Program-made: the position numbers and the translations under genes
The notes under the pieces: generated by a model
The model's database searches: none
The model's input: the letters and a program-made list of their open reading frames with translations, nothing else
Told to the model about the DNA's origin: nothing
Part shown: positions 1 through 64,000 of the stretch, in pieces
How the letters are laid out: the number at the start of each line of letters is the position of its first letter
Position numbering within the stretch: position 1 is the stretch's first letter
Origin: an uncultured Muribaculaceae bacterium
GTDB lineage: Bacteria > Bacillota_I > Bacilli_A > RF39 > UBA660
Length of the DNA stretch: 64,000 nucleotides
Assembly: GCA_964384115.1 (NCBI GenBank)
Contig: CAYLJU010000002.1
Location: forward strand, 4,912-68,911
Direction of reading: 5' to 3'

Positions 1-141
1 ATAATTCATAAATTCATCAGTGGCATAATACACCATATTTGTTTTTATAGTTTCTAACAATAAACTTAAAGCACTATCATAACTGATAATAATATCACCA
101 CCGACACATTTTAAACATACTTTTTTTTGATACTTTTCCAT
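1..141 (-). CDS. Partial small Cys-containing protein (CxxC), 5' end outside window
   Basis: Minus-strand ORF MEKYQKKVCLKCVGG... starting at ATG (complement of 139-141) and running off the window; not in the ORF track (it has no in-window end). Confidence 0.3.
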   Translation of the reverse strand, partial: MEKYQKKVCLKCVGGDIIISYDSALSLLLETIKTNMVYYATDEFMNY

Positions 142-246
142 ATTATATTTATTCCTTTTTTAAATTTCAATTAAATTTATTTTTTAATTGACAAATAAAT
201 TTTAATTGATTTTTGGAGTTTCTGAAAAGTTATAATTACTTAAAAT

Positions 247-597
247 TTAGTGATTTTTATGATTATACTTTTTAATAGGTTTTCCATATTGTCCTGATAC
301 ATCTTGTCCCCAACAAAATTTACAACGATAAATAAAACCATCACTAATAAGTTTATTCTTTAATTTACCATAAACAAAATTCTGATTAAACATATTAACA
401 AATTCATTTTTCTTTTTAAATTCTTCGTGTTGTTGTTTTAAATAATCAACTCTTTTATTTTTTTCTCTTTCTTCATCAATTTTCTTTAAATAATTATCTA
501 TCCTCTTTTCAATAGCAATTTGTATATCTTCATCAAGTCCAAAAGTAATAGTAGTATCATTTATACCTAATAATTTTAATAACTCTTTATCGTTCAT
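247..597 (-). CDS. Hypothetical protein on integrated element (C-terminal CxxC/zinc-finger-like)
   Basis: 116-aa ORF with a charged helical N-terminus and a C-terminal YRCKFCWGQD motif; overlaps the upstream xis-like gene by 11 nt (operon). Confidence 0.45.
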   Translation of the reverse strand: MNDKELLKLLGINDTTITFGLDEDIQIAIEKRIDNYLKKIDEEREKNKRVDYLKQQHEEFKKKNEFVNMFNQNFVYGKLKNKLISDGFIYRCKFCWGQDVSGQYGKPIKKYNHKNH

Positions 598-769
598 TCT
601 TAACCCCTCTTGAATTGATAAAAGTTTTTAAATCAATTTCACTAACTAAATATTGCCTACCAATAAAATGTGCCTTTAATTGATGAGATTTAATTAAATA
701 TCTTAAATATGGTATAGGTGTTTTTAATTTAAAAGATATTTCTTTTAGTGTGTAATATATTTCATTCAT
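587..769 (-). CDS. Excisionase-family helix-turn-helix DNA-binding protein (Xis-like)
   Basis: 60 aa; 'LKEISFKLKTPIPYLRYLIKSHQLKAHFIGRQYLVSEIDL' matches the MerR-type excisionase HTH signature found next to recombinases on mobile elements. Confidence 0.55.
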   Translation of the reverse strand: MNEIYYTLKEISFKLKTPIPYLRYLIKSHQLKAHFIGRQYLVSEIDLKTFINSRGVKNER

Positions 770-1162
770 ATTATCTTTTCCTCCTTATTCTTTTAGTAGT
801 AAAACAAAGAGAAAAATAAAAAAACCTATTGATAGTATATATATAATACCTACATAGTAAATTTAATAAAATGTTATAAAATAATTATTTATATTTGACC
901 GTTTTTAAGACCTTTTTTAGCAATTTTAAGAGGTATTAAATATCGTTCTAATGTATTTATATTAAAAAGATTAAATCTAACAGGAGCAACCTCTAAAATC
1001 AATATTTTAAGTATAGGGGGGCTTTTTAAAGTAAAAAAAGATATTCAAGTCCTAAAAAGACCACATAGTCCATAATTAAATTGAGCCAAATTAAAATAAC
1101 ATTTTAATAAATATATTTAAAATTATATAAAACAACAATAATTGATGATATAATATTGATAG

Positions 1163-2014
1163 ATGATATGTATGAGAAAAAAAAGATATAAGATTAAAAA
1201 ATTAAATGTTCTAATTTTTATTATTGGTGTAATATGTTTCATATTTCTTATCATTTCTTTAATTAACATAATTCATTGGAAAATAAATTCAAATGAAATA
1301 AAAGAAGAAACAAATAATATAAATGAGATAGTAGAAATTATAGAAGTAGAAGAAACAGAAGAACAAGAAATTGAAATTATAGAACAAGAAATAGAACCTG
1401 AACCATTTAATCCATATTGGGATTATATAAAAATGAACTTAATTGATGTAGAATTCAATGAACTAAAAAAAATTAACGATGACACAAAAGGATGGATACA
1501 AGTTAATGGAACAAATATTAACTATCCATTCGTTCAAGCAACCGATAACAAATATTATTTAACTCACACATTCAATAAAAATTATAATTCTGCTGGATGG
1601 GTATTTTTAGATTATCGTAATGACATAAATAACCTAAATAAAAATACCATTATATATGCTCACGGAAGAGATGATAAAACTATGTTTGGTTCATTAAAAA
1701 ATATATTAAAAAGTGGATGGTTAAACAATACAGATAACTATATAATTAAATTATCAACAGAAACACACAACACTCTATGGCAAGTATTCAGTGTCTATCG
1801 TATTCCTACAACAAGTGATTATTTAAAAATAGATTTTTATAGTAGTGAAGATTTTATAGATTTTACAAATAAACTAATAAATAGAAGCAAACATAATTTT
1901 AATACAACAATAAATGAAAATGATAAAATACTCACTCTTTCCACTTGTTATAATGATGATGACAAAGTAGTTCTTCATTCTAAACTAATTAAAATAGAAA
2001 CAAAAAATAGTTAG
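1163..2014 (+). CDS. srtB: Sortase, class B family (SrtB-like)
   Basis: N-terminal TM anchor plus an acidic linker. 'GWIQVNGTNINYP', 'NTIIYAHGRDDKTMF' (His) and 'LTLSTC' (catalytic Cys) align with S. aureus SrtB. The position of the catalytic Arg appears to hold Lys (DDKVVLHSKLI against S. aureus SrtB TTKRIVVVAKII). Confidence 0.75.
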   Translation: MICMRKKRYKIKKLNVLIFIIGVICFIFLIISLINIIHWKINSNEIKEETNNINEIVEIIEVEETEEQEIEIIEQEIEPEPFNPYWDYIKMNLIDVEFNELKKINDDTKGWIQVNGTNINYPFVQATDNKYYLTHTFNKNYNSAGWVFLDYRNDINNLNKNTIIYAHGRDDKTMFGSLKNILKSGWLNNTDNYIIKLSTETHNTLWQVFSVYRIPTTSDYLKIDFYSSEDFIDFTNKLINRSKHNFNTTINENDKILTLSTCYNDDDKVVLHSKLIKIETKNS

Positions 2015-2043
2015 ATTTTCCTAACTATTTTTCATTATACAAA

Positions 2044-3630
2044 TTAAATCTTACTTTTTGATTTATTATTTCTTATCAAGAAATATATTGTTCCACATAA
2101 GCCAATAAATGAAATAACACTAATTATAATATTATTTGAAATTCCATCAAGTGTTTGTGGGTTTTCTATTGCTTCACTTGCTAATACATAAGTACTAAAA
2201 TGATTAGTAATAAATTTTACATAATTTTTACCATCTACTTTAACTACTTCACCATCATATACTTCTTTATCTTCTGATGTTTCAGAAACATAATAAACTT
2301 TATGTTTATCTCCAACTTTATATTTTTCATCTACTGGAAAATAAACTTCTATTCCTTTATCAATTTTATTTACAAATGTTCCATCAAAAGATTTTGTTAA
2401 TGACATATCATAAGCAGATTTTACAACTAAATTTTCTTTATCAAATCTATCTTTTATTTTTTTATTATCTTTAACATCATTTGCTTTTACTCTAACATCA
2501 AGAGGAACATCATAACTATCAGTTTTAACATTTACACCAGTTTTGCTATCGTGTGCCTCTACATATAAATCTTCTACATATTCTTTTGGAACCTCAACAA
2601 CAACAAAAAATAATTCTTTATCATTTATAGTTATTGTAGAATAATAACCAGTAGCATCTATTCCCTCTGTTCCTAAAAAATTATTTACATAATTATCAAC
2701 CCATTCAGAACCTAACTCATCATCAGCAGTATAACCATTTTCAATTTCAACTTCAATTTCAACCTTGTTATTAAAATATTCATTTAATCTTGTTTCTACT
2801 TTCTCTTTTAAATTACCAGTGCTATCTTTATCTACAAATAAAATTCGTTCTTCATAATGGTCTAGTTGCTTAATACCATACATAACTCCATCTTTAAACA
2901 TTCCAGCTTGAATAACACGATGTCTTGTTATAGGGTCTCCTCCACCTCTACCACCGTTAGATACATATTGATATTCAGGATATTGTTCCATTATTTTCTT
3001 AAAATTTGAATAACGAGCAAATATAGCATCTTTTTTATAATCTGCTTCTTCTAAATTACCATAATGATATGTTAAATTAACTAATTGTAATCCATATAAT
3101 CTATCTTCTTTTTTAAAGTTTGATAAAATCTTCTTGGCTTTTTCAACTTCTTTCATATTTACATCTGTTAGATATGAAATTTCTACATCAATTTCCATAT
3201 GTTCAGTACCATTTTCAGTATCATAATAATAATCAATAGTTGCCTTATTTTTATTTGGGTTTTCAATATCAAAATTCAAGTATAAATCAGTAGCATCATA
3301 ACCTAAATACTTTAAATATAATTTCATCATATCATTATAATACATTCCCAAACACATATTAGTTTGCTCTAAAATCCATTCATCACTTGACATACCATCT
3401 TCTGTATCATATCTATCATTATAATCATCTGTTGTAAATAAACATTCATTCTCAATAATAATATCAGGATTTACTATTTTTGTTTTAAAATATTTTTTAC
3501 CATCTACTTCTTCAAATGGCAAATTTTCTAATTTAGCAAGCACTTCTTCCTCTGTTAAAGCACTTACAAAATTAGGTGTAATCATTGTAATCATAACAAG
3601 CATAAACAATATAAAATTTTTCTTTTTCAT
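2044..3630 (-). CDS. Cell-wall-anchored surface protein with NPQT-type (sortase B) sorting signal
   Basis: Signal peptide MKKKNFILFMLVMITMITPNFVSA, probable start at 3630 after a GGAGGAG RBS. C-terminus 'NPQTLDG' + hydrophobic segment + KSKSKI is a sorting signal resembling SrtB substrates (NPQTN). Adjacent and divergent to the sortase gene. Confidence 0.7.
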   Translation of the reverse strand: MKKKNFILFMLVMITMITPNFVSALTEEEVLAKLENLPFEEVDGKKYFKTKIVNPDIIIENECLFTTDDYNDRYDTEDGMSSDEWILEQTNMCLGMYYNDMMKLYLKYLGYDATDLYLNFDIENPNKNKATIDYYYDTENGTEHMEIDVEISYLTDVNMKEVEKAKKILSNFKKEDRLYGLQLVNLTYHYGNLEEADYKKDAIFARYSNFKKIMEQYPEYQYVSNGGRGGGDPITRHRVIQAGMFKDGVMYGIKQLDHYEERILFVDKDSTGNLKEKVETRLNEYFNNKVEIEVEIENGYTADDELGSEWVDNYVNNFLGTEGIDATGYYSTITINDKELFFVVVEVPKEYVEDLYVEAHDSKTGVNVKTDSYDVPLDVRVKANDVKDNKKIKDRFDKENLVVKSAYDMSLTKSFDGTFVNKIDKGIEVYFPVDEKYKVGDKHKVYYVSETSEDKEVYDGEVVKVDGKNYVKFITNHFSTYVLASEAIENPQTLDGISNNIIISVISFIGLCGTIYFLIRNNKSKSKI

Positions 3631-4064
3631 TTTCACTACTCCTCCTATCATAATTTGATTATAACACAATTTGTAGATTTTTTACCAACAAAATTAAAAT
3701 TATATGTTTTTGTTAAATTTAATACTTTACAGAAACTACATAACATATAATATAATCTTAATAAATAATATAAATATATATATTTATTGAAAGATAATTA
3801 TTTTATTATATTTATAAGATGGAAAAGAAATTATACTTATAATATATTATACTTGTATTACATAAGATAATTATTTGAATATATTTATTTCATTATATTT
3901 AAGATATATATTATTTATTTAATTTATAATTATTTTAAATAATATTTATTATATTTAACTTAATTTACTTATATAGTATATAACTAATTTAATTATTATA
4001 ATTTTATACACTCTAATAAATATATATATAAATATATTTATTTAAAAATAAAAGAATGAACTAA

Positions 4065-4589
4065 TTATAAGTCCATTCCCTCTATTGAATAAAAATCTAC
4101 TGAATTAAAATTATCTATGTTAATTAAATCTAATTTATCATAACCATTAAAAAAATTATTACAAAGCATTTGTGCCATATCTTGTTTTATATTTTCATCA
4201 TCTAAATAAAGAAAATAATATTTCTCCATTGATTTATAAATATCAGGTTTAAATTTAATAGCACTACATTTCACTAAAGAACTCATAGCCCCCATTTCAG
4301 ACACTAATATAGATAATATTTTTAATGTATTTTCAGTTTTTAAAACTATATCTTTATCTTTACTATCTAAATCAAATACTATTTTATTTTCATCATTTGC
4401 TTTTTTCATTATTGGAATAATATATTCATTAACATATTTTTCACAAGTTTTATCATATTCTTTTGTTCTCTTAATATATTCAACTTCAACTTTTGCCATT
4501 TCTTGATATTTGTTTTCAATACTTGGTATTTTATTATCAATTAAACTACCTGTCATATTATTAGAAAAGTCAAGAACTGTTTGATACAC
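4065..4589 (-). CDS. Hypothetical protein; probably the 3' portion of a longer frameshifted gene (about 4065..4834)
   Basis: 174-aa ORF. An upstream ORF starting at 4834 (RBS GGAG; MKKVNVYKSMKPNKNNF...) continues into this frame after a +1 shift at an A7/T7 homopolymer (4725-4731). Confidence 0.4.
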   Translation of the reverse strand: MYQTVLDFSNNMTGSLIDNKIPSIENKYQEMAKVEVEYIKRTKEYDKTCEKYVNEYIIPIMKKANDENKIVFDLDSKDKDIVLKTENTLKILSILVSEMGAMSSLVKCSAIKFKPDIYKSMEKYYFLYLDDENIKQDMAQMLCNNFFNGYDKLDLINIDNFNSVDFYSIEGMDL

Positions 4590-4843
4590 ATAATCTTGTT
4601 CTTCTTCTGTTGCTTTAGCATTACAACAATTAAGGAAATTTTGATAATAATTTTCAAGTTTTTTATTATCTTTTAAAAATTTTTCATTACAATAATCTAT
4701 TAAATTTTCTTCATCTAATTTTGGAAAAAAACAAACTTTGTATAGTATAAATTAACTTTGTTAAGATTACTATTACCACCTTTAAAATTATTTTTATTTG
4801 GTTTCATACTTTTATAAACATTTACTTTTTTCATAATCTACTC

Positions 4844-5062
4844 CTAACTAATTCTAATATATATATCTTTATTTTTTCGTATAATAGTATCAACTATTTT
4901 TAGTGCTTCCTCAAATTGATGTAATTTAATCAATTCAAAAACTTTTTCTAATCTTTCAACTATTTTTAAAAGCATATTATTTTGATTTTTCAATTTAATT
5001 CTATTTTTACTAATTTTATAAATATTCATAATAAAATAATATAAATCATAATTTTGAAGCAT
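4844..5062 (-). CDS. Small hypothetical protein (72 aa)
   Basis: ORF-track only; no recognisable domain. Confidence 0.2.
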   Translation of the reverse strand: MLQNYDLYYFIMNIYKISKNRIKLKNQNNMLLKIVERLEKVFELIKLHQFEEALKIVDTIIRKNKDIYIRIS

Positions 5063-5191
5063 TACTACTTCATTTATTTTATTTTTATGTATGAGAATTA
5101 TTAGTTCATTTCTTGATATTATGAATGTGCTAGCAAAGGAAAGGATTTATAAAAATTCTTATGTCGGCATAAGTTTAATTAGGTGAAACTT

Positions 5192-5302
5192 ATGAATATC
5201 AAAATTGAATTTAATGAAGATGGTGAAAATTTACAAGAAATTATAGAAGAAAATTTAGTAGATTTTTACTATGAATTTTATGAGGTGAAAATAGCATAAA
5301 CC
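5192..5302 (+). CDS. Small acidic ORF (36 aa) upstream of the serine recombinase
   Basis: ATG preceded by AGGTGA; MNIKIEFNEDGENLQEIIEENLVDFYYEFYEVKIA; the position suggests a recombination-directionality/accessory factor, but this is speculative. Confidence 0.2.
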
Positions 5303-5377
5303 ATTGAAAAATAAGGGTTTATTTGGTATAATATATATAACATTGAATGTATATATTTTACCAAGTTAGGAGGAAAA

Positions 5378-7000
5378 ATGTTTGAGAGTAAAATATATAA
5401 TGTTGGAATTTATATTCGCCTATCAAGAGAAGATGAAGATAAAAGAAAAATTGAAAGTGAAAGTATAACAAATCAAAGAAATCTTATACTTAACTATATA
5501 AACAGGTCTGATGAAAAGTTTAAAATATATGATGAGTATGTTGATGATGGTGTATCAGGAACTACTTTTGAAAGACCAAATTTTCAAAGACTAATCAGAG
5601 ATATTGAAAGTGGCAAAATAAATTGTGTTATCACAAAAGATTATTCAAGATTAGGTAGAGATTATATTAAATCAGGTGAATATTTAGAAAGATATTTTCC
5701 AGAGCATAATGTAAGATATATTGCCATACTTGATAATATTGATACTATAAGTGATAATGCGGGAAATGATATTGCTCCATATAGAGCAATACTTAACGAC
5801 CAATATGCCAAAGATATATCTAAAAAAGTTAGAGGTTCTGTTTATACTAAAAAAAGTAATGGTGAATTTTTAGGATGGAAAGCAATATATGGTTATAAGA
5901 AAGATGAAAAAAACAAAAACAAATTAGTTATAGATGAAGAAGCAGCAAAAATTGTAAGAAGAATTTTTAAAATGGCTTATAATGGTAAAAGTTGTAAAAA
6001 CATTGCTGATACTCTTTCAAAAGAGGGGGTGCCAATTCCAAGTGTATATGCTAATTTAAATCGTGGAAGAAAGTCATCAGCTTATGGCTTATGGTGTCCG
6101 AGAACTATTGATGAAATGTTATCAAATCAAACTTATATTGGTAATTTAACACAAGGAAGAAGAAAAAGAATAAACTATAAGATTAAAAAAGAAGTTAGAG
6201 TTCCACAAGAACAATGGATTATAGTTGAAAATACACATGAACCTATTATTGATAAAGAAATGTTTGATAAAGTTCAAATACTAAAAGACAAAAATAAAAA
6301 CAAACAAAGTAAATCAAGTAATTACTTATTAAGAGGTTTCTTATATTGTGAAGAATGCGGTCATTCATTAACAATATGTAAAAGAACTGAAACAAGAGCA
6401 TACACAGGTTGTTCTCATTATCAAAAATATAGCAAATTTGGTGTATGTACTCCTCATAGTATGAATTATCAAGATTTAGAAAAAGAAGTATTAAAAGAAG
6501 TTAGAGCAATATGTAGAAAATATGTTAAAAGCACTAATTTTGAAACAATACTTAAAAATTCATCTAAAACAAAAAAGATTAAAGATAATTTAATTGGTGA
6601 AATCAATGCTTGTAAATTAGAAAAAGAAAGATTATCTAATGTTAAGAAAAACATCTATTTTGATAAAGCAAATAATATTATTACACTTGGTGAATATAAA
6701 GAATATTCTAATCAAATAGTAAATGATATTATAATTCAAGATGAAAAATTAAAAGATTTAGAAAAACAATTAAATATCATAGATAATAAAATGACACCTG
6801 ATGATGATTATAAGGTAATAGTTCAAGAATATTTAAGTATGAGAAAACCAAGTAGATTTTTATTAGCAAGTATAATTGATAAAATTGTTATTAACAACAA
6901 CAAAGAAATCACTATTAAATTAAAAATTAAGAACCCAGAACTATATTTAAAAGAATTAAGCACTAAACAAAGTGCTTTAAAAAATAGCCCTGTGTTATAA
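5378..7000 (+). CDS. Large serine recombinase (resolvase/invertase N-domain + recombinase + zinc-ribbon + coiled-coil)
   Basis: N-terminal 'VGIYIRLSREDEDK...ITNQR...GVSGTTFERPNFQRLIRD...DYSRLGRD' is the catalytic serine-recombinase domain. The central Cys cluster CEECGHSL...CSHYQKYSKFGVC and the C-terminal coiled-coil are typical of TndX/CcrB/phiC31-like integrases. Confidence 0.9.
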   Translation: MFESKIYNVGIYIRLSREDEDKRKIESESITNQRNLILNYINRSDEKFKIYDEYVDDGVSGTTFERPNFQRLIRDIESGKINCVITKDYSRLGRDYIKSGEYLERYFPEHNVRYIAILDNIDTISDNAGNDIAPYRAILNDQYAKDISKKVRGSVYTKKSNGEFLGWKAIYGYKKDEKNKNKLVIDEEAAKIVRRIFKMAYNGKSCKNIADTLSKEGVPIPSVYANLNRGRKSSAYGLWCPRTIDEMLSNQTYIGNLTQGRRKRINYKIKKEVRVPQEQWIIVENTHEPIIDKEMFDKVQILKDKNKNKQSKSSNYLLRGFLYCEECGHSLTICKRTETRAYTGCSHYQKYSKFGVCTPHSMNYQDLEKEVLKEVRAICRKYVKSTNFETILKNSSKTKKIKDNLIGEINACKLEKERLSNVKKNIYFDKANNIITLGEYKEYSNQIVNDIIIQDEKLKDLEKQLNIIDNKMTPDDDYKVIVQEYLSMRKPSRFLLASIIDKIVINNNKEITIKLKIKNPELYLKELSTKQSALKNSPVL

Positions 7001-7003
7001 CTT

Positions 7004-7476
7004 CGGATGAGATTGCCTTTTCTTCCTCCGATTATATAGGAATTTTTAAGCATTTCTATATTAAAATTATCAATTTTTTTTCTTGATACTATGAAACTAC
7101 CATCTTTTTTGGTTAATCCGGCAAAATTTACAAGATAGTCTTTTTCTCCTTGATTATATACATATATAGTTGCTTCACTTCCACAAAATCCTATTTGAAC
7201 ATCTCCTGATAAGACAGCTGCTGTTACTTTATCCGCGCCAGCTGTTAGGATTATTTCTACGTCTAGTCCTTCTTCTTCAAAATATCCTAAAGCGTGGGCG
7301 ATGTATTGTGGTGTATAAAATACGGAATGAGTTACTTCGGCAACTTTAACTTTTTTAAGTGTACTTTTTTCATTTTTGAATAAGAATAAAGATCCTATTA
7401 ATACTACTAGTGTAAGTATTAGTATGAGTAAAAAATATTTTTTCATTTTTCCTCCTTTTCTTTTTATTATATTCAA
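7004..7476 (-). pseudogene. 5' fragment of an ABC-transporter substrate-binding protein gene (NMT1/SsuA-like), interrupted by element insertion
   Basis: Lipoprotein/TM N-terminus followed by 'VFYTPQYIAHALGYFEEEGLDVEIILTAGADKVTAAVLSGDVQIGFCG' (NMT1/SsuA-like SBP). Homology stops after about 155 aa right at the recombinase stop codon, and the rest of the ORF is antisense recombinase sequence. Confidence 0.65.
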
Positions 7477-7546
7477 AAAAATAAATATTGTTATTGTTAT
7501 AAATTTTTATATGTGTTAAACTATATATAAGGAGTATAGGTGAATT

Positions 7547-8053
7547 ATGAGTTTATATTATATTGCAAATTTGTATAAGGAAATTGATTATAAGGCATTA
7601 ATTGAAGTTATGTTTGAAGAAGCGGATTCTTTTTATTTAAGAGTTTCAAGATCGAGAATAGGTGATAAATATAACAATGGCCGTGATGAATTTTTGGGTC
7701 TTCCGAAATGTATAATATCTGAAAGTTCAAGGTCTAAATATTATGCTGATATGCATTTTTTAATTACGCCTGAACTTAAGGATATGGTTTTTAAATATTT
7801 AAATCCTGATGGTATATGTGCTTTTGGTTTTTATAAGGATAATATACGTATTTTTTGTACGGAAGAAGCAAGTATGACTTATATTGTTTTAAAGGATGAT
7901 ATGGTTTCTATTAAAACAAAATTATTGAATAAGGGGATTAAAATTGATCGATTTACGGCTATAATGGAACCTTGGGTTATAAATGAAAAAGGTTATGAAT
8001 ATTATGCTAAAAATCCTTCTAAAGTTAAAGATATTAAATTTTTGATGGGGTAG
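7547..8053 (+). CDS. Hypothetical protein (168 aa)
   Basis: Good ORF with an RBS, immediately upstream of pcrA; no recognisable domain. Confidence 0.4.
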   Translation: MSLYYIANLYKEIDYKALIEVMFEEADSFYLRVSRSRIGDKYNNGRDEFLGLPKCIISESSRSKYYADMHFLITPELKDMVFKYLNPDGICAFGFYKDNIRIFCTEEASMTYIVLKDDMVSIKTKLLNKGIKIDRFTAIMEPWVINEKGYEYYAKNPSKVKDIKFLMG

Positions 8054-8055
8054 TT

Positions 8056-10122
8056 ATGAAATTAGATGGTTTAAATGAAGAACAACTTAATGCGGTTAAA
8101 ACAACAGATGGACCTCTTTTAGTTTTAGCTGGTGCTGGTAGTGGAAAAACGAGAGTTTTAACTACGAGAATTGCATATTTAATAAATAGTGGAGTTGATC
8201 CATATAATATACTTGCTATAACTTTTACAAATAAAGCTGCAAAAGAAATGAAGGAGCGAGTTTTTAATTTAGTTGGTGATGTTAAAAATATTCAGATTTC
8301 TACATTTCATTCATTTGGTTTATATATTATTCGAAATCATTATAATTTACTTGGTTATGATAGAAATTTTACTATTTTAGATGGTGATGATTCACTTGTT
8401 TTAGTTAAAAACATATTAAAAGAAATGGGAATTAATTCTGATGATTATAATCCTAAAGCTATAAGAAATAAAATTAGTGGTGCGAAAAATGAACTTGTTT
8501 TTCCTTTAGAATATCAAAAATACGCCAATACTGATTTTGAAGAAATTGTTTATAAAGTTTATAAGAAATACGAGGAAAAATTAAAAATTAACAATAGTGT
8601 TGATTTTGATGATTTACTTGTATTACCTATTAAATTATTTAATACATTTCCTGATATTTTAAAAATGTATCAAGAAAGATTTAAATATATTTTAGTTGAT
8701 GAGTATCAAGATACAAATAGAGTTCAGTACATATTAGTTAATATGCTTGCAGCAAAATATAAAAATATTTGTGTTGTTGGCGATAATGATCAAGCTATAT
8801 ATTCTTGGAGAGGATCTGATTATCGCAACATACTTAATTTTGAAAATGATTATCCTAATTTAAAATCTGTTATGCTTGAAGAAAATTATCGGTCAACTGG
8901 TTTAATATTAAGAGCTGCTAATGATGTTATTAAACATAATAAAATAAGAAAAGAAAAAAATTTATGGACACATCATGAAGAGGGAAGTAAGATAAGATAT
9001 CATCGGGCAAATGATGAAAAAGATGAAGCATACTATGTTGTTAATGAGATTAAAAATCTTTTATACGATGGTGTTAAACGAGAGGATATTGCTGTTTTAT
9101 ATAGAACTAATGCTCAATCAAGAAATATTGAAGAAGCGATGCTTAGAGAAAATATTCCTTATAAAGTAATAGGAAGTTTTTATTTCTATAATCGTAAGGA
9201 AATTAAAGATTTAATTGCTTATTTGAAATTGATTTATAATAAAAATGATGATTTAAATTTACTTAGAATTATTAATGTTCCTAAAAGAGGTATTGGTGAA
9301 AAAACTATTTCTAATTTAAATGAAAAATCCTTTAGATTTAATAAATGCTTATATGATTCTATTGATAGTGGAAAAGAACTATTGTTTAAAAATTTAATAG
9401 AAGAATTAAGGGAAGATTCAAAAAATGTTAGTTTAACTGAATTAGTTGACTTGATTTTAGATAAAAGTGGGATAAGAAGAGAACTTGAAAACGAAAAATC
9501 AGTTGATTCAGAAATTAGATTATCAAATCTTGAAGAATTTAAATCAATTACTAGAACTTTTGAAGAAAAGGCTGAAAGTGTTAGTTTGGAAGATTTTTTG
9601 TCTGAAATTAGTTTAGTTGCTGATATGAATGAACATAAAGATGAAAAAAATGTTGTTACTTTAATGACTATGCATGCTGCTAAAGGATTAGAATTTGATT
9701 ATGTTTTTGTAATTGGTATGGAAGAAGGATTATTTCCACATCTTAATAGTATGGAACTTGATGATATCGAAGAAGAAAGAAGACTTTGTTATGTAGCTAT
9801 TACAAGAGCTAAGAAGAAATTATGGCTTGTTAATGCTAAAAGTAGGATGATTTATGGTAAACATGATAATTATTTGCCTAGTAGATTTATAAGTGAAATA
9901 TCTGATGAGTGTTTAGAAAAAGATGAAATTAAAAAATATGAGAATACTTGTGATAGTTCTATAGAATATAATTTAGGGGAAATTTTGTTTCATAAAATTT
10001 TTGGTCCTGGTGTTGTTGTTGGTATGGATGATAAGGATTTAACAATCGCTTTTAGTAATAAATATGGTATAAAAAAAATTGCTCGTGGTCATGATAGTTT
10101 AAGGAGGAATGATGATGCTTAA
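8056..10122 (+). CDS. pcrA: ATP-dependent DNA helicase PcrA (UvrD family)
   Basis: Walker A 'AGAGSGKTRVLT', 'TFTNKAAKEM', 'VDEYQDTN', 'YRS', 'LMTMHAAKGLEFD', 'VAITRAKKKL' are UvrD/PcrA motifs. Confidence 0.9.
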   Translation: MKLDGLNEEQLNAVKTTDGPLLVLAGAGSGKTRVLTTRIAYLINSGVDPYNILAITFTNKAAKEMKERVFNLVGDVKNIQISTFHSFGLYIIRNHYNLLGYDRNFTILDGDDSLVLVKNILKEMGINSDDYNPKAIRNKISGAKNELVFPLEYQKYANTDFEEIVYKVYKKYEEKLKINNSVDFDDLLVLPIKLFNTFPDILKMYQERFKYILVDEYQDTNRVQYILVNMLAAKYKNICVVGDNDQAIYSWRGSDYRNILNFENDYPNLKSVMLEENYRSTGLILRAANDVIKHNKIRKEKNLWTHHEEGSKIRYHRANDEKDEAYYVVNEIKNLLYDGVKREDIAVLYRTNAQSRNIEEAMLRENIPYKVIGSFYFYNRKEIKDLIAYLKLIYNKNDDLNLLRIINVPKRGIGEKTISNLNEKSFRFNKCLYDSIDSGKELLFKNLIEELREDSKNVSLTELVDLILDKSGIRRELENEKSVDSEIRLSNLEEFKSITRTFEEKAESVSLEDFLSEISLVADMNEHKDEKNVVTLMTMHAAKGLEFDYVFVIGMEEGLFPHLNSMELDDIEEERRLCYVAITRAKKKLWLVNAKSRMIYGKHDNYLPSRFISEISDECLEKDEIKKYENTCDSSIEYNLGEILFHKIFGPGVVVGMDDKDLTIAFSNKYGIKKIARGHDSLRRNDDA

Positions 10123-10270
10123 TATTTTTGATGATTTGAATAAAGCAATGGAACCGGTTCAAAGATTTATTGAAAAAAATTATTCTAATCCATTACTTTG
10201 GATTGGTTTATTTGTTGGTTTATTTTTGCTTGCAAAAATAATTTATGAGGTTTTACAAAAAGAAAAGTAA
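10109..10270 (+). CDS. Small membrane protein (53 aa) overlapping the pcrA stop
   Basis: Triple ATG right after the GGAGG embedded at the end of pcrA; single TM 'LLWIGLFVGLFLLAKIIY'. Not in the ORF track (<60 aa). Confidence 0.3.
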   Translation: MMMLNIFDDLNKAMEPVQRFIEKNYSNPLLWIGLFVGLFLLAKIIYEVLQKEK

Positions 10271-10449
10271 AAATGTTTAAAAATTATTTGGTTTTAACAA
10301 ATTTTACTATTAATATTATGTATATATTATTTGTTATTTTATTAATTTGTTTTAAATTTTTAATAACCATTTAAATGATGATTTTTATGGTAAAAAGTGT
10401 TAATTATGAATCTTATTTTTTTGTCCATTATAATAGTGAGGTGAGATTC

Positions 10450-10626
10450 ATGGAAAACAAGTTTGTTGTAACTGGTTCAAAAGAAGCTTTAAATAATATG
10501 AAATATGAAATAGCTCGTGAACTAGGCGTTACTCTTGGTGCTGATACTTCTTCAAGATTAAATGGTAGTGTTGGTGGTTATATGACTAAACGTTTAGTTG
10601 AACTTGGAATGCAATCAATTAGATAG
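10450..10626 (+). CDS. Small acid-soluble spore protein, alpha/beta type
   Basis: '[40 protein letters not shown]' is the alpha/beta-SASP signature; start at the internal Met after a GAGGTGA RBS. Confidence 0.8.
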
Positions 10627-10655
10627 TTGTGTATATAAAAATAAGTGTTTGACAC

Positions 10656-11516
10656 TTATTTTTTAGTATTTATTCTGTAAAAATTAATTGATGGATGATC
10701 TAATAATCTAATTGGTAATCCACTTGTTCCTACACCACTTGATATGTAAAGTTTTGCATTTTTTAATTCATAGTATTCGTCATAATATCTTTTTGATCCT
10801 TTTGGTAATATAATCGCACCTATTAGAGGGAATCTAACTTGGCCATTATGAGAATGTCCTGCTAAAATAAGATCAAAATCTTCATTTATTTCATCTATTG
10901 TATCTGGTTCATGAAGCAATAATATTTTATATTTTACTTCATTTTGACTAATAAAATTATGGTAGTCTTTTAATTTTTCTTCTGTGTTTTGTTTATCAAA
11001 ATAACTTGATAATCCTGCTAAAACTATAGAATCATAACCATCATAATATATTGTTTCAAAAGTGTTGTTTAAATTCTTAAAATCAGAATCTGTTATAATA
11101 TCTTTCCAGTAATCATATTTTAAATCATGGTTGCCACTAATAGCATATTTACCAATTTTGGCATTCATTTCTTTTAAATATTTTGTTAATATTTCTTTTG
11201 AATCCTCAATTTCTAAATTTTTATCTAGTATATCACCAGTAATTACTATTATGTCTGGATTAAGAATGTTAACTTTTTCAACTAATTTTTTTAATTCATT
11301 TTCTTTAGTAGTTCTTCCATAATGAATGTCAGAAATATGAACTATTTTTAGGCCATCGAAATTGGATGGTATATTATCTTCTATTGTATATTCTTTTACA
11401 AATAAACCTTTTGTTCCAATAAAACGAGCATATAATATTAGTATAGTTACAAATATAAGTAAGCAAATTATAATTTTTAATATGGTCATGTTTTTTTTCT
11501 CTTTTCTTTTTATCAT
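10656..11516 (-). CDS. Membrane-anchored metallophosphoesterase (calcineurin-like)
   Basis: N-terminal TM; 'HISDIHYG', 'ITGDILD', 'GNHD', 'GHSHNG' metallophosphatase motifs. Confidence 0.75.
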   Translation of the reverse strand: MIKRKEKKNMTILKIIICLLIFVTILILYARFIGTKGLFVKEYTIEDNIPSNFDGLKIVHISDIHYGRTTKENELKKLVEKVNILNPDIIVITGDILDKNLEIEDSKEILTKYLKEMNAKIGKYAISGNHDLKYDYWKDIITDSDFKNLNNTFETIYYDGYDSIVLAGLSSYFDKQNTEEKLKDYHNFISQNEVKYKILLLHEPDTIDEINEDFDLILAGHSHNGQVRFPLIGAIILPKGSKRYYDEYYELKNAKLYISSGVGTSGLPIRLLDHPSINFYRINTKK

Positions 11517-12241
11517 AGTAAACCACCTAACATTAAAAATATTTGAATAATAAGTAAAATGGTATTATGAAAAAAGTGAATTCCTATCGGCACGAAGATG
11601 TTATTACTTTTTTCATATGTATATGCAAGTACAAAACCAGGTATACTATATGGAAGTATATATAAGTAGTCAAGTGGATTTTCTACTAGATTTAATACAT
11701 GCATTGAACCGAACAAAAGACCTGATATTATTATAAATAAATATTTTGTGGGTATTATTTTTCTTATACTTTTTCTAAATACTATTTCTTCCATAAAGGG
11801 TGCGATTAATGAGCATGATATACAAGTATATATAAAATATGGTATATTTGATTTCATTGTATTTCGTATTAATGTTTCATTTTGTGATATATCATTTGTA
11901 AAAAATGATATAAACAATGATGATATGAACATTAAAAGGAACATTATTAACCAGTATTTTTTATATTCATTAAAATATTCTTTGAAATTATTTTTTAAAT
12001 TTTTAAAGTCTTTTTTTATTTCTTTATAATAAATTAAAATCATTACGCATAACATAAAAAATGTTACTGAAAGTAAATATATTACTTGATTTATAATACT
12101 AAACTCAGATGGTTTAATACCTACATAATTTAAAAATAATAGTAATAAATTATTAAAATAAAAGTAAAATAATACTATTCCAATTCCAATTAAGGAATTA
12201 ATGATATAATTTTTGACTTTTTCCATATTTATAATCTCCAA
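11513..12241 (-). CDS. CPBP-family intramembrane metalloprotease (CAAX protease-like)
   Basis: Polytopic membrane protein with 'EEIVFRKSI' and 'FGSMH' motifs. Confidence 0.7.
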   Translation of the reverse strand: MEIINMEKVKNYIINSLIGIGIVLFYFYFNNLLLLFLNYVGIKPSEFSIINQVIYLLSVTFFMLCVMILIYYKEIKKDFKNLKNNFKEYFNEYKKYWLIMFLLMFISSLFISFFTNDISQNETLIRNTMKSNIPYFIYTCISCSLIAPFMEEIVFRKSIRKIIPTKYLFIIISGLLFGSMHVLNLVENPLDYLYILPYSIPGFVLAYTYEKSNNIFVPIGIHFFHNTILLIIQIFLMLGGLL

Positions 12242-12372
12242 TCTTCATAATTATATCAAAAAAAATAAAAAAAATTAATAAATATAGTTAAAAAATTATA
12301 ATTATTATGATATAATGTAAATGACAAGTGGCAATAAACCACTTTTTATAAAATTTAATTTGAGGTGAAAAA

Positions 12373-12615
12373 GTGGAAGAAAAAATTAGAAATTTAATTG
12401 AAAGTACAATAATTGATGCTGGATATAGTTTAAATGATGTTAAACTTGAAAAAGAAGGAACTGTTCTTTTCTTAAGAGTTTTTATTGATAAAGCAGATAT
12501 TGTTAGTGTAGAAGATTGTGTTAAAGTTTCTGAACTTATTAATCCAATATTAGACAAAGCTGATCCTATAGAAGGTAGCTATGTATTGGACGTTAGTTCA
12601 GTAGAAAGAGGTTAA
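12373..12615 (+). CDS. rimP: Ribosome maturation factor RimP, N-terminal domain only (truncated)
   Basis: GTG start; 'IESTIIDAGYSLNDVKLEKEGTVLFLRVFIDK...GSYVLDVSS' matches the RimP N-domain but terminates at about 80 aa, where the LEVSSPG(L/I)DRP motif begins; directly upstream of nusA. Confidence 0.6.
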   Translation: MEEKIRNLIESTIIDAGYSLNDVKLEKEGTVLFLRVFIDKADIVSVEDCVKVSELINPILDKADPIEGSYVLDVSSVERG

Positions 12616-12617
12616 AT

Positions 12618-13706
12618 ATGAATGCGAAGGATTTTAAAAAAGCAGTTGAATTAGTAGTTAAAGAAAAGGGAATAAGTGAAACTGTAATATATGATGCTAT
12701 GGAACTTGCTTTGACTGCAGCTTATAAAAAAAATTATAATTCTTTACCAAATGTAAGAGTTGATATTAATCGCGAAACAGGCGATATTAAAGTATATTCT
12801 TTTAAAACGGTAAGAAAAGAAGATGAAACTGATGAAGAGGGTAATTTAATTTTTAATCCTCAAATTGATTTAACTTTAGAAGAAGCTCGTCTTATTGTTC
12901 CTAATATTGAATATGGAGAAACAATTGAAGAAGAAGTAACGCCACATGATTTTGGTCGTGTAGCTGCAGCTACTGCTAAACAAGTTGTTATTCAAAAAAT
13001 AAGAGAAGCAGAGAGAAATGTTATAATTGAAGCTTATGCTGATAAAAAAGATGAAATGTTATCAGGAATTGCAAATATGGAAGATGAAAATAATTATTAT
13101 ATTGATTTAGGTAAAACACAAGGTATTCTTCCAAAAAGCGAATGTATTCCTGGAGAAAAAATTAAAATGGGAAGTAGTATAAAGGTTTATGTAACAAAAG
13201 TAGAAAATAATACAAAAGGACCTTTAATCTTACTTTCTAGAAATCATTATGGATTTGTAAAAAGACTTTTTGAACTAGAAATTCCAGAAATTAATGAAGG
13301 AATTATACTAATATATAGTGTGGCTCGTGAAGCAGGATTTAGAACGAAGATTGCTGTTTATTCAGAAAATCCTAAAGTTGATCCAGTTGGATCTTGTATT
13401 GGGGAGAGAGGGTCACGTATTAATCGTATAATTGAAGAATTAAATGGTGAAAAAATAGATGTTGTGGCTTATCAAAATGATGCTGCTGAATTTATTAAAA
13501 GTGCTCTTAGTCCAGCTAAGGATGTTAGTGTTTTTATAACAGATGAAAAGAAAAAAGAAGCGCTTGTTATTGTAGATAATAATAATTTATCCCTTGCAAT
13601 TGGAAAAAAGGGTATAAATATTAAACTTGCATCGCGTTTAACAAAATATCATTTAGACATTAAGACAAAAGAAGATGCTGCAAAAATGGGAATAAATTTA
13701 GTTTAG
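12618..13706 (+). CDS. nusA: Transcription termination/antitermination factor NusA
   Basis: S1 and KH domains ('GSCIGERGSRINRIIEELNGEKIDVV'); the operon context matches. Confidence 0.9.
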   Translation: MNAKDFKKAVELVVKEKGISETVIYDAMELALTAAYKKNYNSLPNVRVDINRETGDIKVYSFKTVRKEDETDEEGNLIFNPQIDLTLEEARLIVPNIEYGETIEEEVTPHDFGRVAAATAKQVVIQKIREAERNVIIEAYADKKDEMLSGIANMEDENNYYIDLGKTQGILPKSECIPGEKIKMGSSIKVYVTKVENNTKGPLILLSRNHYGFVKRLFELEIPEINEGIILIYSVAREAGFRTKIAVYSENPKVDPVGSCIGERGSRINRIIEELNGEKIDVVAYQNDAAEFIKSALSPAKDVSVFITDEKKKEALVIVDNNNLSLAIGKKGINIKLASRLTKYHLDIKTKEDAAKMGINLV

Positions 13707-13711
13707 AGGAG

Positions 13712-14113
13712 TTGTTTATGAATACTGTACTTTGTCAATTATTAAGAATATTTGAGCCTAAAAATATTGATTGGATGGGCTATAAAGTGTCTAAAAAAAA
13801 TCCATATACATATCACCATATTTTAGAAAGGCGATATGGTGGTAAATTAACTATAGATAATGGTGCGATTTTATCACGTTTAGCCCATGATCATTTAAAT
13901 TATCTTGAACTTTATGTTCCAGAAGCTTATGATGATTGGCAAAGGTTTTTTAGATATATAAATTCAAAAAAAGCGCCTCTTACAAAAGAGGATTATGAAA
14001 TGATAAAATTGATAACATATTATGAGACAAAGTACAAAGTGAGACGTACTCCTAGAGAACTTTCAGGATATGATCAGAAGAAAAAAGTTAAGAAGAAGGT
14101 GAATCATAAATGA
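13712..14113 (+). CDS. HNH-like nuclease-domain protein inserted in the nusA-infB operon
   Basis: 'YHHILERRYGGKLTIDNGAILSRLAHDHLN' fits the HNH pattern HH-x-GG-x-N-x-H-x-H (no Cys ligands); its stop overlaps the next start (ATGA). Confidence 0.4.
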   Translation: MFMNTVLCQLLRIFEPKNIDWMGYKVSKKNPYTYHHILERRYGGKLTIDNGAILSRLAHDHLNYLELYVPEAYDDWQRFFRYINSKKAPLTKEDYEMIKLITYYETKYKVRRTPRELSGYDQKKKVKKKVNHK

Positions 14114-14373
14114 AAATTAAAAAGGTTCCAGAAAGAACGTGTATTGTTACACATGATAAATGTGTGAAAAAAGATTTGCTTAGAGTTGTAAGATGTCCAG
14201 ATGGTACTGTTAAAGTTGATTTGACAGGTAAAATGAATGGGCGTGGTGCTTATGTAAAAAAAGATTTAGAAGTAATAGAAAAAGCCAGATTGAGTAAAGT
14301 TTTAGATAAGCATTTAGAGGTTAATGTAACAGATGATATTTATGATGAAATGAAAAGGGTTATTGGTGAATAA
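14110..14373 (+). CDS. ylxR: YlxR-family protein (DUF448, putative RNA-binding)
   Basis: 'PERTCIVTHDKCVKKDLLRVVRCPDGTVKVDLTGKMNGRGAYV' is the YlxR signature; the position after nusA matches. Confidence 0.8.
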   Translation: MKIKKVPERTCIVTHDKCVKKDLLRVVRCPDGTVKVDLTGKMNGRGAYVKKDLEVIEKARLSKVLDKHLEVNVTDDIYDEMKRVIGE

Positions 14374-14849
14374 TGAAAAGAAAAGATTATATTTCTTGGG
14401 ATGAGTATTTTATGGGGGTCGCGCTTCTTGCTTCAATGAGAAGTAAAGATCCATCTACTACTGTTGGTGCTTGTATTGTCAATAGTGATAATAAAATTAT
14501 ATCTACAGGATATAATGGTTCACCTACAGGTTATGATGATGATACTATGCCATGGGATCGAGAAGGCGATTTTCAAAATACAAAATATGCATATGTTTGT
14601 CATTCTGAACTAAATGCAATTTTGAATTCGCCAAGTGTTGTTAAAGGATGTAAAGTTTATGTAACACTTTTTCCTTGCAATGAATGCGCTAAAGCTATTG
14701 TACAATCTGGTATAAAAGAAGTTATATATTTATCAGATAAATATAAAGATACAGATAGTAATTGTGTTTCTAAAAGAATTTTAGATACATGTGGTGTTAA
14801 ATATAGAGAATATAATTTAAAAAATAAAAAAATTGAATTAGAACTTTAG
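14373..14849 (+). CDS. dCMP/cytidine deaminase (ComEB-like)
   Basis: 'CHSELNA' and 'PCNECAKAI' zinc-deaminase motifs. Confidence 0.8.
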   Translation: MKRKDYISWDEYFMGVALLASMRSKDPSTTVGACIVNSDNKIISTGYNGSPTGYDDDTMPWDREGDFQNTKYAYVCHSELNAILNSPSVVKGCKVYVTLFPCNECAKAIVQSGIKEVIYLSDKYKDTDSNCVSKRILDTCGVKYREYNLKNKKIELEL

Positions 14850-14855
14850 AAAGGA

Positions 14856-16949
14856 GTGATTATTATGATGACTGTCTTAGAATATGCTTTGGATATGAAT
14901 AAAACAGTAGAACAAGTAATCAAAAAATGTGAAGAATTTGGTATTAATGTTAAATATGAGGATGATTTATTAGACGATGAGGCAATTACTGAATTAGATG
15001 CATGTTTTCAAAATGATGAAAATGAAGAACTTGAGGATCATGTTGAAGAAATGGTAATGCAAAGTAAAATAAATGTTGATAATGTTGTTAAGAAAGAAAA
15101 AGTAAAAAAACAAAAAGAAGTACCAAATAAAAAAGATTTCTTAAATAAGAAAAAAGAAATGTATAAAAACAAAAATAAATTGATGACTAATAAAGAAGTT
15201 GGTTCTGATGTTGTTTTATATAAAGAAAATATGACAATAAATGAACTTGCTAACGCTATGAATGTAAGCGGTGGAGAACTTGTTAAGAAATTATTTAATT
15301 TAGGATTAATGGCTACATTAAATAATAGTATTAGTTTTGAAAATGCTGAGATACTTGTTTTAGATTATAATAAGCAATTAAAGAGAGAAGAAGCTACTGA
15401 TGTTAGCAATTTTGAAGAATATGAAATTGTTGATAGTGAATCTGATAAAGTTAAAAGAGCGCCAGTTGTAACTATTATGGGACATGTTGATCATGGTAAA
15501 ACTACTCTTTTGGATACAATAAGAAAAACTAATGTTGCTGAAAATGAAGCTGGAGGTATTACACAAAATATTTCAGCTTATCAAGTAAAATATAAAGATG
15601 AGTTAATAACATTTATTGATACTCCTGGTCATGCGGCTTTTACAGAAATGCGTTCTAGGGGTGCAAAGATAACAGATATTGTTATTATAATAGTTGCGGC
15701 TGATGATGGTGTTATGCCACAAACTAAAGAAGCAATTGATCATGCTAAAGCAGCAGGCGTTCCTATAATTGTGGCAATTAATAAAATTGATAAGCCTGGT
15801 TCTAATCCAGATAGAGTTATGCAAGAATTAGCTGAGTATGGTCTTACTCCTGATATTTGGGGTGGAGATACATTATTCAATAAGATTTCTGCTAAAAATG
15901 GTATAGGTATCGATGAACTACTTGATAACATTTTATTAGTTGCTGAAATGGAAAATTATAAAGCTAATCCTAATAGATATGCTGTTGGTTCTGTTATTGA
16001 ATCAAGGCTTGATAAACATTTAGGTCCAGTTGTTACTGTTTTAATTCAAAATGGTACTCTTAGAATTGGTGATCCTATTGTTGTTGGAACTTCTTTTGGT
16101 AAAGTTAGAACTCTTAAAAATGATAAAGGTAATGAAATAGTTGAAGCTTTACCTAGTACTCCTGTTGAAATTACAGGTATTAGTGAAGTACCATCAGCTG
16201 GCGATAAATTTATGGCTTTTGAAACTGAAAAAGAAGCTAAGCAAGTTAGTGAAAAGAGAAAAGAAGTTCAAAGATTAAATGCAAGTAAAGGTTCAAAGGC
16301 TGTTACTTTAGATGATTTATTTGCCCGTGTTCAAGATGGTATTAAAGAAGTAAAAGTTATTATTAAAGCAGATGTTAATGGTTCGGCTGAAGCTGTTAAG
16401 AATTCACTTGAAAAAATTGAAGTTGAAAATGTAAAGGTAAAGGTAATTAGAAGTTCTGTTGGCGCAATTACTGAAAGTGATGTAGTACTTGCAAAAGCAT
16501 CAAGTGCAATTATCGTTGGATTTAATGTAAGACCTAGTAATATGATAAAAGACTATGCTAAAGAACAAGGTGTTGAAATTAGATTATATGATATTATATA
16601 TAAAGCTGTTGAAGAAATGATTGATGCTTTAAAGGGTATGCTTGAACCTGTTTATGAAGAAAAGATAATTGGGGAAGCAAATGTTAAACAATTATTTAAA
16701 TTTTCTAAAGTTGGTACTATTGCTGGTTCATATGTAACCGATGGTGTTGTAAAGAAGGATGCAAAAGCACGTTTAATTAGAGATGGTGTAGTTGTATATA
16801 ATGGAGAAATTGCTTCTTTACAAAGAGAAAAAGATGCTGTTAAAGAAGTTAAAAAAGGTCTTGAATGTGGTATTACTTTGAATAATTATAGTGATATTAA
16901 AGTAGGCGATGTGATTGAAGCTTATGAGATGGTTGAGGTAAAAAGATGA
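14856..16949 (+). CDS. infB: Translation initiation factor IF-2
   Basis: G-domain 'GHVDHGKTTLLD', 'DTPGHAAF', 'NKIDK'; C-terminal IF2 beta-barrel. Confidence 0.92.
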   Translation: MIIMMTVLEYALDMNKTVEQVIKKCEEFGINVKYEDDLLDDEAITELDACFQNDENEELEDHVEEMVMQSKINVDNVVKKEKVKKQKEVPNKKDFLNKKKEMYKNKNKLMTNKEVGSDVVLYKENMTINELANAMNVSGGELVKKLFNLGLMATLNNSISFENAEILVLDYNKQLKREEATDVSNFEEYEIVDSESDKVKRAPVVTIMGHVDHGKTTLLDTIRKTNVAENEAGGITQNISAYQVKYKDELITFIDTPGHAAFTEMRSRGAKITDIVIIIVAADDGVMPQTKEAIDHAKAAGVPIIVAINKIDKPGSNPDRVMQELAEYGLTPDIWGGDTLFNKISAKNGIGIDELLDNILLVAEMENYKANPNRYAVGSVIESRLDKHLGPVVTVLIQNGTLRIGDPIVVGTSFGKVRTLKNDKGNEIVEALPSTPVEITGISEVPSAGDKFMAFETEKEAKQVSEKRKEVQRLNASKGSKAVTLDDLFARVQDGIKEVKVIIKADVNGSAEAVKNSLEKIEVENVKVKVIRSSVGAITESDVVLAKASSAIIVGFNVRPSNMIKDYAKEQGVEIRLYDIIYKAVEEMIDALKGMLEPVYEEKIIGEANVKQLFKFSKVGTIAGSYVTDGVVKKDAKARLIRDGVVVYNGEIASLQREKDAVKEVKKGLECGITLNNYSDIKVGDVIEAYEMVEVKR

Positions 16950-17287
16950 GTATTAAGATAGAGAGAATTGAAAGTTCAATGGTTAAGGAAATTTCTTACT
17001 TACTTGCTAATGAAATAAAGGATCCTGATATTCATTTTGTTACTGTTACTGCTGCTAAAGTTACGAATGATTTATCGTTTGCTAAAATTTACGTAACTGT
17101 ATTTGATGAAGAAAAGAAAAAATCTACGCTTGATGCTTTAAATAATGCTAAAGGCTTTTTGAGAAGTAAATTATGTGATAGAATTGATATTAGGCATATG
17201 CCGGAACTTGAATTTGTTTATGATGAATCAATTGCATATGGTAAGAAAATAGAAAATATAATTGAAAAAATTCATAAAGAAAATTGA
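16946..17287 (+). CDS. rbfA: Ribosome-binding factor A
   Basis: 113 aa, RbfA-like sequence directly after infB (overlapping stop/start). Confidence 0.8.
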   Translation: MSIKIERIESSMVKEISYLLANEIKDPDIHFVTVTAAKVTNDLSFAKIYVTVFDEEKKKSTLDALNNAKGFLRSKLCDRIDIRHMPELEFVYDESIAYGKKIENIIEKIHKEN

Positions 17288-17299
17288 CTTTTTAAATAT

Positions 17300-17530
17300 A
17301 AATTGATAATATATATTTGTATTTGATGAAGACGGAAAAATAGTAGTTTTAATTAATGGTAATAAGAAAATTAGTGGTGATGAAAACTAATCAAGTTAAT
17401 AAAATGAAATACATTTTTTAGAGTTAAATCGTTAATCGCGTTAAGATAATGAGGTAATAAACATTACAAAATAAGGTGGTACCGCGCTTTCGCGCCCTTA
17501 TAATTGTAGTGTTTTTATTTTTTAGGAGGT
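17300..17530 (+). promoter_or_regulatory. T-box riboswitch leader (deoC-tyrS operon)
   Basis: Conserved T-box sequence AAGGTGGTACCGCG at 17473-17486 followed by a GC hairpin/U-run and a GGAGG RBS. Confidence 0.7.
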
Positions 17531-17537
17531 AAAAAAA

Positions 17538-18185
17538 ATGAAATATGCAGAATTTATTGATTATACTAATTTGAAAGCTGATGCTACAGTAGAGGATATT
17601 AAATCTTTATGTGAAGATGCTAAACAATTGCATGTCCAATCTGTGTGTGTTAATCCTTGTTATGTGGGTCTTGCTCATGAACTTTTAGAAGGTTCAACAG
17701 TAAATGTTACTACTGTTGTTGGTTTTCCACTTGGCTCTAATAACACTAGGGTTAAAGAAATGGAAGCATTAATTGCTGTTGAAGATGGTGCTGATGAAAT
17801 TGATATGGTTATTAATATTGGCGCTTTAAAAAATGGTGATTATGACTATGTTAAAAATGAAATTGAAGATATTATGGCTGCTATTGATGGTAAGGTTTTA
17901 AAGGTTATTATTGAAACTTGTTATTTGACTGAAGAAGAAATTGGTAAAATTACAGAAATATGTAATGATACTTTTGTTAATTTTATTAAGACTTCTACTG
18001 GTTTTGGTAGTAGAGGAGTTAGTTTAGAAGATATTGATATTATTAATCAACATAAAAATGATGTTCTTGAGATTAAGGCTAGTGGTGGTATACATGATGA
18101 GAAAATGATTGAAGAATTACTAGCTAAAGGTGTTACTAGATTTGGTATTAGTAATATTGATTTTTTGAAAGGAGATAAAAAATGA
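17538..18185 (+). CDS. deoC: Deoxyribose-phosphate aldolase
   Basis: 'ADATVEDIK...VCVNP', 'VVGFPLG', Schiff-base Lys in 'FIKTSTGF'. Confidence 0.85.
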   Translation: MKYAEFIDYTNLKADATVEDIKSLCEDAKQLHVQSVCVNPCYVGLAHELLEGSTVNVTTVVGFPLGSNNTRVKEMEALIAVEDGADEIDMVINIGALKNGDYDYVKNEIEDIMAAIDGKVLKVIIETCYLTEEEIGKITEICNDTFVNFIKTSTGFGSRGVSLEDIDIINQHKNDVLEIKASGGIHDEKMIEELLAKGVTRFGISNIDFLKGDKK

Positions 18186-19414
18186 AATTATATGATGAAT
18201 TAGTTTGGAGAGGTCTTGTTAAAGATGTTTCTAGTGAAGAATTAAAGAATAAGTTAAATGATGAAAAAATTACATTTTACTGGGGTACTGATCCAACCGC
18301 GCCTTCACTTCATCTTGGTCATTATTCTTCACTTGTTACGGCTAAGAGACTTGCTAAGGCAGGGCATCATCCAATTCTTTTAGTTGGTGGTGCGACTGGT
18401 TTGATTGGTGATCCAAGACCTACTAGTGAAAGAGAAATAATTTCTAAAGAAACAGTTTTAAAAAATATAGATGGTATAAGAAAACAAGTTGATCGTATTT
18501 TTGATGGTAAAGCTGAAATTGTTAATAACTATGATTGGATGAAGGATTATAGTTTCTTGGATTTTTTGAGAGATGTTGGTAAGTATATAAATGTTAATTA
18601 TATGCTTGATAAAGATATTATTAACAGAAGATTAGAAACTGGTATTACTTTTGCTGAATTTTCTTATACATTAATTCAGGGATATGATTTTTTACATTTG
18701 TTTAGAGAAAAAAATTGTATTTTGCAAGCAGAAGGATCTGATCAGTGGGGAAATATTACTACTGGTTTAGAGTTGATTAAAAAAATTGAGGGAAAAGAAG
18801 CATTTGGTTTTACAATGCCTTTAGTTTTAGATAAATATGGTAATAAATTTGGTAAATCAGAAGGTAATGCTTTATGGCTTGATAAGAATTTAACTTCTAG
18901 TTATGAATTGTATCAATATTTAATTAATGTTGATGATTCTATGGTAATTAGTTATTTGAAAATTTTTACGTTTTTAACTAAAGAAGAAATAGAAGAATTA
19001 GAGGTATCCAATAATTTAGAACCGGAAAAGAGACTTGCTCATAAGGCTTTAGCACGTGAGGTTATTACTGATTTACATGGAAAAGATGAATATGATAAAG
19101 CTGTAAAGTTAAGTGAAGTTTTATTTAGTGGTCATGTTAAAGAATTGTCAAGTGATGAACTTGAGTTAGTGTTTAAAAATATGCCTCATGTTAATGTTGA
19201 AAGTGGTTTAAACATTGTTGATTTTTTAGTTAATACTGGTATTTGTTCGTCTAAAAGAGAAGGTAGAGAATTTGTAATGAGTTCTTCTATTACAATTAAT
19301 GAAGAAAAAATAAATGATGTTAATGCTATCGTTGATAAGAATTTATCAATTAATGATGATACTTTGGTTGTTAGAAAAGGTAAAAAGAAATATTTTATTG
19401 TAAAATTGGTATAA
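18182..19414 (+). CDS. tyrS: Tyrosyl-tRNA synthetase
   Basis: 'GTDPTAPSLHLGH' (HIGH), 'KFGKS' (KMSKS), C-terminal S4 domain. Confidence 0.88.
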   Translation: MKLYDELVWRGLVKDVSSEELKNKLNDEKITFYWGTDPTAPSLHLGHYSSLVTAKRLAKAGHHPILLVGGATGLIGDPRPTSEREIISKETVLKNIDGIRKQVDRIFDGKAEIVNNYDWMKDYSFLDFLRDVGKYINVNYMLDKDIINRRLETGITFAEFSYTLIQGYDFLHLFREKNCILQAEGSDQWGNITTGLELIKKIEGKEAFGFTMPLVLDKYGNKFGKSEGNALWLDKNLTSSYELYQYLINVDDSMVISYLKIFTFLTKEEIEELEVSNNLEPEKRLAHKALAREVITDLHGKDEYDKAVKLSEVLFSGHVKELSSDELELVFKNMPHVNVESGLNIVDFLVNTGICSSKREGREFVMSSSITINEEKINDVNAIVDKNLSINDDTLVVRKGKKKYFIVKLV

Positions 19415-19497
19415 GTAGTTAACTTTTTGTTTAAAAGGACTTGCAATAGTTATTAAAAACTGATAAAATATATCTCGTAACTGTTAGTTACTTGATA

Positions 19498-19573
19498 GCA
19501 CGTATGGTGAAGCGGTTAACACGGCGGATTGTGGTTCCGTTATGCGTGGGTTCGAACCCCACTATGTGCTCCA
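19498..19573 (+). tRNA. tRNA-His (anticodon GUG)
   Basis: A cloverleaf can be folded by eye: 7-bp acceptor, D-arm AGCGGTTA, anticodon stem GCGGA/TCCGT with loop TTGTGGT, T-arm GTGGG-TTCGAAC-CCCAC, encoded CCA. Position -1 is A and the discriminator is U (not the usual G-1/C73). Promoter TTGCAA-17-TAAAAT upstream. Confidence 0.8.
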
Positions 19574-19727
19574 TATTAAAATATACTTGAAATTTCAAGT
19601 TTAAAACTAATCTATAAATAGATTAGTTTTTTTGTTTTAAAATTTACTTAGTTAAATAATATTTGCTTAAATAATTTGTTTGAATAAAAAATGTATGTTA
19701 TAATATCTAACTAAAGGAGGCTTTATA

Positions 19728-20693
19728 ATGACAATTGAACAAGCAGAAAGATTTTATGAACAGGATAATAAAAATTATGAAATAAAAAAAAACAAAGTTT
19801 TTTTAAATTGGTTAGAAAATATTATAGATGATGGCTATAATTGTTTTATAAAAATTGAAGAATTACAGGAATTAATTAATAATATAGTTAATTGGTATGA
19901 AATTAAATATCCTGAAAGAGAATTAGAAAATCTTGAAGGAATTAGAAATGAAAAATTTAAAGATATTAAAAGAATTTCAAATGTAATGGATATTAAACAA
20001 TTATTATTCAGATTACCACATAATCAATTATGTTTAATAGAATGTGGATATAGAGCTAATGGTGGGATTCAATATCAAATTTATGAAAATGGTCAAGTTA
20101 AATGGAAAAGTCAAATAATTATAAGAACAAATAAAAAGAATGAAAAAAATAATTTTTTTGTTAATAAAATACCATATTTTTTAATTTATGCAGATTATAT
20201 GACTGGTGAAATATCAAAAAATTATGAATTAGGTGAATATTTAAATAGTGAAAAAAATATAACTTTAGATGAATTGTTATCAATTTTTAATAAAAAATAT
20301 GTTGATGTATTAGATTTTACTGAATTGAAACAAAGTGTATATAATCATAATTGCGATATTGAATTAAGACGTAGAATTTTGCAACTTACAGCACTTAAGT
20401 TATTATATTCTAAAAATACTATTCCAGAGAGAGGATATGAAAGAGCTAAAAGATTTATAAATGAATTTAATAAAAAATTATGTCTTAATTTATCTACAGA
20501 AGAAATAGATGAAATAATTTATAGAAATTATAATAATAAAGATAAATGTGCATATTTTTTTAAACCTTATGATTATGAACAAGAAGAAAAATGTTTGTAC
20601 TATAGTGTTGAAAATGTATGTGAAGGAAAAAGAGATAAAATTAAAGGTATAAAAAGATTATTAAAAATAATGTATAATAAAAATAGAAAATAA
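19728..20693 (+). CDS. Hypothetical protein (321 aa)
   Basis: Strong RBS AAGGAGG; no recognisable domain; first gene downstream of tRNA-His. Confidence 0.4.
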   Translation: MTIEQAERFYEQDNKNYEIKKNKVFLNWLENIIDDGYNCFIKIEELQELINNIVNWYEIKYPERELENLEGIRNEKFKDIKRISNVMDIKQLLFRLPHNQLCLIECGYRANGGIQYQIYENGQVKWKSQIIIRTNKKNEKNNFFVNKIPYFLIYADYMTGEISKNYELGEYLNSEKNITLDELLSIFNKKYVDVLDFTELKQSVYNHNCDIELRRRILQLTALKLLYSKNTIPERGYERAKRFINEFNKKLCLNLSTEEIDEIIYRNYNNKDKCAYFFKPYDYEQEEKCLYYSVENVCEGKRDKIKGIKRLLKIMYNKNRK

Positions 20694-20794
20694 AGCTAGT
20701 AATGCTTATTTATATAAATAAGAAATGCTATGCTTTTTTTATTAAATATATTGATAATATTTTTTGTTTATGTTAAATTAGTATTAGTGATGAT

Positions 20795-21418
20795 ATGAAG
20801 CAGATATATACAGAATATGGTTATTATAGTGGTAATCATGTGAATTTATTTATTTTAAAAAATATGTTTAAAGATTTTATTAGATTTTTTACAAATAAAT
20901 ATGTTATTTTTAGATGTAAAAGTATTTGGGGTGTAAAAAATAAAATAATGGAAAAAAACTTAAGAGGTGGAATATATACTTCGTTTTATATTGACTATTT
21001 TAATAAGCATAATTCTTATGTTGGTTTAAATACAATATTTAAAGGTATTCCTTGTTTACCACATGGATTTAATGGAATATTTATATCTGATAATGCTGTA
21101 ATAGGTAAAAATTGTGTTATATTTCAAGGTGTTACGATTGGATCAAATACATTAGAAGAAACAAAAAATTTTGGCTCTCCTGTGATTGGTAATAATTGCT
21201 ATATTGGTGCAGGTGCTAAGATAATTGGAAATGTACATATTGGAGATAATGTAAGAATTGGCGCTAATGCTATCGTTACATTTGATGTACCAAGTAATTG
21301 TACAGTTGTTTTAAATAAACCTAGGATTATTAAGAAAAATAGACTTAATAATAGGTTTGTTAAATATATTGGAAAAAATAAATATTATTATAAAGATGGA
21401 TTATACCATAAAATATAA
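20795..21418 (+). CDS. Hexapeptide-repeat acetyltransferase (serine O-acetyltransferase-like)
   Basis: Left-handed beta-helix repeats 'VIGKNCVIFQGVTIG...VIGNNCYIGAGAKIIGNVHIGDNVRIGANAIV'; the true start may be the internal Met near 20948. Confidence 0.65.
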   Translation: MKQIYTEYGYYSGNHVNLFILKNMFKDFIRFFTNKYVIFRCKSIWGVKNKIMEKNLRGGIYTSFYIDYFNKHNSYVGLNTIFKGIPCLPHGFNGIFISDNAVIGKNCVIFQGVTIGSNTLEETKNFGSPVIGNNCYIGAGAKIIGNVHIGDNVRIGANAIVTFDVPSNCTVVLNKPRIIKKNRLNNRFVKYIGKNKYYYKDGLYHKI

Positions 21419-21638
21419 AGTCTCAATTATTTTGAGATTTTTTTATAAAAAAAAACAATTATTAATAATTGTTTTGGGAAAGTAAGCAATATCCCTTTTT
21501 ATTCTTAACAGACCTGCTACCTTACTTTCAGTTTTATTATAGCAATTATTATATGTATAGGCAATTAAAATTTGTTTACTAAATGTCTAGTAGTGTAAAT
21601 AAATATATGTTATAATAGTTTGGATTTAGAGGTGTTAT

Positions 21639-24600
21639 ATGGTTGATTTGTATGAAAATGATTCTAAGGTGTATGCAGAAAATTATAGTAAAATAAGAGA
21701 TTTTATTAATAGAAGTGATATACAAAAGGCAAATAGTATAGAATCTTCATATGTATATTATAGGGGATATCAAAATATCGGGGATTCTAAGAGACACCTT
21801 TTTATTATTAGATCAACAAGAAATATTTATACAACTTATTATGCTTTTATTTTTATAGATAAAGATAGTAATATAAAAAAATTAAAGTGTGATTGTCCTC
21901 AATTTGAAAATTATGGAAGTTGTAAACATTTAGCAGCTTGTTTTCAACATTATAGTGCTGAAATGTTTGGTAGAAAGAAAAAAAGTGATGAAGATATTTC
22001 TAGACAAATTTTGGATAAATATTTTGAAGAAAATAAATCTGTTATAAAAAAAGAGGTAAAATTAAATATTAGCATTATTCCACATGTATCTGATTATTCT
22101 AATAATTATGAATTAAAAATTACAATTGGTACTAATAAAATGTATTCTTTATCTTCACATTTTTCTTCTTTTAGAAATGCTTATATTAATCATAATGGTA
22201 AATGTAAATTTGGAAAAGAATTTATTTTTGATTATAATGAATATTATTTTAGTAATCAAAATAAAAAATTTCTTGATTATATATTTAAAAATAATATTAA
22301 TTTATCTTATGGATATATATCTGGTAGTACACTTTCATATATACTTCCTAATATTGATTTTTCATTTTATTTTGATAATCATTTAATAAATTATATAATT
22401 GAAGGATTTCCTTTTAAAACAAATATTTGTAAAAATGATGATCAATATGAACTTATTTTTGATATGAATGATTTTTATTATTTTGGAAATGATTATGTTT
22501 ATTGTGATGGTAATATTTATCATTTAACTTATAAGGAAAAAGATTTAGTTAATGATTTAATTGAAGGAGAAATTACTAAAATTAAATTTAAAAAAGATGA
22601 TTTTAAGAAATTTACAAGTGGTATTCTTCCTATAGTAAAAAATAATATAGAAATTGATTCTAATATGAAAGATGAACTTGTTATTATAAATAAACCTGAT
22701 GTTAAATTATATTTTGATATTAATAATAAAGAAATAGTTTGTAATATAAAATTTGATTATAATGGTGATATTGATTATTTTGATGATAGTAGTAATATAA
22801 TAAGAGATGTTGATTTTGAAAGTACTGTTATAAATGATGTATTTGAATATGGGTTTAGATTAGAAAATAAAAAAATAGTGCTGGATGATTTAGATAAAAT
22901 GGTTTCTTTTATCGAAAATGGTTTAAATGATATTGCTTTAAAATATAATATTTATACTTCTGAGAATTTAAAAAAGGTAAATATTAAGAAAAAAACTAAT
23001 ATTTCTAGTATGTTTAGTTTAGGTCAAGATAATATAATGAGTTATAGTTTTAATTTAGATGGTTTAAATAAAAATGAATTTGTTAATATTTTAAAAAATG
23101 TTAGATTAAAAAAGAAATACTATAGATTAAAAAATGGTGATATTTTAAACTTAAATGATGATAATTTAAATGAAATTAATAATTTGATTGATGATATGGA
23201 TATTAGTGATTCTGATATTATTAATGGAAAAGGTGAAATTTTAAAATATCGGGCTATATATTTAGATAGTTTAAGGAAATCAAAATATCATAATGTTGAA
23301 ACAGATAATTTGTTTGATAATTTTATTGATAATTTTTATAAATATAAAGATTGTAATATTGAATTTTCAAAAGATGATTTAAGTATTTTACGTGATTATC
23401 AAATTACTGGTGTTAAATGGTTATATAATTTAGATAAAACTGGTTTTGGTGGTATTTTAGCTGATGAAATGGGTCTTGGTAAAACTATACAAATTATATA
23501 TTACATTAAACAAATATTAAAAGAAGATGTAAACAGTAAATTTTTGATTGTTGTTCCAACTTCACTTGCATATAATTGGGTTTATGAATTTAATAAATTT
23601 GGTTCTGATATAAGTGTTTTATTGATTGTTGGAAATAGAAGTATTAGAGACGAATTATTTAAAGAAAAAAATAAATATAATGTAATTATTACAACATATG
23701 GTTTACTTAGAGAAGATGAAGAAAACTATATAAATGATTATTATAATACAATGATAATTGATGAAGCTCAAAATATTAAAAATTATATGGCTGGTTTAAC
23801 TAAATCGGTTAAGAGAATAAAGGCAAAAACTAAATTTGCATTAACTGGTACGCCAATTGAAAATTCTACTTTAGAATTGTGGAGTATATTTGATTTTATT
23901 ATGCCTGGTTATTTAGCTAGTATTCAAAAATTTCAGGGAAAATATAAAATTAATGAATTTAATGATGATACTGAATATTTGATAAGTGGTCTTAATAATC
24001 AAATAAATCCATTTATTTTAAGGAGAAGAAAAAAAGATGTTATTAAAGAATTACCAGAAAAGTTAGAAAATAATATTTTTATTGATTTATCTGATGAGCA
24101 AAAAAAATTATATGTTTCTGAACTTGAAAATGTAAGGGAAAAGATGAATGAATTATTAGTTTCTGGTGGTGTTAGTAAAGTAAGATTTATGATTTTACAG
24201 TTACTTATGAAATTAAGACAGATTTGTATTGATCCTTCAATTGTTTATGAAGATTATAATGGTGGATCTAATAAGATTGATACTTTAATAAATGTTGTTT
24301 TGGAATCTGTTTATAATAATCATAAGATTTTGATTTTTACTTCTTTTAAAACGGCTTTAAATATTGTTAAAAAAAGACTTGATAAAGAAAATATAAAATC
24401 TTTTATAATTGATGGTTCTGTTAAAAGTAAAGATAGGTTAGATAGGGTTAATGAGTTTAATGATAGTAGTGATTCATGTGTGTTTTTGATTATGCTTAAA
24501 TCTGGTGGAACTGGTTTAAATTTAACTAGCGCGGATGTTGTTATTCATCTTGATTTATGGTGGAATCCACAGGCTGAAAATCAAGCTACTGATAGGGCAC

Positions 24601-24803
24601 ATCGTATTGGTCAGAAGAATACGGTAGAGGTTATTAAACTTATTACTAGGGGGACTATTGAGGAAAAGATACTTGTTTTACAGGATAAAAAGAGAAAACT
24701 TAGTGATAAGATTATTGATGGAACTGATAGGTGTGAAAATATTATTTCTAGTCTAACTGAAAAGGATATTAGAAATTTGCTTTCATATGAAAATAAAGAG
24801 TAG
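21639..24803 (+). CDS. SNF2-family helicase with N-terminal SWIM zinc finger (YwqA/RapA-like)
   Basis: SWIM 'CDCPQFENYGSCKHLAACFQHY'; SNF2 ATPase 'LRDYQITGVKWL', 'ADEMGLGKTIQ', 'DEAQNIKN'; helicase-C 'FLIMLKSGGTGLNLTSADVVIHLDLWWNP..DRAHRIGQ'. Confidence 0.85.
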   Translation: MVDLYENDSKVYAENYSKIRDFINRSDIQKANSIESSYVYYRGYQNIGDSKRHLFIIRSTRNIYTTYYAFIFIDKDSNIKKLKCDCPQFENYGSCKHLAACFQHYSAEMFGRKKKSDEDISRQILDKYFEENKSVIKKEVKLNISIIPHVSDYSNNYELKITIGTNKMYSLSSHFSSFRNAYINHNGKCKFGKEFIFDYNEYYFSNQNKKFLDYIFKNNINLSYGYISGSTLSYILPNIDFSFYFDNHLINYIIEGFPFKTNICKNDDQYELIFDMNDFYYFGNDYVYCDGNIYHLTYKEKDLVNDLIEGEITKIKFKKDDFKKFTSGILPIVKNNIEIDSNMKDELVIINKPDVKLYFDINNKEIVCNIKFDYNGDIDYFDDSSNIIRDVDFESTVINDVFEYGFRLENKKIVLDDLDKMVSFIENGLNDIALKYNIYTSENLKKVNIKKKTNISSMFSLGQDNIMSYSFNLDGLNKNEFVNILKNVRLKKKYYRLKNGDILNLNDDNLNEINNLIDDMDISDSDIINGKGEILKYRAIYLDSLRKSKYHNVETDNLFDNFIDNFYKYKDCNIEFSKDDLSILRDYQITGVKWLYNLDKTGFGGILADEMGLGKTIQIIYYIKQILKEDVNSKFLIVVPTSLAYNWVYEFNKFGSDISVLLIVGNRSIRDELFKEKNKYNVIITTYGLLREDEENYINDYYNTMIIDEAQNIKNYMAGLTKSVKRIKAKTKFALTGTPIENSTLELWSIFDFIMPGYLASIQKFQGKYKINEFNDDTEYLISGLNNQINPFILRRRKKDVIKELPEKLENNIFIDLSDEQKKLYVSELENVREKMNELLVSGGVSKVRFMILQLLMKLRQICIDPSIVYEDYNGGSNKIDTLINVVLESVYNNHKILIFTSFKTALNIVKKRLDKENIKSFIIDGSVKSKDRLDRVNEFNDSSDSCVFLIMLKSGGTGLNLTSADVVIHLDLWWNPQAENQATDRAHRIGQKNTVEVIKLITRGTIEEKILVLQDKKRKLSDKIIDGTDRCENIISSLTEKDIRNLLSYENKE

Positions 24804-24810
24804 GGTGAAC

Positions 24811-25941
24811 CTACTCTTTATAAAGTATATCTAAGTCTACAGCGCCATTTATTCCATTAATTGATCCTGTAGATGAATTTTGCCATATTAGATAATCTTT
24901 TTCATATGTTGTTTTTTTTGTATAATGGGCAAGCCATGTTTTATATTCTTTTAAATTCCATACTTGATTTAAATAGTTTAAACTGCTATATAGCATACTA
25001 TCATATCCAGCTTTAATGCATTCATCCATAAATGCTTTAGCTATATTATTAATATCTAAAAAATTTAATTGATAATCATCAAAATATGTCCATGATTCCC
25101 AGTCAAATGTTATTGGTAGATCTAATTTTATTCCATCTAATTCTTGTATTATCCATGATGCTTGCTTTTTTGCTTCATCAATTGTTTTGGCATATGAATA
25201 AAAGTATATTCCTACTAAAAGTCCTTCTTCTTTAGCATTTTTTATATTGTTTTTGAATTTACTATCCATTACTATGTTATTTTTTGAGTCATGACCGAAG
25301 CCAATTCTTATCATAACAAATTCGGCACCTGCTTCTTTTACTTTTTTAAAATTTATATCACCTTGCCATACAGAAACGTCAATTCCTACCATTGTATTAT
25401 CATTTTTATATTCTTTTTTAAATTCATCAAATTTATAGTATGTTGGTGTATTTGGAGTAATATTTTGTTTATTTCTAACGATTATTTTAGTTTCTTTTTC
25501 TGTGTAATTGCCTGATGAATCGGTTACTTTTAATGTTAGTGGATAGGTTCCTATTTTGTTTATGTCATAACTTCCTATTATTTCTAATTTTAAATTTCGA
25601 TCATAGTTATCACCGAAAAATAATTTGCTTTTTAAATCAAATTTTTTTCCAATTTCAGTATAATAGGTGCTTGAAACCCCAAGAATTGGTTTTGTTGTAT
25701 CAACAATATTTATTTTTAAATTGTTGGTTATTATATTATCATTTTCTTTAGTTTTATAGATTATGTTTTTAGTTCCTAATTCAGTTGTTTCGATATTTAT
25801 TTTTGGTGTTATGATTTGACTTTTTTCTATTTCTTGTAATGATATTTTACTTCCATATTCTACTACCATTTCTTTATATACAATGTTTTCTTTTTTACAT
25901 CCTGTTAGTAATATTATAAAAAGTATAAGTATTATTTTCAT
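24811..25941 (-). CDS. Lipoprotein with GH25 muramidase (lysozyme) domain and Ig-like repeats
   Basis: Lipobox 'LLTGC'; C-terminal 'GIDVSVWQGDINFKKVKEAGAEFVMIRIGFG...DLPITFDWE' is GH25. Confidence 0.7.
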   Translation of the reverse strand: MKIILILFIILLTGCKKENIVYKEMVVEYGSKISLQEIEKSQIITPKINIETTELGTKNIIYKTKENDNIITNNLKINIVDTTKPILGVSSTYYTEIGKKFDLKSKLFFGDNYDRNLKLEIIGSYDINKIGTYPLTLKVTDSSGNYTEKETKIIVRNKQNITPNTPTYYKFDEFKKEYKNDNTMVGIDVSVWQGDINFKKVKEAGAEFVMIRIGFGHDSKNNIVMDSKFKNNIKNAKEEGLLVGIYFYSYAKTIDEAKKQASWIIQELDGIKLDLPITFDWESWTYFDDYQLNFLDINNIAKAFMDECIKAGYDSMLYSSLNYLNQVWNLKEYKTWLAHYTKKTTYEKDYLIWQNSSTGSINGINGAVDLDILYKE

Positions 25942-26037
25942 AGTTCCTCCGTTTATATATATACCATAATCTATTATAAAAAACAATTAATATGCATTAA
26001 TATTTATAAATTTTCCATATTAATATTAGGTGATATT

Positions 26038-27501
26038 TTGGAAAATAAGAGTATTTGGCAGTATGACGTTGATTGTTTAAAATATAATAAGCTAGATAAG
26101 GATATTAACTGTGATATTTTAATTATTGGTGGTGGGATTGCTGGACTTTCTTCAGCTTATTTTTTTAGAAACAGTAAATATAAAATTGTTTTGGTTGATC
26201 GGAAAATATGTGGTTTTGGTATAAGTAGTATGAGTACTGGTAAATTAACTTATATGCAGAATTTAATTTATAATAATTTAAAGAAAAATTATGATGAAAA
26301 TAGAGCTTTACTTTATTTAAATTCACAGAAAGAAGCTATTGATATTGTTAAAAATATTATTAATAGTAATAATATTGATTGTGATTATGTAGATACTTCT
26401 TCATATGTTTTTACTAATGATAAAAAGAGAATTAAAGATTTGGAAAAAGAAATTGCTTTTTATAAAAAAAATAATATTAAATGTGATATTACAGATATTC
26501 CTACCAAATATCCTTCTATTTATGGTTTTAAAATTGAATGTGGTGGTGTTTTTAATCCTGTAAAGTATTTGATGAAATTAAGAGATATTATAGGTGAAAT
26601 GATAGATATTTATGAAAATACTGGTATTATTAAGTTAGATAAAAATGATGGCTTTTATAAAGCTTATACTGATTCTGGTAATATTATTTCTTCTAAATAT
26701 GTTATTGTTTGTACACATTATCCTTTTTTCATTGTTCCGTTTTTTTTACCTTTTAAAAGTAGTGTTGAAAAGTCATATTTAGTTTGTGGTGAATGTAAGA
26801 AAAATGATAATATTCAACTTATTTCTGATGAAGTTTCTTTTAGATATTATAAATTAAAAAATAAAAATTATTTTATTTATGGTAGATGTAGTCATAAAGT
26901 ATGTGATTTTTTAGATGATAGAGATAGTTACAATGAAATATTAGATGAGTTTCAAAAATATTTTAATGGTAATCTTAAATGTTACTGGCTTAATCATGAT
27001 ATTATGAGTTATGATGGATTACCTTATATAGGAGAAGTTGATAATAATTTATATATCGCCTCTGGTTTTAATAAATGGGGTAATACTAATGGTACTATTG
27101 CTGGTAAGGTTATATATGATATTATTATGAAAAATGATAATCCTTATATTGAATTATTTAATCCTCACAGGGGTATTTCTTTTGATAAGGTTAAAAACTT
27201 ATTTATATACAATTTTAGTGTTATGAAAAGATATATATTAAATAAAATAGTTCCTCTAATTAAGTATTATGATGATAATGTTAGTGTTAAACTAATTGAT
27301 GGAAAACTTTGTGGTATTTATATTGATGAAAATAAAAATAAACATATTGTTTCTAATATATGTCCTCATATGAAATGTAATCTTATTTTTAATTATGTAG
27401 ATAAGACATGGGATTGTCCTTGTCATGGTTCTAGATTTGATAAAGATGGTAATTTAATATTTGGACCTTCTGTATATGATATTAAGATCGATAAAAAATA
27501 A
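26038..27501 (+). CDS. FAD-dependent oxidoreductase fused to a Rieske [2Fe-2S] domain (YhfW-like)
   Basis: 'ILIIGGGIAGLSSAY' dinucleotide-binding motif; C-terminal 'CPHMKC...CPCHGSRFD' Rieske box. Confidence 0.75.
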   Translation: MENKSIWQYDVDCLKYNKLDKDINCDILIIGGGIAGLSSAYFFRNSKYKIVLVDRKICGFGISSMSTGKLTYMQNLIYNNLKKNYDENRALLYLNSQKEAIDIVKNIINSNNIDCDYVDTSSYVFTNDKKRIKDLEKEIAFYKKNNIKCDITDIPTKYPSIYGFKIECGGVFNPVKYLMKLRDIIGEMIDIYENTGIIKLDKNDGFYKAYTDSGNIISSKYVIVCTHYPFFIVPFFLPFKSSVEKSYLVCGECKKNDNIQLISDEVSFRYYKLKNKNYFIYGRCSHKVCDFLDDRDSYNEILDEFQKYFNGNLKCYWLNHDIMSYDGLPYIGEVDNNLYIASGFNKWGNTNGTIAGKVIYDIIMKNDNPYIELFNPHRGISFDKVKNLFIYNFSVMKRYILNKIVPLIKYYDDNVSVKLIDGKLCGIYIDENKNKHIVSNICPHMKCNLIFNYVDKTWDCPCHGSRFDKDGNLIFGPSVYDIKIDKK

Positions 27502-27568
27502 TATTTTATATTTAAAAATTATAGACAAATTTATGGTGTCCGTGCTATACTTTTTTTGTTAAAGTTAG

Positions 27569-29182
<1,614 letters not shown>

Positions 29183-29207
29183 AAATTCTATTTTTTAATA
29201 GAATTTT

Positions 29208-30413
29208 TTAATGTTTTAACCAATTTTTTCCATCTAATAAGTATGTTACTAACATAGATGACGCTGAATCGCCGACAACATTTAATACTGTTGCTGGGGC
29301 ATCTATTATTGTTGCAATTATTGTTAACATTGGTAGTGATGCTATTGGAGCACCTAGCATTGTTATGATGAACATTTCAGATATTGTGCCACCACCGATT
29401 GGTAGTGCTGTTACTAATAGAGTTGCTATTAATGCTGTTAGTAAAAGTTTTGTAAATGATATGTCAATATTAAACATACATACAAGAAACATGATTTTAA
29501 ATACGCTACCAACTATTGAACCGTCTTTATGAAAATTTGTTCCAAGTGGTATTGTTGTTGAGTATATTTCTTCATTAATTCCTATTTTTTTTGCTGCTTC
29601 ACAATTTGATGGTATTGATGCTGCTGATGAGCATGTTGATATGGCTGTTATTGTTGGATTTATTATGTTTTTGAAATATCTTTTTATTCCTTCTTTTCCT
29701 CCTGCTATGTAGGCATATAATCCATATATTATGAAGTATATAAATATTGATGTTACTAGATAGATTAAAAAAGTTTTAATATAACTGGAAGTTATGCTTC
29801 CCCCGAAATTTCCTACTAAGACTGCAAAATATGTTCCAAGTCCGATTGGTGCGTATAACATGATAATATGTATTATTTTATTGATTACTTCTTTTAAACT
29901 TTCAAGTAATTCTAGTGTTTTTTGTCCTTTTTCATTGGATAAATTTAATGCAAGACCAAATATGATTGATGCTATTATTAATGCTATCATGTTATTTATG
30001 TTTAGAAGATCACTAAAATTATTTACGGATAGAGAACTTACAAATTTGTCTAAGAAGTTTATTTTTTCTACTATTGATGTTTCATAAGTATAGGTGTTTG
30101 ATTTTATTAATGGTGAGGTAGTGGATGCTATTATTCCTATTAGGGCACTTATTATTGATGTTGCGAGAAATATTAAGAATGTTGTTAATAGGACTTTACT
30201 TATTCTTTTTGGTTTTTCGATTTTGCCTATTGCTGTTGTTATGTTTAAGAAGATTACTGGTATTACTATACATGTTAACATATTTATGAATAAATCTCCT
30301 AAGGATTTTATATTATTTGTTTTTTCTTTAAATATTAGTCCTACTATGGCACCTATAATAATACTAATTATAAGATAGATGGATGTCTTATAATTTTTCC
30401 AAATGTTTTTCAT
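29208..30413 (-). CDS. Dicarboxylate/amino-acid:cation symporter (DAACS family, SstT/GltP-like)
   Basis: 401-aa polytopic protein; DAACS-like motifs 'SSAASIP' and 'DGSIVGSV'; bidirectional terminator at 29183-29210. Confidence 0.65.
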   Translation of the reverse strand: MKNIWKNYKTSIYLIISIIIGAIVGLIFKEKTNNIKSLGDLFINMLTCIVIPVIFLNITTAIGKIEKPKRISKVLLTTFLIFLATSIISALIGIIASTTSPLIKSNTYTYETSIVEKINFLDKFVSSLSVNNFSDLLNINNMIALIIASIIFGLALNLSNEKGQKTLELLESLKEVINKIIHIIMLYAPIGLGTYFAVLVGNFGGSITSSYIKTFLIYLVTSIFIYFIIYGLYAYIAGGKEGIKRYFKNIINPTITAISTCSSAASIPSNCEAAKKIGINEEIYSTTIPLGTNFHKDGSIVGSVFKIMFLVCMFNIDISFTKLLLTALIATLLVTALPIGGGTISEMFIITMLGAPIASLPMLTIIATIIDAPATVLNVVGDSASSMLVTYLLDGKNWLKH

Positions 30414-30689
30414 AAATCTCCCTTCATGTTAATTATATTATTTTTATATTTTTTTATGATTGATTTTAATTTTATATTTTGATTAATTATTGTTTGGAGG
30501 ATAATATTAATAAAAATTATGATTGTTTTTATGTATGAATTATATATATTTTGTTTTTATTAATGAGATAGTTGGAACAATAAATAATGTGTGGAATTTT
30601 AGGATAAATGTAACTGATATTGGAGTGGAGGTTTTATAAGTGTAAATCTTTAACGGCAACAATAAATATAATTAGTACAGTAGTTACTT

Positions 30690-30950
30690 TTTATAGTTCT
30701 ATGTTTTGTTATGCTGCTATTAATGAAGGTACTGGGATAACAGTTAATTATATTGCATAAGCAAGTATTCTTGTAGATAGTGTGATTGCAAATAATTCTA
30801 ATGTTGTAAAGGGTGTGAAATGTAAAATTATTATAAAAACTATTGATTTTTGAATAAAAATATATTAATATATGCTTATAAACGTTGATTGGAAGAGTAT
30901 AATTATTATCTATTATAGAAAGTTAATGGTTGATGGAAATTAATATAGAT
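30690..30950 (+). repeat. Copy A of a roughly 230-nt repeated element with two tandem mini-ORFs (30701..30760 and 30782..30853)
   Basis: About 70% identity with 49190..49420 including codon-phased indels; see findings. Confidence 0.5.
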
Positions 30951-31100
30951 GTAGTTAGAAAGACACCAGGAGTGCTTAGGCGAAATTAGTAGAATGAGCC
31001 GGTTAAAACCGTTATATTTAAGAGTGACTATTTTATAGTAATAAAGGTGGTACCGCGGATTAACAGTGATTCGTCCTTTTTTAGGACGACACTGTTTTTT
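30930..31100 (+). promoter_or_regulatory. T-box riboswitch leader (asnS)
   Basis: T-box consensus AAGGTGGTACCGCGG at 31044-31058, terminator hairpin + U-run, then an AGGAGG RBS. Confidence 0.7.
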
Positions 31101-31111
31101 TAGGAGGATAT

Positions 31112-32428
31112 ATGAAAATAGATGTAAAAGATTTAAAAAAATACGAAAATCAGGATATTGTTTTTGAAGGATTTGTTGATGCAATAAGAGATATTAAATG
31201 GGTTCAATTTGTAGTTTTAAGAGATAGTACTGGAAAAGTTCAAATGACAATTGAAAAATCGGATGAAAATAATAAAGAAATGGTAGAATTAATTAGTACA
31301 TTACCACTTGAAAGTACAATAAAAGTTAATTGTAAAGTTGTAATTAATCCTAATGTTAAATTAAATGGTATGGAACTAATACCTAGTAAAATAGAAGTTA
31401 CTAGTAGGAGTGAAAATGAATTACCATTTAATTATAAAGATTTAGAAAATGTTAATTTAGATACTAGATTAGATTATAGATTTATAGATTTAAGAAATGA
31501 AAAAAATATAAAAATATTTCAAATTCAAAGTAGTTTAGTAAGATATATGAGAGAATATTTATATGAACATAAATTTACAGAAATTCATACACCTAAATTA
31601 ATAGGTGCAGCTAGTGAATCTGGTTCAGAAGTTTTTGAAGTTAAATATTTTGATAGAAAAGCTTATTTAGCGCAATCACCACAATTTTATAAACAAATGG
31701 CAATAGCTAGTGGATTTGGTAGAGTATTTGAAGTCGCACCTTGTTTTAGGGCTGAAAATTCTAATACTAGTAGACATGCAACTGAATTTACAAGTTTTGA
31801 TGTGGAATTTAGTTATATTAATTCATTTGATGATGTTATGAATTTAGAGGCGGAAATGCTTGCATATGCTTTTGAAAAAATAAATATTGAATATGGTGAA
31901 GAAATTAAAAATATTTTTGGAAAGGAATTGAAAGTTCCAACATTACCATTTCCTAAAATGTCTTTAAAAGATGTATATAAAGAATTAGAAGAAAGATATG
32001 GATATACAGTTGATGAAAAAGAGAAAGTTGATTTAACAACAGAAGCTGAAAGACTTGTTTATAAGCTTGCTCAAGATAAGTTTGATCATGAATTTATGTT
32101 TATAACAGATTATCCTGCTGAAAAAAGAGCATTTTATCATATGAGAAATAAAGATGGAATTTTACAAGGATATGATTTGATTTGGAGAGGTGTTGAAATA
32201 ACTACTGGTGCCCAAAGAGAACATAGGTATGAAGAATTATGCAAAAATGCTCATGAAAAAGGTTTGGGAGAAGATGTTAAATTTTATTTAGAATTCTTTA
32301 AATATGGTTGTCCTCCACATGGTGGATTTGCTATTGGTATAGATAGATTAACTATGCTTTTATTGAATATAACTAATGTAAAAGAATCAATGTTCTTATT
32401 TAGAGGACCTAATAGATTAAATCCTTAA
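31112..32428 (+). CDS. asnS: Asparaginyl-tRNA synthetase (class IIb; archaeal-type AspRS not excluded)
   Basis: N-terminal OB fold; motif 2 'CFRAENSNTSRHATEF' (E. coli AsnRS has FRAENSNTSRHLAEF); motif 3 'GGFAIGIDRLTML'. Confidence 0.75.
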   Translation: MKIDVKDLKKYENQDIVFEGFVDAIRDIKWVQFVVLRDSTGKVQMTIEKSDENNKEMVELISTLPLESTIKVNCKVVINPNVKLNGMELIPSKIEVTSRSENELPFNYKDLENVNLDTRLDYRFIDLRNEKNIKIFQIQSSLVRYMREYLYEHKFTEIHTPKLIGAASESGSEVFEVKYFDRKAYLAQSPQFYKQMAIASGFGRVFEVAPCFRAENSNTSRHATEFTSFDVEFSYINSFDDVMNLEAEMLAYAFEKINIEYGEEIKNIFGKELKVPTLPFPKMSLKDVYKELEERYGYTVDEKEKVDLTTEAERLVYKLAQDKFDHEFMFITDYPAEKRAFYHMRNKDGILQGYDLIWRGVEITTGAQREHRYEELCKNAHEKGLGEDVKFYLEFFKYGCPPHGGFAIGIDRLTMLLLNITNVKESMFLFRGPNRLNP

Positions 32429-32552
32429 TATAGCAGAAATGCTATATTTTTTATGATTATTTTTGTAAATTAAATATAATTATTTATTTTTTGCATATAA
32501 TATTAATGCAAATTAAAATTTGCTATTTTATGTAAATGAAATTGACTTTCAT

Positions 32553-32587
32553 CATAAAATATAGTATATTATTATTGCATTTGAAGA
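32553..32587 (+). promoter_or_regulatory. Sigma-A-type promoter for the repeat RNA (TTGACT-17-TATATT)
   Basis: Read from the sequence; located just downstream of the asnS terminator (32431-32453). Confidence 0.45.
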
Positions 32588-32603
32588 AGTGCTTTAATAA
32601 GAA

Positions 32604-32710
32604 AATGTTTCTCGCTCCCGGATGGTGCGAGTAATAAATTATTCCGGGCGACAATGTTTCTCGCTCTCGGGTGGTGCGAGTAATAAATGATCCCGAGAGA
32701 AAATGTTTTG
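32604..32710 (+). ncRNA. Type III antitoxin-like RNA: 2.2 direct repeats of 49 nt, each an H-type pseudoknot
   Basis: R1 32604-32652, R2 32653-32701, partial R3 32702-32710. Stem A CTCGC/GCGAG is invariant. Stem B is CCCGGA/TCCGGG in R1 and TCTCGGG/CCCGAGA in R2 (compensatory changes). The order A-B-A'-B' gives a pseudoknot. Confidence 0.6.
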
Positions 32711-32743
32711 AAAACTTTATCTTAATGATAGAGTTTTCTTTTT
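32710..32743 (+). terminator. Rho-independent terminator between repeat RNA and toxN-like ORF
   Basis: GAAAACTTTATC-TTAAT-GATAGAGTTTTC followed by TTTTTT. Confidence 0.55.
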
Positions 32744-32771
32744 ACATATGTTATATGGGAGTTGATAATCT

Positions 32772-33263
32772 ATGAAAGTTCAAACAGGATATTTATATCA
32801 TATAAAAGATGAGTTCTTTGATGTAGTAAATGATGATAATTTAATGACTAATCATGAGCGCGGAAAAAAACGTCCGACATATTTTACGATTAAAGATGAA
32901 GATATATTATGGTTTATTCCTTTAAGTAGTAAGGTTGAAAAATATCAAAAAATTATAGATAAAAAAAATAAGAAATATTGTTTTTGAAACACTATTTTTG
33001 TTTGAAAGATATTGGAAGAAGAATCCGTTATATTATTTCAAAATGCTTTTCCTACGTTAGAAAAATATATCGATCATGTTCATACATCTAATGGAGCACC
33101 AGCAAAAGTTGGAACTTTACTTAAAAATGAAATATTGAATAATTTTAAAAATTTATTAAAACTTAAAAGTCGTGGCTATAATGTGTTTTTTACTGATATA
33201 GATAAAATTAAAAAACAAATGCTTAAAGAACTAGATAATTCAAATAAACAAAAAATCTCATAA
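32772..33263 (+). pseudogene. ToxN/AbiQ-like type III toxin gene interrupted by two in-frame TGA codons
   Basis: N-terminus 'MKVQTGYLYHIKDEFFD...KRPTYFTIKDEDILWFIPLSSK' resembles ToxN ('MKFYTISSKYIEYLKEFD...PKAFIGIVLEI..YLAPLTSPK'). ORFs 32772..32987 and 33012..33263 are in the same frame, separated by TGA (32985) and TGA (33003). Confidence 0.5.
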
Positions 33264-33273
33264 TTTTTAATTT

Positions 33274-33300
33274 TTAGCACTTTCTATTGACAAGTGCTAA
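33274..33300 (+). promoter_or_regulatory. CIRCE operator (HrcA binding site) upstream of htpG
   Basis: TTAGCACTT-N9-AAGTGCTAA, a near-perfect match to the CIRCE consensus TTAGCACTC-N9-GAGTGCTAA. Confidence 0.85.
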
Positions 33301-33349
33301 AGGCGGTGGTATAACTATATTTAGTACGAAAAAGTACAAGGAGGAATTT

Positions 33350-35230
33350 ATGAGAAAAAAAGAGTTTAAATCAGAGTCTAAAAGGTTACTAGATTTAATG
33401 ATAAATTCAATCTATACAAATAATGAAATATTTTTAAGAGAACTTATATCAAATGCTAGTGATGCTTTAGATAAATTATATTACAAGTCATTAGTTGATT
33501 CTAACATTAAAGTGAATAAAGATGACTTAAAAATAACTGTTGAAGTAGATGAAAAAAATAATACTTTATCTATTATTGATAATGGTATTGGTATGACATT
33601 AGAGGAACTTGAATCTAATTTAGGTACTATTGCTAAAAGTGGATCTTTAGTTTTTAAAGAAATGGCTGATAAAAATAAAGATATTGATATTATAGGTAAA
33701 TTTGGTGTTGGTTTTTATTCAGCATTTATGGTAAGTGATAAAGTAGAAGTATTAAGTAAGTCTATAGATAGTGATAAAGCTAATTTATGGATTAGTGAAG
33801 GTGCTGATGGTTATACAATTGGTGAAGCTAATAAAGAAACAAATGGTACAATAATTCGTTTGCACTTAAAGAAAGATACTGATGAAGAAGATTATTCACA
33901 ATATTTAAAAGAATATAAAATTAAAGAATTAGTTAAAAAATATTCTGATTATGTAAGATATCCTATTGTTATGGAATGTGAACATCAGAAGTTAAAAGAA
34001 AATAGTAAAGATTCTGAAAAGAAAGAATATGAAACAGTAAAAGAATTAGAAACATTAAATAGTATGATTCCAATATGGAAGAAAAATAAAAAAGATGTTA
34101 AAGAAGAAGAATATGATAATTATTATATAGATAAATATTATGATTATGAAAAACCTTTAAAGGTTATATCTACATCAGTAGAAGGAGCTTGTTCATATAA
34201 AGGACTTTTATTTATTCCTTCACATGCTCCATATGATTTTTATACAAAAGAATATGAAAAAGGATTGAGTTTATATTCTAATGGTATATTGATTATGGAT
34301 AAATGTAAAGAATTATTACCTGATTATTTTAGTTTTGTTAAAGGTGTTGTAGATAGTGAAGATATATCTTTAAATATTTCAAGAGAATTGTTGCAAAAAT
34401 CAAAAAATTTAAGTGTTATTGCTAAAAACATTGAAAATAAAATTAAAAAAGAATTAGAAAATATGATGGAAAATGATAGAGAAATTTATAAAAAATTCTT
34501 TAAAGCATTTGGAAATCAATTAAAATTTGGTATTTATAATGAATATGGTATGCATAAAGATGAATTGAAAGATTTAATTATGTTTAATTCATCTAAAACA
34601 AAAGATTTAATTTCATTAAAAGAATATGTTTCAAATATGGATAAAGATCAAAAAGTAATTTATTATGCTTGTGGTGAAAGTATAGATAAAATTGATTTAA
34701 TGCCACAACTTGATCAAATAAAAGATAAAAATTATGAAATATTATATTTAACTGATTATATTGATGAATTTACATTATCTGTTTTAGGAGAATATGATGG
34801 TCATAAATTTGTAAATGTCGCAAATGAAAATTTGGATTTAGAAATAACAGATGAAGTAAAAAAATATAATGAAGAAAATAAAGATTTACTTAACTTAATG
34901 AAAGATGAAATTAGTGTAAGTGAAGTAAGATTTACAAATAAACTTAAAAACCATTCAGTATGTTTAACTTCAAAAGGTAATGTTTCAATAGAAATGGAAA
35001 AAGTTATTAATGCTATGCCTACAGATGAAAGAATTAATGCTGAAAAAGTACTTGAAATCAATATGAACCATCCTATTGCTAAAAAACTTGAATCTTTATA
35101 TAAAGACAATAAAGAAGAATTAAAATCTTATGCTAAAGTTTTGTATGCTGAAGCTAGATTAATAGAAGGATTATCTATTGAAAATCCTACTGAAATAAGT
35201 AATATAATTAGTAATATTATTGCAAAATAA
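33350..35230 (+). CDS. htpG: Chaperone HtpG (Hsp90)
   Basis: 'LRELISNASDALDK', 'IGMT', 'GQFGVGFYSAFMV'-like Bergerat fold; start at the internal ATG after AAGGAGG; terminator at 35231-35256. Confidence 0.9.
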   Translation: MRKKEFKSESKRLLDLMINSIYTNNEIFLRELISNASDALDKLYYKSLVDSNIKVNKDDLKITVEVDEKNNTLSIIDNGIGMTLEELESNLGTIAKSGSLVFKEMADKNKDIDIIGKFGVGFYSAFMVSDKVEVLSKSIDSDKANLWISEGADGYTIGEANKETNGTIIRLHLKKDTDEEDYSQYLKEYKIKELVKKYSDYVRYPIVMECEHQKLKENSKDSEKKEYETVKELETLNSMIPIWKKNKKDVKEEEYDNYYIDKYYDYEKPLKVISTSVEGACSYKGLLFIPSHAPYDFYTKEYEKGLSLYSNGILIMDKCKELLPDYFSFVKGVVDSEDISLNISRELLQKSKNLSVIAKNIENKIKKELENMMENDREIYKKFFKAFGNQLKFGIYNEYGMHKDELKDLIMFNSSKTKDLISLKEYVSNMDKDQKVIYYACGESIDKIDLMPQLDQIKDKNYEILYLTDYIDEFTLSVLGEYDGHKFVNVANENLDLEITDEVKKYNEENKDLLNLMKDEISVSEVRFTNKLKNHSVCLTSKGNVSIEMEKVINAMPTDERINAEKVLEINMNHPIAKKLESLYKDNKEELKSYAKVLYAEARLIEGLSIENPTEISNIISNIIAK

Positions 35231-35252
35231 AAACCAGAATTAATCTGGTTTT

Positions 35253-35423
35253 TTAACTATATTTTTTTAATGTTTTTAATTCGCGAGCACTCATTCTTAC
35301 AGAAGTTCCGTCATCTAATGTTACTTTTTGTAAATTTACTTGTTGTTTGTGTCTAGTTGCTCTACAAGAATGTGATCTATTATTACCAAATAGAGGTGCT
35401 TTTGCTGTTAATTTTTTTGCCAT
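35253..35423 (-). CDS. rpmB: 50S ribosomal protein L28
   Basis: Minus-strand 56-aa ORF 'MAKKLTAKAPLFGNNRSHSCRATRHKQQVNLQKVTL...' is a classic L28 sequence; missing from the ORF track (<60 aa). Confidence 0.85.
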   Translation of the reverse strand: MAKKLTAKAPLFGNNRSHSCRATRHKQQVNLQKVTLDDGTSVRMSARELKTLKKYS

Positions 35424-35555
35424 ATTGTCATCTCCTTTAAGATTTTTGCGTTTGCTTTAATAACTTTAACATATTATTTTGAATAAGTCAAATATTTTGA
35501 AGCAAAATATTTAAAAATATATGATTTTATAGTAAAATTAAAGAGGAGGAAAATT

Positions 35556-38315
35556 ATGAAATATGGATCACTTAATTTGAAAAGCGATTATAGTTTACTT
35601 AGAAGTTTAATTAAAATAGATGATTTAATAAACTATGCTAAAGAAAACGATATAAATGTACTTAGTTTATGTGATGATAATCTATGTGGTTCACTTGAAT
35701 TTTATAATGCTTGTAAAAAAAATAATATTAAATGTATAATCGGATTAGAATATAATTATGAAAATGAAAAAATATATTTATTTGCTTTAAATTATAATGG
35801 ATTTAAAAATCTATTATTAATTTCTAGATATGGATTAAAATATTATGATGATATTATATTAATTGGTCATAAAAAAATAGGTGATTTTAAATTTTATAAT
35901 ATTGATGATATAAATTTTAAAGAAATAAGATCTTTGAATAAAGAAAATGAAAGTGCTTTAAAATATTTAGAAGCTATTAAAGAAAATAAAAAAATAAATG
36001 AAATAGAGAATATATCTGATGTTACTTTTGAAATAATTGATGATAAAATAACTGAAGAAATAATAGGTTTATGTAATTTAAATATAGATGAAAAACAAGA
36101 AATATTAAAATATAGTGATTCAGATTCTTATAAACTATTAAAAGAAAAAATAATAGAAGGAACAAAAAAAAAGTTTGGATCATCAATTCCTAAAATTTAT
36201 TTAGATAGAATAAAATATGAATTAGATGTAATAAATAAAATGGGATTTTGTGATTATTTTTTAATTGTTTATGATTACGTAAAATATGCTAAAGAAAATA
36301 ATATTTTAGTTGGTCCAGGAAGAGGAAGTGCAGCTGGATCACTTATTTCATATGTTTTAGATATAACAGAAGTAGATCCATTAAAATATGATTTACTATT
36401 TGAAAGATTTTTAAATATTGAAAGAGTTACAATGCCTGATATTGATATTGATTTTGAATTCGATAGAAGGGAAGAAGTAATCGAATACTGCAGAGATAAA
36501 TATGGATCTAATAGAGTAGCAAATATTATTGCTTTTGGAACATTAAAATCAAGAGCTGTTATAAGAGATTTAGCACGTGTAATGGATATTAATGAAGATG
36601 AAATTAATGTTTTAAGTAAATCATTAAATCCTATGATTTCTTTAAAAGAAAATTATGAAAATGTTAAAAAATATTTAAATAGTTATGAATTAAAAAAATT
36701 ATATAAATTAGGATTATTATTAGAAGGATTAAAACGTAATATTACAATGCATGCTGCTGGTATTGTTATGAGTAATATTGATTTAGCATTATCTGTTCCA
36801 ATGATTTATAATGGAAGTAATTATATAGCAGGATATACACCAGAATATTTGGAACAAATAGGATTACTTAAAATGGATTTTTTAGGTCTTAAAAATTTAA
36901 GTATTTTAAGAGATTCATTAAAAAAAGTAAAGGAAATAGATTCCAATTTTAATATATATAATATTCCTTTAAATGATAAAAAAACAATTGATTTATTTAA
37001 AAATGGAAATACACTTGGAATTTTTCAATTTGAATCTAGTGGAATGATTAATTTTTTGAAAAGGTTAGATGTTAATAATTTTGATGATATAGTAATTGCT
37101 AATGCATTATTTAGACCTGGTCCGGCTAATAATATTGATTTGTATATAGCGCGTAAAAAAGGAAAAGTTGTACCTGATTATTACGATGAAAGATTAAAGA
37201 GTATACTTGAACCTACTTATGGAATTATGATTTATCAAGAGCAAATAATGCAAATAGCTTCTTTAATGGCAGGATATAGTTTAGGTGAAGCTGATATTTT
37301 GAGAAGAGCTATGAGTAAAAAAAAGGATAGTGTTATGGGTGAATCCTATGAAAGATTTATTAGTGGGTCTATAAAAAATGGTTATAGTGAAGAATGTGCG
37401 AAGAAAGTTTTTGCTGATATTCGTAAATTCGCACAGTATGGATTTAATAAATCACATTCAGTTTCATATAGTTTACTTGCTTATAGAATGGCTTATATAA
37501 AAGCACATTATAAAGAATGTTTTTATGTTAGTTTACTTAGTTATTTTAATGGTGATGAAAAAATAAATAACTATATATATGAAGCTAGACTTAGTGGTAC
37601 TACTATATGTAGACCTAATATTAATATAAGTACATCTTTATATGAAGTTAATAATGAGAAAGTTTATCTTCCTTTATCGAGTGTAAAAGGAATTGGTAGT
37701 GGTTTTGTAAATAGTGTTATAGAAGAAAGAAAAAAAGGTTTATTTTTAAATATATTTGATTTTGTTAAAAGAGTAAAAGTTAATAAAAATATTTTAGAAG
37801 CTTTAATTTCTTCTGGATGTTTTGATTCATTTGAATATAATAGAAGAACAATGTTATCTAATATTGAATTGATATGTAATTATAGTGAATTAGGTGATTT
37901 AGTTGATAATACTTTTTTTGAACTTAGTAATTATGAGGAATTTACAAAAAAAGAATTAATGCTTTTAGAAAAAGAGTATTTGGGTATTAGTTTTGATAAT
38001 AGTTTGATAAATGAATATTCAATTAAATATAAAAATTCTATTAGTTTAAATGAAGTAGATAAATATTTTGATAAAGATGTTGATGTTGTTTTAATGGTTT
38101 CTAAAATAAAAAAAATAAAGGCTAAAGATAATTCTTATATGGCTTTTATTGATGGAACAGATAATATTAATAAAATTAATCTTGTTGCTTTTAAAAATGT
38201 TTATGATGATTTAAATAATATTGATGTAAATGATATTATACATGTAAATGGTCATGTTGAAAAAAGGTATAATGAGTATCAAATTGTTGTAAAAAAAATA
38301 GAAAAAATTGATTAA
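35556..38315 (+). CDS. dnaE: DNA polymerase III alpha subunit (DnaE-type)
   Basis: PHP domain N-terminus ('YSLLRS'); 'GPGRGSAAGSLISYVLDIT', 'PDIDIDF', 'GLLKMDFLGLKNL', 'FNKSHS' polymerase-core motifs. Confidence 0.88.
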   Translation: MKYGSLNLKSDYSLLRSLIKIDDLINYAKENDINVLSLCDDNLCGSLEFYNACKKNNIKCIIGLEYNYENEKIYLFALNYNGFKNLLLISRYGLKYYDDIILIGHKKIGDFKFYNIDDINFKEIRSLNKENESALKYLEAIKENKKINEIENISDVTFEIIDDKITEEIIGLCNLNIDEKQEILKYSDSDSYKLLKEKIIEGTKKKFGSSIPKIYLDRIKYELDVINKMGFCDYFLIVYDYVKYAKENNILVGPGRGSAAGSLISYVLDITEVDPLKYDLLFERFLNIERVTMPDIDIDFEFDRREEVIEYCRDKYGSNRVANIIAFGTLKSRAVIRDLARVMDINEDEINVLSKSLNPMISLKENYENVKKYLNSYELKKLYKLGLLLEGLKRNITMHAAGIVMSNIDLALSVPMIYNGSNYIAGYTPEYLEQIGLLKMDFLGLKNLSILRDSLKKVKEIDSNFNIYNIPLNDKKTIDLFKNGNTLGIFQFESSGMINFLKRLDVNNFDDIVIANALFRPGPANNIDLYIARKKGKVVPDYYDERLKSILEPTYGIMIYQEQIMQIASLMAGYSLGEADILRRAMSKKKDSVMGESYERFISGSIKNGYSEECAKKVFADIRKFAQYGFNKSHSVSYSLLAYRMAYIKAHYKECFYVSLLSYFNGDEKINNYIYEARLSGTTICRPNINISTSLYEVNNEKVYLPLSSVKGIGSGFVNSVIEERKKGLFLNIFDFVKRVKVNKNILEALISSGCFDSFEYNRRTMLSNIELICNYSELGDLVDNTFFELSNYEEFTKKELMLLEKEYLGISFDNSLINEYSIKYKNSISLNEVDKYFDKDVDVVLMVSKIKKIKAKDNSYMAFIDGTDNINKINLVAFKNVYDDLNNIDVNDIIHVNGHVEKRYNEYQIVVKKIEKID

Positions 38316-38323
38316 AAAAACTA

Positions 38324-38527
38324 TTAAAGAGATTTTTTGATAATGTCAATAATAGTTTTTTTTATTTTTTCATCTGAATTATTCCATAGTAATTCAAAAA
38401 AAACGCCTAAACCTGGAAGTGTTATTTCATCACCTTTTTTTATTGATTCTTCAATTGATTCAATCATTTCTTTTTCATTTACTTCTTTAAAATTATTTAT
38501 AATACTTTTTCTTATGTCAATATTCAT
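38324..38527 (-). CDS. Small hypothetical protein (67 aa)
   Basis: ORF-track only; charged/helical sequence. Confidence 0.25.
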   Translation of the reverse strand: MNIDIRKSIINNFKEVNEKEMIESIEESIKKGDEITLPGLGVFFELLWNNSDEKIKKTIIDIIKKSL

Positions 38528-38622
38528 ATTTCCTCCAACAATATTTTGGTATAAATTTTATAAATTATACATTGATTTTAGTATGGATGTATGATAAAAT
38601 ATATTTGAATGGAGGATACGAA

Positions 38623-39174
38623 ATGCAGTGGTGGATTATATTAATAATTGTTGTAGTTTTAATTCTTTTATGGGTTATGAATACATACAATGGTTTAGTA
38701 GCTTTAAGAAATAGAGTTAAAGATCAATGGGCTCAGATAGATGTTTTATTAAAAAGAAGATCTGATTTGATTCCTAATTTAGTAGAAACTGTAAAAGGTT
38801 ATGCAAAACATGAAAGTGGTACTTTAGAGGCTGTTATTAATGCTCGTAATAAAGCTGTTAGTGCTTCTAATGTTCATGATTCAGCTGTAGCTAATGGGGA
38901 ATTAACTCAAGCTTTAACACATCTTTTTGCTTTAAGTGAATCTTATCCTGAACTAAAAGCAAATACTAACTTTATGGATTTGCAAAACAATTTAAAAGAT
39001 ACTGAAGATAAGATTGCTAGTACACGTCAATTTTATAATGATTCTGTATTAACTTATAAAAATAAAATTGAAATGTTCCCATCTAGTATTGTTGCTTCTA
39101 TATTTGGTTTTAAACCAGAAGAATTCTTTAAAGTTGCAGATGCTGATAAAGAATTGCCAAAAGTTCAATTTTAA
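38623..39174 (+). CDS. lemA: LemA-family membrane protein
   Basis: N-terminal TM then 'NGLVALRNRVKDQWAQIDVLLKRRSDLIPNLVETVKGYAKHE' LemA signature; start at the Met after GGAGG. Confidence 0.85.
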   Translation: MQWWIILIIVVVLILLWVMNTYNGLVALRNRVKDQWAQIDVLLKRRSDLIPNLVETVKGYAKHESGTLEAVINARNKAVSASNVHDSAVANGELTQALTHLFALSESYPELKANTNFMDLQNNLKDTEDKIASTRQFYNDSVLTYKNKIEMFPSSIVASIFGFKPEEFFKVADADKELPKVQF

Positions 39175-39199
39175 CTTTTGGCTTTTTTAAGGAGATTTT

Positions 39200-41185
39200 A
39201 TGAAAAAAATATTATTATTTTTATTTTTGTTTATACCATTTTATGTAAGTGCGACAGTAGAAAATTATTATATGGAAGCTACTGTTTTAAAAAATGGTGA
39301 TATAAGTGTTAAAGAAGTATTTAGTTTAGATGGATCTTATAATGGTTTTAATAGAGAATTATATTATGGAAATAATATATATGGTGGTTCTGGTATTGAA
39401 ATTGTTAGTGTTAAAGGTATAAGTGAAAGTAAATTAGATGGATTTAACACACTTAATGCTGATGGTGATTTATTTAAATTAGTTGGAAGTGCTTCTAGTG
39501 GTGATTATGGATATTATAGTCTTTCTAATATTTCTAGAGGTATAAATGTTAAAATATATAATCCATCAAGATATAATAAAATGTTTTATTTAGAATATAT
39601 TGTTAAAAATATGGCGATTAAACATAATGATGTGGGTGAAGTTGGATATAATATATTTACAAGTTTAAAGGAACCTGTAGATAATTTAAATGTTAGATTT
39701 GTTGTTCCTAATAACAAAAATATTAGGGTATGGGCTCATGGTCCTTTAGAGGGAGAAACTTCTATTGTTTCAAATGAAGTTGTTTTACTTAAACTAGATT
39801 ATTTATCTGCTTATGAAGCAGTTGATATAAGAATAACTTTTGATAGAAATGTTTTGAGTGATTCCTTAAAAACTGATGATAATGATGTCTTAGATAGTAT
39901 TATTGCTGAGGAAACTAAAAAAGCTGATGATGCTAATGCTGAAAGAGAAAATCAAAGAAAGGCTTTAGAAAAATTAAAGGCTGAAATTGAAGAAGCTATT
40001 AAGGCTTTTGAAAATAATAGAACACAAGCAAATAAAGATTATGCGTTTAGTCTTGTTGATAAACTTTATGGTATGGAAGAATATTATATTTATTCAGAAA
40101 GACTTAATAGTATTCTTTCTTATGAGGAAGAAAATACTATAAAAATAAGACGAATTATAGGTAATATTGTAATTACTTTAGGTGTTTGTTATTTGGGATA
40201 TGGATTTTATTTGGTTTATAAATTTTATAATAAAAATGATAAAGAGTATAAGAGTGCTTTTGATAATAAATATTATAGGGATTTTCCAGCTTCTTATGGT
40301 CCGGAAATTGTAGAATATTTAATGAAGAAAAATGTTACTGAGGATTCTTTTTCGGCTTCTTTATTAAATTTAATTTATAAGAAAAATGTAGGTTTTGAGA
40401 GTGTTGATAAAAAGGATTACAAATTAACATTACTTTCAGAAGATAATTTAACTACGGCCGAGAAAAGACTTGTTTTGTGTGTTTTTGATAATGATAAAGA
40501 GATGACTTTGAAGAAATTAAAGAAGAATGCTAAAAGTTCATATGATTCTTTTATTAGAAGATATAATACTTGGAAAGATGAAGTTGTATATGAAGCAAAA
40601 AAATATAATTTTTTTGAAAAAGTTAATATTGCTCCTTATATTTTGTATTCTTTTTTAGGGTTTTTATTTATGTATTTCTTAATTAATTTTGTAAGTAATT
40701 CATTTGGTTATTTAATTACATTTATTATATTTTTATTCAGTTTAATTTCAATATTATATTATGCTTGTTCATATAAAAGGAGTAAAACTGGTAATGAAGA
40801 CTATCAAAAATGGATGGGTTTAAAAAATTTTATGAAAGATTTTGGTCGTATGCATGAAAAAGAACTTCCTGAAATTGCTTTATGGGAGAAATATTTAGTT
40901 TATGCTAGTATATTTGGTCTTGCTAAAAAACTTGCTAAAGATATGGAAATTAAAGTTCAAGAAATGCAAAATATAGATACTACTGATATTATTAGATTTA
41001 ATATGATAAATAATATGTTAAGAACATCAAGTGTTGTAGCAAGTACAATTGGTGAAGTTAAGCGAACTGCTGATCGTGCTTATTCAGCAGCTCATTCTTC
41101 TGATTCTTCTGGCGGAGGTTTTGGTGGCGGCTTTTCATCAGGTGGTGGCTCATTTGGTGGAGGAGGCGGAGGAGGTCGATTCTAG
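39200..41185 (+). CDS. DUF2207-family membrane protein (LemA partner) with Gly-rich C-terminal tail
   Basis: Signal peptide, large extracytoplasmic domain, TM segments, C-terminal 'SSGGGFGGGFSSGGGSFGGGGGGGRF'. Confidence 0.7.
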   Translation: MKKILLFLFLFIPFYVSATVENYYMEATVLKNGDISVKEVFSLDGSYNGFNRELYYGNNIYGGSGIEIVSVKGISESKLDGFNTLNADGDLFKLVGSASSGDYGYYSLSNISRGINVKIYNPSRYNKMFYLEYIVKNMAIKHNDVGEVGYNIFTSLKEPVDNLNVRFVVPNNKNIRVWAHGPLEGETSIVSNEVVLLKLDYLSAYEAVDIRITFDRNVLSDSLKTDDNDVLDSIIAEETKKADDANAERENQRKALEKLKAEIEEAIKAFENNRTQANKDYAFSLVDKLYGMEEYYIYSERLNSILSYEEENTIKIRRIIGNIVITLGVCYLGYGFYLVYKFYNKNDKEYKSAFDNKYYRDFPASYGPEIVEYLMKKNVTEDSFSASLLNLIYKKNVGFESVDKKDYKLTLLSEDNLTTAEKRLVLCVFDNDKEMTLKKLKKNAKSSYDSFIRRYNTWKDEVVYEAKKYNFFEKVNIAPYILYSFLGFLFMYFLINFVSNSFGYLITFIIFLFSLISILYYACSYKRSKTGNEDYQKWMGLKNFMKDFGRMHEKELPEIALWEKYLVYASIFGLAKKLAKDMEIKVQEMQNIDTTDIIRFNMINNMLRTSSVVASTIGEVKRTADRAYSAAHSSDSSGGGFGGGFSSGGGSFGGGGGGGRF

Positions 41186-41249
41186 ACTTCCTTTTATTTT
41201 AAAAAATTATATTGATTAAAAATGATATAAATGGTACAATTAAGATAGT

Positions 41250-41591
41250 TTGGAGTTGATAAATGTGTGTGGAATTTTATTGAGAAATCCGGAAATAGGA
41301 GAACTAATAACAACTATTATTAATATTATTAAAATTGCAACTGTAATAATTCTTGTTGTAATGGGGATGCTTGATTTTGCTAAAGCTAGCACAAAAGGTA
41401 GCGCTGATGATATGGCAAAATCGAGAAATATATTTTTTAAAAGATGCATTACGGGTGCTTTAGTATTTTTTGTTATTTCTATTGTTCAACTTGCTGTTAG
41501 TTTAGTTGCAAAAGCAACTGGAGGCCAAGATCCTGATAATAATAATATTTGGGAATGTGTTAGTCAATTAATAAATTACAAAGAAAAATAA
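41250..41591 (+). CDS. Small membrane protein (2 TM)
   Basis: ORF-track; hydrophobic segments. Confidence 0.35.
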   Translation: MELINVCGILLRNPEIGELITTIINIIKIATVIILVVMGMLDFAKASTKGSADDMAKSRNIFFKRCITGALVFFVISIVQLAVSLVAKATGGQDPDNNNIWECVSQLINYKEK

Positions 41592-41636
41592 TGGATTTTC
41601 CATTATTTTTTGTTATGCCATTGAAAAAAATGTGTA

Positions 41637-41897
41637 TTGATGGTAAAATATTCATATGTTATGGAGGTTGATATATTGGACGAAGGAAAAAATATTTTTT
41701 GTGATAATTGTGATGATTTAAAAGTTGTTGCTTTAAAACTTGAAAAAAGAGGATTTGATCCAATAAAACAAATATCAGGTTATTTACTTAGTGGAGATCC
41801 GGGTTACATCACTAATAAAGATGGAGCTAGGAAGATTCTTTGTAGGTATGATCGAAATGAGATAATTGAATTTTTACTTAGGGAATATATTAAATGA
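41637..41897 (+). CDS. ireB: IreB-family regulatory phosphoprotein (UPF0297/YrzL)
   Basis: 'GFDPIKQISGYLLSGDPGYITNKDGARK' matches UPF0297; conserved position before ruvX. Confidence 0.75.
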   Translation: MMVKYSYVMEVDILDEGKNIFCDNCDDLKVVALKLEKRGFDPIKQISGYLLSGDPGYITNKDGARKILCRYDRNEIIEFLLREYIK

Positions 41898-42319
41898 GAT
41901 ATTTGGGACTTGATTTAGGAACTAAGACATTAGGTATGGCTTTAAGTGATCCTTATGGGATAATAGCTTCATCTTATGGAACAATTCGATTTGAAAATGA
42001 AGATTATGATTGTTTACTTGAAAAAATAAAAAATGTTGTTGAAAGTGAACATGTTGATATTATTGTTTTAGGTTTACCTCGTAATATGAATAATAGTTTA
42101 GGCGAACGCGCGAATAAAACTATAGAATTTAGAGATAAATTAAGTAATTATTTGAATATGGAAGTTTTTTTACAAGATGAAAGACTATCTTCTGTTGAAG
42201 CAAATAATTATTTAATTGAATCAGATATGTCTAGAAAAAAAAGAAAACAAAAAGTTGATAGTGTTGCTGCTACAATAATACTTGAAACTTTTATGGAAAG
42301 AAGGAAAAATAATGAATGA
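41894..42319 (+). CDS. ruvX: Holliday-junction resolvase-like nuclease RuvX/YqgF
   Basis: 'YLGLDLGTKTLGMALSD' RNase H-like fold start. Confidence 0.85.
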   Translation: MRYLGLDLGTKTLGMALSDPYGIIASSYGTIRFENEDYDCLLEKIKNVVESEHVDIIVLGLPRNMNNSLGERANKTIEFRDKLSNYLNMEVFLQDERLSSVEANNYLIESDMSRKKRKQKVDSVAATIILETFMERRKNNE

Positions 42320-42596
42320 TGAAAAAATGACATTTAAAGTTATGAATGAAGAAGGAAAAGAAGTAGAATGTGAAGTTTTATTTACATTTGAAAGTGAAGA
42401 AACTAAAAAAAATTATATAGTATATACTGATAATACTACTGATGATGATGGAAATACTAAAGTATATGCTTCAATATACAATCCAAATGACGAGAAGTCT
42501 ATTCTTTATCCAATTGAAACTGAAAAAGAATGGAAAATTGTGGAAACAATTTTAAGTGAATTACAAACTGAAGTTGGAAAAGGAACTGAAAATTAG
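42312..42596 (+). CDS. DUF1292-family protein (YrzB-like)
   Basis: Acidic protein 'MTFKVMNEEGKEVECEVLFTFESEETKKNYIVYTD'. Confidence 0.65.
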   Translation: MNDEKMTFKVMNEEGKEVECEVLFTFESEETKKNYIVYTDNTTDDDGNTKVYASIYNPNDEKSILYPIETEKEWKIVETILSELQTEVGKGTEN

Positions 42597-42602
42597 TGTT
42601 TT

Positions 42603-43679
42603 ATGGCGAAGTTTCTTAAGATTATAATTGGGGTTTTAGTAATTTTAATAATAGGGGTTTCTGTTTTTATGTATATGACTGGTCCGGTTGATAAAAACAA
42701 TAAAGAAAATATATTAGTAGTTGTTAATAAAACAGATACTTTTTCTACTTTGGGAAAAACATTATATGAAAAAGGATTAATTAAATCAGAATTAATTTAT
42801 AAAATATATGTAAAACTATTTTTAAAAAATTCTCATTTAGAAGTTGGAGAATATGAATTAAATAAATCTATGGATTTAGATAATATAATAGAAATTTTTA
42901 AAAAAGGTAATAATTATAATCCTGATGTTATAAGAATTACTTTTAAAGAAGGAATTAATGCTAGAGTAGTTGCAAAGGAAATTTCTAATAATACAAATAA
43001 TAAATATGAAGATGTTATTAAATTATTAGAAAGTAGAGATTTTGCTAAAAAAATGATTGATTCTTATTGGTTTTTAAATGAAAGTATATTAGATAATAAT
43101 ATATATTATCCACTTGAAGGATATTTATTTCCTGATACATATGAATTTTTAAATAAAGATGTTAGTATTGAAACTATAATTAAAACTTTGTTAAATCATT
43201 TTGGAGAAAAAGTTGATCCTTATAGAAAAGAAATTGAAGCAAGTGATTTTAAATTAAATGAAATTGTTATACTTGCTTCAATTGCAGAAGTTGAATCACT
43301 TCCAGGTGCTGATAGAAAAAAAGTTGTTGGAGTATTTGTCAATAGAATGAAAAACAATATATCTCTTGGTAGTGATATGACAGCATATTATGCTTATAAA
43401 TTAGATAATTTAAATGAGGGTTTAAGTTTAAAAGAGTTTTTAGATTGTTCTAATCCTTATAATACAAGATGTAATAGTAAAATGGGATTACCTATTGGTG
43501 CGATTAGTAATCCAGGTATTGATAGTATTGTTGGCGCGATTGAATATCAAAATGATGGCAATTTCTATTTTGTTGCTGATTGTAATGGTAAAACTTATTT
43601 TGCAAAAAGCGATTCAGAAATTCAAAGTATTATAAGGACATTAAAAAGTCAAGAATTGTGGTGTGAAGTAAGTGCTTAA
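42603..43679 (+). CDS. mltG: Endolytic murein transglycosylase MltG (YceG-like)
   Basis: N-terminal TM, YceG-like domain; conserved synteny with ruvX. Confidence 0.8.
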   Translation: MAKFLKIIIGVLVILIIGVSVFMYMTGPVDKNNKENILVVVNKTDTFSTLGKTLYEKGLIKSELIYKIYVKLFLKNSHLEVGEYELNKSMDLDNIIEIFKKGNNYNPDVIRITFKEGINARVVAKEISNNTNNKYEDVIKLLESRDFAKKMIDSYWFLNESILDNNIYYPLEGYLFPDTYEFLNKDVSIETIIKTLLNHFGEKVDPYRKEIEASDFKLNEIVILASIAEVESLPGADRKKVVGVFVNRMKNNISLGSDMTAYYAYKLDNLNEGLSLKEFLDCSNPYNTRCNSKMGLPIGAISNPGIDSIVGAIEYQNDGNFYFVADCNGKTYFAKSDSEIQSIIRTLKSQELWCEVSA

Positions 43680-44244
43680 TGAAATAAAGAACAAAGCATT
43701 AGTAGATGGTATTCCTATTATGCAGGATGATGGAATTGATTTTTTGATTGATTATATAAAAAAAAATAATGTGAAAGATATTTTGGAAATAGGTACTGCT
43801 GTTGGTTATTCTAGTATAAAAATGGCTTTAATTAGTAATAATATTAATATTGTAACTATTGAAAGAGATGAATTAAGATATAATGAAGCTATTAAAAATA
43901 TAAAAAAAATGAATTTACAAAATAGGATAAATTGTATATATGCTGATGCACTTGAAGTTTCTATAGATGATAGTTTTGATTTAATTTTTATAGATGGTGC
44001 GAAGAGTCAAAATATAAAGTTTTTTGAAAAATATAAAAATTTACTTAAAGAAAATGGTACTATATTAGTTGATAATATTTATTTTCATGGTGTAATATAT
44101 GAAGATGATTCAACTTTATCAAGAAATGTAAGGGGTATAAAAAGGAAAATATTAGATTTTATTGATTATATTAAATCTTTAGATGATTATGAAATTGATA
44201 TTTTATCTAGAGGTGATGGTATAGCAATTATAAAACATAAGTAG
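43672..44244 (+). CDS. SAM-dependent O-methyltransferase (class I, YrrM-like)
   Basis: 'ILEIGTAVGYSS' SAM-binding motif I, 'LIFIDGAKSQ'. Confidence 0.75.
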   Translation: MLNEIKNKALVDGIPIMQDDGIDFLIDYIKKNNVKDILEIGTAVGYSSIKMALISNNINIVTIERDELRYNEAIKNIKKMNLQNRINCIYADALEVSIDDSFDLIFIDGAKSQNIKFFEKYKNLLKENGTILVDNIYFHGVIYEDDSTLSRNVRGIKRKILDFIDYIKSLDDYEIDILSRGDGIAIIKHK

Positions 44245-44252
44245 GTGATAAA

Positions 44253-44972
44253 ATGCTTAAGATTGATGGTATGGACATTAATTACAAAGTAATCGGTGAT
44301 GGTGATTTAGTTGTACTTTTGCATGGTTGGGGTCAAAATATAGAAATGATGCAACCACTTGTAAGAGCATTAAAAAATAAGAAAGTTTTGATTATAGATT
44401 TACCTGGATTTGGAAATAGTGGTGAACCAAATTTTGTTTGGAGTATTGAAGATTATGCTGATTTTGTTAACAAAATTGTTAATAATCTTGGATATAATAA
44501 GTGTTCTATCATTGGTCATTCTTTTGGTGGTAAAATAGGTTTATTTTATGCTAGTAAATATGATGTTGATAAACTTATTTTACTTGCTAGTCCTTATAAA
44601 GTAGAAATAAAAAAAGAAAGTTTAAAATTAAAAGTATTTAAAAAGGTTAAAAAAGTTCCTATTTTAAAGAAAACTGTTGAATTTGCTAAAAAGCATATGG
44701 GATCTACTGATTATCGTAATGCTAGTGGTATTATGAGGGATATTTTAGTTAAACATGTAAATAATGATATAACGGAAAATGTAAAAAAAATTAAATGTCC
44801 TGTACTTATAATTTGGGGCGATAATGATGTTACTGTTGATAAGAGTAATGCATATGAACTAGAATCTTTAATAAAAGATGCAGGAGTGGTTATTTTACCT
44901 GGTACGCATTATGCTTATTTGGAAAATATAAATCAAGTTATTAGGATTATTAAAAATTTTATGGGAGAGTGA
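44253..44972 (+). CDS. Alpha/beta-fold hydrolase
   Basis: 'VLLHGWGQN', nucleophile elbow 'GHSFGG', C-terminal His. Confidence 0.75.
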   Translation: MLKIDGMDINYKVIGDGDLVVLLHGWGQNIEMMQPLVRALKNKKVLIIDLPGFGNSGEPNFVWSIEDYADFVNKIVNNLGYNKCSIIGHSFGGKIGLFYASKYDVDKLILLASPYKVEIKKESLKLKVFKKVKKVPILKKTVEFAKKHMGSTDYRNASGIMRDILVKHVNNDITENVKKIKCPVLIIWGDNDVTVDKSNAYELESLIKDAGVVILPGTHYAYLENINQVIRIIKNFMGE

Positions 44973-44975
44973 GTT

Positions 44976-46133
44976 ATGATTAAAATAGGTGTTATGTTTG
45001 GTGGTACTTCTGTTGAACATGAAGTAAGTATCATTTCTGCTGTTCAAGCAATGCATAATTTGGATAGTGAAAAATATGATATTGTTCCTATTTATATGGG
45101 AAAAGATGGAGTTTGGTATACTGGAAAACAACTAATGGATATTGAATTATATAAAGATATGGATTTATTAAAAAGGTATACTAATAAAGTTGTTTTATAT
45201 AAAAAAGGTAATGAATATGTTTTACAAAGTATAAAAGGATTAAAAAGAATTGTTAATACTGTTGATTTAATATTACCAGTTGTTCATGGTAGTGGTGTTG
45301 AAGATGGAACTTTACAAGGATTTTTAGATACTATTGGTATTCCTTATGTTGGTAGTAATGTTTTAGGTTCTGCTTTAGGACAAGATAAAGTTGTTATGAA
45401 GGAAGTTATGAAAGCTCATGATATACCTGTTGTTCCTTATACTTCTGTATATGATTATGAAATGAATGATTTTGATAAAGTATGTAAGATGGTTAAAAAA
45501 GTAGGGTATCCTGTTATTATAAAACCAGCTAATTTAGGTAGTAGTATTGGTATTACTATTGCGCATACAGAGTCAGAGTTAGAACAGGCTTTAAATGATG
45601 CTTTTGAATATGAGAAAAAATTAGTTGTTGAGAAAAAAATTGAAAATATAATAGAAGTTAATGCTAGTGTTGTTGGTAATTATGAATATTGCGAAGTAAG
45701 TCCACTTGAAGAAGTTATGGGTGAAGATGAGATACTTAGCTATAGGGATAAATATATGGGTTCTTCTAAGGCTAAGGGAATGGTTTCTGCTAGTCGTATT
45801 ATTCCTGCTAGATTAGATGATAATGTAACTGATAAAATTAAAGAATATGCTAAAAGTGTATTTAAAGCTTTAAATTTATCTGGTGTTGCAAGAATTGATT
45901 TTTTAATTGATAAAAAAAATAAAGATATTTATGTTAATGAACCTAATACTTGTCCAGGATCTTTATCTTTCTATTTATGGGATGCTTGTGGAAAAAAGTA
46001 TTCTGAGTTATTAGATGATATTATTAATATAGCAATTAAGGATTATAAAAATAAAGAAAGTAAGATTCGTTCTTTTGATAGCAACATTTTAGCAAGTGCT
46101 GGTATTAAGGGATCTAAAGGTATAAAAAAATAA
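44976..46133 (+). CDS. ddl: D-alanine--D-alanine ligase
   Basis: ATP-grasp; 'GGTSVEHEVSIISA', 'LPVVHGSGVEDGTLQGFLDTIGIPYVGS'. Confidence 0.88.
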   Translation: MIKIGVMFGGTSVEHEVSIISAVQAMHNLDSEKYDIVPIYMGKDGVWYTGKQLMDIELYKDMDLLKRYTNKVVLYKKGNEYVLQSIKGLKRIVNTVDLILPVVHGSGVEDGTLQGFLDTIGIPYVGSNVLGSALGQDKVVMKEVMKAHDIPVVPYTSVYDYEMNDFDKVCKMVKKVGYPVIIKPANLGSSIGITIAHTESELEQALNDAFEYEKKLVVEKKIENIIEVNASVVGNYEYCEVSPLEEVMGEDEILSYRDKYMGSSKAKGMVSASRIIPARLDDNVTDKIKEYAKSVFKALNLSGVARIDFLIDKKNKDIYVNEPNTCPGSLSFYLWDACGKKYSELLDDIINIAIKDYKNKESKIRSFDSNILASAGIKGSKGIKK

Positions 46134-46225
46134 ATTGTTTACTATAAAGAAAATCTTTATAGTTTTTTTAATATACACTAGATATTTTAGTATTTTTGCT
46201 TTATAATTAGGATAGGTGATGTTAG

Positions 46226-47098
46226 TTGTATACAAAATTTATAAAGAGTTTTAATTCATTTTTTGGTAAAAAAGGAAATTATATTTTTTCAGGTTTTTTA
46301 GTTGTTTTTAGTGTATTATTAATAGGTTGTTCTATTTATGCATTTTTTAATTTAAATTTGAGAGATAAAAGATTTGTAGAAAGATATGTTTATTTTAGAG
46401 ATGAGAAGGCTTATTATATAGATACTGAAGGTGAACTTGAAGTTACTTTTTTATCTTATAATGATGGGAGTGCTTTAAATCCTAGGGATTATGATGGTAC
46501 AATTCTTAAAATGTATTGTTCTAAAAATGATCGAAGAAATTGTTATTATGTTAAAAATAATTATAGTTACAATTATGCACTTTTAGGTTTTTCTTTTGGT
46601 GTTGTTTTGTTTGCAGTTGGTTTGATTTTTAGAAAACTATATAAGACTAGAAATACTAATTATGGTTCAATAAAGGTTTTTAGACCGATTTTTATTACTT
46701 TATTTTTATTTGGTGCATATATTTTTACTTTGCAATTTTATTATTTGATTGATTATATGAGATTTAATATAAAAAGTGATGTTGTTTCAGCTGATATTAT
46801 AGGTGAATACAATAATGATTATTTGGTTAGTTATGTTGTTTCGGATAATCATTATAGTACTTTGATTAGTAAAAATAGAGTTAAAGATAATGCTATAAAT
46901 GTAAAATATAGTTTAAATAATCCTAGTATTTCATATGATAGATCAAATTTTAATTTATTGTTTCTTATAATTGGTATTTTTATTTCATGTGTTAGTATGT
47001 CAATTATTATTATGGAAAAAGATATTGATAAAAAGATTAAGGTAAGTGAGAAAAAAAGTAAAAAAGAAAGTTATAGGAGGAAAAATGAAAATTCTTAA
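46226..47098 (+). CDS. Membrane protein with duplicated TM-beta-domain-TM architecture (DUF3592-like)
   Basis: Hydrophobicity pattern; first gene of a three-gene membrane operon. Confidence 0.4.
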   Translation: MYTKFIKSFNSFFGKKGNYIFSGFLVVFSVLLIGCSIYAFFNLNLRDKRFVERYVYFRDEKAYYIDTEGELEVTFLSYNDGSALNPRDYDGTILKMYCSKNDRRNCYYVKNNYSYNYALLGFSFGVVLFAVGLIFRKLYKTRNTNYGSIKVFRPIFITLFLFGAYIFTLQFYYLIDYMRFNIKSDVVSADIIGEYNNDYLVSYVVSDNHYSTLISKNRVKDNAINVKYSLNNPSISYDRSNFNLLFLIIGIFISCVSMSIIIMEKDIDKKIKVSEKKSKKESYRRKNENS

Positions 47099-47912
47099 AT
47101 TTTTAGGAAAATTTTTATCGGTTATTTTAAGTTTTGTTATTAGTTTTATTTGTCTTTTTATGATTGTTTATATAGCAGTTAATAAGTTTATTCATGTTAA
47201 TAATTTAAATAAAGTTGTTAATGTTAAAAATGTTTTAACTATTAGATATGAAAATTCTACTTTGAAAGATGATTTGATTAGTTCGTTTGTAGATATTGAT
47301 ATTTCAAAAAGTGATGCTGAAGAAATTATTGAAAGCGATGAATTTAATGATTTATTTGATGATTATTTAAATGGTGTAATGTTGTATTATTTTAATGATG
47401 GAACTTATCCACAACTTTCAGAGAATAAATTAGATTCTTTTTTAGATTTTGTTTTGTCGAGGAATAATACACTTTCTTCTTATCAAAAAAATAAATTAAA
47501 AAATAGTATTATTGATGAAAAAGATAATTTTGTGAGTTCATTACCTAGTCGTGATGAAATATTAAATGATGAATTTATTAGTGATTCTATTAAATTTTAT
47601 AATTCAATTTCGATATTTTATTTTATAGGTTCAATAATAATTATTATGTTTTTAATTTTCATATTTACATGGAGTTTATATAAACCTTTTAAATATGTTG
47701 GAATTTCTTTGATTGTTCCTAGCATATTATTTACTATATTATATATTTTTAGGGATAAAATAATAGGTTATTTTAATTTAGAATCATTTTTTAATATTTT
47801 AATTAATAATATGTTTTATCAATTATTTGTTTCTTCTTTGATTTTATTTGGTGTTGGTGTATTATTTATTATTTTATATATGGTTATAAATAAATTTAAA
47901 AAGGTGGTATGA
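47084..47912 (+). CDS. Membrane protein (N-terminal TM, soluble domain, three C-terminal TMs)
   Basis: RBS AGGAGGAAAA before ATG 47084; overlaps the upstream gene's end. Confidence 0.4.
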
Positions 47913-49105
47913 TGAGTTCAATTGTTATTTTGTTTACTTCATTAATTACGTTTTTAATTGGAATAATGTCTTTTATTTTTCCTGAAAAAATTATAAATTT
48001 ATTATTTATTACTGTTTTAAGTGTTGTTATTTTAAGAATTATTTCTAATTTGATTTTTTGGTTTAAATTAAGAAACAGTAAAAAATTCTTTAGTAATTTA
48101 TTTTTAGGTATTTTTATACTACTTATTAGTTATTTTGTTTATAGATGGCGATTTAATTTTACTATATTTTTTCAAATTTCTTTTGCTTTTTTCTTCTTTT
48201 TAGATTTTATTAATAGATTTATTTATTTTATTTTAGTTAGGAAAGAAAATTTATTTAAGTGTTTATATTATTTGTTTAGTTCATTTTTTTCTTTATTAAT
48301 TTGTATTTTCATTTTTATTAGAAGTAATATTACTTTTTACTTGGTTGGTCTTTATTTGATTGCTTTTGGTATTACTTATTTTAGAGATTTTATAATGTCT
48401 ATTTCATCTTATAATATTAATTTTGTTAGACCTTCTATTCCGGCTTTAGTGGCTTTATTTCTTCCTTATTTTAAATATAAAAAAATTAAAATTTTAAAGG
48501 ATATGGGAAAAGATATAAAAGGTGATTTTGAAATAAAAAAACCTGATATTTATATTTCAATTCATGTTGGTCCTAAATTGTATAGTAGACCTGGTCATAT
48601 TGATATTTGTTTTGATGATGAAATTTTAGCTTTTGGTCAATATGATAAAGATAGTTTATCTTTCTTTAAGATATTTGGTGACGGGGTTATGTATTCACTT
48701 AAAAATAGGTTAAAATATTATGATTTTGTTATTGATGTTGATAAAAAAATTGTTTTTGAATATGGTTTTTCTTTGAGTGATAAAGAAAAAGAAATAGTAA
48801 GAGATAGAATTAATAAACTTAAAGAAAATACGATTCCTTGGCGTAGTCCTTATGATTATACTTACGCACATAAATTAGAAGAAAGATTGGGAGCTAAGCT
48901 TTATAAGTTTAATAGTGGCAAACTTAGAAAGTATTATTCTGCTAGAAATAATTGTGTTTTACTTGTGGATATTATAATTAAAGATATTTTAATTGATAAA
49001 ATTGATTGTGGTAGTTTTATAATACCAGGTAATTATATGTATTATTTTGATAATTGGTGTAAGATAAAGAATAGTAAAATTGTTAGTAAAAAAATATATT
49101 TTTAA
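47909..49105 (+). CDS. Polytopic membrane protein with C-terminal soluble domain carrying His/Cys motifs (possible LRAT/NlpC-P60-like)
   Basis: ATGA overlap with the previous gene; 'SIHVGPKLYSRPGHIDICFDDEILAFG' and 'NNCVLLV' resemble the H-box and NCEHF box of LRAT-type acyltransferases (weak). Confidence 0.35.
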   Translation: MMSSIVILFTSLITFLIGIMSFIFPEKIINLLFITVLSVVILRIISNLIFWFKLRNSKKFFSNLFLGIFILLISYFVYRWRFNFTIFFQISFAFFFFLDFINRFIYFILVRKENLFKCLYYLFSSFFSLLICIFIFIRSNITFYLVGLYLIAFGITYFRDFIMSISSYNINFVRPSIPALVALFLPYFKYKKIKILKDMGKDIKGDFEIKKPDIYISIHVGPKLYSRPGHIDICFDDEILAFGQYDKDSLSFFKIFGDGVMYSLKNRLKYYDFVIDVDKKIVFEYGFSLSDKEKEIVRDRINKLKENTIPWRSPYDYTYAHKLEERLGAKLYKFNSGKLRKYYSARNNCVLLVDIIIKDILIDKIDCGSFIIPGNYMYYFDNWCKIKNSKIVSKKIYF

Positions 49106-49189
49106 TATAAGTTTTCATTGATTTTTGTTTATAAATATAGAAAGTAAAGGAATGTTTATAATGTCAATGCACAAATACATGTATTACTA

Positions 49190-49420
49190 AATATTTTATA
49201 AGGTTACAACTGCAGAAGGCGCTAAAATAATAGTAAATTATATAGCTGATGCTAGATAATATGATTGCAACAAAATCAACTAATTCTAATGTATTAAAAG
49301 GAGTACAATTGTAGATTTTGATCTAGTATAATTTAAATACTAGATTTTTTTTAATTATAATTTACTTTGATAATAGAAAGTTGTATAATTAATTTGATAA
49401 TATGATGATATAGAAGGTGA
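49190..49420 (+). repeat. Copy B of the roughly 230-nt repeated element with mini-ORFs (about 49191..49259 and 49261..49314)
   Basis: Homologous to 30690..30950; followed by the hairpin ATCTAGTAT-AATTTA-AATACTAGAT + T8 (49321-49348). Confidence 0.5.
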
Positions 49421-49426
49421 TATATT

Positions 49427-50812
49427 ATGATTAAAACTAAATTAATTGCAACATATGGCCCAGCATGTGCTGATGATAATGTTTTGAGTGATTTAATAAA
49501 AGAGGGAATTAGTTGTGTTCGAATAAATATGAGTCATGCTGATGTTTCTGAATTAACTAAACTTTCCAAAAAAATAGAAAAAATAAATAAAAAACTAAAT
49601 AAAAATGTATCAATTATGGTGGATTTAAATGGACCCGATGTACGTTTGAATAAAATTGCTGATAATTCTTATCTTGATGTAAATACTAAAATAAGGATAT
49701 ATAGAGATAATATAGTTGGAAATTCAACTAAATTTTCTACTAGTTATCCTAATTTAATAAATGATATTGATGTTGGAACTATTATTAAATTAGGTGATGG
49801 TTTAATTGAACTTAGTGTAGTTGAAAAAAAAGATGATTATGTTATTGCGTTAGTAAAAAATGGTGGTTATATTTATACTAATATGGGACTAAATGTTTTA
49901 AAAACAAAACTTAGAATGCCATTTTTAAATAAAATAGATACAGAAATTATAAAAGAAGCTTCTCGTTTAGGACTTGATTATTTGGCTTTATCATTTGTAA
50001 CTTGTATGGAAGATGTTCTTGAAATACAGGATTTATTAATTAATTTAGGTGATGATCATATTAGTTTAATTGCTAAAATAGAAAATGAGCAAGGGTTATT
50101 TGAAATTGATGAAATATTAAAACATGTAGATGGAATAATGGTAGCTCGTGGTGATTTAGGAATAGAAATTGGATTAGAAAAATTACCAATTATTCAAAGA
50201 AATTTAATTGATAAATGTATAAAAAATGGAAAAATAAGTATTGTAGCAACAGAAATGCTTGCTTCAATGATCGATAATCCAGTTCCTACAAGAGCAGAAG
50301 TTACTGATATCGCTACTAGCGTTAGCGAAGGCGCTAGTGGGGTAATGTTAAGTGGAGAATCAGCAAAAGGCAAATATCCAATTGATACTGTTAAAACAAT
50401 GAGAAAAATAATAGAAGAAAATGAAATAAATAGTGAACTTTCTTGTGAAAAAGATATAACATCTATAATTGCTCGAAGCGTTAATGATGCAGTTAGTAAA
50501 ATGGATATTAAAGCAATAGTCGCGCCTACAATAAGTGGTTTTACAGCTATAAAAATTAGTTTACAAAGGCCTAATACAATTGTTCTTGCATTAACGCCAT
50601 CTAAAAAAGTTGCTAGACAATTAAGTTTATATTATGGTATAATACCAGTAATAGTAGATGAATTTAAAAATTTAGATAAGTTAATAGAATTATCAAAAAG
50701 TATGGCAAAAGAAATGTTAGATTTAAAAAAAGGTGATTATATAATAATAACAGGAGGATATCCTTTTAGAAATGTAAAACATACTAATTTTATGAAGATA
50801 GAAGAAATATAG
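49427..50812 (+). CDS. pyk: Pyruvate kinase
   Basis: 'KLIATYGPA', 'MVARGDLGIEI', 'TEMLASMI'. Confidence 0.88.
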   Translation: MIKTKLIATYGPACADDNVLSDLIKEGISCVRINMSHADVSELTKLSKKIEKINKKLNKNVSIMVDLNGPDVRLNKIADNSYLDVNTKIRIYRDNIVGNSTKFSTSYPNLINDIDVGTIIKLGDGLIELSVVEKKDDYVIALVKNGGYIYTNMGLNVLKTKLRMPFLNKIDTEIIKEASRLGLDYLALSFVTCMEDVLEIQDLLINLGDDHISLIAKIENEQGLFEIDEILKHVDGIMVARGDLGIEIGLEKLPIIQRNLIDKCIKNGKISIVATEMLASMIDNPVPTRAEVTDIATSVSEGASGVMLSGESAKGKYPIDTVKTMRKIIEENEINSELSCEKDITSIIARSVNDAVSKMDIKAIVAPTISGFTAIKISLQRPNTIVLALTPSKKVARQLSLYYGIIPVIVDEFKNLDKLIELSKSMAKEMLDLKKGDYIIITGGYPFRNVKHTNFMKIEEI

Positions 50813-50821
50813 GGTGATAAA

Positions 50822-53179
50822 ATGTATAATTTGGGTGAACATTTTAAGGTTGAATTAAATACAATTTTACCTAATTTAAAATGTATTTTTAAAGGTAATA
50901 AATATCGTATTACTATTCTTTCAAATACACTTGTTAGAATAGAATATAATGAATTTGGTGCTTTTTTAGATGCACCAACACAATTAGTTGTTAATAGAAA
51001 TTTTCCATTGCCGGAAATTAATGTAAAACAAGATGAAAAATATTTGGAAATTAAAACACCTAAATTTACACTTCATTATACAAAAGACATGCCTTTTAAA
51101 AATAATTTAAAAATAGAAATAAATGGAAATACTTGGCAATATAATCATCCTGAAGCTAAATGTTATGATGCTCCTGGATGTAGTATAAATGATAAATATA
51201 TTAAAAGTTTATATTCTTTAGATGGTTTTGTAAGTTTAGATGATAATACATATGAATTACTTTCTAATGGTGAATATAAAAAAAGAGATGGCACTTATGT
51301 AGATAAATATATATTCCTTTATGGTAATGATTTTAATGTATGTTTGAAAGACTATTTTACATTAACTGGGTTTCCAACAATGATTCCTAGATATGCTTTT
51401 GGTATATGGTGGAGTAAAAATAAGGATTATAATTTAGATGAAATTAAAAATCTTATTGTTGATTTTAAAAATAATCATATACCACTTTCAGTTATTTTAC
51501 TTGATCATTCATGGCATATTAATGTTTATAATAAAGAATATGTTGAGTCAGGTTTTACTTGGAATGGTTCACTTATAAATAATCCTGTTAATTTAACAAA
51601 TTATTTACATGCAAATGGTATTAGAATTGGACTTGTTGTTAATCCTAATGTTGGTTTTTATCCATATGAAGCTAGTTATGATAAACTTGTAAATTATTTA
51701 GAAAAAGATAGCAATGGAATTATTCCATTTAATGCAATTGATCCTAAAAGTATTGATGTTTATTTAAAGATACTAATTCATCCTCTTGATAATTTAGGAA
51801 TTGATTTCTATTGTAATGATACTGATAAAATAAATACTAGTTATTGGCTTACAAGAAATGCAAATTATATTGATATGAAAAGAAATTATCAAAAAAGACC
51901 AATTGTTATTTCTAAAAAAACTGGTTTGGTAGATCATAGATATGGTATTATTTATACAGGTAAAACATTTGTTGATTTTAAAACATTAAATGATATTGTA
52001 CGATACAATGTTTTAGCGCCTAATTACGGACTTAGTTTTTATGCTCATGATATTGGAGGATTTGAAGGAGGAATAGAATCTTCTGATTTATATACTAGAT
52101 TTGTTCAATTAGGTACTTTTTCTCCAATATTTAAATTTGGTTCTAGTTCTAGCAAATATTATAAAAGGGAACCTTGGAGATGGGAAACTGATACTTATGA
52201 AATTACTAAATATTATTTAAATTTAAGGCAAAAAATGATTCCTTATTTATATAATGAATCTTATAATTATTCAAAAAATGGTATACCTTTAATTGAACCT
52301 ATTTATTATAAATATCCTTCTTTTTATGATAATGAAATTTATAAAAATGAATATTATTTTGGAGAATCATTATTAGTCGCACCTATTACAAATAAAATGG
52401 ATGATGTAATGAGAAGAACAGTTCATAAATTTTATATTCCAGAAGGTGTTTGGTATGATTTTTCAACTGGTAAAAAATATCCGGGAAATCATAAATATAT
52501 ATCATTTTATAAATTAAGAGATTATCCTGTTTTTGCAAAAGCTGGTGCGATTATTCCTTTTGGTTATAATGATAATATAAATGATACAAATACTCCTAAT
52601 ACTTTAGAAATTCAAATTTTTCCTGGTAAATCTAATAAATATGAATTATATGAAGATGATGGTGTAAGTTCTTTATATAGTCAAGGATATTTTATAAAAA
52701 CAGAGATTGAATATAACTATTTTCCTAGTAATTATACAGTTATTATTAGACCTATTGCTGGTAAAAGTAATATTATTCCTGAAAAAAGGACATATAGGAT
52801 TGTCTTTAGAAATGTACGTAATGCTGATGAAGTTATTGTTTATGAGCAAGATATGAAGGTTGTTCCTAATAGTTATGTTGAGGGTACTAATTTTATTGTT
52901 GAAGTTTCTGATGTTAGGACTGTTTCTCAATTAACAATTAATTGTAAAGGTAAAGATATTGAAATTGATGCAGTTAAAATTATAGATGAAGATATTGAAG
53001 CAATTATTAATGATTTAAGTATAGAGACTTCTTTAAAAGATGAAATAGATAGAATTATTTTTAGTGATAATTCTATTAGTAAAAAAAGAATAATGATAAG
53101 AAAATTAAGAACTAAAGGACTTGATAATAAGTTTGTAAGATTGTTCTTAAGATTACTTGAACATATAAAACAATTATAG
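50822..53179 (+). CDS. Glycoside hydrolase family 31 (alpha-glucosidase/alpha-xylosidase-like)
   Basis: 785 aa; 'GIWWSKN', 'VILLDHSWH', 'YAHDIGGF' consistent with a GH31 catalytic domain. Confidence 0.7.
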   Translation: MYNLGEHFKVELNTILPNLKCIFKGNKYRITILSNTLVRIEYNEFGAFLDAPTQLVVNRNFPLPEINVKQDEKYLEIKTPKFTLHYTKDMPFKNNLKIEINGNTWQYNHPEAKCYDAPGCSINDKYIKSLYSLDGFVSLDDNTYELLSNGEYKKRDGTYVDKYIFLYGNDFNVCLKDYFTLTGFPTMIPRYAFGIWWSKNKDYNLDEIKNLIVDFKNNHIPLSVILLDHSWHINVYNKEYVESGFTWNGSLINNPVNLTNYLHANGIRIGLVVNPNVGFYPYEASYDKLVNYLEKDSNGIIPFNAIDPKSIDVYLKILIHPLDNLGIDFYCNDTDKINTSYWLTRNANYIDMKRNYQKRPIVISKKTGLVDHRYGIIYTGKTFVDFKTLNDIVRYNVLAPNYGLSFYAHDIGGFEGGIESSDLYTRFVQLGTFSPIFKFGSSSSKYYKREPWRWETDTYEITKYYLNLRQKMIPYLYNESYNYSKNGIPLIEPIYYKYPSFYDNEIYKNEYYFGESLLVAPITNKMDDVMRRTVHKFYIPEGVWYDFSTGKKYPGNHKYISFYKLRDYPVFAKAGAIIPFGYNDNINDTNTPNTLEIQIFPGKSNKYELYEDDGVSSLYSQGYFIKTEIEYNYFPSNYTVIIRPIAGKSNIIPEKRTYRIVFRNVRNADEVIVYEQDMKVVPNSYVEGTNFIVEVSDVRTVSQLTINCKGKDIEIDAVKIIDEDIEAIINDLSIETSLKDEIDRIIFSDNSISKKRIMIRKLRTKGLDNKFVRLFLRLLEHIKQL

Positions 53180-53274
53180 GGTTTCTATAATTGTTTTATT
53201 GTTTAAATATAAAAAATAAACTTTATTTTTAATAAAAAATTTTATATAATTGATATAGAAGGGTAGGTATTTTG

Positions 53275-55935
53275 ATGGAAAAAAATTGGCATGCGCTTGA
53301 TAAAACATTTGTTTTGAGTAATTTAGATTCAAATTATAATGGACTTAGTACAAAAGAAGCAAATGAAAGATTAAAAAAATATGGTAAAAATGAATTACCT
53401 AAAAAGAAAAATGATGGTTTTATTAAACTTGTTTTAAAAGGAACGCTTGATCCTATTATAATAGTTTTGATTATAACAGTAATATTTTCATTTATTATAA
53501 ATGAAAAAGTTGATGCATATACAATTTTATTTATAATGTTAGTTGATTTAATTATAGGTGCGATTCAAGAATGGAGCGCAACTAAGACAGCTGATAGTTT
53601 ATCAAAATTAATTAGAGTTAACACAAGAGTTATTAGAGATGATAAGGAAATTGATGTTTTAGCAACAGAACTTACAATAGGCGATGTTATATTACTTGAA
53701 TCAGGTGATAAGATATCTTGTGATGCAAGAATACTTGAGTGTTCTAATTTACAAGTTGATGAATCAACATTAACAGGTGAAAGTACTAGTATATATAAAC
53801 TAGAAGATATTTTGGATGAAGAAACTATTTTATCTAATCGTAAAAATATGGTTTATGCTGGAACTACTGTTTTAACAGGAAGAGCACGATGTGTAGTTAC
53901 AGAAATAGGTATTAATACAGAAGTTGGTAAAATCGCACATAAAGTTACAACTACTAAAGAAGAAAAATCTCCACTTACGCTTAGAATGGAAAAGTTTTCA
54001 AAACAAATATGTTTGATGATAATTATAATTAGTTTAATAATAACAATTGTTTTATTTAGTAAAGGAATACCTGGTAAAGAAATATTTTTATCAGTTATAG
54101 CATTATCAGTTTCAGCTATGCCTGAAGGATTGCCACTTGCTTTAACGCTTGCTTTAACTATTTCAAGTAAAAGAATGGCTAAAAAAAATGTTGTTGTTAA
54201 AAAGCTTACTTCAGCTGAAAGTTTAGGTAGTTGTACTCTTATTGCCAGTGATAAAACAGGTACTTTAACAGTAAATGAACAAACAGCCAAAAAAATAATT
54301 TTGCCAAATGAAGATATTTTTGATATTTCAGGATCTGGTTATAATGATGAAGGTACGATTTTAGCAAGTTCTTCTAATATTGATTATGCTAGACATATTG
54401 CTTTTTTAGGTGTTATAAATAATGAAGCAAAATTTGAAAAAGAAGAAAATGGTTTTATAGTGCATGGTGATTCTATTGATATTGCATTTCTTGTTTTAGG
54501 TAAAAAAGCTGATACATCAAATGTTGGTGTTAATATTATTGGTAAAATTCCATATGAATCAGAACGTCAATATTCAGCTGTCTTTTATAAAATAGATGAT
54601 GAATTATATTGTACTGTTAAAGGTTCTTTAGAAAAAGTATTATCTTTTTGTAAAAATATGAAAATTGATGATAAAGTTAAAAAGATAGATGAAGATATGT
54701 TAAGAGAACAAAATAATTTTTTAGCAAGCGATGGTTATCGTGTTATTGCTTTAGCAAGTTCTAAAATTAAAAATATTGAAATAAAAAATGAATACTCTGA
54801 TGAAGATATTCCAGAACTTTGTTTTGAAGGAATGGTTGGATTTATTGATCCAATAAGGGTTGAGGCTTTAGATGCTGTTTCAGATTGCTTAAAAGCTTCT
54901 GTTAAAGTTGTAATGATAACAGGTGATCAAGCTTTAACTGCTTATAATATTGCAAAAGAATTAAAAATAGCTTCTTCTTTTGACGAAGTTACAACAGGAA
55001 CTGAAATTGATAGTTTTTATAAACAAGGGAATGAAATATTTGATGAATTTATAAAAACAAAAAAAGTATTTACTAGAATTACACCTATTCAAAAATTAGA
55101 AATAGTTGAATCATATAAAAGATTAGGTGAATTTGTTGCTGTAACTGGCGATGGCGTTAATGATGCGCCAGCTCTTAAGGTTGCAAATATTGGTGTTGCT
55201 ATGGGAAGTGGTACTAGTGCTGCTAAAGAAACTGCTTCAATGATTATCGTTGATGATAATTTTAAATCAATTGTAAGCGGAATTAAAGAGGGAAGAGGAA
55301 CTTATAGTAATATAAGAAAAGTAAGTTATTTATTATTATCTTGCTGTTTTGCTGAAATTTTGTTTTTCTTACTTGCCGTTGTATTTAATTTTCCTATGCC
55401 ACTTGTTGCTATTCAACTTTTATGGCTTAATATTACAACTGATGGATTACAAGATTTGGCATTATCATTTGAAAAAACTGATGATGATGTAATGATGGAA
55501 CCACCTAAAAAAACAAGCGAATCAATTTTTAATAAAGAATTGTTTATAGAAGTTTTAGTTTCCGGTTTAAGTATGGGGTTAATTGTTTTTCTTGTATGGG
55601 TTGTTTTAATTAAAAAACTTAATTTTGATGTTTATGTTGCACGTGGTTATATTATGATGCTTATGGTATTTATGCAAAATATGCATACTCTTAATTGTCG
55701 TAGTGAATCTAAACATTTTTATGAGGTTGGATTTAAGAAAAATCCATTTGTTATATTTAGTATTTTATTTGCTACTATTTTACAAATCATTGTTGCAGAG
55801 GTTCCTGTTTTAAGTAATTATTTAGATACTGCTTCTGTACCATTATTTGATATGTTAATATTATTTTTGATTTCAACTAGTATTTTATTAATAGTTGAAT
55901 TATATAAGGCAATTAAAAAAAGGAGAAAATCATGA
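53275..55935 (+). CDS. Cation-transporting P-type ATPase (likely Ca2+-type, YloB-like)
   Basis: 'ICSDKTGTLT'-type phosphorylation site (SDKTGTLT), 'TGDGVNDAPAL', 10 TM segments. Confidence 0.85.
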   Translation: MEKNWHALDKTFVLSNLDSNYNGLSTKEANERLKKYGKNELPKKKNDGFIKLVLKGTLDPIIIVLIITVIFSFIINEKVDAYTILFIMLVDLIIGAIQEWSATKTADSLSKLIRVNTRVIRDDKEIDVLATELTIGDVILLESGDKISCDARILECSNLQVDESTLTGESTSIYKLEDILDEETILSNRKNMVYAGTTVLTGRARCVVTEIGINTEVGKIAHKVTTTKEEKSPLTLRMEKFSKQICLMIIIISLIITIVLFSKGIPGKEIFLSVIALSVSAMPEGLPLALTLALTISSKRMAKKNVVVKKLTSAESLGSCTLIASDKTGTLTVNEQTAKKIILPNEDIFDISGSGYNDEGTILASSSNIDYARHIAFLGVINNEAKFEKEENGFIVHGDSIDIAFLVLGKKADTSNVGVNIIGKIPYESERQYSAVFYKIDDELYCTVKGSLEKVLSFCKNMKIDDKVKKIDEDMLREQNNFLASDGYRVIALASSKIKNIEIKNEYSDEDIPELCFEGMVGFIDPIRVEALDAVSDCLKASVKVVMITGDQALTAYNIAKELKIASSFDEVTTGTEIDSFYKQGNEIFDEFIKTKKVFTRITPIQKLEIVESYKRLGEFVAVTGDGVNDAPALKVANIGVAMGSGTSAAKETASMIIVDDNFKSIVSGIKEGRGTYSNIRKVSYLLLSCCFAEILFFLLAVVFNFPMPLVAIQLLWLNITTDGLQDLALSFEKTDDDVMMEPPKKTSESIFNKELFIEVLVSGLSMGLIVFLVWVVLIKKLNFDVYVARGYIMMLMVFMQNMHTLNCRSESKHFYEVGFKKNPFVIFSILFATILQIIVAEVPVLSNYLDTASVPLFDMLILFLISTSILLIVELYKAIKKRRKS

Positions 55936-56813
55936 GTTTAATAGTTAAAAATGTTAGTAAATCATTTGGTGATAAAAAGGTTGTTGATAATTTATCTTTT
56001 GAGTTAAATAAACCTGGTGTTTTTGGTTTGCTTGGTACTAATGGCGCGGGTAAAACGACAACAATTAGAATGATTTTAGGAATTATAAAAAAAGATTCTG
56101 GTGATATTAGTTGGAATGGTAAATCTGTTACTAGAGAAAATGTTAATTTTGGGTATTTGCCTGAAGAAAGAGGATTATATCCTAAGAGTAAAATATATGA
56201 TCAATTAATGTATTTTGCTAATTTAAAAGGAATGAGTAAGATTGATGCTGATAAATCGATAAGATACTGGTTAGATAAATTAAAGGTTTCAGAATATATT
56301 AATTATACTGCTGAAAAATTATCTAAGGGTAATCAACAAAAAATTCAATTTATTACATCTGTTTTACATAATCCTGATTTAATTGTTTTAGATGAACCTT
56401 TTAGTGGTCTTGATCCTGTTAATACAGAAATACTTAGTAATGTTATGAAAGAACTTGTAAAAGATGGAAAATATATAATTATGTCTTCACATCAAATGAG
56501 TTCTGTTGAAGAATTTTGTACTGATTTGGTTATTTTAGATAGAGGAAAGAGTATTTTAAAAGGAAATTTAAAAGAGATTAAAAATAGTTATAAAACTTCT
56601 AAGGTTATTGTTGAAGTTAATGATAATATTGATGATATTATTAAAGATTTAAAATTATCTATTTTATCTAAAGATGATAATGTATATGTTATTTCTGCTA
56701 TTGATAATAAGAAGAAAGAATTATTTAAACGTTTATGTGATAGAAATATTGAAAAATTTGAGGTTGTAAGACCTTCATTACATGAAATATTTATAGATAA
56801 GGTAGGTGAGTAG
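55932..56813 (+). CDS. ABC transporter ATP-binding protein
   Basis: Walker A 'GTNGAGKTTT', signature 'LSKGNQQK', Walker B 'LIVLDEP'. Confidence 0.88.
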   Translation: MSLIVKNVSKSFGDKKVVDNLSFELNKPGVFGLLGTNGAGKTTTIRMILGIIKKDSGDISWNGKSVTRENVNFGYLPEERGLYPKSKIYDQLMYFANLKGMSKIDADKSIRYWLDKLKVSEYINYTAEKLSKGNQQKIQFITSVLHNPDLIVLDEPFSGLDPVNTEILSNVMKELVKDGKYIIMSSHQMSSVEEFCTDLVILDRGKSILKGNLKEIKNSYKTSKVIVEVNDNIDDIIKDLKLSILSKDDNVYVISAIDNKKKELFKRLCDRNIEKFEVVRPSLHEIFIDKVGE

Positions 56814-58044
56814 TATGAAAAGTTTGTTTACTGTTGCTAGTTTTACTATTAAAGAAATGGTAAAAAAGAAATCTTTTATTGTTTCAAATATTATATTTTT
56901 AGTAATTATATTAGTTGGTACTAATATTCCAGGAATAATTAATAAGTTTAATAATGGTGATGGTTCTTTAACTAAACTTTTAATTGTTGATGAAAATAAT
57001 AAATTTAATGATAGTTTAGATTCTTTAAAAGAAAATGATATTGGTTATGATATTAGTATAGTAAATGAAAAATATGATGAAGATTATATTAAAGAATTAA
57101 TTGAAAATGAACAATTTGATGAAGTAATAGTTTTAAATATTGATAATCAGACTGTTGTTTTTAATGATTATCAAGCAGAAGTTTCTTTTGTTAATTTTTC
57201 AACTGATCAAATTGTAAATGCTATAACAAATATATATTATAATATTAATTTATTAAATCTTGGATTAAGTGAAGATCAACTTAATAAAATGAATATTGAT
57301 TTTAAAGTAAATAATATATACTTGTCAGAATCTGATAGTGGCAATAGTATATTTGCAATGATGATGTTTTCGATTGCTTTATTTTATGCTGTTTTCTTCT
57401 GTGCTAGTCAAGTATCGGCTTCTGTAACTGTTGAAAAAACTTCTAAAATAATTGAAACTTTGACTACATCTACTAGTCCTAAGTATATTGTTTTGGGTAA
57501 AACTTTAGGTGTTGGTTTGGTTGGACTTGCTCAGCTTTTATATCTTTTAATTGCTTTAGTTGTTTGTTCAAATGTCTTTTTACCAAAAGAGATGCTTGAC
57601 GGATTTATTAATTTAAATTCAATTACTTTTGGTGTTTGGGTTACTGTTATTTTCTATTTTATTTTAGGATATACTTTATATGCTCTTATATTTGCTTTAA
57701 CTGGATCTTTAGTACAGAAACCAGAGGATATTCAAAATGCTAATTCTCCTGTTTCTTTGATTTCAGTATTTTCATTTTATTTAGCGTATTTTTCAATGAT
57801 GAATCCTAAAAGTTCACTTAGTATGTTTGCTAGTATATTTCCTTTTTCTTCGGCATTTAGTATGCCAGCTAGAGTTCTTCTTAATATTGTAAGTCCTATG
57901 GAATTTATTTTTTCTATTTTGGTACTTATATTAACTTGTATTTTGATTGGATATACTTCTATAAAGGTTTATTCAAATGCTATTTTAAATTATGGTAATA
58001 AATTTAGTTTAAAGGATATAAAAAAATATTTAAAACAAAAATAA
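56806..58044 (+). CDS. ABC-2 family permease
   Basis: N-terminal TM, large extracellular loop, C-terminal cluster of 5 TMs; coupled to the ATPase. Confidence 0.7.
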   Translation: MSSMKSLFTVASFTIKEMVKKKSFIVSNIIFLVIILVGTNIPGIINKFNNGDGSLTKLLIVDENNKFNDSLDSLKENDIGYDISIVNEKYDEDYIKELIENEQFDEVIVLNIDNQTVVFNDYQAEVSFVNFSTDQIVNAITNIYYNINLLNLGLSEDQLNKMNIDFKVNNIYLSESDSGNSIFAMMMFSIALFYAVFFCASQVSASVTVEKTSKIIETLTTSTSPKYIVLGKTLGVGLVGLAQLLYLLIALVVCSNVFLPKEMLDGFINLNSITFGVWVTVIFYFILGYTLYALIFALTGSLVQKPEDIQNANSPVSLISVFSFYLAYFSMMNPKSSLSMFASIFPFSSAFSMPARVLLNIVSPMEFIFSILVLILTCILIGYTSIKVYSNAILNYGNKFSLKDIKKYLKQK

Positions 58045-58065
58045 AAACTGTATTTTTACAGTTTT

Positions 58066-59148
58066 TTATTTGTCAAAATTTTTTATTAGTTCAACTATAT
58101 CTTTTGCTGAATTTTTGTTTATTATTTTATTTTGATTTTTAATCATTTCATTTTGCAATTTTTTATTTTTTAATAGTTTTTTAACATTATCTATTATTTC
58201 ATTTTCATTGTTACAATTTATACTCATTTTATTATTATTAAAGAATTTTGTATTAAATGTTTCAATTCCTGGAATTGCAAATATATGTATTAGTGGTTTA
58301 TTTATTGATGCTATTTCTGTTGATGATAGTCCTCCTGGTTTTGATAGAACTATGTCTGATGAATAAATTAAATCATTCATATTGTGAGCAAAACCTAAAA
58401 TGATTAAATTTTTATTTTTAATTTGTTTTAATTTATTATATAGTTCTTTATTTGTTCCTGTTACTATAATTATTTTGGTATTATTAATATTAAGTAAATC
58501 ATCAATTATTTTTTCAATGTTACCAAATCCCATACTACCTAGCATAACTAATATTACATTTTCTTTATTTATGTTTAGATTATATCTTATGTTTTTGGCT
58601 TTTTCTATAAAATTTGATGAAACAGGAATACCTGTTTTTATTAATTTTTCTTCTTTAATTCCTTTATTTATAAAATCTTGTTCAGTTCCTTTTTGAATTA
58701 TATAATAGTCTGGTTTAGCTTCTTCCATAAATGGACATGCTGTATAATCTGTTGCTACTAACAAAAATGGTATTTTATGTTTTTTGTTTATTGCTGTCAA
58801 TGTTAGTGCTGGAAATATATGGGTTGTTATAACTATGTCAAAATTATTATTTGTTATATAATTATATAATTTTTTTGTATGTGTTTTGTTTACTAAATAA
58901 ACTGGACTTCTTAGTTTTGTTTTACTGTATAATTCTCCTATTTTATATATAAATTTAAATAATATTCCATCTCCTGTTAAGGATGATAAATATATTTTTG
59001 ATGCAAGATCTCTTCCATTTTTATTTACTATTTCATAGAAGTCTTTGAATTCAGCTTCTATGTTATTTTCTTTTAATTCTTCTAATATGTATTTAGCGCA
59101 GGCATTGTGTCCACCACCTGTTGAACATGATAAAATTAAAACTTTCAT
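58066..59148 (-). CDS. Diacylglycerol glycosyltransferase (MGDG-synthase/UgtP-like, GT28)
   Basis: 'KVLILSCSTGGGHNACAKYI' MGDG-synthase N-domain and C-terminal GT-B domain. Confidence 0.75.
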   Translation of the reverse strand: MKVLILSCSTGGGHNACAKYILEELKENNIEAEFKDFYEIVNKNGRDLASKIYLSSLTGDGILFKFIYKIGELYSKTKLRSPVYLVNKTHTKKLYNYITNNNFDIVITTHIFPALTLTAINKKHKIPFLLVATDYTACPFMEEAKPDYYIIQKGTEQDFINKGIKEEKLIKTGIPVSSNFIEKAKNIRYNLNINKENVILVMLGSMGFGNIEKIIDDLLNINNTKIIIVTGTNKELYNKLKQIKNKNLIILGFAHNMNDLIYSSDIVLSKPGGLSSTEIASINKPLIHIFAIPGIETFNTKFFNNNKMSINCNNENEIIDNVKKLLKNKKLQNEMIKNQNKIINKNSAKDIVELIKNFDK

Positions 59149-59192
59149 ATTTTACCTCCGTTTTTAATTTTATCATATTTTTTTTATAATTG

Positions 59193-60494
59193 TTAGTCTT
59201 TTATTATTTGTTTATAATATTTCCATGCAATATTTTGCGTTACTAGATAATTTATTAATTCTTCAGATATTTCTTTATTTTTTAAGGAATTTAGTATTTC
59301 TGTATATGCTTCTTGATAATCGGTTACTATTAATATATTATTACCTGCTAGTAATGATTTTGTGTATTTATTTTCAATGTTATTTAATCCATTCATTGAT
59401 ATATCATCGGTTATGGTCATATTTTCATAATTTAGTTCATTTTTCAAAATATTGTGAACATTTGGTGATAGGGAAGATGGATTTTTTTCATCGACACATG
59501 TCATATAATTATGGGAAAATAAAATTGCTTGTACATTATTTTTTATTCCTTCTATAAATGGTTTAAAATCATTATTAATAAAATTTTCATATGTTCTTTC
59601 ATCGGTTGCGATTCCTTTATGGGTATCAACATTATTTCCGTATCCAGGAAAATGTTTTAATGTGTATGATACTTTATAGTCAGTGTTTTCTATTACGGTT
59701 TTTATGTATTTTGATGTTAATGTAGCATTTTGACCAAAACTTCTTTGATACATATAAGTTTTTTCATCTGTTGTTACATCAGCTACTGGGGCTAGATTTA
59801 GATTTATTCCTAATTCATATAAAATTTTATTTTTTTCAATTGTATCTTTTTTAATTTGATCAAAACCATTTATTTTATATAGTTCTTGTGATGATAGAAA
59901 TGGTGATGAAATTATATTTTTATTTTGACTTAATCTTGTAACTTTTCCGCCTTCTTCGTCTATTGCAATTAATAAACCTATTTTAGAGTTTTGTTGATAA
60001 TCTTGTATTTCTTTTATTAATTCTTCTTTTGTTTTGTTTACAACATCTCTTCCAAAGAGAATATATCCGCCTATATTATATTTTTTGATTGTTTCAATTT
60101 TTTCTTTTTCTGGTACTCTTACTAATAATAGTTGTCCAATTTTTTCTTCGATTGTCATGCTTTTTACTTTTTCTGTTGCTTTTGTATAGTAACTTTTAAA
60201 TAGATTACTTTGTTTATATTTTATATTAGGAATATTTTCTATTTTTTTGATGATTATGTTTTGAATATTCGTAAAATCGCTTAATTTGTTTTCATATTTT
60301 ATTTTTATATTATCATTTATTATGTTATTAAAATCATTTGGTTTATTGAATGTGTAAATTGTTCCTTTATCTGTTAATATGGTAAATGTGTTATTTGTTA
60401 TGTTAATAATATTTCCTTCTAGTTCTTGATTATATATTTTTAGTGAAAATAATGTGCTTATAATTATTAGAAATGTTAATAATATTTTTTTCAT
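59193..60494 (-). CDS. Glycoside hydrolase family 3 N-terminal-domain protein (beta-N-acetylhexosaminidase, NagZ-like), secreted
   Basis: Signal peptide; 'LKHFPGYGNNVDTHKG' (KHFPGHG motif); 'AIDEEGGKVTRL'. Confidence 0.8.
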   Translation of the reverse strand: MKKILLTFLIIISTLFSLKIYNQELEGNIINITNNTFTILTDKGTIYTFNKPNDFNNIINDNIKIKYENKLSDFTNIQNIIIKKIENIPNIKYKQSNLFKSYYTKATEKVKSMTIEEKIGQLLLVRVPEKEKIETIKKYNIGGYILFGRDVVNKTKEELIKEIQDYQQNSKIGLLIAIDEEGGKVTRLSQNKNIISSPFLSSQELYKINGFDQIKKDTIEKNKILYELGINLNLAPVADVTTDEKTYMYQRSFGQNATLTSKYIKTVIENTDYKVSYTLKHFPGYGNNVDTHKGIATDERTYENFINNDFKPFIEGIKNNVQAILFSHNYMTCVDEKNPSSLSPNVHNILKNELNYENMTITDDISMNGLNNIENKYTKSLLAGNNILIVTDYQEAYTEILNSLKNKEISEELINYLVTQNIAWKYYKQIIKD

Positions 60495-60602
60495 TTTTTC
60501 CTCCTTTTTTTATTTTGTTTTTATCTATTATAATTATACATTTGGTAATTATTTTTTTCAATGTAAGAATATATTTTTATTTTTTTTTTAATATAATTAA
60601 TT

Positions 60603-60965
60603 ATGAATAGTTTTAATTCTGAGATAAATAGATTAAATTTTGAAAATATTCTTTGGGTTATTTTTATTGTTTTGAGTATTCTTAATATAATTGGCGATAA
60701 TTATGAAAAAAAATATGTGAGTTTTAATGATGCTTATTATAAAATGGAAGCAAATAAAATTTTTGAGTTTACTTTGATTGTTACATTTTTTATATATTTA
60801 TATTTTTTGTATAGAAATTATAATTCTATAAATAGTGTTTCTGATGATATGAAGGGACTTTATGAGATTAAATTTTTAGGTAGTGTATTTTTAATAATTG
60901 GTATATTATGTTTAATTTATTTCCAAGAAAAACAAACTTCATTTATAGGTTCACCTGCTTTATAA
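60603..60965 (+). CDS. Small membrane protein (3 TM)
   Basis: ORF-track; hydrophobic. Confidence 0.35.
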   Translation: MNSFNSEINRLNFENILWVIFIVLSILNIIGDNYEKKYVSFNDAYYKMEANKIFEFTLIVTFFIYLYFLYRNYNSINSVSDDMKGLYEIKFLGSVFLIIGILCLIYFQEKQTSFIGSPAL

Positions 60966-61109
60966 ATATAATTATTTAATTTATTAAATATTTTTTTATT
61001 TGTTATTTATTATACATAAAAATAAAGAATTAATATTATTGTGCAATAATATTTTTCTTTATTTTTTTATTTATTTATTGTATAATATTTTTAGAAAATA
61101 GGTGATTCT

Positions 61110-62615
61110 ATGATAGTGCGCAAACCATATGCTTTTTTTATAAAACATTTTAGACTTTTTCATATTATCTTTTTATTAATAGCTTTTAAGCTTATTGTTG
61201 TGAATATTTCACTTTTTGAATTTTTTGATAGTTATGTAAATTCTAATCCTACTGTTATTAGTTCTTTTGTTGTTGATTCAATAAAAATTAATATTATATG
61301 GCCAATTATTTTACTTATTGGTCTGTGTATTGTAATGGGTGTTTTAATATATAAAAAAAAGGATGTTAAACTTTATATTATTACTATTATTAGTTATGTT
61401 TTAATTACAATTCTGTTTACTATTTCTAATAGAATATTGGATAATTTAACTGAATATTTGGTGGATATAAGAATTGTTAAAGCCATACATGATATTTTAC
61501 TTGTTAGTTCTTTTGTTCAAGCTATTTTAATTGCTTTATTATTTACTAGAGCGACTGGTTTTGATATTAAAAAATTTGATTTTGCGAAAGATTATGCTGA
61601 AATGCAAGTTCTTGATGAAGATAGGGAAGAAGTTGAACTTAGCCTTGAATTTGATATTAATAGTTTAAAAACACGTATTAATAGATTCTTTAGAAAATTT
61701 AAGTATTTTTATTTAGAAAATAAAATGATGTGTATTTGTATAGTTGTTATTTTTATTGGCGCTATTGGTGGTTCTATTTATTTTTATATTAATAATAGTT
61801 CATATATAACTGTTAAAGGAAATGTTATTAATTCTAGAAAATATGTGATTTCTTATGTTAATAGTTTTGTTGATAATAAAGATGCTGGTGATAAAATAAT
61901 AAATGGTGATAATTTTGTTATTTTGAATGCAAATATTAAACTTAGGGGAAGTTCAAAAAATACATTTAATACTTCTAATTTAATTTTAGTTATAAATAAT
62001 ATTTCTTATGTTCCTTTAAAAAAATATAATCAGTATTTTGAAGATTTTGGTGTTGGTTATGCTGATGAATATATTATTAATAGTGGTGATTATTATTTTG
62101 TTTATGATATACCAAGTAGTGTTTCTTTGGATAATATTAAATTAGTTTATGTTGATGTTGATAAATATTATCAAAAGGATATTGATTATGTTGATTTAAG
62201 AGATGATAATTTTATTGGTTCTTATGCTGTTGGTGATGATATTAAGATTGATGTATCTTTTATGAGTTCTGATTTTAAAATAGAAGAAGTTAGTTTTAAA
62301 GAAAAATTTTTGGTTCCATATATTTTTAAAACAACAAATAATTATTATTCTAGTAGTTATTATGTTGCGCCTTCTATTAGTGGTAATTATGATAAAGGTG
62401 TGATTAGGTTTGTTAGTAATGATTGCTCTATTATAGATAAATATGGGGAAATATATTATGATGGTAAAAAATCTAATGTTCCTTTAAAAAAAATAGTTCC
62501 TATTAAATCTAGTAATTATTGTTATTTTGAATGTGATCGTGAAGTTTTAAATGCTGATTCTATTTATTTAAATTTAAATATTAGAGGAAATGTATATAAA
62601 TATTATTTAAAATAA
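61110..62615 (+). CDS. Membrane protein with large extracytoplasmic C-terminal domain
   Basis: Four to five N-terminal TMs, then a TM and about 280 aa of soluble domain; unknown function. Confidence 0.4.
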   Translation: MIVRKPYAFFIKHFRLFHIIFLLIAFKLIVVNISLFEFFDSYVNSNPTVISSFVVDSIKINIIWPIILLIGLCIVMGVLIYKKKDVKLYIITIISYVLITILFTISNRILDNLTEYLVDIRIVKAIHDILLVSSFVQAILIALLFTRATGFDIKKFDFAKDYAEMQVLDEDREEVELSLEFDINSLKTRINRFFRKFKYFYLENKMMCICIVVIFIGAIGGSIYFYINNSSYITVKGNVINSRKYVISYVNSFVDNKDAGDKIINGDNFVILNANIKLRGSSKNTFNTSNLILVINNISYVPLKKYNQYFEDFGVGYADEYIINSGDYYFVYDIPSSVSLDNIKLVYVDVDKYYQKDIDYVDLRDDNFIGSYAVGDDIKIDVSFMSSDFKIEEVSFKEKFLVPYIFKTTNNYYSSSYYVAPSISGNYDKGVIRFVSNDCSIIDKYGEIYYDGKKSNVPLKKIVPIKSSNYCYFECDREVLNADSIYLNLNIRGNVYKYYLK

Positions 62616-62665
62616 AAAAAGTATTTTATTATTTTTGATAATGTGTTATAATCTACTATAGGAGA

Positions 62666-63277
62666 GTGGAAATGGGAAGATTTTTAATTGCATTTATTAC
62701 TCTATTTTTCATGGTACCTGTATATGCTTGCAATTCTTCTATTAAATCTGAACAAAAGATGCTTGCAAGTAATGTTAATTTTAATTTAGATTATCGAATT
62801 GTTAATGATGAAGCTATATTTAGGGTTACTGTTACGGGTTTAAATGAACAATTATATTTGGTTGATAGTAATAATAAAAAATATTATGGTAAAGATAAAG
62901 ATAGTTTTGTTATTGATAATTTAGAAGGTGGAAAAAAATATAAATTTACTATTTATAGTGATATTTATGATTTTTGTTCGTTTGGTTCTTTAAGTAGCAA
63001 AACATTTACAACACCTATTTATAATAGATTTTATAAAGATGACTTATGTTTAAATCATCAAAATTCTAATTTATGTTATAGATGGGTTAGTGTTGAAATG
63101 GATTATGAAGAATTTAAAAAAAAAATAGGTGAACTTAAGTCTGATGTTATAGTTGAACCTGATATTAATGATGGTAACAAAAATTATTCTGGTTATTTGG
63201 GTATAGTTATTACTTCCATTATAATTATATCTGGTTTAGTTATTATATTTATTAAGAGAAAAAGTGTGGGTTTTTAG
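62666..63277 (+). CDS. Exported protein with C-terminal TM anchor
   Basis: Signal peptide with Cys (possible lipoprotein 'VYAC'), beta-rich domain, C-terminal 'IVITSIIIISGLVIIFIKRK'. Confidence 0.4.
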   Translation: MEMGRFLIAFITLFFMVPVYACNSSIKSEQKMLASNVNFNLDYRIVNDEAIFRVTVTGLNEQLYLVDSNNKKYYGKDKDSFVIDNLEGGKKYKFTIYSDIYDFCSFGSLSSKTFTTPIYNRFYKDDLCLNHQNSNLCYRWVSVEMDYEEFKKKIGELKSDVIVEPDINDGNKNYSGYLGIVITSIIIISGLVIIFIKRKSVGF

Positions 63278-63287
63278 GAGGTAAAAT

Positions 63288-64000
63288 ATGAAGAAAAAAA
63301 TTGGTTTATTATTATTTGCTATGTTAATTTCTTTTTGTTTTATTAATGTTGAGGCAAAGACAGTATGGAAAGTTTTCTTGGTTGGATGTGAAGAATCAGA
63401 AAAAGCTTACCAAGAATATTTTGGTAAAAAACTAACTAAATCTGGTAGTTATCCTGTTGAAGTTGATGATTCTTATAAAGATATAGATGGAAAATTTGAT
63501 GATAGTAGTTCAACTAGTGGATGTGGGCCTAGTACGTCTGGTAATTTAGCTTGCTCATTTGGATGCTTGGAAGAAGCAGTTGATAATGCGAATGATCCTT
63601 ATAAAATTGGGAATACAAAAGATTTATTTGATGCTTTTGGTGAAACTGGCAATAATGTTAATTCTTATTGTAAGGAAGTTTGTTTTGATAAAAAGCAATT
63701 TATTGCTCCGGAAAATAATTCAATAACTGTAAAGCAGGGAACACGATTTAATTGGTTGAATTCAGAAGGTCACATTTTAACATTAAAGGATGATCGTACA
63801 TGTATAACTTTCTTTGATTATACTAGTTGGAAAAGTGCTTATAATACTGCTAAAGATCAAATTGTTAGTATTACTGGGACTTTGAGAAATAAGCAAAGTT
63901 ATACTGCCTATTGTAAAAGTGGATATAAAAATGAAAACGGTAGTTGTGTTTCATATACTACAGTGGTAACTGATAGTTATGTTGCAACTTGTAGAGTTGG
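63288..64000 (+). CDS. Secreted Cys-containing protein, 3' end beyond window
   Basis: RBS AGGAGG, signal peptide MKKKIGLLLFAMLISFCFINVEA; runs off the window. Confidence 0.4.
   Translation, partial: MKKKIGLLLFAMLISFCFINVEAKTVWKVFLVGCEESEKAYQEYFGKKLTKSGSYPVEVDDSYKDIDGKFDDSSSTSGCGPSTSGNLACSFGCLEEAVDNANDPYKIGNTKDLFDAFGETGNNVNSYCKEVCFDKKQFIAPENNSITVKQGTRFNWLNSEGHILTLKDDRTCITFFDYTSWKSAYNTAKDQIVSITGTLRNKQSYTAYCKSGYKNENGSCVSYTTVVTDSYVATCRV

Follow-up and report, generated by a model that had tools for sequence, protein, structure and literature searches.

The left end of the window (the whole 64-kb stretch of DNA analyzed here) is bounded on the right by a gene for a large serine recombinase (LSR; 540 aa, 5378..7000, plus strand), which converges on the 5′ fragment (codons 1–144; 7015..7446, minus strand) of a gene for an ABC substrate-binding protein (SBP) of the NMT1/SsuA superfamily, recognized by domain match and tblastn. 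Leftward of the LSR gene follow a conserved 35-aa small ORF (5192..5296, plus strand), two damaged minus-strand genes (4844..5062 and 4065..4834), a 434-bp spacer of 11% GC (3631..4064) upstream of a surface-protein gene, that gene itself (2044..3630, minus strand), a class B sortase gene (1163..2014, plus strand), and three minus-strand genes: an excisionase-family HTH gene (587..769), orf116 (247..597, overlapping the HTH gene by 11 nt) and the 5′ part of orf102 (1..141; residues 1–47 of 102), an element gene whose remainder lies left of the window.

The minus-strand ORF that contains the SBP fragment (6823..7476) matches NMT1-type SBPs in its first part only. The tblastn homology ends at 7009–7015, and the loss falls at codon Gly144 (7015–7017), 14 nt from the end of the LSR gene. 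This agrees with the initial annotation, according to which the 3′ half of the SBP gene is missing where the LSR gene ends. Beyond the junction the frame continues through antisense LSR sequence as far as 6823, making a fusion ORF of 207 aa; SBP homology does not resume in another frame. The gene had been drawn at 7004..7476, with about 155 residues. The truncation stands, but the start is the ATG at 7446, preceded by a GGAGG ribosome-binding site, and the fragment has 144 codons. Nor is the protein of the lipoprotein type, as had been proposed: its N-terminus lacks a cysteine and is a signal anchor, not a lipobox.

The missing half was reached by a look-up of orf116, which led to L010, a contig of the same sample that is 100% identical to window positions 1..5195 and reaches further left. 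There it carries the remainder of orf102, then orf79 and attL (L010 5055..5786, corresponding to window positions of about -590..141). The SBP 3′ part follows in the same orientation as the 5′ part, and after it come ligA, an ABC ATPase and a permease. It should be noted that attL is known from this separate assembly, the window itself containing no attL. The distance from the window start to the SBP 3′ part, about 590 bp, brings the element to 7,605 bp. The earlier estimate of at least 7 kb extending leftward past the window thus holds, with just about 590 bp outside it. Joined, the two SBP halves form an uninterrupted 333-codon ORF collinear with its homologues.

The expected uninterrupted counterpart is present in a 95%-identical relative (L008), the alignment of which runs at 95% to the core, jumps 7.6 kb exactly over the element and continues at 91%. 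Occupied and empty sites have GGC alone in common, and there is no target duplication. Identical junctions were assembled independently in contigs of Logan, ENA, JGI and NCBI, and searching for the exact sequence of the SBP fusion ORF brought up a single 3.7-kb contig. In our opinion, it is therefore very probable that window positions 1..7017, together with the roughly 590 bp to their left, constitute an integrative mobile element inserted by its own LSR, in keeping with the initial description of an LSR-borne element interrupting the SBP gene. The composition check proposed with that description does not discriminate element from host: GC content is 22.4% versus 24.7%, and the tetranucleotide distance of the element lies inside the host range. 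A repeat scan of 1..7600 gave AT-rich noise and nothing else.

Comparison of occupied sites, the empty site and relatives places attR at 6994..7040 on the minus strand, with its junction at 7015–7017, inside the 7000–7030 interval originally suggested. It consists of a P′ arm (7014..6994, AATCTCATCCGAAGTTATAAC on the minus strand), which overlaps the LSR stop codon, the crossover GG (7017..7016) within the common core GGC (7017..7015), and a B arm (7018..7040). The rebuilt attP, GTTATAACTTATGATGAGAT-GG[GG]CA-ATCTCATCCGAAGTTATAAC (reconstructed junction ACTTATGATGAGATGGGGCAATCTCATCCGAAGT), is a 20-bp near-perfect inverted repeat, with arms complementary at 18 of 20 positions and GG exactly in the center. 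The attB site (reconstructed junction ATCGGAGGAAGAAAAGGCGGAATGCCAGAAATGAC) lies within SBP codons 139–151 (IIGGRKG|GMPEMT) and shares nothing with attP except GGC. These sites have the properties of LSR-type attachment sites, namely an attP of about 40–50 bp, imperfect inverted arms, a non-palindromic central dinucleotide, minimal identity between partners and no duplication. In L107, a complete 10.3-kb relative with a 98%-identical LSR and an identical P′ arm, attR has GGC and attL has GGT; in a further relative (L058), the respective triplets are GGG and GGA. The third base therefore lies outside the crossover, and, judged from these relatives, the crossover dinucleotide is GG. Strand exchange would thus take place at the GG of SBP Gly144 by conservative site-specific recombination, and precise attL × attR excision would restore the intact 333-codon gene.

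The recombinase combines an N-terminal resolvase domain (PF00239, 68 bits), carrying the nucleophilic serine, with C-terminal Recombinase (PF07508, 88.7 bits) and zinc-ribbon (Zn_ribbon_recom, PF13408, 45.6 bits) domains, as is characteristic of LSRs. The catalytic residue is Ser16, the surrounding YIRLSRED aligning with the TnpX active-site motif YERLSRDD. Its best match among solved structures is the TnpX catalytic domain (2mhc, E 2.6e-24), and its best full-length solved relative is the SPbeta integrase YokA (the SprA integrase; 9dxh). In NCBIfam the top model is CcrB, for which the LSR reaches 114 bits (cutoff 900), together with a weak similarity to XisF. No record matched the exact sequence of the LSR protein, since the Logan assembly is broken within its gene.

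Four genes, those for the LSR, the HTH protein, orf116 and orf79, make up the backbone. The architecture is an LSR at one end, HTH–orf116–(orf102)–orf79 at the other, and exchangeable cargo in between. The 60-aa HTH protein, annotated initially as excisionase-like, scores above cutoff on PF12728 and on TIGR01764 (32.7 bits, cutoff 28.8), and is a candidate recombination directionality factor or regulator. Excision would probably need such a factor, and this protein, perhaps together with orf116, could provide it. The orf116 product has a C-terminal CxxC...HxxH motif; it is present in all relatives, and the homologue in L058 is 58% identical and occupies the same position. The 35-aa ORF upstream of the LSR gene is 91% and 77% identical to its copies in two other elements (L092 and L095, respectively). 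The backbone proteins without assigned function have no match in Pfam, PHROGs, NCBIfam or PADLOC.

The cargo of the window copy centers on the sortase and the 528-aa secreted surface protein, both recognized in the initial annotation. The sortase (283 aa) scores 166.4 bits on TIGR03064, above the curated class B equivalog cutoff in NCBIfam (153.75). The surface protein, encoded next to it, ends in NPQTLD, a hydrophobic span and the basic tail RNNKSKSKI, and its NPQT-type signal is the only one within the 64-kb window. Across 18 homologues, the NPxTxD signal never varies at N, P, T or D. The protein belongs to an orphan family of 22 members; a Pfam scan assigned it no family, and hence no NEAT or haem-uptake domain, and its AF2 model (pLDDT 84.8) had no fold match. 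The sortase would cleave the NPQT-tailed protein and link the product covalently to peptidoglycan, so that enzyme and putative substrate would form a self-contained display cassette. The cargo may serve colonisation, as the initial annotation suggested. Two sister elements that occupy the same site (L001 and L004) carry genes resembling defence or nucleotide-metabolism functions.

Several observations bear on movement between hosts. The backbone recurs in other hosts with different cargo, and contigs with a 100% identical HTH protein, found by exact-sequence look-up, span several hosts and cargo sets; the identical protein occurs in 61 blocks of the collection, at the SBP site in all 10 places listed. 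Between samples, element DNA is 91–98% identical as against 65–80% for the host flanks, which indicates horizontal mobility. Analogously, an 89%-identical LSR occupies the same site in a host the SBP of which is only 72% identical. Pfam, NCBIfam, PHROGs and PADLOC detected no phage, conjugation, replication or relaxase genes in the element, and relaxase, T4SS and T4CP families had no match in the element or its larger relatives, several backbone ORFs being without detectable homology. Because no transfer genes were found, movement between cells would probably rely on other elements or DNA uptake.

The target gene itself is often intact. Among the 80 best of 526 SBP relatives, 75 species representatives were informative; in 61 of these the SBP is uninterrupted, at about 330 aa, and in 14 it is interrupted. 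A convergent LSR lies beside the SBP 5′ fragment in 10 of the 11 representatives interrupted at codon 144 (site 1) and in all three interrupted at codon ~193 (site 2). Counting a putative third site at permease codon ~205, a single ABC operon is entered by three LSR families at three sites. An apparent near-universal interruption, with the top 120 homologues all shortened, proved to be a ranking artefact in light of this genome scan. All placements found for the LSR studied here fall on the same codon of a single gene, and their core is GG. The integration presumably inactivates the SBP gene.

The window copy is not complete. At 4065..4834 lies a frameshifted copy of a 256-aa backbone gene: residues 1–36 of the intact homologue align at 4834..4727 and residues 33–256 at 4739..4068, and the shift falls in the A7 run 4725–4731, which is one base shorter than the corresponding sequence in relatives, so the frameshift noticed from the sequence is real. 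The gene at 4844..5062 retains just the C-terminal 72 aa of a backbone protein of 371 aa; the rest went, together with a 161-aa gene, in a deletion of about 1.6 kb. A further loss of about 1.8 kb took a second NPQT protein, bringing the total to about 3.4 kb. The surviving surface protein is chimeric, its body resembling the 528-aa protein of relatives and its tail their second, 632/640-aa protein. By comparison with its relatives, then, the window copy is a deletion derivative; given the losses and the frameshift, it could be on its way to decay.

These losses suggest the alternative that the element is an immobilised relic of a past LSR insertion, no longer excised or transferred, with the SBP gene permanently dead. 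In agreement with this, the reconstructed attP junction gave 0 matches, and hence no excised circle, in JGI metagenome contigs and IMG/VR, and the SBP gene decays in relatives in which site 1 is unoccupied (an in-frame stop in L009, a frameshift in L008). The losses, however, struck cargo and genes without annotated function and spared the recombination module: the LSR ORF is full-length and 98% identical to that of the complete L107 element, both att arms are intact, the P′ arm being that of L107, and the HTH protein is unchanged across hosts and cargo sets. For this reason we consider a dead relic unlikely, and the element may still be active today.

Reconstitution of the reading frame (333 aa) upon excision, the presence of a conserved excisionase-family gene next to attL, and the kinship of the LSR to YokA and, weakly, to XisF also recall regulated gene-interrupting elements such as skin, SPbeta and the Anabaena fdxN element; by analogy, programmed excision would here rebuild the transporter gene under certain conditions, and the element would be a genetic switch. 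Such elements are fixed in their lineage, whereas 61 of the 75 related species have an intact gene and no element; variable cargo and conservation above that of the hosts are, moreover, typical of a horizontal mover. A developmental switch thus seems very unlikely. A prophage or phage satellite is, in our view, very improbable. In PHROGs the LSR matches a family of phage integrases best, and LSRs at most 35% identical, the highest identity found in phage and plasmid collections, occur on 5–7.5 kb human faecal scaffolds labeled “Bacteriophage sp.”, which are unverified, unannotated linear fragments. Against this, 7.6 kb is far below the size of tailed phages, no capsid, terminase, portal, replication or lysis family was matched, PHROGs matches are limited to the integrase, a DNA-binding protein and one unknown, and the LSR has no relative in IMG/VR. 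Finally, although many database homologues are about 150 or 198 aa long, a naturally short SBP or a chimeric assembly can practically be dismissed, since an LSR gene lies immediately beside each short homologue for which the contig was inspected, copies without an interruption, about 330 aa long, exist (that of L009 with one in-frame stop), and the junctions are repeated in contigs of four sources.

As an LSR-inserted integrative element, our preferred reading, it is well defined yet belongs to an ordinary class of mobile DNA, and current understanding is not overturned. Its value lies first in a complete set of attachment sites (attP, attB, attL and attR), crossover dinucleotide included, that belongs to a divergent LSR of a very AT-rich, uncultured gut lineage; att pairs of this kind are raw material for orthogonal DNA-integration tools. 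Moreover, surface-display cassettes appear to travel between little-known gut Bacilli on small LSR elements without detectable phage or conjugation genes, and one transporter operon serves as a common landing pad. One could combine these observations into a proposal of two linked parts: minimal LSR carriers of cassettes form a family that lacks recognisable transfer and replication genes, and three unrelated LSR lineages converge on this operon because interruption of the importer is selected or freely tolerated. We regard this proposal as improbable. If true, a carrier family would be spreading among uncultured gut Bacilli species, and integration would act as a reversible switch, trading nutrient uptake for new surface or defence cargo.

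Several known systems are close to the element. The sortase pair resembles the class B systems of S. aureus (SrtB/IsdC, NPQTN) and C. difficile (SrtB) in its TIGR03064-level enzyme and adjacent NPQT-type substrate, but here the substrate is of an orphan family without a Pfam domain, and the pair resides on a mobile element. A literature search combining LSRs, sortases and integrative elements returned nothing. In its small size (6–8 kb), terminal LSR and few cargo genes, the element is reminiscent of the mobilisable transposons Tn4451/Tn4453 of Clostridium, whose LSR is TnpX. Those transposons carry catP, whereas the cargo here is a sortase with its substrate, and no TnpZ-type Mob protein or oriT is detectable (oriT not being recognisable by sequence). 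TnpX cleaves at the dinucleotide GA and accepts several targets; the LSR described here has a GG core and, in the cases found, a single target codon in one gene.

SPbeta, skin (SpoIVCA), the fdxN element (XisF) and Listeria A118 in comK are likewise LSR elements that split a gene and rebuild its frame on excision. They are prophages or their remnants, of 48–134 kb, or developmental elements fixed in a species, as opposed to elements of 7.6–10.3 kb that lack phage genes, occur in a minority of related species and vary in cargo. SCC is likewise a cargo cassette moved by LSRs (CcrA/CcrB) into a conserved chromosomal gene; it is non-phage and non-conjugative, as the present element appears to be. 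Its target is rlmH rather than an SBP gene, its size and hosts also differ, and it employs a pair of recombinases as opposed to the single one here, whose CcrB score stays far below the equivalog cutoff (114 versus 900 bits). As in Durrant et al. 2023 (PMC10083194), attB and attP were derived by setting occupied against empty sites, and their core is a central dinucleotide; that study also describes distantly related LSR clusters converging on one target gene cluster; an ABC transporter target has 0 occurrences in the main text of that article. Compared with the LSRs described there, the present case brings together three LSR families at three positions of one operon.

The gene for an NMT1/SsuA-type ABC substrate-binding protein (SBP) is broken off in the window beside a large serine recombinase (LSR) gene; both this observation and its reading as an integrative island, made in the initial annotation, are correct and can now be stated at base-pair resolution. 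The LSR (540 aa, 5378..7000, plus strand) carries Resolvase, Recombinase and Zn_ribbon_recom domains according to the ORF listing and Pfam scans, and the ORF convergent with it (6823..7476, minus strand) matches the SBP family in its first part only. In tblastn searches with longer homologues, SBP homology ends at window 7009-7015, and no further SBP pieces were found in the whole 64-kb window. The true start is the ATG at 7446, where a GGAGG ribosome-binding site is present, so the SBP part comprises 144 codons and not the approximately 155 residues previously counted from 7476; the last 63 codons of the 207-aa fusion ORF are LSR sequence in antisense. The N-terminus contains no cysteine, which indicates a signal anchor instead of the lipobox lipoprotein proposed earlier. 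The catalytic-serine motif of the LSR, YIRLS16RED, aligns with YERLSRDD of TnpX, which together with the SPbeta integrase (YokA in PDB entries) is its best solved-structure relative.

The initial annotation expected the missing 3' half further to the left, and it was found there. An exact-protein look-up with orf116, an element gene at 247..597 on the minus strand, led to L010, a 9.9-kb Logan contig of run SRR6824180 from the same sample. Over its first 5,195 bases, L010 matches window 1..5195 in reverse complement at 100% identity, and the contig reaches 4.75 kb past the window start. The SBP 3' part lies approximately 590 bp past that start in the orientation of the 5' fragment, followed by ligA, an ABC ATPase gene and a permease gene. 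Joining window 7446..7015 to L010 5787..6356 yields an open 333-aa ORF collinear with homologues. The empty site is represented by the related contig L008, whose SBP (93% identity over the 5' part) reads through the junction without a break. As far as the junction its DNA matches the host flank at 95.2% identity and, after a 7.6-kb jump, goes on at 91%. The two alignments share only a 3-base overlap, GGC; the element is thus 7,605 bp long, without target-site duplication and with only GGC in common with the target. As to the surroundings, ligA (L010 6470-8428) separates the SBP gene from the ATPase and permease genes in the window's genome, unlike in most relatives, where the three transporter genes are contiguous; on the other side, pcrA (window 8056..10122) is divergent. 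The SBP gene is damaged in two loci with this site unoccupied, by an in-frame stop after ..THSD (L009 1838-2827) and by a frameshift after ..YNAK (L008 1453-2625), which could be due to assembly errors at low coverage or to a relaxation of selection on the transporter.

The attachment sites, all given in the SBP sense with a slash at the division as written in each site, are attB ATAATCGGAGGAAGAAAAGGC/GGAATGCCAGAAATGACAC, attR (window minus strand) ...AGAAAAGGC/AATCTCATCCGAAGTTATAACAC and attL (on L010) ...GTTATAACTTATGATGAGATGGGGC/GGAATGCC... The rebuilt attP is GTTATAACTTATGATGAGAT-GGGGCA-ATCTCATCCGAAGTTATAAC, with 20-bp arms complementary at 18 of 20 positions; its P' arm overlaps the LSR stop codon (6998-7000). 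At its centre stands the GG dinucleotide of codon Gly144, window 7017..7016, within the 7000-7030 interval where attR had been predicted. The third base differs between attR and attL both in L107, a complete 10.3-kb relative with a 98% identical LSR (GGC and GGT), and in L058, from a deer-rumen MAG (GGG and GGA). These bases are therefore of different parental origin, which places the crossover exactly at GG.

A conserved backbone occupies the two ends of the element, with the LSR and a conserved 35-aa ORF upstream of it at one, and HTH60 (a 60-aa excisionase-family protein, 587..769, minus strand), orf116, in some cases orf102, and orf79 at the other. L058 shares this backbone (LSR 71%, HTH 66%, orf116 58% and orf79 37% identity) and carries wholly unlike cargo. 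In L091-L093 and L107-L110 the element is 91-98% identical at the nucleotide level, whereas the host flanks match those of the window at only 65-80%. Elsewhere, an 89%-identical LSR occupies the same codon of a 72%-identical SBP. Exact matches to HTH60 are recorded for 61 blocks of the assembly collection; at all 10 positions displayed, integration is at the window's SBP site, and the cargo comes in three versions or more. Taken together, these sequence comparisons indicate horizontal spread. No attP junction was found in JGI metagenome contigs or IMG/VR, no viral relative of the LSR in IMG/VR, and no relaxase, T4SS, replication or phage structural gene was detected in the element with Pfam, NCBIfam, PHROGs or PADLOC. 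The closest genomes are of human, chicken and ruminant gut origin and are labelled uncultured Firmicutes, Bacilli, Tenericutes, Mollicutes, 'Candidatus Coprosoma', 'Candidatus Faecisoma' or Firmicutes bacterium CAG:884. The GC content of the window is approximately 25%; a T-box leader (30876-31081, 118 bits) and a tRNA-His gene (19498-19573) in it are unrelated to the element.

The cargo comprises a sortase and an NPQT-tailed surface protein, as proposed. The 283-aa protein is a class B sortase, scoring 166.4 against an NCBIfam equivalog cutoff of 153.75. The adjoining 528-aa protein carries a signal peptide, and its C-terminus consists of NPQTLD followed by a hydrophobic span and a basic tail, the sole NPQT-type sorting signal in the window. 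Only 22 homologues were found among 5.8 billion proteins, with no Pfam domains in any of them; the signal residues N, P, T and D are invariant across 18 of the 22. Its AlphaFold model, a confident one (pLDDT 84.8) with several domains, shows mixed alpha/beta domains followed by beta-rich ones and gave no meaningful match in the PDB. A 53%-identical surface-protein homologue without a sortase nearby (L094) and a 45%-identical SrtB (L014) are chromosomal, so the cassette belongs to the own repertoire of this bacterial lineage; it could plausibly contribute to colonisation. The 434-bp spacer (3631-4064) upstream of the gene for the surface protein has 11% GC, and only AT-rich imperfect repeats were found in it.

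Judged by its relatives, the copy in the window is a derivative that has been reduced. Approximately 1.6 kb present in L092 is missing from it, and of a 371-aa gene the final 79 codons remain as orf72 (4844..5062). Another ~1.8 kb is absent, which in the relatives holds a second NPQT protein (640 aa in L092, 632 aa in L107). The window surface protein is chimeric, its body corresponding to the relatives' 528-aa protein and its tail (2044-2210) to their second one; the 1.8-kb deletion therefore probably arose between the similar 3' ends of the two genes. The frameshift noted at an A7 tract lies in a 256-aa backbone gene, where GTTTTCACTCC in relatives is GTTTTTTTCC in the window, one base less, producing the A7 run at 4725-4731.

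The ABC operon is a hotspot for LSRs. Of the best 80 loci from GTDB species representatives, 75 gave an informative answer: the SBP is uninterrupted in 61, cut at codon 144 (site 1) in 11 and at about codon 193 (site 2) in three. A convergent LSR lies beside the 5' fragment in 10 of the 11 and in all three, respectively, the single exception having just 491 nt of remaining sequence. Family A (the window LSR and the 48%-identical one of L001) uses site 1. Family B (568 aa; L004, L005), about 26% identical to family A including the window LSR, uses site 2, after ..DFVTLFE, as also seen in L062, L077 and L006; L004 10582-15866, on the same contig as L026, is a complete 5.3-kb site-2 element with HD, NT5C/IU_nuc_hydro and RhuM genes. 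Family C recombinases (434-465 aa) lie convergently, directly after the permease gene, which breaks off at ...KINxSMSLxG, leaving 206-213 aa (L004 17017-18971, L009 3563-5614, L105 8939-10892), compared with 263 aa where no recombinase follows (L106 5158-5949); species representatives L022, L029, L040, L051, L063 and L086 show the same arrangement. The L001 element (10453-20453) carries ApeA_NTD1, ADP-ribosylglycohydrolase, DUF4268, DUF6076 and two small resolvase genes, more than 10 kb of cargo that looks defence-type. Very small site-1 elements of ~3.5-4 kb occur at L014 10432-14381 and L040 10408-13872; in these, 1.1-1.5 kb of other sequence separates attR from the LSR 3' end, whereas the window LSR abuts attR. 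In a word-indexed protein search with the SBP, the best 120 matches were all truncated forms (at most 260 aa). This is not representative, as most genomes encode a full-length SBP; the ranking seems to favour short targets given a short query.

Two useful products emerge, namely a new, orthogonal pairing of LSR and att sites and the picture of one ABC operon as an LSR landing pad with three sites. Unrelated LSRs converging on one conserved gene are a known pattern (PMC10083194), and the att anatomy in the window is that of a textbook LSR attP/attB pair. The element belongs to a known kind, the small integrative cargo elements driven by an LSR; in organisation, Tn4451-type, SCC-type and gene-interrupting LSR elements are the nearest to it, but by the criteria specific to each it is a member of none of them.

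Follow-up and report, generated by a model that had tools for sequence, protein, structure and literature searches.

The window, a 64,000-nt stretch of DNA, carries a small self-contained module between asnS and htpG that raises two questions: to which kind of system does it belong, and can it still work? The locus is very probably a chromosomal type III toxin-antitoxin cassette of the CptIN family whose toxin has recently been inactivated. A first inspection of the sequence (the sequence-only reading) had described a type III-like module made of a promoter, repeats, a terminator and a toxin ORF. All of these parts were found, and the description was right in kind; several of its further claims have to be revised.

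The cassette lies on the plus strand. A promoter-like site comes first, then a 49-nt repeat in 2.2 copies, a hairpin that makes a strong terminator, and lastly a reading frame of 163 codons. The promoter-like site for the cptI-cptN transcript (32542..32570) is of the sigma-70 type, with TTGACT (-35) and TATATT (-10) separated by 17 nt (10/12 match in a consensus scan). It had been recognized in the sequence-only reading, and begins 11 nt before position 32553, where that reading had the module start. Among 73 distinct leaders of related loci, most have TTGAC(A/T)-17-TATATT at an equal distance 5' of their first repeat, and the site is presumably the promoter. A leader hairpin is present just 5' of repeat 1 (32571..32598; MFE -7.7 kcal/mol, z = -2.9), with the core GCAUUU (32577-32582) facing AAGUGC (32587-32592). 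The hairpin recurs at the same place in related loci, where the arms are altered and complementarity is kept (GCACTT/AAGTGT, CTACTT/AAGTAG, CCATT/AATGG). It is probably the 5' end of the transcript, which it may stabilize. The gap between the array and the toxin gene is occupied by an intrinsic terminator (32710..32743) with a 12-bp stem, a 5-nt loop (hairpin 32710-32738) and T5. Its MFE is -15.4 kcal/mol (z = -6.7), none of 200 shuffles folds equally well, and it is kept in related loci with complementary changes. A ribosome-binding site, GGGAG (32757..32761), can be read from the sequence 10 nt 5' of the ATG; its GGAG is kept in L001, L002, L036 and L083, four of the related loci. The cptN toxin pseudogene (32772..33263), whose ATG is 63 nt from the end of the array, has its 163 codons in a single frame, in which codons 72 and 78 are TGA stops.

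The 2.2 copies of a 49-nt unit that had been described were recovered by two repeat searches. Tandem Repeats Finder returned a period of 49 with 2.2 copies and 85% matches (32600-32708), and a direct-repeat search returned two 49-nt copies of 86% identity and an 11-nt start of a third. Repeat 1 of the cptI antitoxin (32604..32652) was identified by the repeat finders, nhmmer, covariation and a match to the CptI layout of Eubacterium rectale. It has two helices: S1 (stem A), CTCGC (32611-32615) with GCGAG (32627-32631), and S2 (stem B), CCCGGA (32617-32622) with TCCGGG (32643-32648). Loop L1 is the single U at 32616, the linker is UGGU, and loop L2 is UAAUAAAUUAU (32632-32642). Repeat 2 (32653..32701), identified by the repeat finders, nhmmer and covariation, has S1 at 32660-32664 and 32676-32680, and S2 as (T)CTCGGG (32665/6-32671) with CCCGAG(A) (32692-32698). 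The partial third repeat, AATGTTTT (32702..32709), comes from the repeat finders and is predicted to give repeat 2 its 3' junction, a putative processing site; nearly all related loci likewise have a partial third AATG(T/A)TT start behind their second unit. In both copies the helices are read in the order A5'-B5'-A3'-B3', the topology of an H-type pseudoknot.

Whether the toxin can be made is decided within the reading frame. The first nonsense codon (TGA, codon 72, 32985..32987) stands where orthologues have TGT for a nearly invariant Cys72, which aligns with Cys71 of E. rectale CptN. The second (TGA, codon 78, 33003..33005) stands where the closest orthologues have AGA for Arg78. A missense change, GGT to TGT (Gly70Cys), lies near the stops at 32979. 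Intact cptN orthologues are 96% identical to the toxin gene of the window, which differs from the intact genes of L001 and L002 by 19 substitutions in 492 nt, mostly synonymous and including TGT to TGA and AGA to TGA. Four substitutions fall within 30 nt around the stops and also give rise to a tandem similarity of 17 nt, which is weak (TRF score 48); a single mutational event behind the cluster was not significant after allowing for multiple windows. A frameshift reading of the ORF was discarded, as both pieces share one frame with the two TGA codons between them.

Of the residues aligned with the active site of E. rectale CptN (the Ser-Ser-Arg triad, Asp81, Ser85 and Tyr104), Ser52-Ser53-Lys54 are encoded upstream of the stops, and Glu82, Ser85 and His104 downstream. 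The longest product that the sequence would allow is a 71-residue N-terminal fragment, with the Ser-Ser-Lys motif kept and half of the fold gone; such a fragment is presumably non-functional. Because of the two stops, the locus as it stands is unable to act in abortive infection or addiction, the roles that had been suggested for it. The RNA half being intact, the cassette is a remnant in decay, in which an antitoxin array is orphaned next to the pseudogene of its toxin. It is a member of CptIN by descent and not a functional member. Decay of this kind recurs among relatives: independent single nonsense codons interrupt cptN in four other species (L004, L018, L029 and L080), all with their arrays retained, and the toxin is inactivated by nonsense codons in 5 of about 80 loci. 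Truncated toxins beside full arrays were already seen in the 2012 survey (Blower et al., 2012, PMC3401426).

The array could be under selection after the loss of its toxin, as an anti-addiction or immunity RNA against a related CptN from another locus of the genome or from an incoming mobile element. We consider this unlikely. The toxin has two stops, yet neither repeat unit is damaged, and their S2 helices of 6-7 bp are perfect. Genomes of the clade often contain several cptIN cassettes (the pairs L012/L033, L010/L045 and L048/L072, each within one MAG), and L001, from the sister strain, has two in tandem at the very same asnS-htpG site. Between the arrays of the window and L001 there are 8 differences in 98 nt, of which seven fall within or next to the S2 arms; in the flanks and the toxin gene the difference is 1-4%. 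However, the toxin decay looks recent, so that an intact array is expected without any selection, and a dead toxin could not process the precursor. Even closely related CptI RNAs fail to neutralize a non-cognate CptN (Rao et al., 2015, PMC4627078). There is no second cptN in the 64-kb window, where a repeat search with nhmmer returned the two known units alone.

The asnS-htpG position is common to the sister strain (L001 and L002) only and is absent in the other 80 loci, indicating that the cassette moves. Relatives of the toxin number 2687 proteins, with 364 matches in species-representative genomes. Phage collections gave no cptN match, and plasmid collections gave six, none of which reached 60% identity: five were 32-36% identical across 66-94% of the query, and one was 50% identical across a short stretch. 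As a long shot, the asnS-htpG site may be a hot spot where recombination between near-identical promoter regions stacks, exchanges and removes cptIN cassettes, and where the array that outlived its toxin is kept as an immunity RNA in its own right against related CptN toxins. If true, orphan type III antitoxins would be a functional class rather than debris.

A toxin recently lost by mutation also has to be weighed against one that is still made, the two TGA codons being sequencing or assembly errors, or being read through or recoded, in a cassette that works. Both stops are TGA, which of all stop codons is the leakiest. They are at most 21 nt apart, in the cluster of four substitutions, and some related MAGs are labelled Mycoplasma or Tenericutes, in which TGA can encode Trp. 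The window sequence may itself be a metagenome consensus. However, the same two stops are found, with a 16-bp frameshifting deletion, in L083, an independent assembly from another metagenome sample with a coverage of only 1.9x. The changes are substitutions, not homopolymer indels, and cptN of other species carries TAA nonsense codons. Across six long ORFs of the window, TGG occurs 22 times and TGA never within the frame; TGA terminates one of the six. The residues found at the two positions in orthologues are Cys and Arg, not Trp, Gly or Sec. The codon usage of the window and these residues rule out TGA as a sense codon (code 4 or 25); judged in this way, the genome uses the standard genetic code with TGA as a stop. 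A working toxin is thus very improbable, and recent inactivation remains the preferred reading.

The family of the cassette is set by its toxin. The window ORF matches the NCBIfam equivalog model for CptIN toxins (NF047359) at 148.9 bits (E=9.6e-44, cutoff 90) over profile positions 1-150 of 150, and an intact orthologue (P0001) scores 154.1 bits. It also matches the solved CptN chain 4RMO_A over residues 6-146 (E=1e-15, phmmer). Profile searches against type III toxin families had been proposed with a ToxN/AbiQ-like toxin in mind. They found CptN instead. The Pfam ToxN model (PF13958) gives 20.1 bits for the window ORF and 16.9 bits for the intact orthologue, both below the 25-bit gathering cutoff. 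PADLOC gave no family match for the window ORF, and a TenpN-type profile was absent among its matches in Pfam, NCBIfam and PADLOC at E up to 10. The N-terminal pattern RP..[FI]..........[FL].PL[ST]S.K, cited earlier in favour of ToxN, does not match RPTYFTIKDEDILWFIPLSSKVEK literally, being off by one residue in two places, although the resemblance is real. On the RNA side, the proposed Rfam comparison came out empty: no family, ToxI included, was found at E <= 1 in a permissive search of 32000-33800, and a gathering scan of the whole window gave no match at the array. The Mycoplasma sRNA MCS4 was considered for the array and rejected as a chance match (22.6 bits, E=2.2, against a gathering score of 56), since unrelated segments were paired.

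From the length of the repeat, a new type III family had been suggested, which we regard as highly unlikely. CptIN repeats in the 2012 survey are 40-48 nt long in 1.9-3.4 copies (Blower et al., 2012, PMC3401426, Table 2). The array of the window is a tandem repeat of 2.2 copies, and its 49-nt unit is outside that range by one nucleotide. A new family would also accommodate the missing Rfam match, a ToxN score below the Pfam cutoff and an extra conserved UGG(Y) linker that the E. rectale RNA does not have. However, the toxin is 59 bits over the CptIN equivalog cutoff and aligns end to end with the solved CptN, and the RNA has the CptI layout with the same L2 core. The 49-nt unit is a trait of a subfamily (48-51 nt) and a marginal extension of CptIN. 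The system is of an already known kind, and a clean example of CptIN.

The closest known system is that of E. rectale, whose CptI was crystallized as a 45-nt H-type pseudoknot (Rao et al., 2015, PMC4627078; PDB 4RMO). The two share the toxin family, and both are chromosomal cassettes with a promoter, tandem repeats in about two copies, a terminator and a toxin gene. In both RNAs S1 has 5 bp, L1 a single nucleotide and S2 5-6 bp, and the long A-rich L2 contains AUAAAU; L2 is AUAUAAAUG in E. rectale and UAAUAAAUUAU in the window, with a common AUAA.U core. The 5' tails, AAGUUUA in E. rectale and AAUGUUU in the window, both contain GUUU, next to an A-rich junction. The unit is longer in the window (49 nt; 48-51 nt in the clade) than in E. 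rectale (45 nt), owing to the UGG(Y) linker that joins the 5' arm of S2 to the 3' arm of S1 (units of 51 nt have UGGCUA) and to an L2 longer by 2 nt. The toxins share a Ser-Ser-basic motif, IPLSS(R/K), with moderate protein identity only. The third residue of the active-site triad is Lys in the window where E. rectale CptN has Arg, and His takes the place of Tyr104, so that catalytic equivalence can only be assumed. The host also differs, being an uncultured low-GC gut Bacilli lineage, and the window toxin is a pseudogene.

ToxIN of Pectobacterium atrosepticum and Bacillus thuringiensis and AbiQ/antiQ of Lactococcus are alike in their logic and gene order, in a processed tandem-repeat RNA that forms a pseudoknot, in a Kid-like endoribonuclease toxin, and in a terminator that sets the ratio of RNA to toxin. 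Their toxins belong to a separate family, with PF13958 below its cutoff at the window, and their repeats are shorter (36/34 nt) and in more copies. Their pseudoknot is of a triplex type in a 3:3 triangular complex, whereas the CptIN complex is 2:2. TenpIN of Photorhabdus luminescens shares the type III layout and the presence of long repeats in about two copies (39-57 nt; Blower et al., 2012, PMC3401426, Table 2). It differs in its toxin, as the window ORF is clearly a CptN and matches no TenpN-type profile.

That the repeats act as structured RNA rests on comparison across genomes, not on the window alone. Copies 1 and 2 differ at 7 of 49 positions; four of the seven make up two compensated stem B pairs (C-G to U-A and A-U to G-C), and a fifth adds one U-A pair. 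The compensation was taken in the sequence-only reading as strong evidence of a selected structure. The two compensated pairs and the preserved pairing stand, but a comparison of two copies is by itself no proof; the proof is covariation. A total of 83 upstream regions (the window, L001, L002 and 80 species-representative loci) were compared. In 77 of the 83, two full units of 48-51 nt and a partial third precede a terminator hairpin and cptN, mostly at ~110-180 nt 5' of cptN and in a minority at up to ~290 nt. In an alignment of 77 distinct repeat units (A2), 90.8% of cells pair, compared with a shuffled mean of 83.1% (0/500 shuffles reach this value). Double-sided changes occur at 8 of 11 pairs, as in 3 of 500 shuffles, and controls with slid partners give 19-53% pairing. 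S1 is 97.9% paired, with swaps C-G/U-A, U-A/C-G and G-C/A-U, and S2 has 29, 11, 16 and 7 double-sided changes at four pairs. L1 is an invariant single U, and the AUAA.U core of L2 is also invariant. In 45 loci whose units differ, the S2 arms pair better within units (4.89/5) than between them (3.77/5).

This test on 77 units is decisive, and indicates at the sequence level that both interleaved helices covary across genomes. The unit had been called an H-type pseudoknot, and both the helix order and the covariation bear this out. The repeat RNA is an H-type pseudoknot of CptI layout, and presumably of CptI fold in three dimensions. Folded singly, in a nested model that cannot represent a pseudoknot, the units do not stand out (z = -0.8 and -1.8). 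There is next to no chance that the repeats act instead as DNA, as protein-binding iterons or operators (direct repeats beside a promoter can be operators, and single-sequence folding is not exceptional) or as a generic intergenic repeat, since double-sided compensatory changes in two interleaved helices can be understood only as pairing of RNA, the array is strictly tied to cptN, 3' of the promoter and 5' of the terminator, and nothing similar occurs elsewhere in the 64-kb window.

How the intact relatives may work can be proposed from the E. rectale system. A single promoter would give a transcript that begins with the small hairpin and continues into two full 49-nt repeats and part of a third. 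The terminator would stop most transcripts, leaving antitoxin RNA in excess, and read-through would supply CptN, an endoribonuclease. CptN would cleave the repeat precursor into single units at A-rich GA(C/A)AAUG junctions, a site placed by analogy; cleavage in E. rectale is after an adenine at a GA/AAG junction (PMC4627078). Each unit would fold into an H-type pseudoknot, with a 5-bp S1, a 1-nt L1, a 5-6-bp S2 and the long A-rich L2 in the S1 minor groove, and would remain on the toxin with the active site blocked. Upon reduced transcription or decay of the RNA, free toxin would cut cellular RNA, leading to post-segregational or stress killing and possibly to phage abortion. Transcription, processing, inhibition and the toxicity of the ancestral gene are all presumed by analogy; toxicity, precursor cutting and neutralization are known only for the CptIN systems of E. 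rectale, C. catus and R. torques (PMC3401426, PMC4627078). Two cptIN loci gave no phage resistance in E. coli (Blower et al., 2012, PMC3401426; Rao et al., 2015, PMC4627078), so that any role ascribed to the family is tentative.

The locus is best annotated as a cptI RNA array with a cptN pseudogene, and not as a novel defence system. It belongs to a large and so far uncharacterized clade of CptIN in uncultured low-GC gut Bacilli. The clade defines a subfamily with 48-51-nt units and an invariant UGG linker, and its natural covariation confirms the crystallographic CptI pseudoknot. Because no Rfam family matched the RNA, the A2 alignment could seed one. The repeated, independent appearance of nonsense codons in the toxin beside intact arrays is the order of decay expected of toxin-antitoxin modules.

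The interval between asnS (31112-32428) and htpG (33350-35230) holds a compact module on the + strand. The 5' neighbor is a class II aminoacyl-tRNA synthetase gene, named asnS in the sequence-only reading, with a T-box leader upstream (30876-31081; Rfam RF00230, 118.4 bits). The module opens with a promoter-like site, TTGACT-17-TATATT (32542-32570, +), and a small leader hairpin (32571-32598, +; z = -2.9). These are followed by two 49-nt direct repeats (32604-32652 and 32653-32701, +), which are 86% identical, the first 8-9 nt of a third copy, and a terminator comprising a 12-bp hairpin and T5 (32710-32743, +; -15.4 kcal/mol, z = -6.7). A ribosome-binding site, GGGAG (+), separates the terminator from a 163-codon reading frame, cptN (32772-33263, +), with two in-frame TGA codons. 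Repeat and sequence checks confirmed all coordinates, repeat boundaries and helix sequences of the sequence-only reading. The leader hairpin lies immediately 3' of the -10 element and 5' of repeat 1, and recurs in most related loci with arms that are changed but complementary. It is probably the 5'-terminal stabilizing stem-loop of the cptI (antitoxin array) transcript; no description of it was found in two papers on CptIN (PMC4627078, PMC3401426). G+C content across the window is about 25%; ORFs in the standard code are densely packed, most of them on the + strand, and there is a single tRNA gene (19498-19570; Rfam RF00005, 60.2 bits).

The toxin had been taken for a ToxN/AbiQ-like protein, possibly of a new type III family. 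With both stops masked, the product matched the NCBIfam equivalog NF047359 ("type III toxin-antitoxin system CptIN family toxin") over the whole profile length (148.9 bits, E=9.6e-44; curated cutoff 90 bits) and the crystallized Eubacterium rectale CptN (4RMO_A; E=1e-15, residues 6-146). The Pfam ToxN profile gave 20.1 bits, under its cutoff of 25, and a PADLOC search of the product gave no match. The toxin is therefore CptN; these results rule out ToxN or AbiQ, and the two CptN matches, with the shared RNA plan, place the locus in the known CptIN family. In the 4RMO alignment, the active-site triad motif IPLSS(R) is IPLSSK in the window, and Asp81, Ser85 and Tyr104, the enzyme residues named by Rao et al. 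(2015; PMC4627078), correspond to Glu82, Ser85 and His104. The protein search returned 2687 relatives, the best being intact, with 163 residues and 96% identity.

A genome scan, with one genome per species, found relatives encoded at 364 loci. Its 80 best hits were studied; all are gut metagenome-assembled genomes from rabbit, human, roe deer and chicken, labeled uncultured Bacilli, Tenericutes, Mycoplasma sp. or Erysipelotrichaceae. Upstream regions of these 80, the window and two sister-strain loci (L001 and L002) were compared, and in 77 of the 83 the repeat RNA is conserved: cptN is preceded by two full units (48-51 nt), an incomplete third and then a terminator hairpin. The array mostly lies about 110-180 nt from cptN, with a minority reaching ~290 nt upstream. 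In other species the cassettes sit outside the asnS/htpG site, so the module is mobile. No phage-borne relatives were found, and plasmid-borne relatives are distant only (32-50% identity).

The pseudoknot proposed from the sequence was scored on A2, a MAFFT alignment of 77 distinct units. Standard pairs occupy 90.8% of cells (shuffled mean 83.1%; reached by 0 of 500 shuffles), and 8 of the 11 pairs show both-sided changes, matched by 3 of 500 shuffles. When 3' partners were slid by 1-3 columns, pairing was 19-53% and at most 4 pairs changed on both sides. Stem A (S1) is 97.9% paired, with C-G/U-A, U-A/C-G and G-C/A-U swaps. Of the stem B (S2) pairs, the inner five show 7, 16, 11, 2 and 29 double-sided changes, and the outermost (columns 14/48) is the only one not conserved. 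At 45 loci where S2 differs between units, the arms form 4.89 of 5 pairs within a unit vs 3.77 of 5 across units, which makes the helices internal to each unit. Compensatory S2 changes had already been seen between the window's own copies, where four of the seven differences make up two compensated pairs, and the pattern holds across the 77 units. Nested single-sequence folding of units is unremarkable, as expected for a pseudoknot. Support for the predicted pseudoknot is comparative. The original call of a type III cassette with a pseudoknot RNA antitoxin is upheld. An Rfam search matched no family to the array RNA.

For comparison, the E. rectale CptI RNA was reconstructed from a primer in Rao et al. 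(2015) and numbered. It is a 45-nt H-type pseudoknot with a single-base L1 and a long, A-rich L2 (A27-G35, AUAUAAAUG) that makes an extended A-minor twist on S1; antitoxicity depends on A29 and the kink nucleotide U30, the toxin cleaves after A45 at the GA/AAG junction, and the complex is a 2:2 ring (PMC4627078). The window unit has a common plan: a 5' tail of AAUGUUU (AAGUUUA in E. rectale), an S1 of 5 bp in both, a 1-nt L1 in both (an invariant U in the window's), an S2 of 5-6 bp in both, an L2 of UAAUAAAUUAU in place of AUAUAAAUG, and a GA(C/A)AAUG junction in place of GA/AAG. The L2 core AUAA.U does not vary over the 77 units. The window unit is longer through two extra L2 bases and a UGG(Y) linker (32623-32626 and 32672-32675, both UGGU), where E. 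rectale has only AU. This invariant linker joins the S2 5' arm to the S1 3' arm (A2 columns 20-25); in 51-nt units UGG is followed by CUA, CUG or CUU in place of Y, and S1 can gain a sixth pair in UGGCUA forms. The linker could be a toxin contact or form a tertiary interaction.

The original reading stands for its type III layout but understated the state of the toxin, which is a pseudogene. No frameshift is involved; one frame is broken by TGA at 32985-32987 and 33003-33005, such that KKYGFCNTIFVRKIL of intact relatives is KKYCF*NTIFV*KIL in the window. The gene differs from intact L001 and L002 at 19 of 492 DNA positions, mainly synonymously, and three changes are damaging (GGT to TGT at 32979, TGT to TGA at 32987, and AGA to TGA at 33003). 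Six long window ORFs use 22 TGG and no in-frame TGA codons, and one terminates in TGA; the code of this genome is the standard one. The contig L083, from an independent metagenome assembly (sample ERZ28436069), is 98.4% identical to the window across ~1.2 kb and also has the truncated 71-residue ORF on record. It has both window stops plus a 16-bp deletion near 33064 (L083:470-480; window about 33064-33079), at a contig coverage of only 1.9x. The pseudogene is hence a real allele that is still decaying, and the deletion indicates ongoing decay in the population. cptN is a dead gene whose product is limited to the N-terminal 71 residues; this fragment, which has only half the fold and lacks the residues that specify the scissile adenine, is presumably inactive. 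Four of the 19 substitutions, including both nonsense changes, crowd into 30 nt at 32975-33014 and yield a weak 17-nt tandem similarity (TRF score 48); they may represent one multi-base mutational event, although the clustering is statistically not compelling.

Single nonsense codons, each at a different codon, interrupt cptN in four other species-representative loci: TAA in L004:1747-1749, L018:1669-1671 and L080:1576-1578 (between them at codons 26, 57 and 83) and TGA at the invariant Trp47 (L029:1639-1641). All four arrays are intact, and decay that takes the toxin first therefore recurs; toxin inactivation across species is recurrent and independent. In an earlier survey, cptIN loci had 1.9-3.4 copies of 40-48 nt, all chromosomal, and several had truncated toxins next to full arrays (Blower et al., 2012; PMC3401426, Table 2). 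The window locus suits this description and stretches the repeat range by one nucleotide.

Strains differ in whether the asnS-htpG site carries one cassette or two. The sister strain L001, with AsnS and HtpG 98% identical to the window's, has two in tandem, with the ~70-nt promoter region repeated almost exactly between them. Its upstream cassette (L001:1890-2660), an insertion relative to the window between 32428 and 32500, comprises its own promoter-region copy, an array of two 51-nt units and a terminator, and encodes an intact CptN (NCBIfam 157 bits) that is 74% identical to the downstream CptN. The downstream cassette of L001 is intact and orthologous to the single cassette of the window. 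Cassettes could be gained or lost via recombination between promoter copies. The window array differs from that of L001 at 8 of 98 nt, seven in or beside S2 arms, vs 1-4% divergence in the flanks and toxin gene. Such a pattern is in keeping with toxin and antitoxin specificities that co-vary rapidly (Rao et al., 2015; PMC4627078).

The homologous E. rectale system suggests how an intact cassette in this clade would work, and all of the following steps are drawn from it. The array would be transcribed in excess because the terminator would end most transcripts, and CptN would be produced through read-through. CptN would cut the precursor at unit junctions, and the processed pseudoknots would remain bound over the active site, keeping the toxin inactive; loss of the RNA supply would set the RNase free. 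The window locus retains an intact RNA half beside a broken protein half; it is unable to kill, and its array is not processable by its own toxin. The most useful by-product is comparative backing for the CptI pseudoknot, with an alignment ready to seed an RNA family.

Follow-up and report, generated by a model that had tools for sequence, protein, structure and literature searches.

A cptN pseudogene with two nonsense codons beside an intact type III antitoxin array

Introduction

Two short open reading frames (ORFs), 32772..32987 and 33012..33263, lie in a common frame on the forward strand of a 64,000-nucleotide stretch of bacterial DNA (the window), and they raise the question of whether they are one broken toxin gene, two genes in their own right, or one gene that is still translated through its stops. 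A preliminary description of this DNA had claimed that the frame is split by a TGA, five codons, and a second TGA, which was borne out by translation of 32772-33263. The frame comprises 164 codons. It opens with an ATG at 32772 and runs for 71 sense codons to a TGA at codon 72 (TGA1, 32985-87), which is followed by five sense codons (AAC ACT ATT TTT GTT, encoding N T I F V) and a TGA at codon 78 (TGA2, 33003-05), and then by 85 sense codons and a TAA at 33261-63. The first ORF specifies 71 amino acids and the second, which begins with a TTG, specifies 83.

The region is very probably a recent point-mutation pseudogene of the toxin gene cptN within an otherwise intact chromosomal type III toxin-antitoxin module located between aspS and htpG. 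In the proposed course of events, the host would be a code-11 gut bacterium of the Bacilli or of a Mollicutes-like group with 24.5% G+C, carrying a module made up of a promoter, two 49-nt cptI repeats that form H-type pseudoknots together with part of a third, an intrinsic terminator, and cptN. The toxin would have been inactivated recently by three transversions within 25 nt (GGT to TGT, TGT to TGA, and AGA to TGA), with translation ending after 71 residues. On the same haplotype, conversion would have given an array tract of about 50 nt the stem type found in another CptN clade. What is left would be an addiction or defence module in decay, whose RNA antitoxin is an orphan.

A degenerate member of the CptIN family

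The 5' half of the frame matches the NCBIfam model NF047359 (CptIN toxin) over model positions 1-67 (E 7e-24), the 3' half matches it over positions 80-150 (E 3e-13), and the joined ORF scores 148.9 bits over positions 1-150 of 150, where the curated cutoff is 90 bits. Because the halves match one family model co-linearly, they are one gene and not a chance juxtaposition. The nearest solved structure to the joined protein is CptN of Eubacterium rectale (PDB 4RMO; phmmer E 1e-15). The earlier label "ToxN-like" was right in kind, but the family is CptN, and Pfam ToxN_toxin scores only 20.1 bits with the joined protein, below its cutoff of 25. PADLOC gave no match for the joined protein. The CptIN family calls for an uninterrupted toxin ORF that encodes a toxic endoribonuclease neutralised by its cognate repeat RNA, and this ORF is interrupted at codons 72 and 78. 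It is a cptN pseudogene, a degenerate member of the family, and should be annotated in this way and not as two hypothetical proteins.

The 5' fragment (codons 1-71 and TGA1, 32772..32987, forward strand) holds the PLSS(K) active-site motif with S52, S53, and K54. The middle piece (32988..33005, forward strand) consists of the five codons N T I F V and TGA2, which arose from AGA (Arg). The 3' fragment (codons 79-163 and TAA, 33006..33263, forward strand) holds E82, S85, and H104, which are the counterparts of the adenine-specifying residues of E. rectale CptN in the alignment to 4RMO.

The other parts of the module lie upstream on the same strand. A promoter-like site for the cptI-cptN transcript at 32542..32570 (TTGACT, 17 nt, TATATT) is the best consensus match in the region, at 10 of 12 positions, and belongs to a stretch of about 110 nt which orthologous loci conserve and which locus L084 carries twice, before each of its tandem modules. 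Two 49-nt cptI repeats of the direct-repeat family D1 follow, the first at 32601..32649 (stems CTCGC/GCGAG and CCCGGA/TCCGGG) and the second at 32650..32698 (stems CTCGC/GCGAG and CTCGGG/CCCGAG), with 86% identity between them. The array ends in a partial third repeat, GAAAATGTTTT, at 32699..32709 (forward strand), and this partial unit stands before the terminator in nearly all homologous loci. An intrinsic terminator at 32710..32743, formed by a 12-bp hairpin (32710-32738) and a T run, separates the array from cptN. The terminator scan found two terminators in the region, compared with 0.2 expected from shuffles, and this hairpin is present in the minimum-free-energy fold and conserved in homologues. 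The ribosome-binding site GGGAG (32757..32761, forward strand) precedes the ATG by 10 nt, and homologues have GGAG at the same place. Nearly all homologous loci with readable upstream sequence share the identical arrangement of array, terminator, and toxin, and the locus is a standard type III toxin-antitoxin layout. No second cptIN module or array was found elsewhere in the window. Between the terminator and the ribosome-binding site (32745-32756) lies a TRTGnTATAnT-like motif, here TATGTTATAT, which is found at the same position in most of loci L001-L080. It resembles an extended -10 element and may give cptN a weak promoter of its own, placed after the terminator of the antitoxin.

In the pseudoknot model of the repeats, stem 1 is CTCGC/GCGAG, and stem 2 pairs a hexamer in the stem-1 loop with a hexamer past the A-rich loop. 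In 65 distinct repeat units, 90.5% of cells were paired under this H-type model, compared with 22-52% in controls with slid partners. Compensatory double changes were found at 8 of the 11 pairs, and the observed covariation score was reached by none of 500 shuffles. Both repeats of the window can form all 11 pairs. No match for the region or the repeats was obtained when the locus was scanned against Rfam with E values up to 1, and a scan of the whole window at gathering thresholds returned only a T-box and a tRNA, with no family for the cptI repeats.

Among known systems, the closest is CptIN of E. rectale (4RMO; Rao et al. 2015, PMC4627078), along with the CptIN systems of Coprococcus catus and Ruminococcus torques. 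The toxins are homologous, the order of tandem repeats, terminator, and toxin gene is the same, and the PLSS motif and Ser85 are conserved. The antitoxin also resembles E. rectale CptI, whose crystal structure shows an H-type pseudoknot in which L1 is a single base and L2 is long and A-rich (PMC4627078). The differences are a repeat of 49 nt here versus 45 nt there, Ser-Ser-Lys versus Ser-Ser-Arg, a His at the position of Tyr104, the two stops in the ORF, and a Mollicutes-like gut lineage as host instead of Lachnospiraceae. The module further resembles ToxIN of Pectobacterium atrosepticum and AbiQ/antiQ of Lactococcus, which represent the ToxN family of type III toxin-antitoxin and abortive-infection systems and in which an endoribonuclease toxin processes its own repeat RNA and is inhibited by it, and in which the terminator sets the ratio of toxin to antitoxin. 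ToxIN belongs to a different family by the sub-threshold Pfam score given above, and ToxI has 5.5 repeats of 36 nt. The quaternary forms also differ, as ToxIN is a heterohexamer and CptIN a heterotetramer (PMC4627078).

Intact alleles and further copies of the interrupted gene

A protein search with E <= 1e-20 returned 2680 proteins, and the 120 best homologues among the matches listed were all single proteins of 154-196 amino acids. The search of protein collections found an intact 163-amino-acid CptN with 96-97% identity on five contigs from five other samples (L084-L088). Gene calls place aspS upstream and htpG downstream of cptN in L084 and L086. L085 has an ORF at the position of htpG, and L087 and L088 are short contigs in which only a downstream ORF is seen. 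The intact alleles read AAA TAT GGT TTT TGT AAC ACT ATT TTT GTT AGA AAA, and the window reads AAA TAT TGT TTT TGA AAC ACT ATT TTT GTT TGA AAG. The comparison of orthologous loci that had been proposed earlier thus yielded the intact ORF, with TGT (Cys) and AGA (Arg) at the two stop positions and with three loci visibly syntenic.

The same positions are informative in the wider family. Among 79 homologues from representative genomes, Cys occupies the TGA1 position in all 79, as it does in 4RMO. At the TGA2 position, 49 homologues have Arg, 18 have Glu, 7 have Asp, and 5 have some other residue. Codon 70, which is TGT (Cys) in the window, is the conserved GGT (Gly) elsewhere, with Gly in 77 of the 79. 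In a synteny comparison of GTDB representative genomes, an aspS homologue was found nearby only in L004, and the true orthologues came from the protein search. Scans of JGI metagenomes for the locus gave no match.

The exact 71-amino-acid product was found on two other contigs. One (L081, from the Logan assembly of SRR6824180) shows no difference from the window, and both may derive from a single sample. The other (L082, ENA ERZ28436069) comes from a different sample and has the same four variants at 32979, 32987, 33003, and 33008, together with private changes, namely two SNPs and a frameshifting 16-nt deletion (AATATATCGATCATGT). The deletion takes away some of the EKYIDHVH motif, where conservation of the protein is highest, which argues that the downstream half is unconstrained and that decay is continuing. 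NCBI likewise lists the 71- and 83-amino-acid ORFs, from a contig of 76.8 kb.

Probable loss of toxin function

The active site of E. rectale CptN consists of a Ser-Ser-Arg triad together with Asp81, Ser85, and Tyr104 (PMC4627078). By alignment, the window protein has S52-S53-K54, E82, S85, and H104. The two serines of the triad and Ser85 are retained, and Lys replaces Arg, Glu replaces Asp, and His replaces Tyr. These substitutions are common to the whole clade and are therefore clade features, not signs of decay. The clade-wide Ser-Ser-Lys (residue 54, 32931-33) and the invariant His (residue 104, 33081-83), which aligns with the adenine-stacking Tyr104 of E. rectale CptN (PMC4627078), give this clade the look of an active-site variant of the CptN family, and not of a decayed one.

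S52-S53-K54 lies upstream of both stops, and E82, S85, and H104 lie downstream. A 71-residue product would be missing over half of the fold, together with the residues by which the scissile adenine is positioned. The TTG start of the 3' ORF at 33012 has no Shine-Dalgarno sequence upstream. From the truncated product and this unassisted TTG start, we infer that the CptN toxin of the window is dead. The cptI antitoxin side is structurally intact and is probably still transcribed. An inactivation of the toxin by nonsense mutation with retention of the antitoxin array, which was the first reading offered in the preliminary description, is thus supported by the intact TGT/AGA alleles and by the intact array, promoter, and terminator.

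In degenerate toxin-antitoxin loci, the toxin is lost first by point mutation and the antitoxin is retained. This order is expected because loss of the antitoxin first is lethal. Unlike in other degenerate loci, the orphan antitoxin here is an RNA repeat array, and one probably converted to the type of another clade. No mention of pseudogenised toxins or orphan arrays was found in the type III literature that was consulted.

Outside residues 70-78, cptN is pristine at all other conserved columns. This fits a very recent event, and it would also fit continuing constraint.

Clustered mutations in cptN

Three derived changes mark the interrupted gene: G to T at 32979 (G70C, at a residue that is nearly always Gly), T to A at 32987 (C72*), and A to T at 33003 (R78*). 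With six outgroup loci for comparison, these are the only unambiguously window-derived changes in codons 1-150. All three are transversions, all three are damaging non-synonymous changes, and no derived synonymous change is found elsewhere. The probability of three derived changes falling within 25 nt of a 450-nt gene is about 0.008, and it falls to about 0.0009 when the synonymous change at 33008 is added.

The preliminary description had called two nonsense codons with no frameshift a peculiar way to die. The clustering is indeed significant (P ~0.008), but nonsense changes themselves come easily in a gene of such low G+C content (24.5%). In cptN, a single substitution would turn 67 of the 163 codons into a stop, and nonsense changes make up 5.8% of single-base changes and 8% of transversions. 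With so many codons near a stop in this AT-rich gene, a second stop after the first is unremarkable. The single-stop versions, the version with G70, and the repaired full-length version were sought by exact sequence among about 15 billion proteins, and none was on record.

It is possible that the cluster came from a single complex mutational event, or from rapid successive selection against residual toxin. A search of the 88 fetched loci for a donor of the mutated 33-mer found none with fewer than four mismatches, except the two contigs that carry the same allele. Both nonsense mutations create the heptamer TTTGAAA (32982-32988 and 33000-33006), which is complementary to TTTCAAA at 33036-33042, in the conserved LFQN codons downstream. 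This could be chance in AT-rich DNA, or it may hint at templated mutation by a quasi-palindrome or template switch, which would leave G70C unexplained.

Probable conversion of the antitoxin array

The array of the window differs from those of the intact orthologues at eight positions within a probable gene-conversion tract at 32617..32667 on the forward strand. These positions (32617, 32618, 32622, 32640, 32643, 32647, 32666, and 32667) all lie in stem 2 or the adjacent loop, and all eight differences are present in both the window and L082. In repeat 1, the window has CCCGGA/TCCGGG and the intact orthologues have TTACGGG/CCCGAG. In the 5' arm of repeat 2, the window has CTCGGG and the intact orthologues have TACGGG.

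At each of the eight positions the window has the base of the TCCCGGA plus TCTCGGG array type, and its repeat 1 agrees in full with repeat 1 of L027, whose toxin belongs to a different CptN clade. In the loci surveyed, the TCCCGGA/TCTCGGG type outside the dead-toxin haplotype was found only with other CptN clades, chiefly GRCD/GVCNS. All surveyed loci with a toxin at least 80% identical to that of the window, a set that included intact orthologous contigs with visible arrays, have TTAC or TTCC array types and never the pair of the window. A single conversion tract of about 50-95 nt explains the array far better than eight independent mutations that all preserve pairing.

The state of the array may bear on the death of the toxin. 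In cross-inhibition tests, CptN was neutralised only by its cognate CptI, with toxins that were 35-44% identical and thus far more distant than the clades compared here (PMC4627078). Since neutralisation requires the cognate RNA, a swapped array may neutralise the resident toxin poorly. It is possible, though unproven, that the array swap weakened neutralisation and that selection then favoured cells without a working toxin. The data agree equally well with the opposite order, in which the toxin died first and the array was then free to convert.

The first order can be extended into a fuller scenario, which we put forward tentatively and consider rather unlikely as a whole. The stem swap would have left a poorly neutralised toxin that the cell could survive only by knocking it out, several disruptive hits on the toxin would have been fixed in quick succession, and the orphan array would have been kept as immunity against clade-B CptN. 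The converted array would then serve as an anti-addiction element whenever a clade-B CptN module passes through this hot spot. If true, the toxin would not have been lost by drift alone, and the locus would document in nature how a swapped antitoxin drives the loss of its toxin in a system with an RNA antitoxin. If the link between dead toxin and converted array is causal, it also bears on the turnover of type III modules and on orphan RNA antitoxins as immunity elements.

Other explanations of the two stop codons

UGA is the leakiest stop codon in many Firmicutes. Both stops of cptN are UGA, the reading frame has been kept, and all the other conserved columns are matched by the remainder of the ORF, so that the gene could be thought to remain in use through regulated low-level read-through of both codons by tRNA-Trp, with traces of full-length toxin as a limit on dosage. 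Several observations make this very unlikely. TGA1 replaces the Cys that is invariant in 79 of 79 homologues and in 4RMO, where a Trp would probably be disruptive. Read-through of two serial stops multiplies two small probabilities. The intact alleles, 96-97% identical, use ordinary sense codons at both sites, and neither stop is conserved anywhere. In the sister strain L082, 16 nt of the conserved motif downstream are deleted with a frameshift. The fold of 32985-33050, from the first stop onwards, is no better than that of shuffled controls (z = -0.09). Dose limitation by read-through, which the preliminary description had offered as its most speculative reading, therefore finds no support in the unconserved stops, the invariant Cys, or the L082 deletion.

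An error of sequencing or assembly in a gene that is really intact would also produce this picture, and suspicion is natural in metagenome-derived data when an AT-rich sequence of low complexity has two stops at a distance of 18 nt. The variants are substitutions and not errors of homopolymer length, and the same four are found in L082, which was obtained from a different sample by a different pipeline and has private differences of its own. Independent confirmation of the stops rests on this L082 assembly, with about 1.9x coverage. Because L082 shares the variants and adds changes of its own, the stops are real and inherited and not an artefact of assembly. An artefact, as the preliminary description had also considered, is extremely improbable.

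The idea that the two ORFs are independent small genes, or that they encode a two-piece toxin of separate polypeptides, draws on gene callers, which annotate separate products of 71 and 83 amino acids. It is contradicted by the co-linear match of both ORFs to one CptIN model and by the 120 best homologues among the matches listed, all of them single proteins of 154-196 amino acids. The 83-amino-acid ORF starts with TTG without a Shine-Dalgarno sequence, and its exact product forms a cluster of one. Unrelated small genes at this site, which the earlier description had named as one outcome that would overturn it, and a two-piece toxin are likewise extremely improbable.

TGA might also be a sense codon in this organism (code 4 or 25), or encode selenocysteine at a Cys position. 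The closest relatives are labelled Mycoplasma or Tenericutes MAGs, and TGA1 aligns with Cys, which is the classic Cys/Sec pattern. The window, with a G+C content of 24.5%, was translated in full under code 4. No long housekeeping-type ORF is interrupted by TGA, a codon confined to the ends of genes or to positions past them. TGA terminates 10 of the 51 long code-11 ORFs in the 64 kb, and TGG is used throughout for Trp. One apparent exception, at 44241-46133, consists of two separate genes in the same frame, a 239-amino-acid hydrolase ending in TGA and a 385-amino-acid ORF with its own ATG, which is taken to be a D-Ala-D-Ala ligase. With no other internal TGA and with Trp encoded by TGG, the TGAs of cptN are genuine stops, and this census bears out the earlier statement that the standard code applies, with TGA as a true stop. 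Against selenocysteine, TGA2 aligns with Arg, Glu, or Asp and not with Cys, no SECIS-like hairpin follows the stops, and a search for tRNA-Sec in the window found none, the sole tRNA gene being tRNA-His at 19498-19573. The relatives with 96-97% identity have TGT at the TGA1 site and identical downstream sequence. Recoding of either kind has a negligible probability.

Toxin inactivation and recombination in the CptIN family

The preferred reading, a recently inactivated cptN, has parallels in the family. A single in-frame TAA interrupts 4 of 80 homologues in representative genomes (L001, L012, L059, and L079, at codons 83, 57, 26, and 67, respectively). The 90% cluster of the 71-amino-acid fragment contains many other truncated or frameshifted N-terminal CptN fragments (P0122-P0135). 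Several of these break in a Lys-rich poly-A stretch at codons 60-75, and some are on contigs of up to 174 kb. One of them, P0132 (221 amino acids), is an N-terminal CptN fragment fused to unrelated sequence.

Tandem modules supply a further case. Between aspS and htpG, L084 (2094-3754) and L085 (1-1535) carry a tandem pair of cptIN modules that belong to different clades, and the same promoter block of about 110 nt stands before each of them. The toxin of module 1 in L085 is dead, as codon 9 has changed from TAT to TAG and 2 nt are missing from a poly-A run. Apart from these changes it agrees in full with the L084 copy, and the array of this module is intact. Inactivation of the toxin with retention of the array is a common fate in the CptIN family.

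The 2680 proteins found with E <= 1e-20 belong to a very large and apparently undescribed radiation of CptIN in reduced-genome gut Bacilli, often with several modules per genome and sometimes in tandem. The stem type of the pseudoknot tracks the toxin clade, and the pseudoknot covaries cleanly. This radiation forms a natural data set for the evolution of specificity between a toxin and its RNA antitoxin. The locus of the window by itself is a routine annotation result. Its wider interest is that CptN toxins have been inactivated repeatedly while their arrays persist, and that the dead toxin is here linked to a converted array.

Exchange among toxin copies is also suggested. At 32899-32921 (codons 43-50), the cptN of the window has eight differences from the intact orthologues within 24 nt (ED versus GV, and synonymous changes), and here it is identical to the module-1 toxin of L084. 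The pattern points to patchy gene conversion between neighbouring cptN copies, and comparison with outgroups suggests that the intact clade carries the derived patch. P0004 is a mosaic CptN, in which about 35 N-terminal residues are those of the KINDKGLMINHENGKARP clade (L061, L063, and L072) and the rest is identical to the clade of the window. As read from these sequences, it would be further evidence of recombination among paralogous toxins.

The aspS-htpG gap, a hot spot of module turnover, varies in its junctions as well. The window and L086 have a single module each, with different junctions after the aspS terminator (32429-32500). The window has retained what stands before module 2 in strains with the tandem pair, and L086 has retained the aspS-proximal version. 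This difference suggests that recombination in the duplicated promoter block has led to modules being gained or lost independently.

Upstream of aspS, a T-box leader is found at 30876-31081 (Rfam RF00230, 118.4 bits). Just upstream of htpG, at 33274-33300, lies the motif pair TTAGCACTT-N9-AAGTGCTAA, which overlaps a TTGACA-type -35 element. We take this motif to match the CIRCE consensus, the operator of HrcA.
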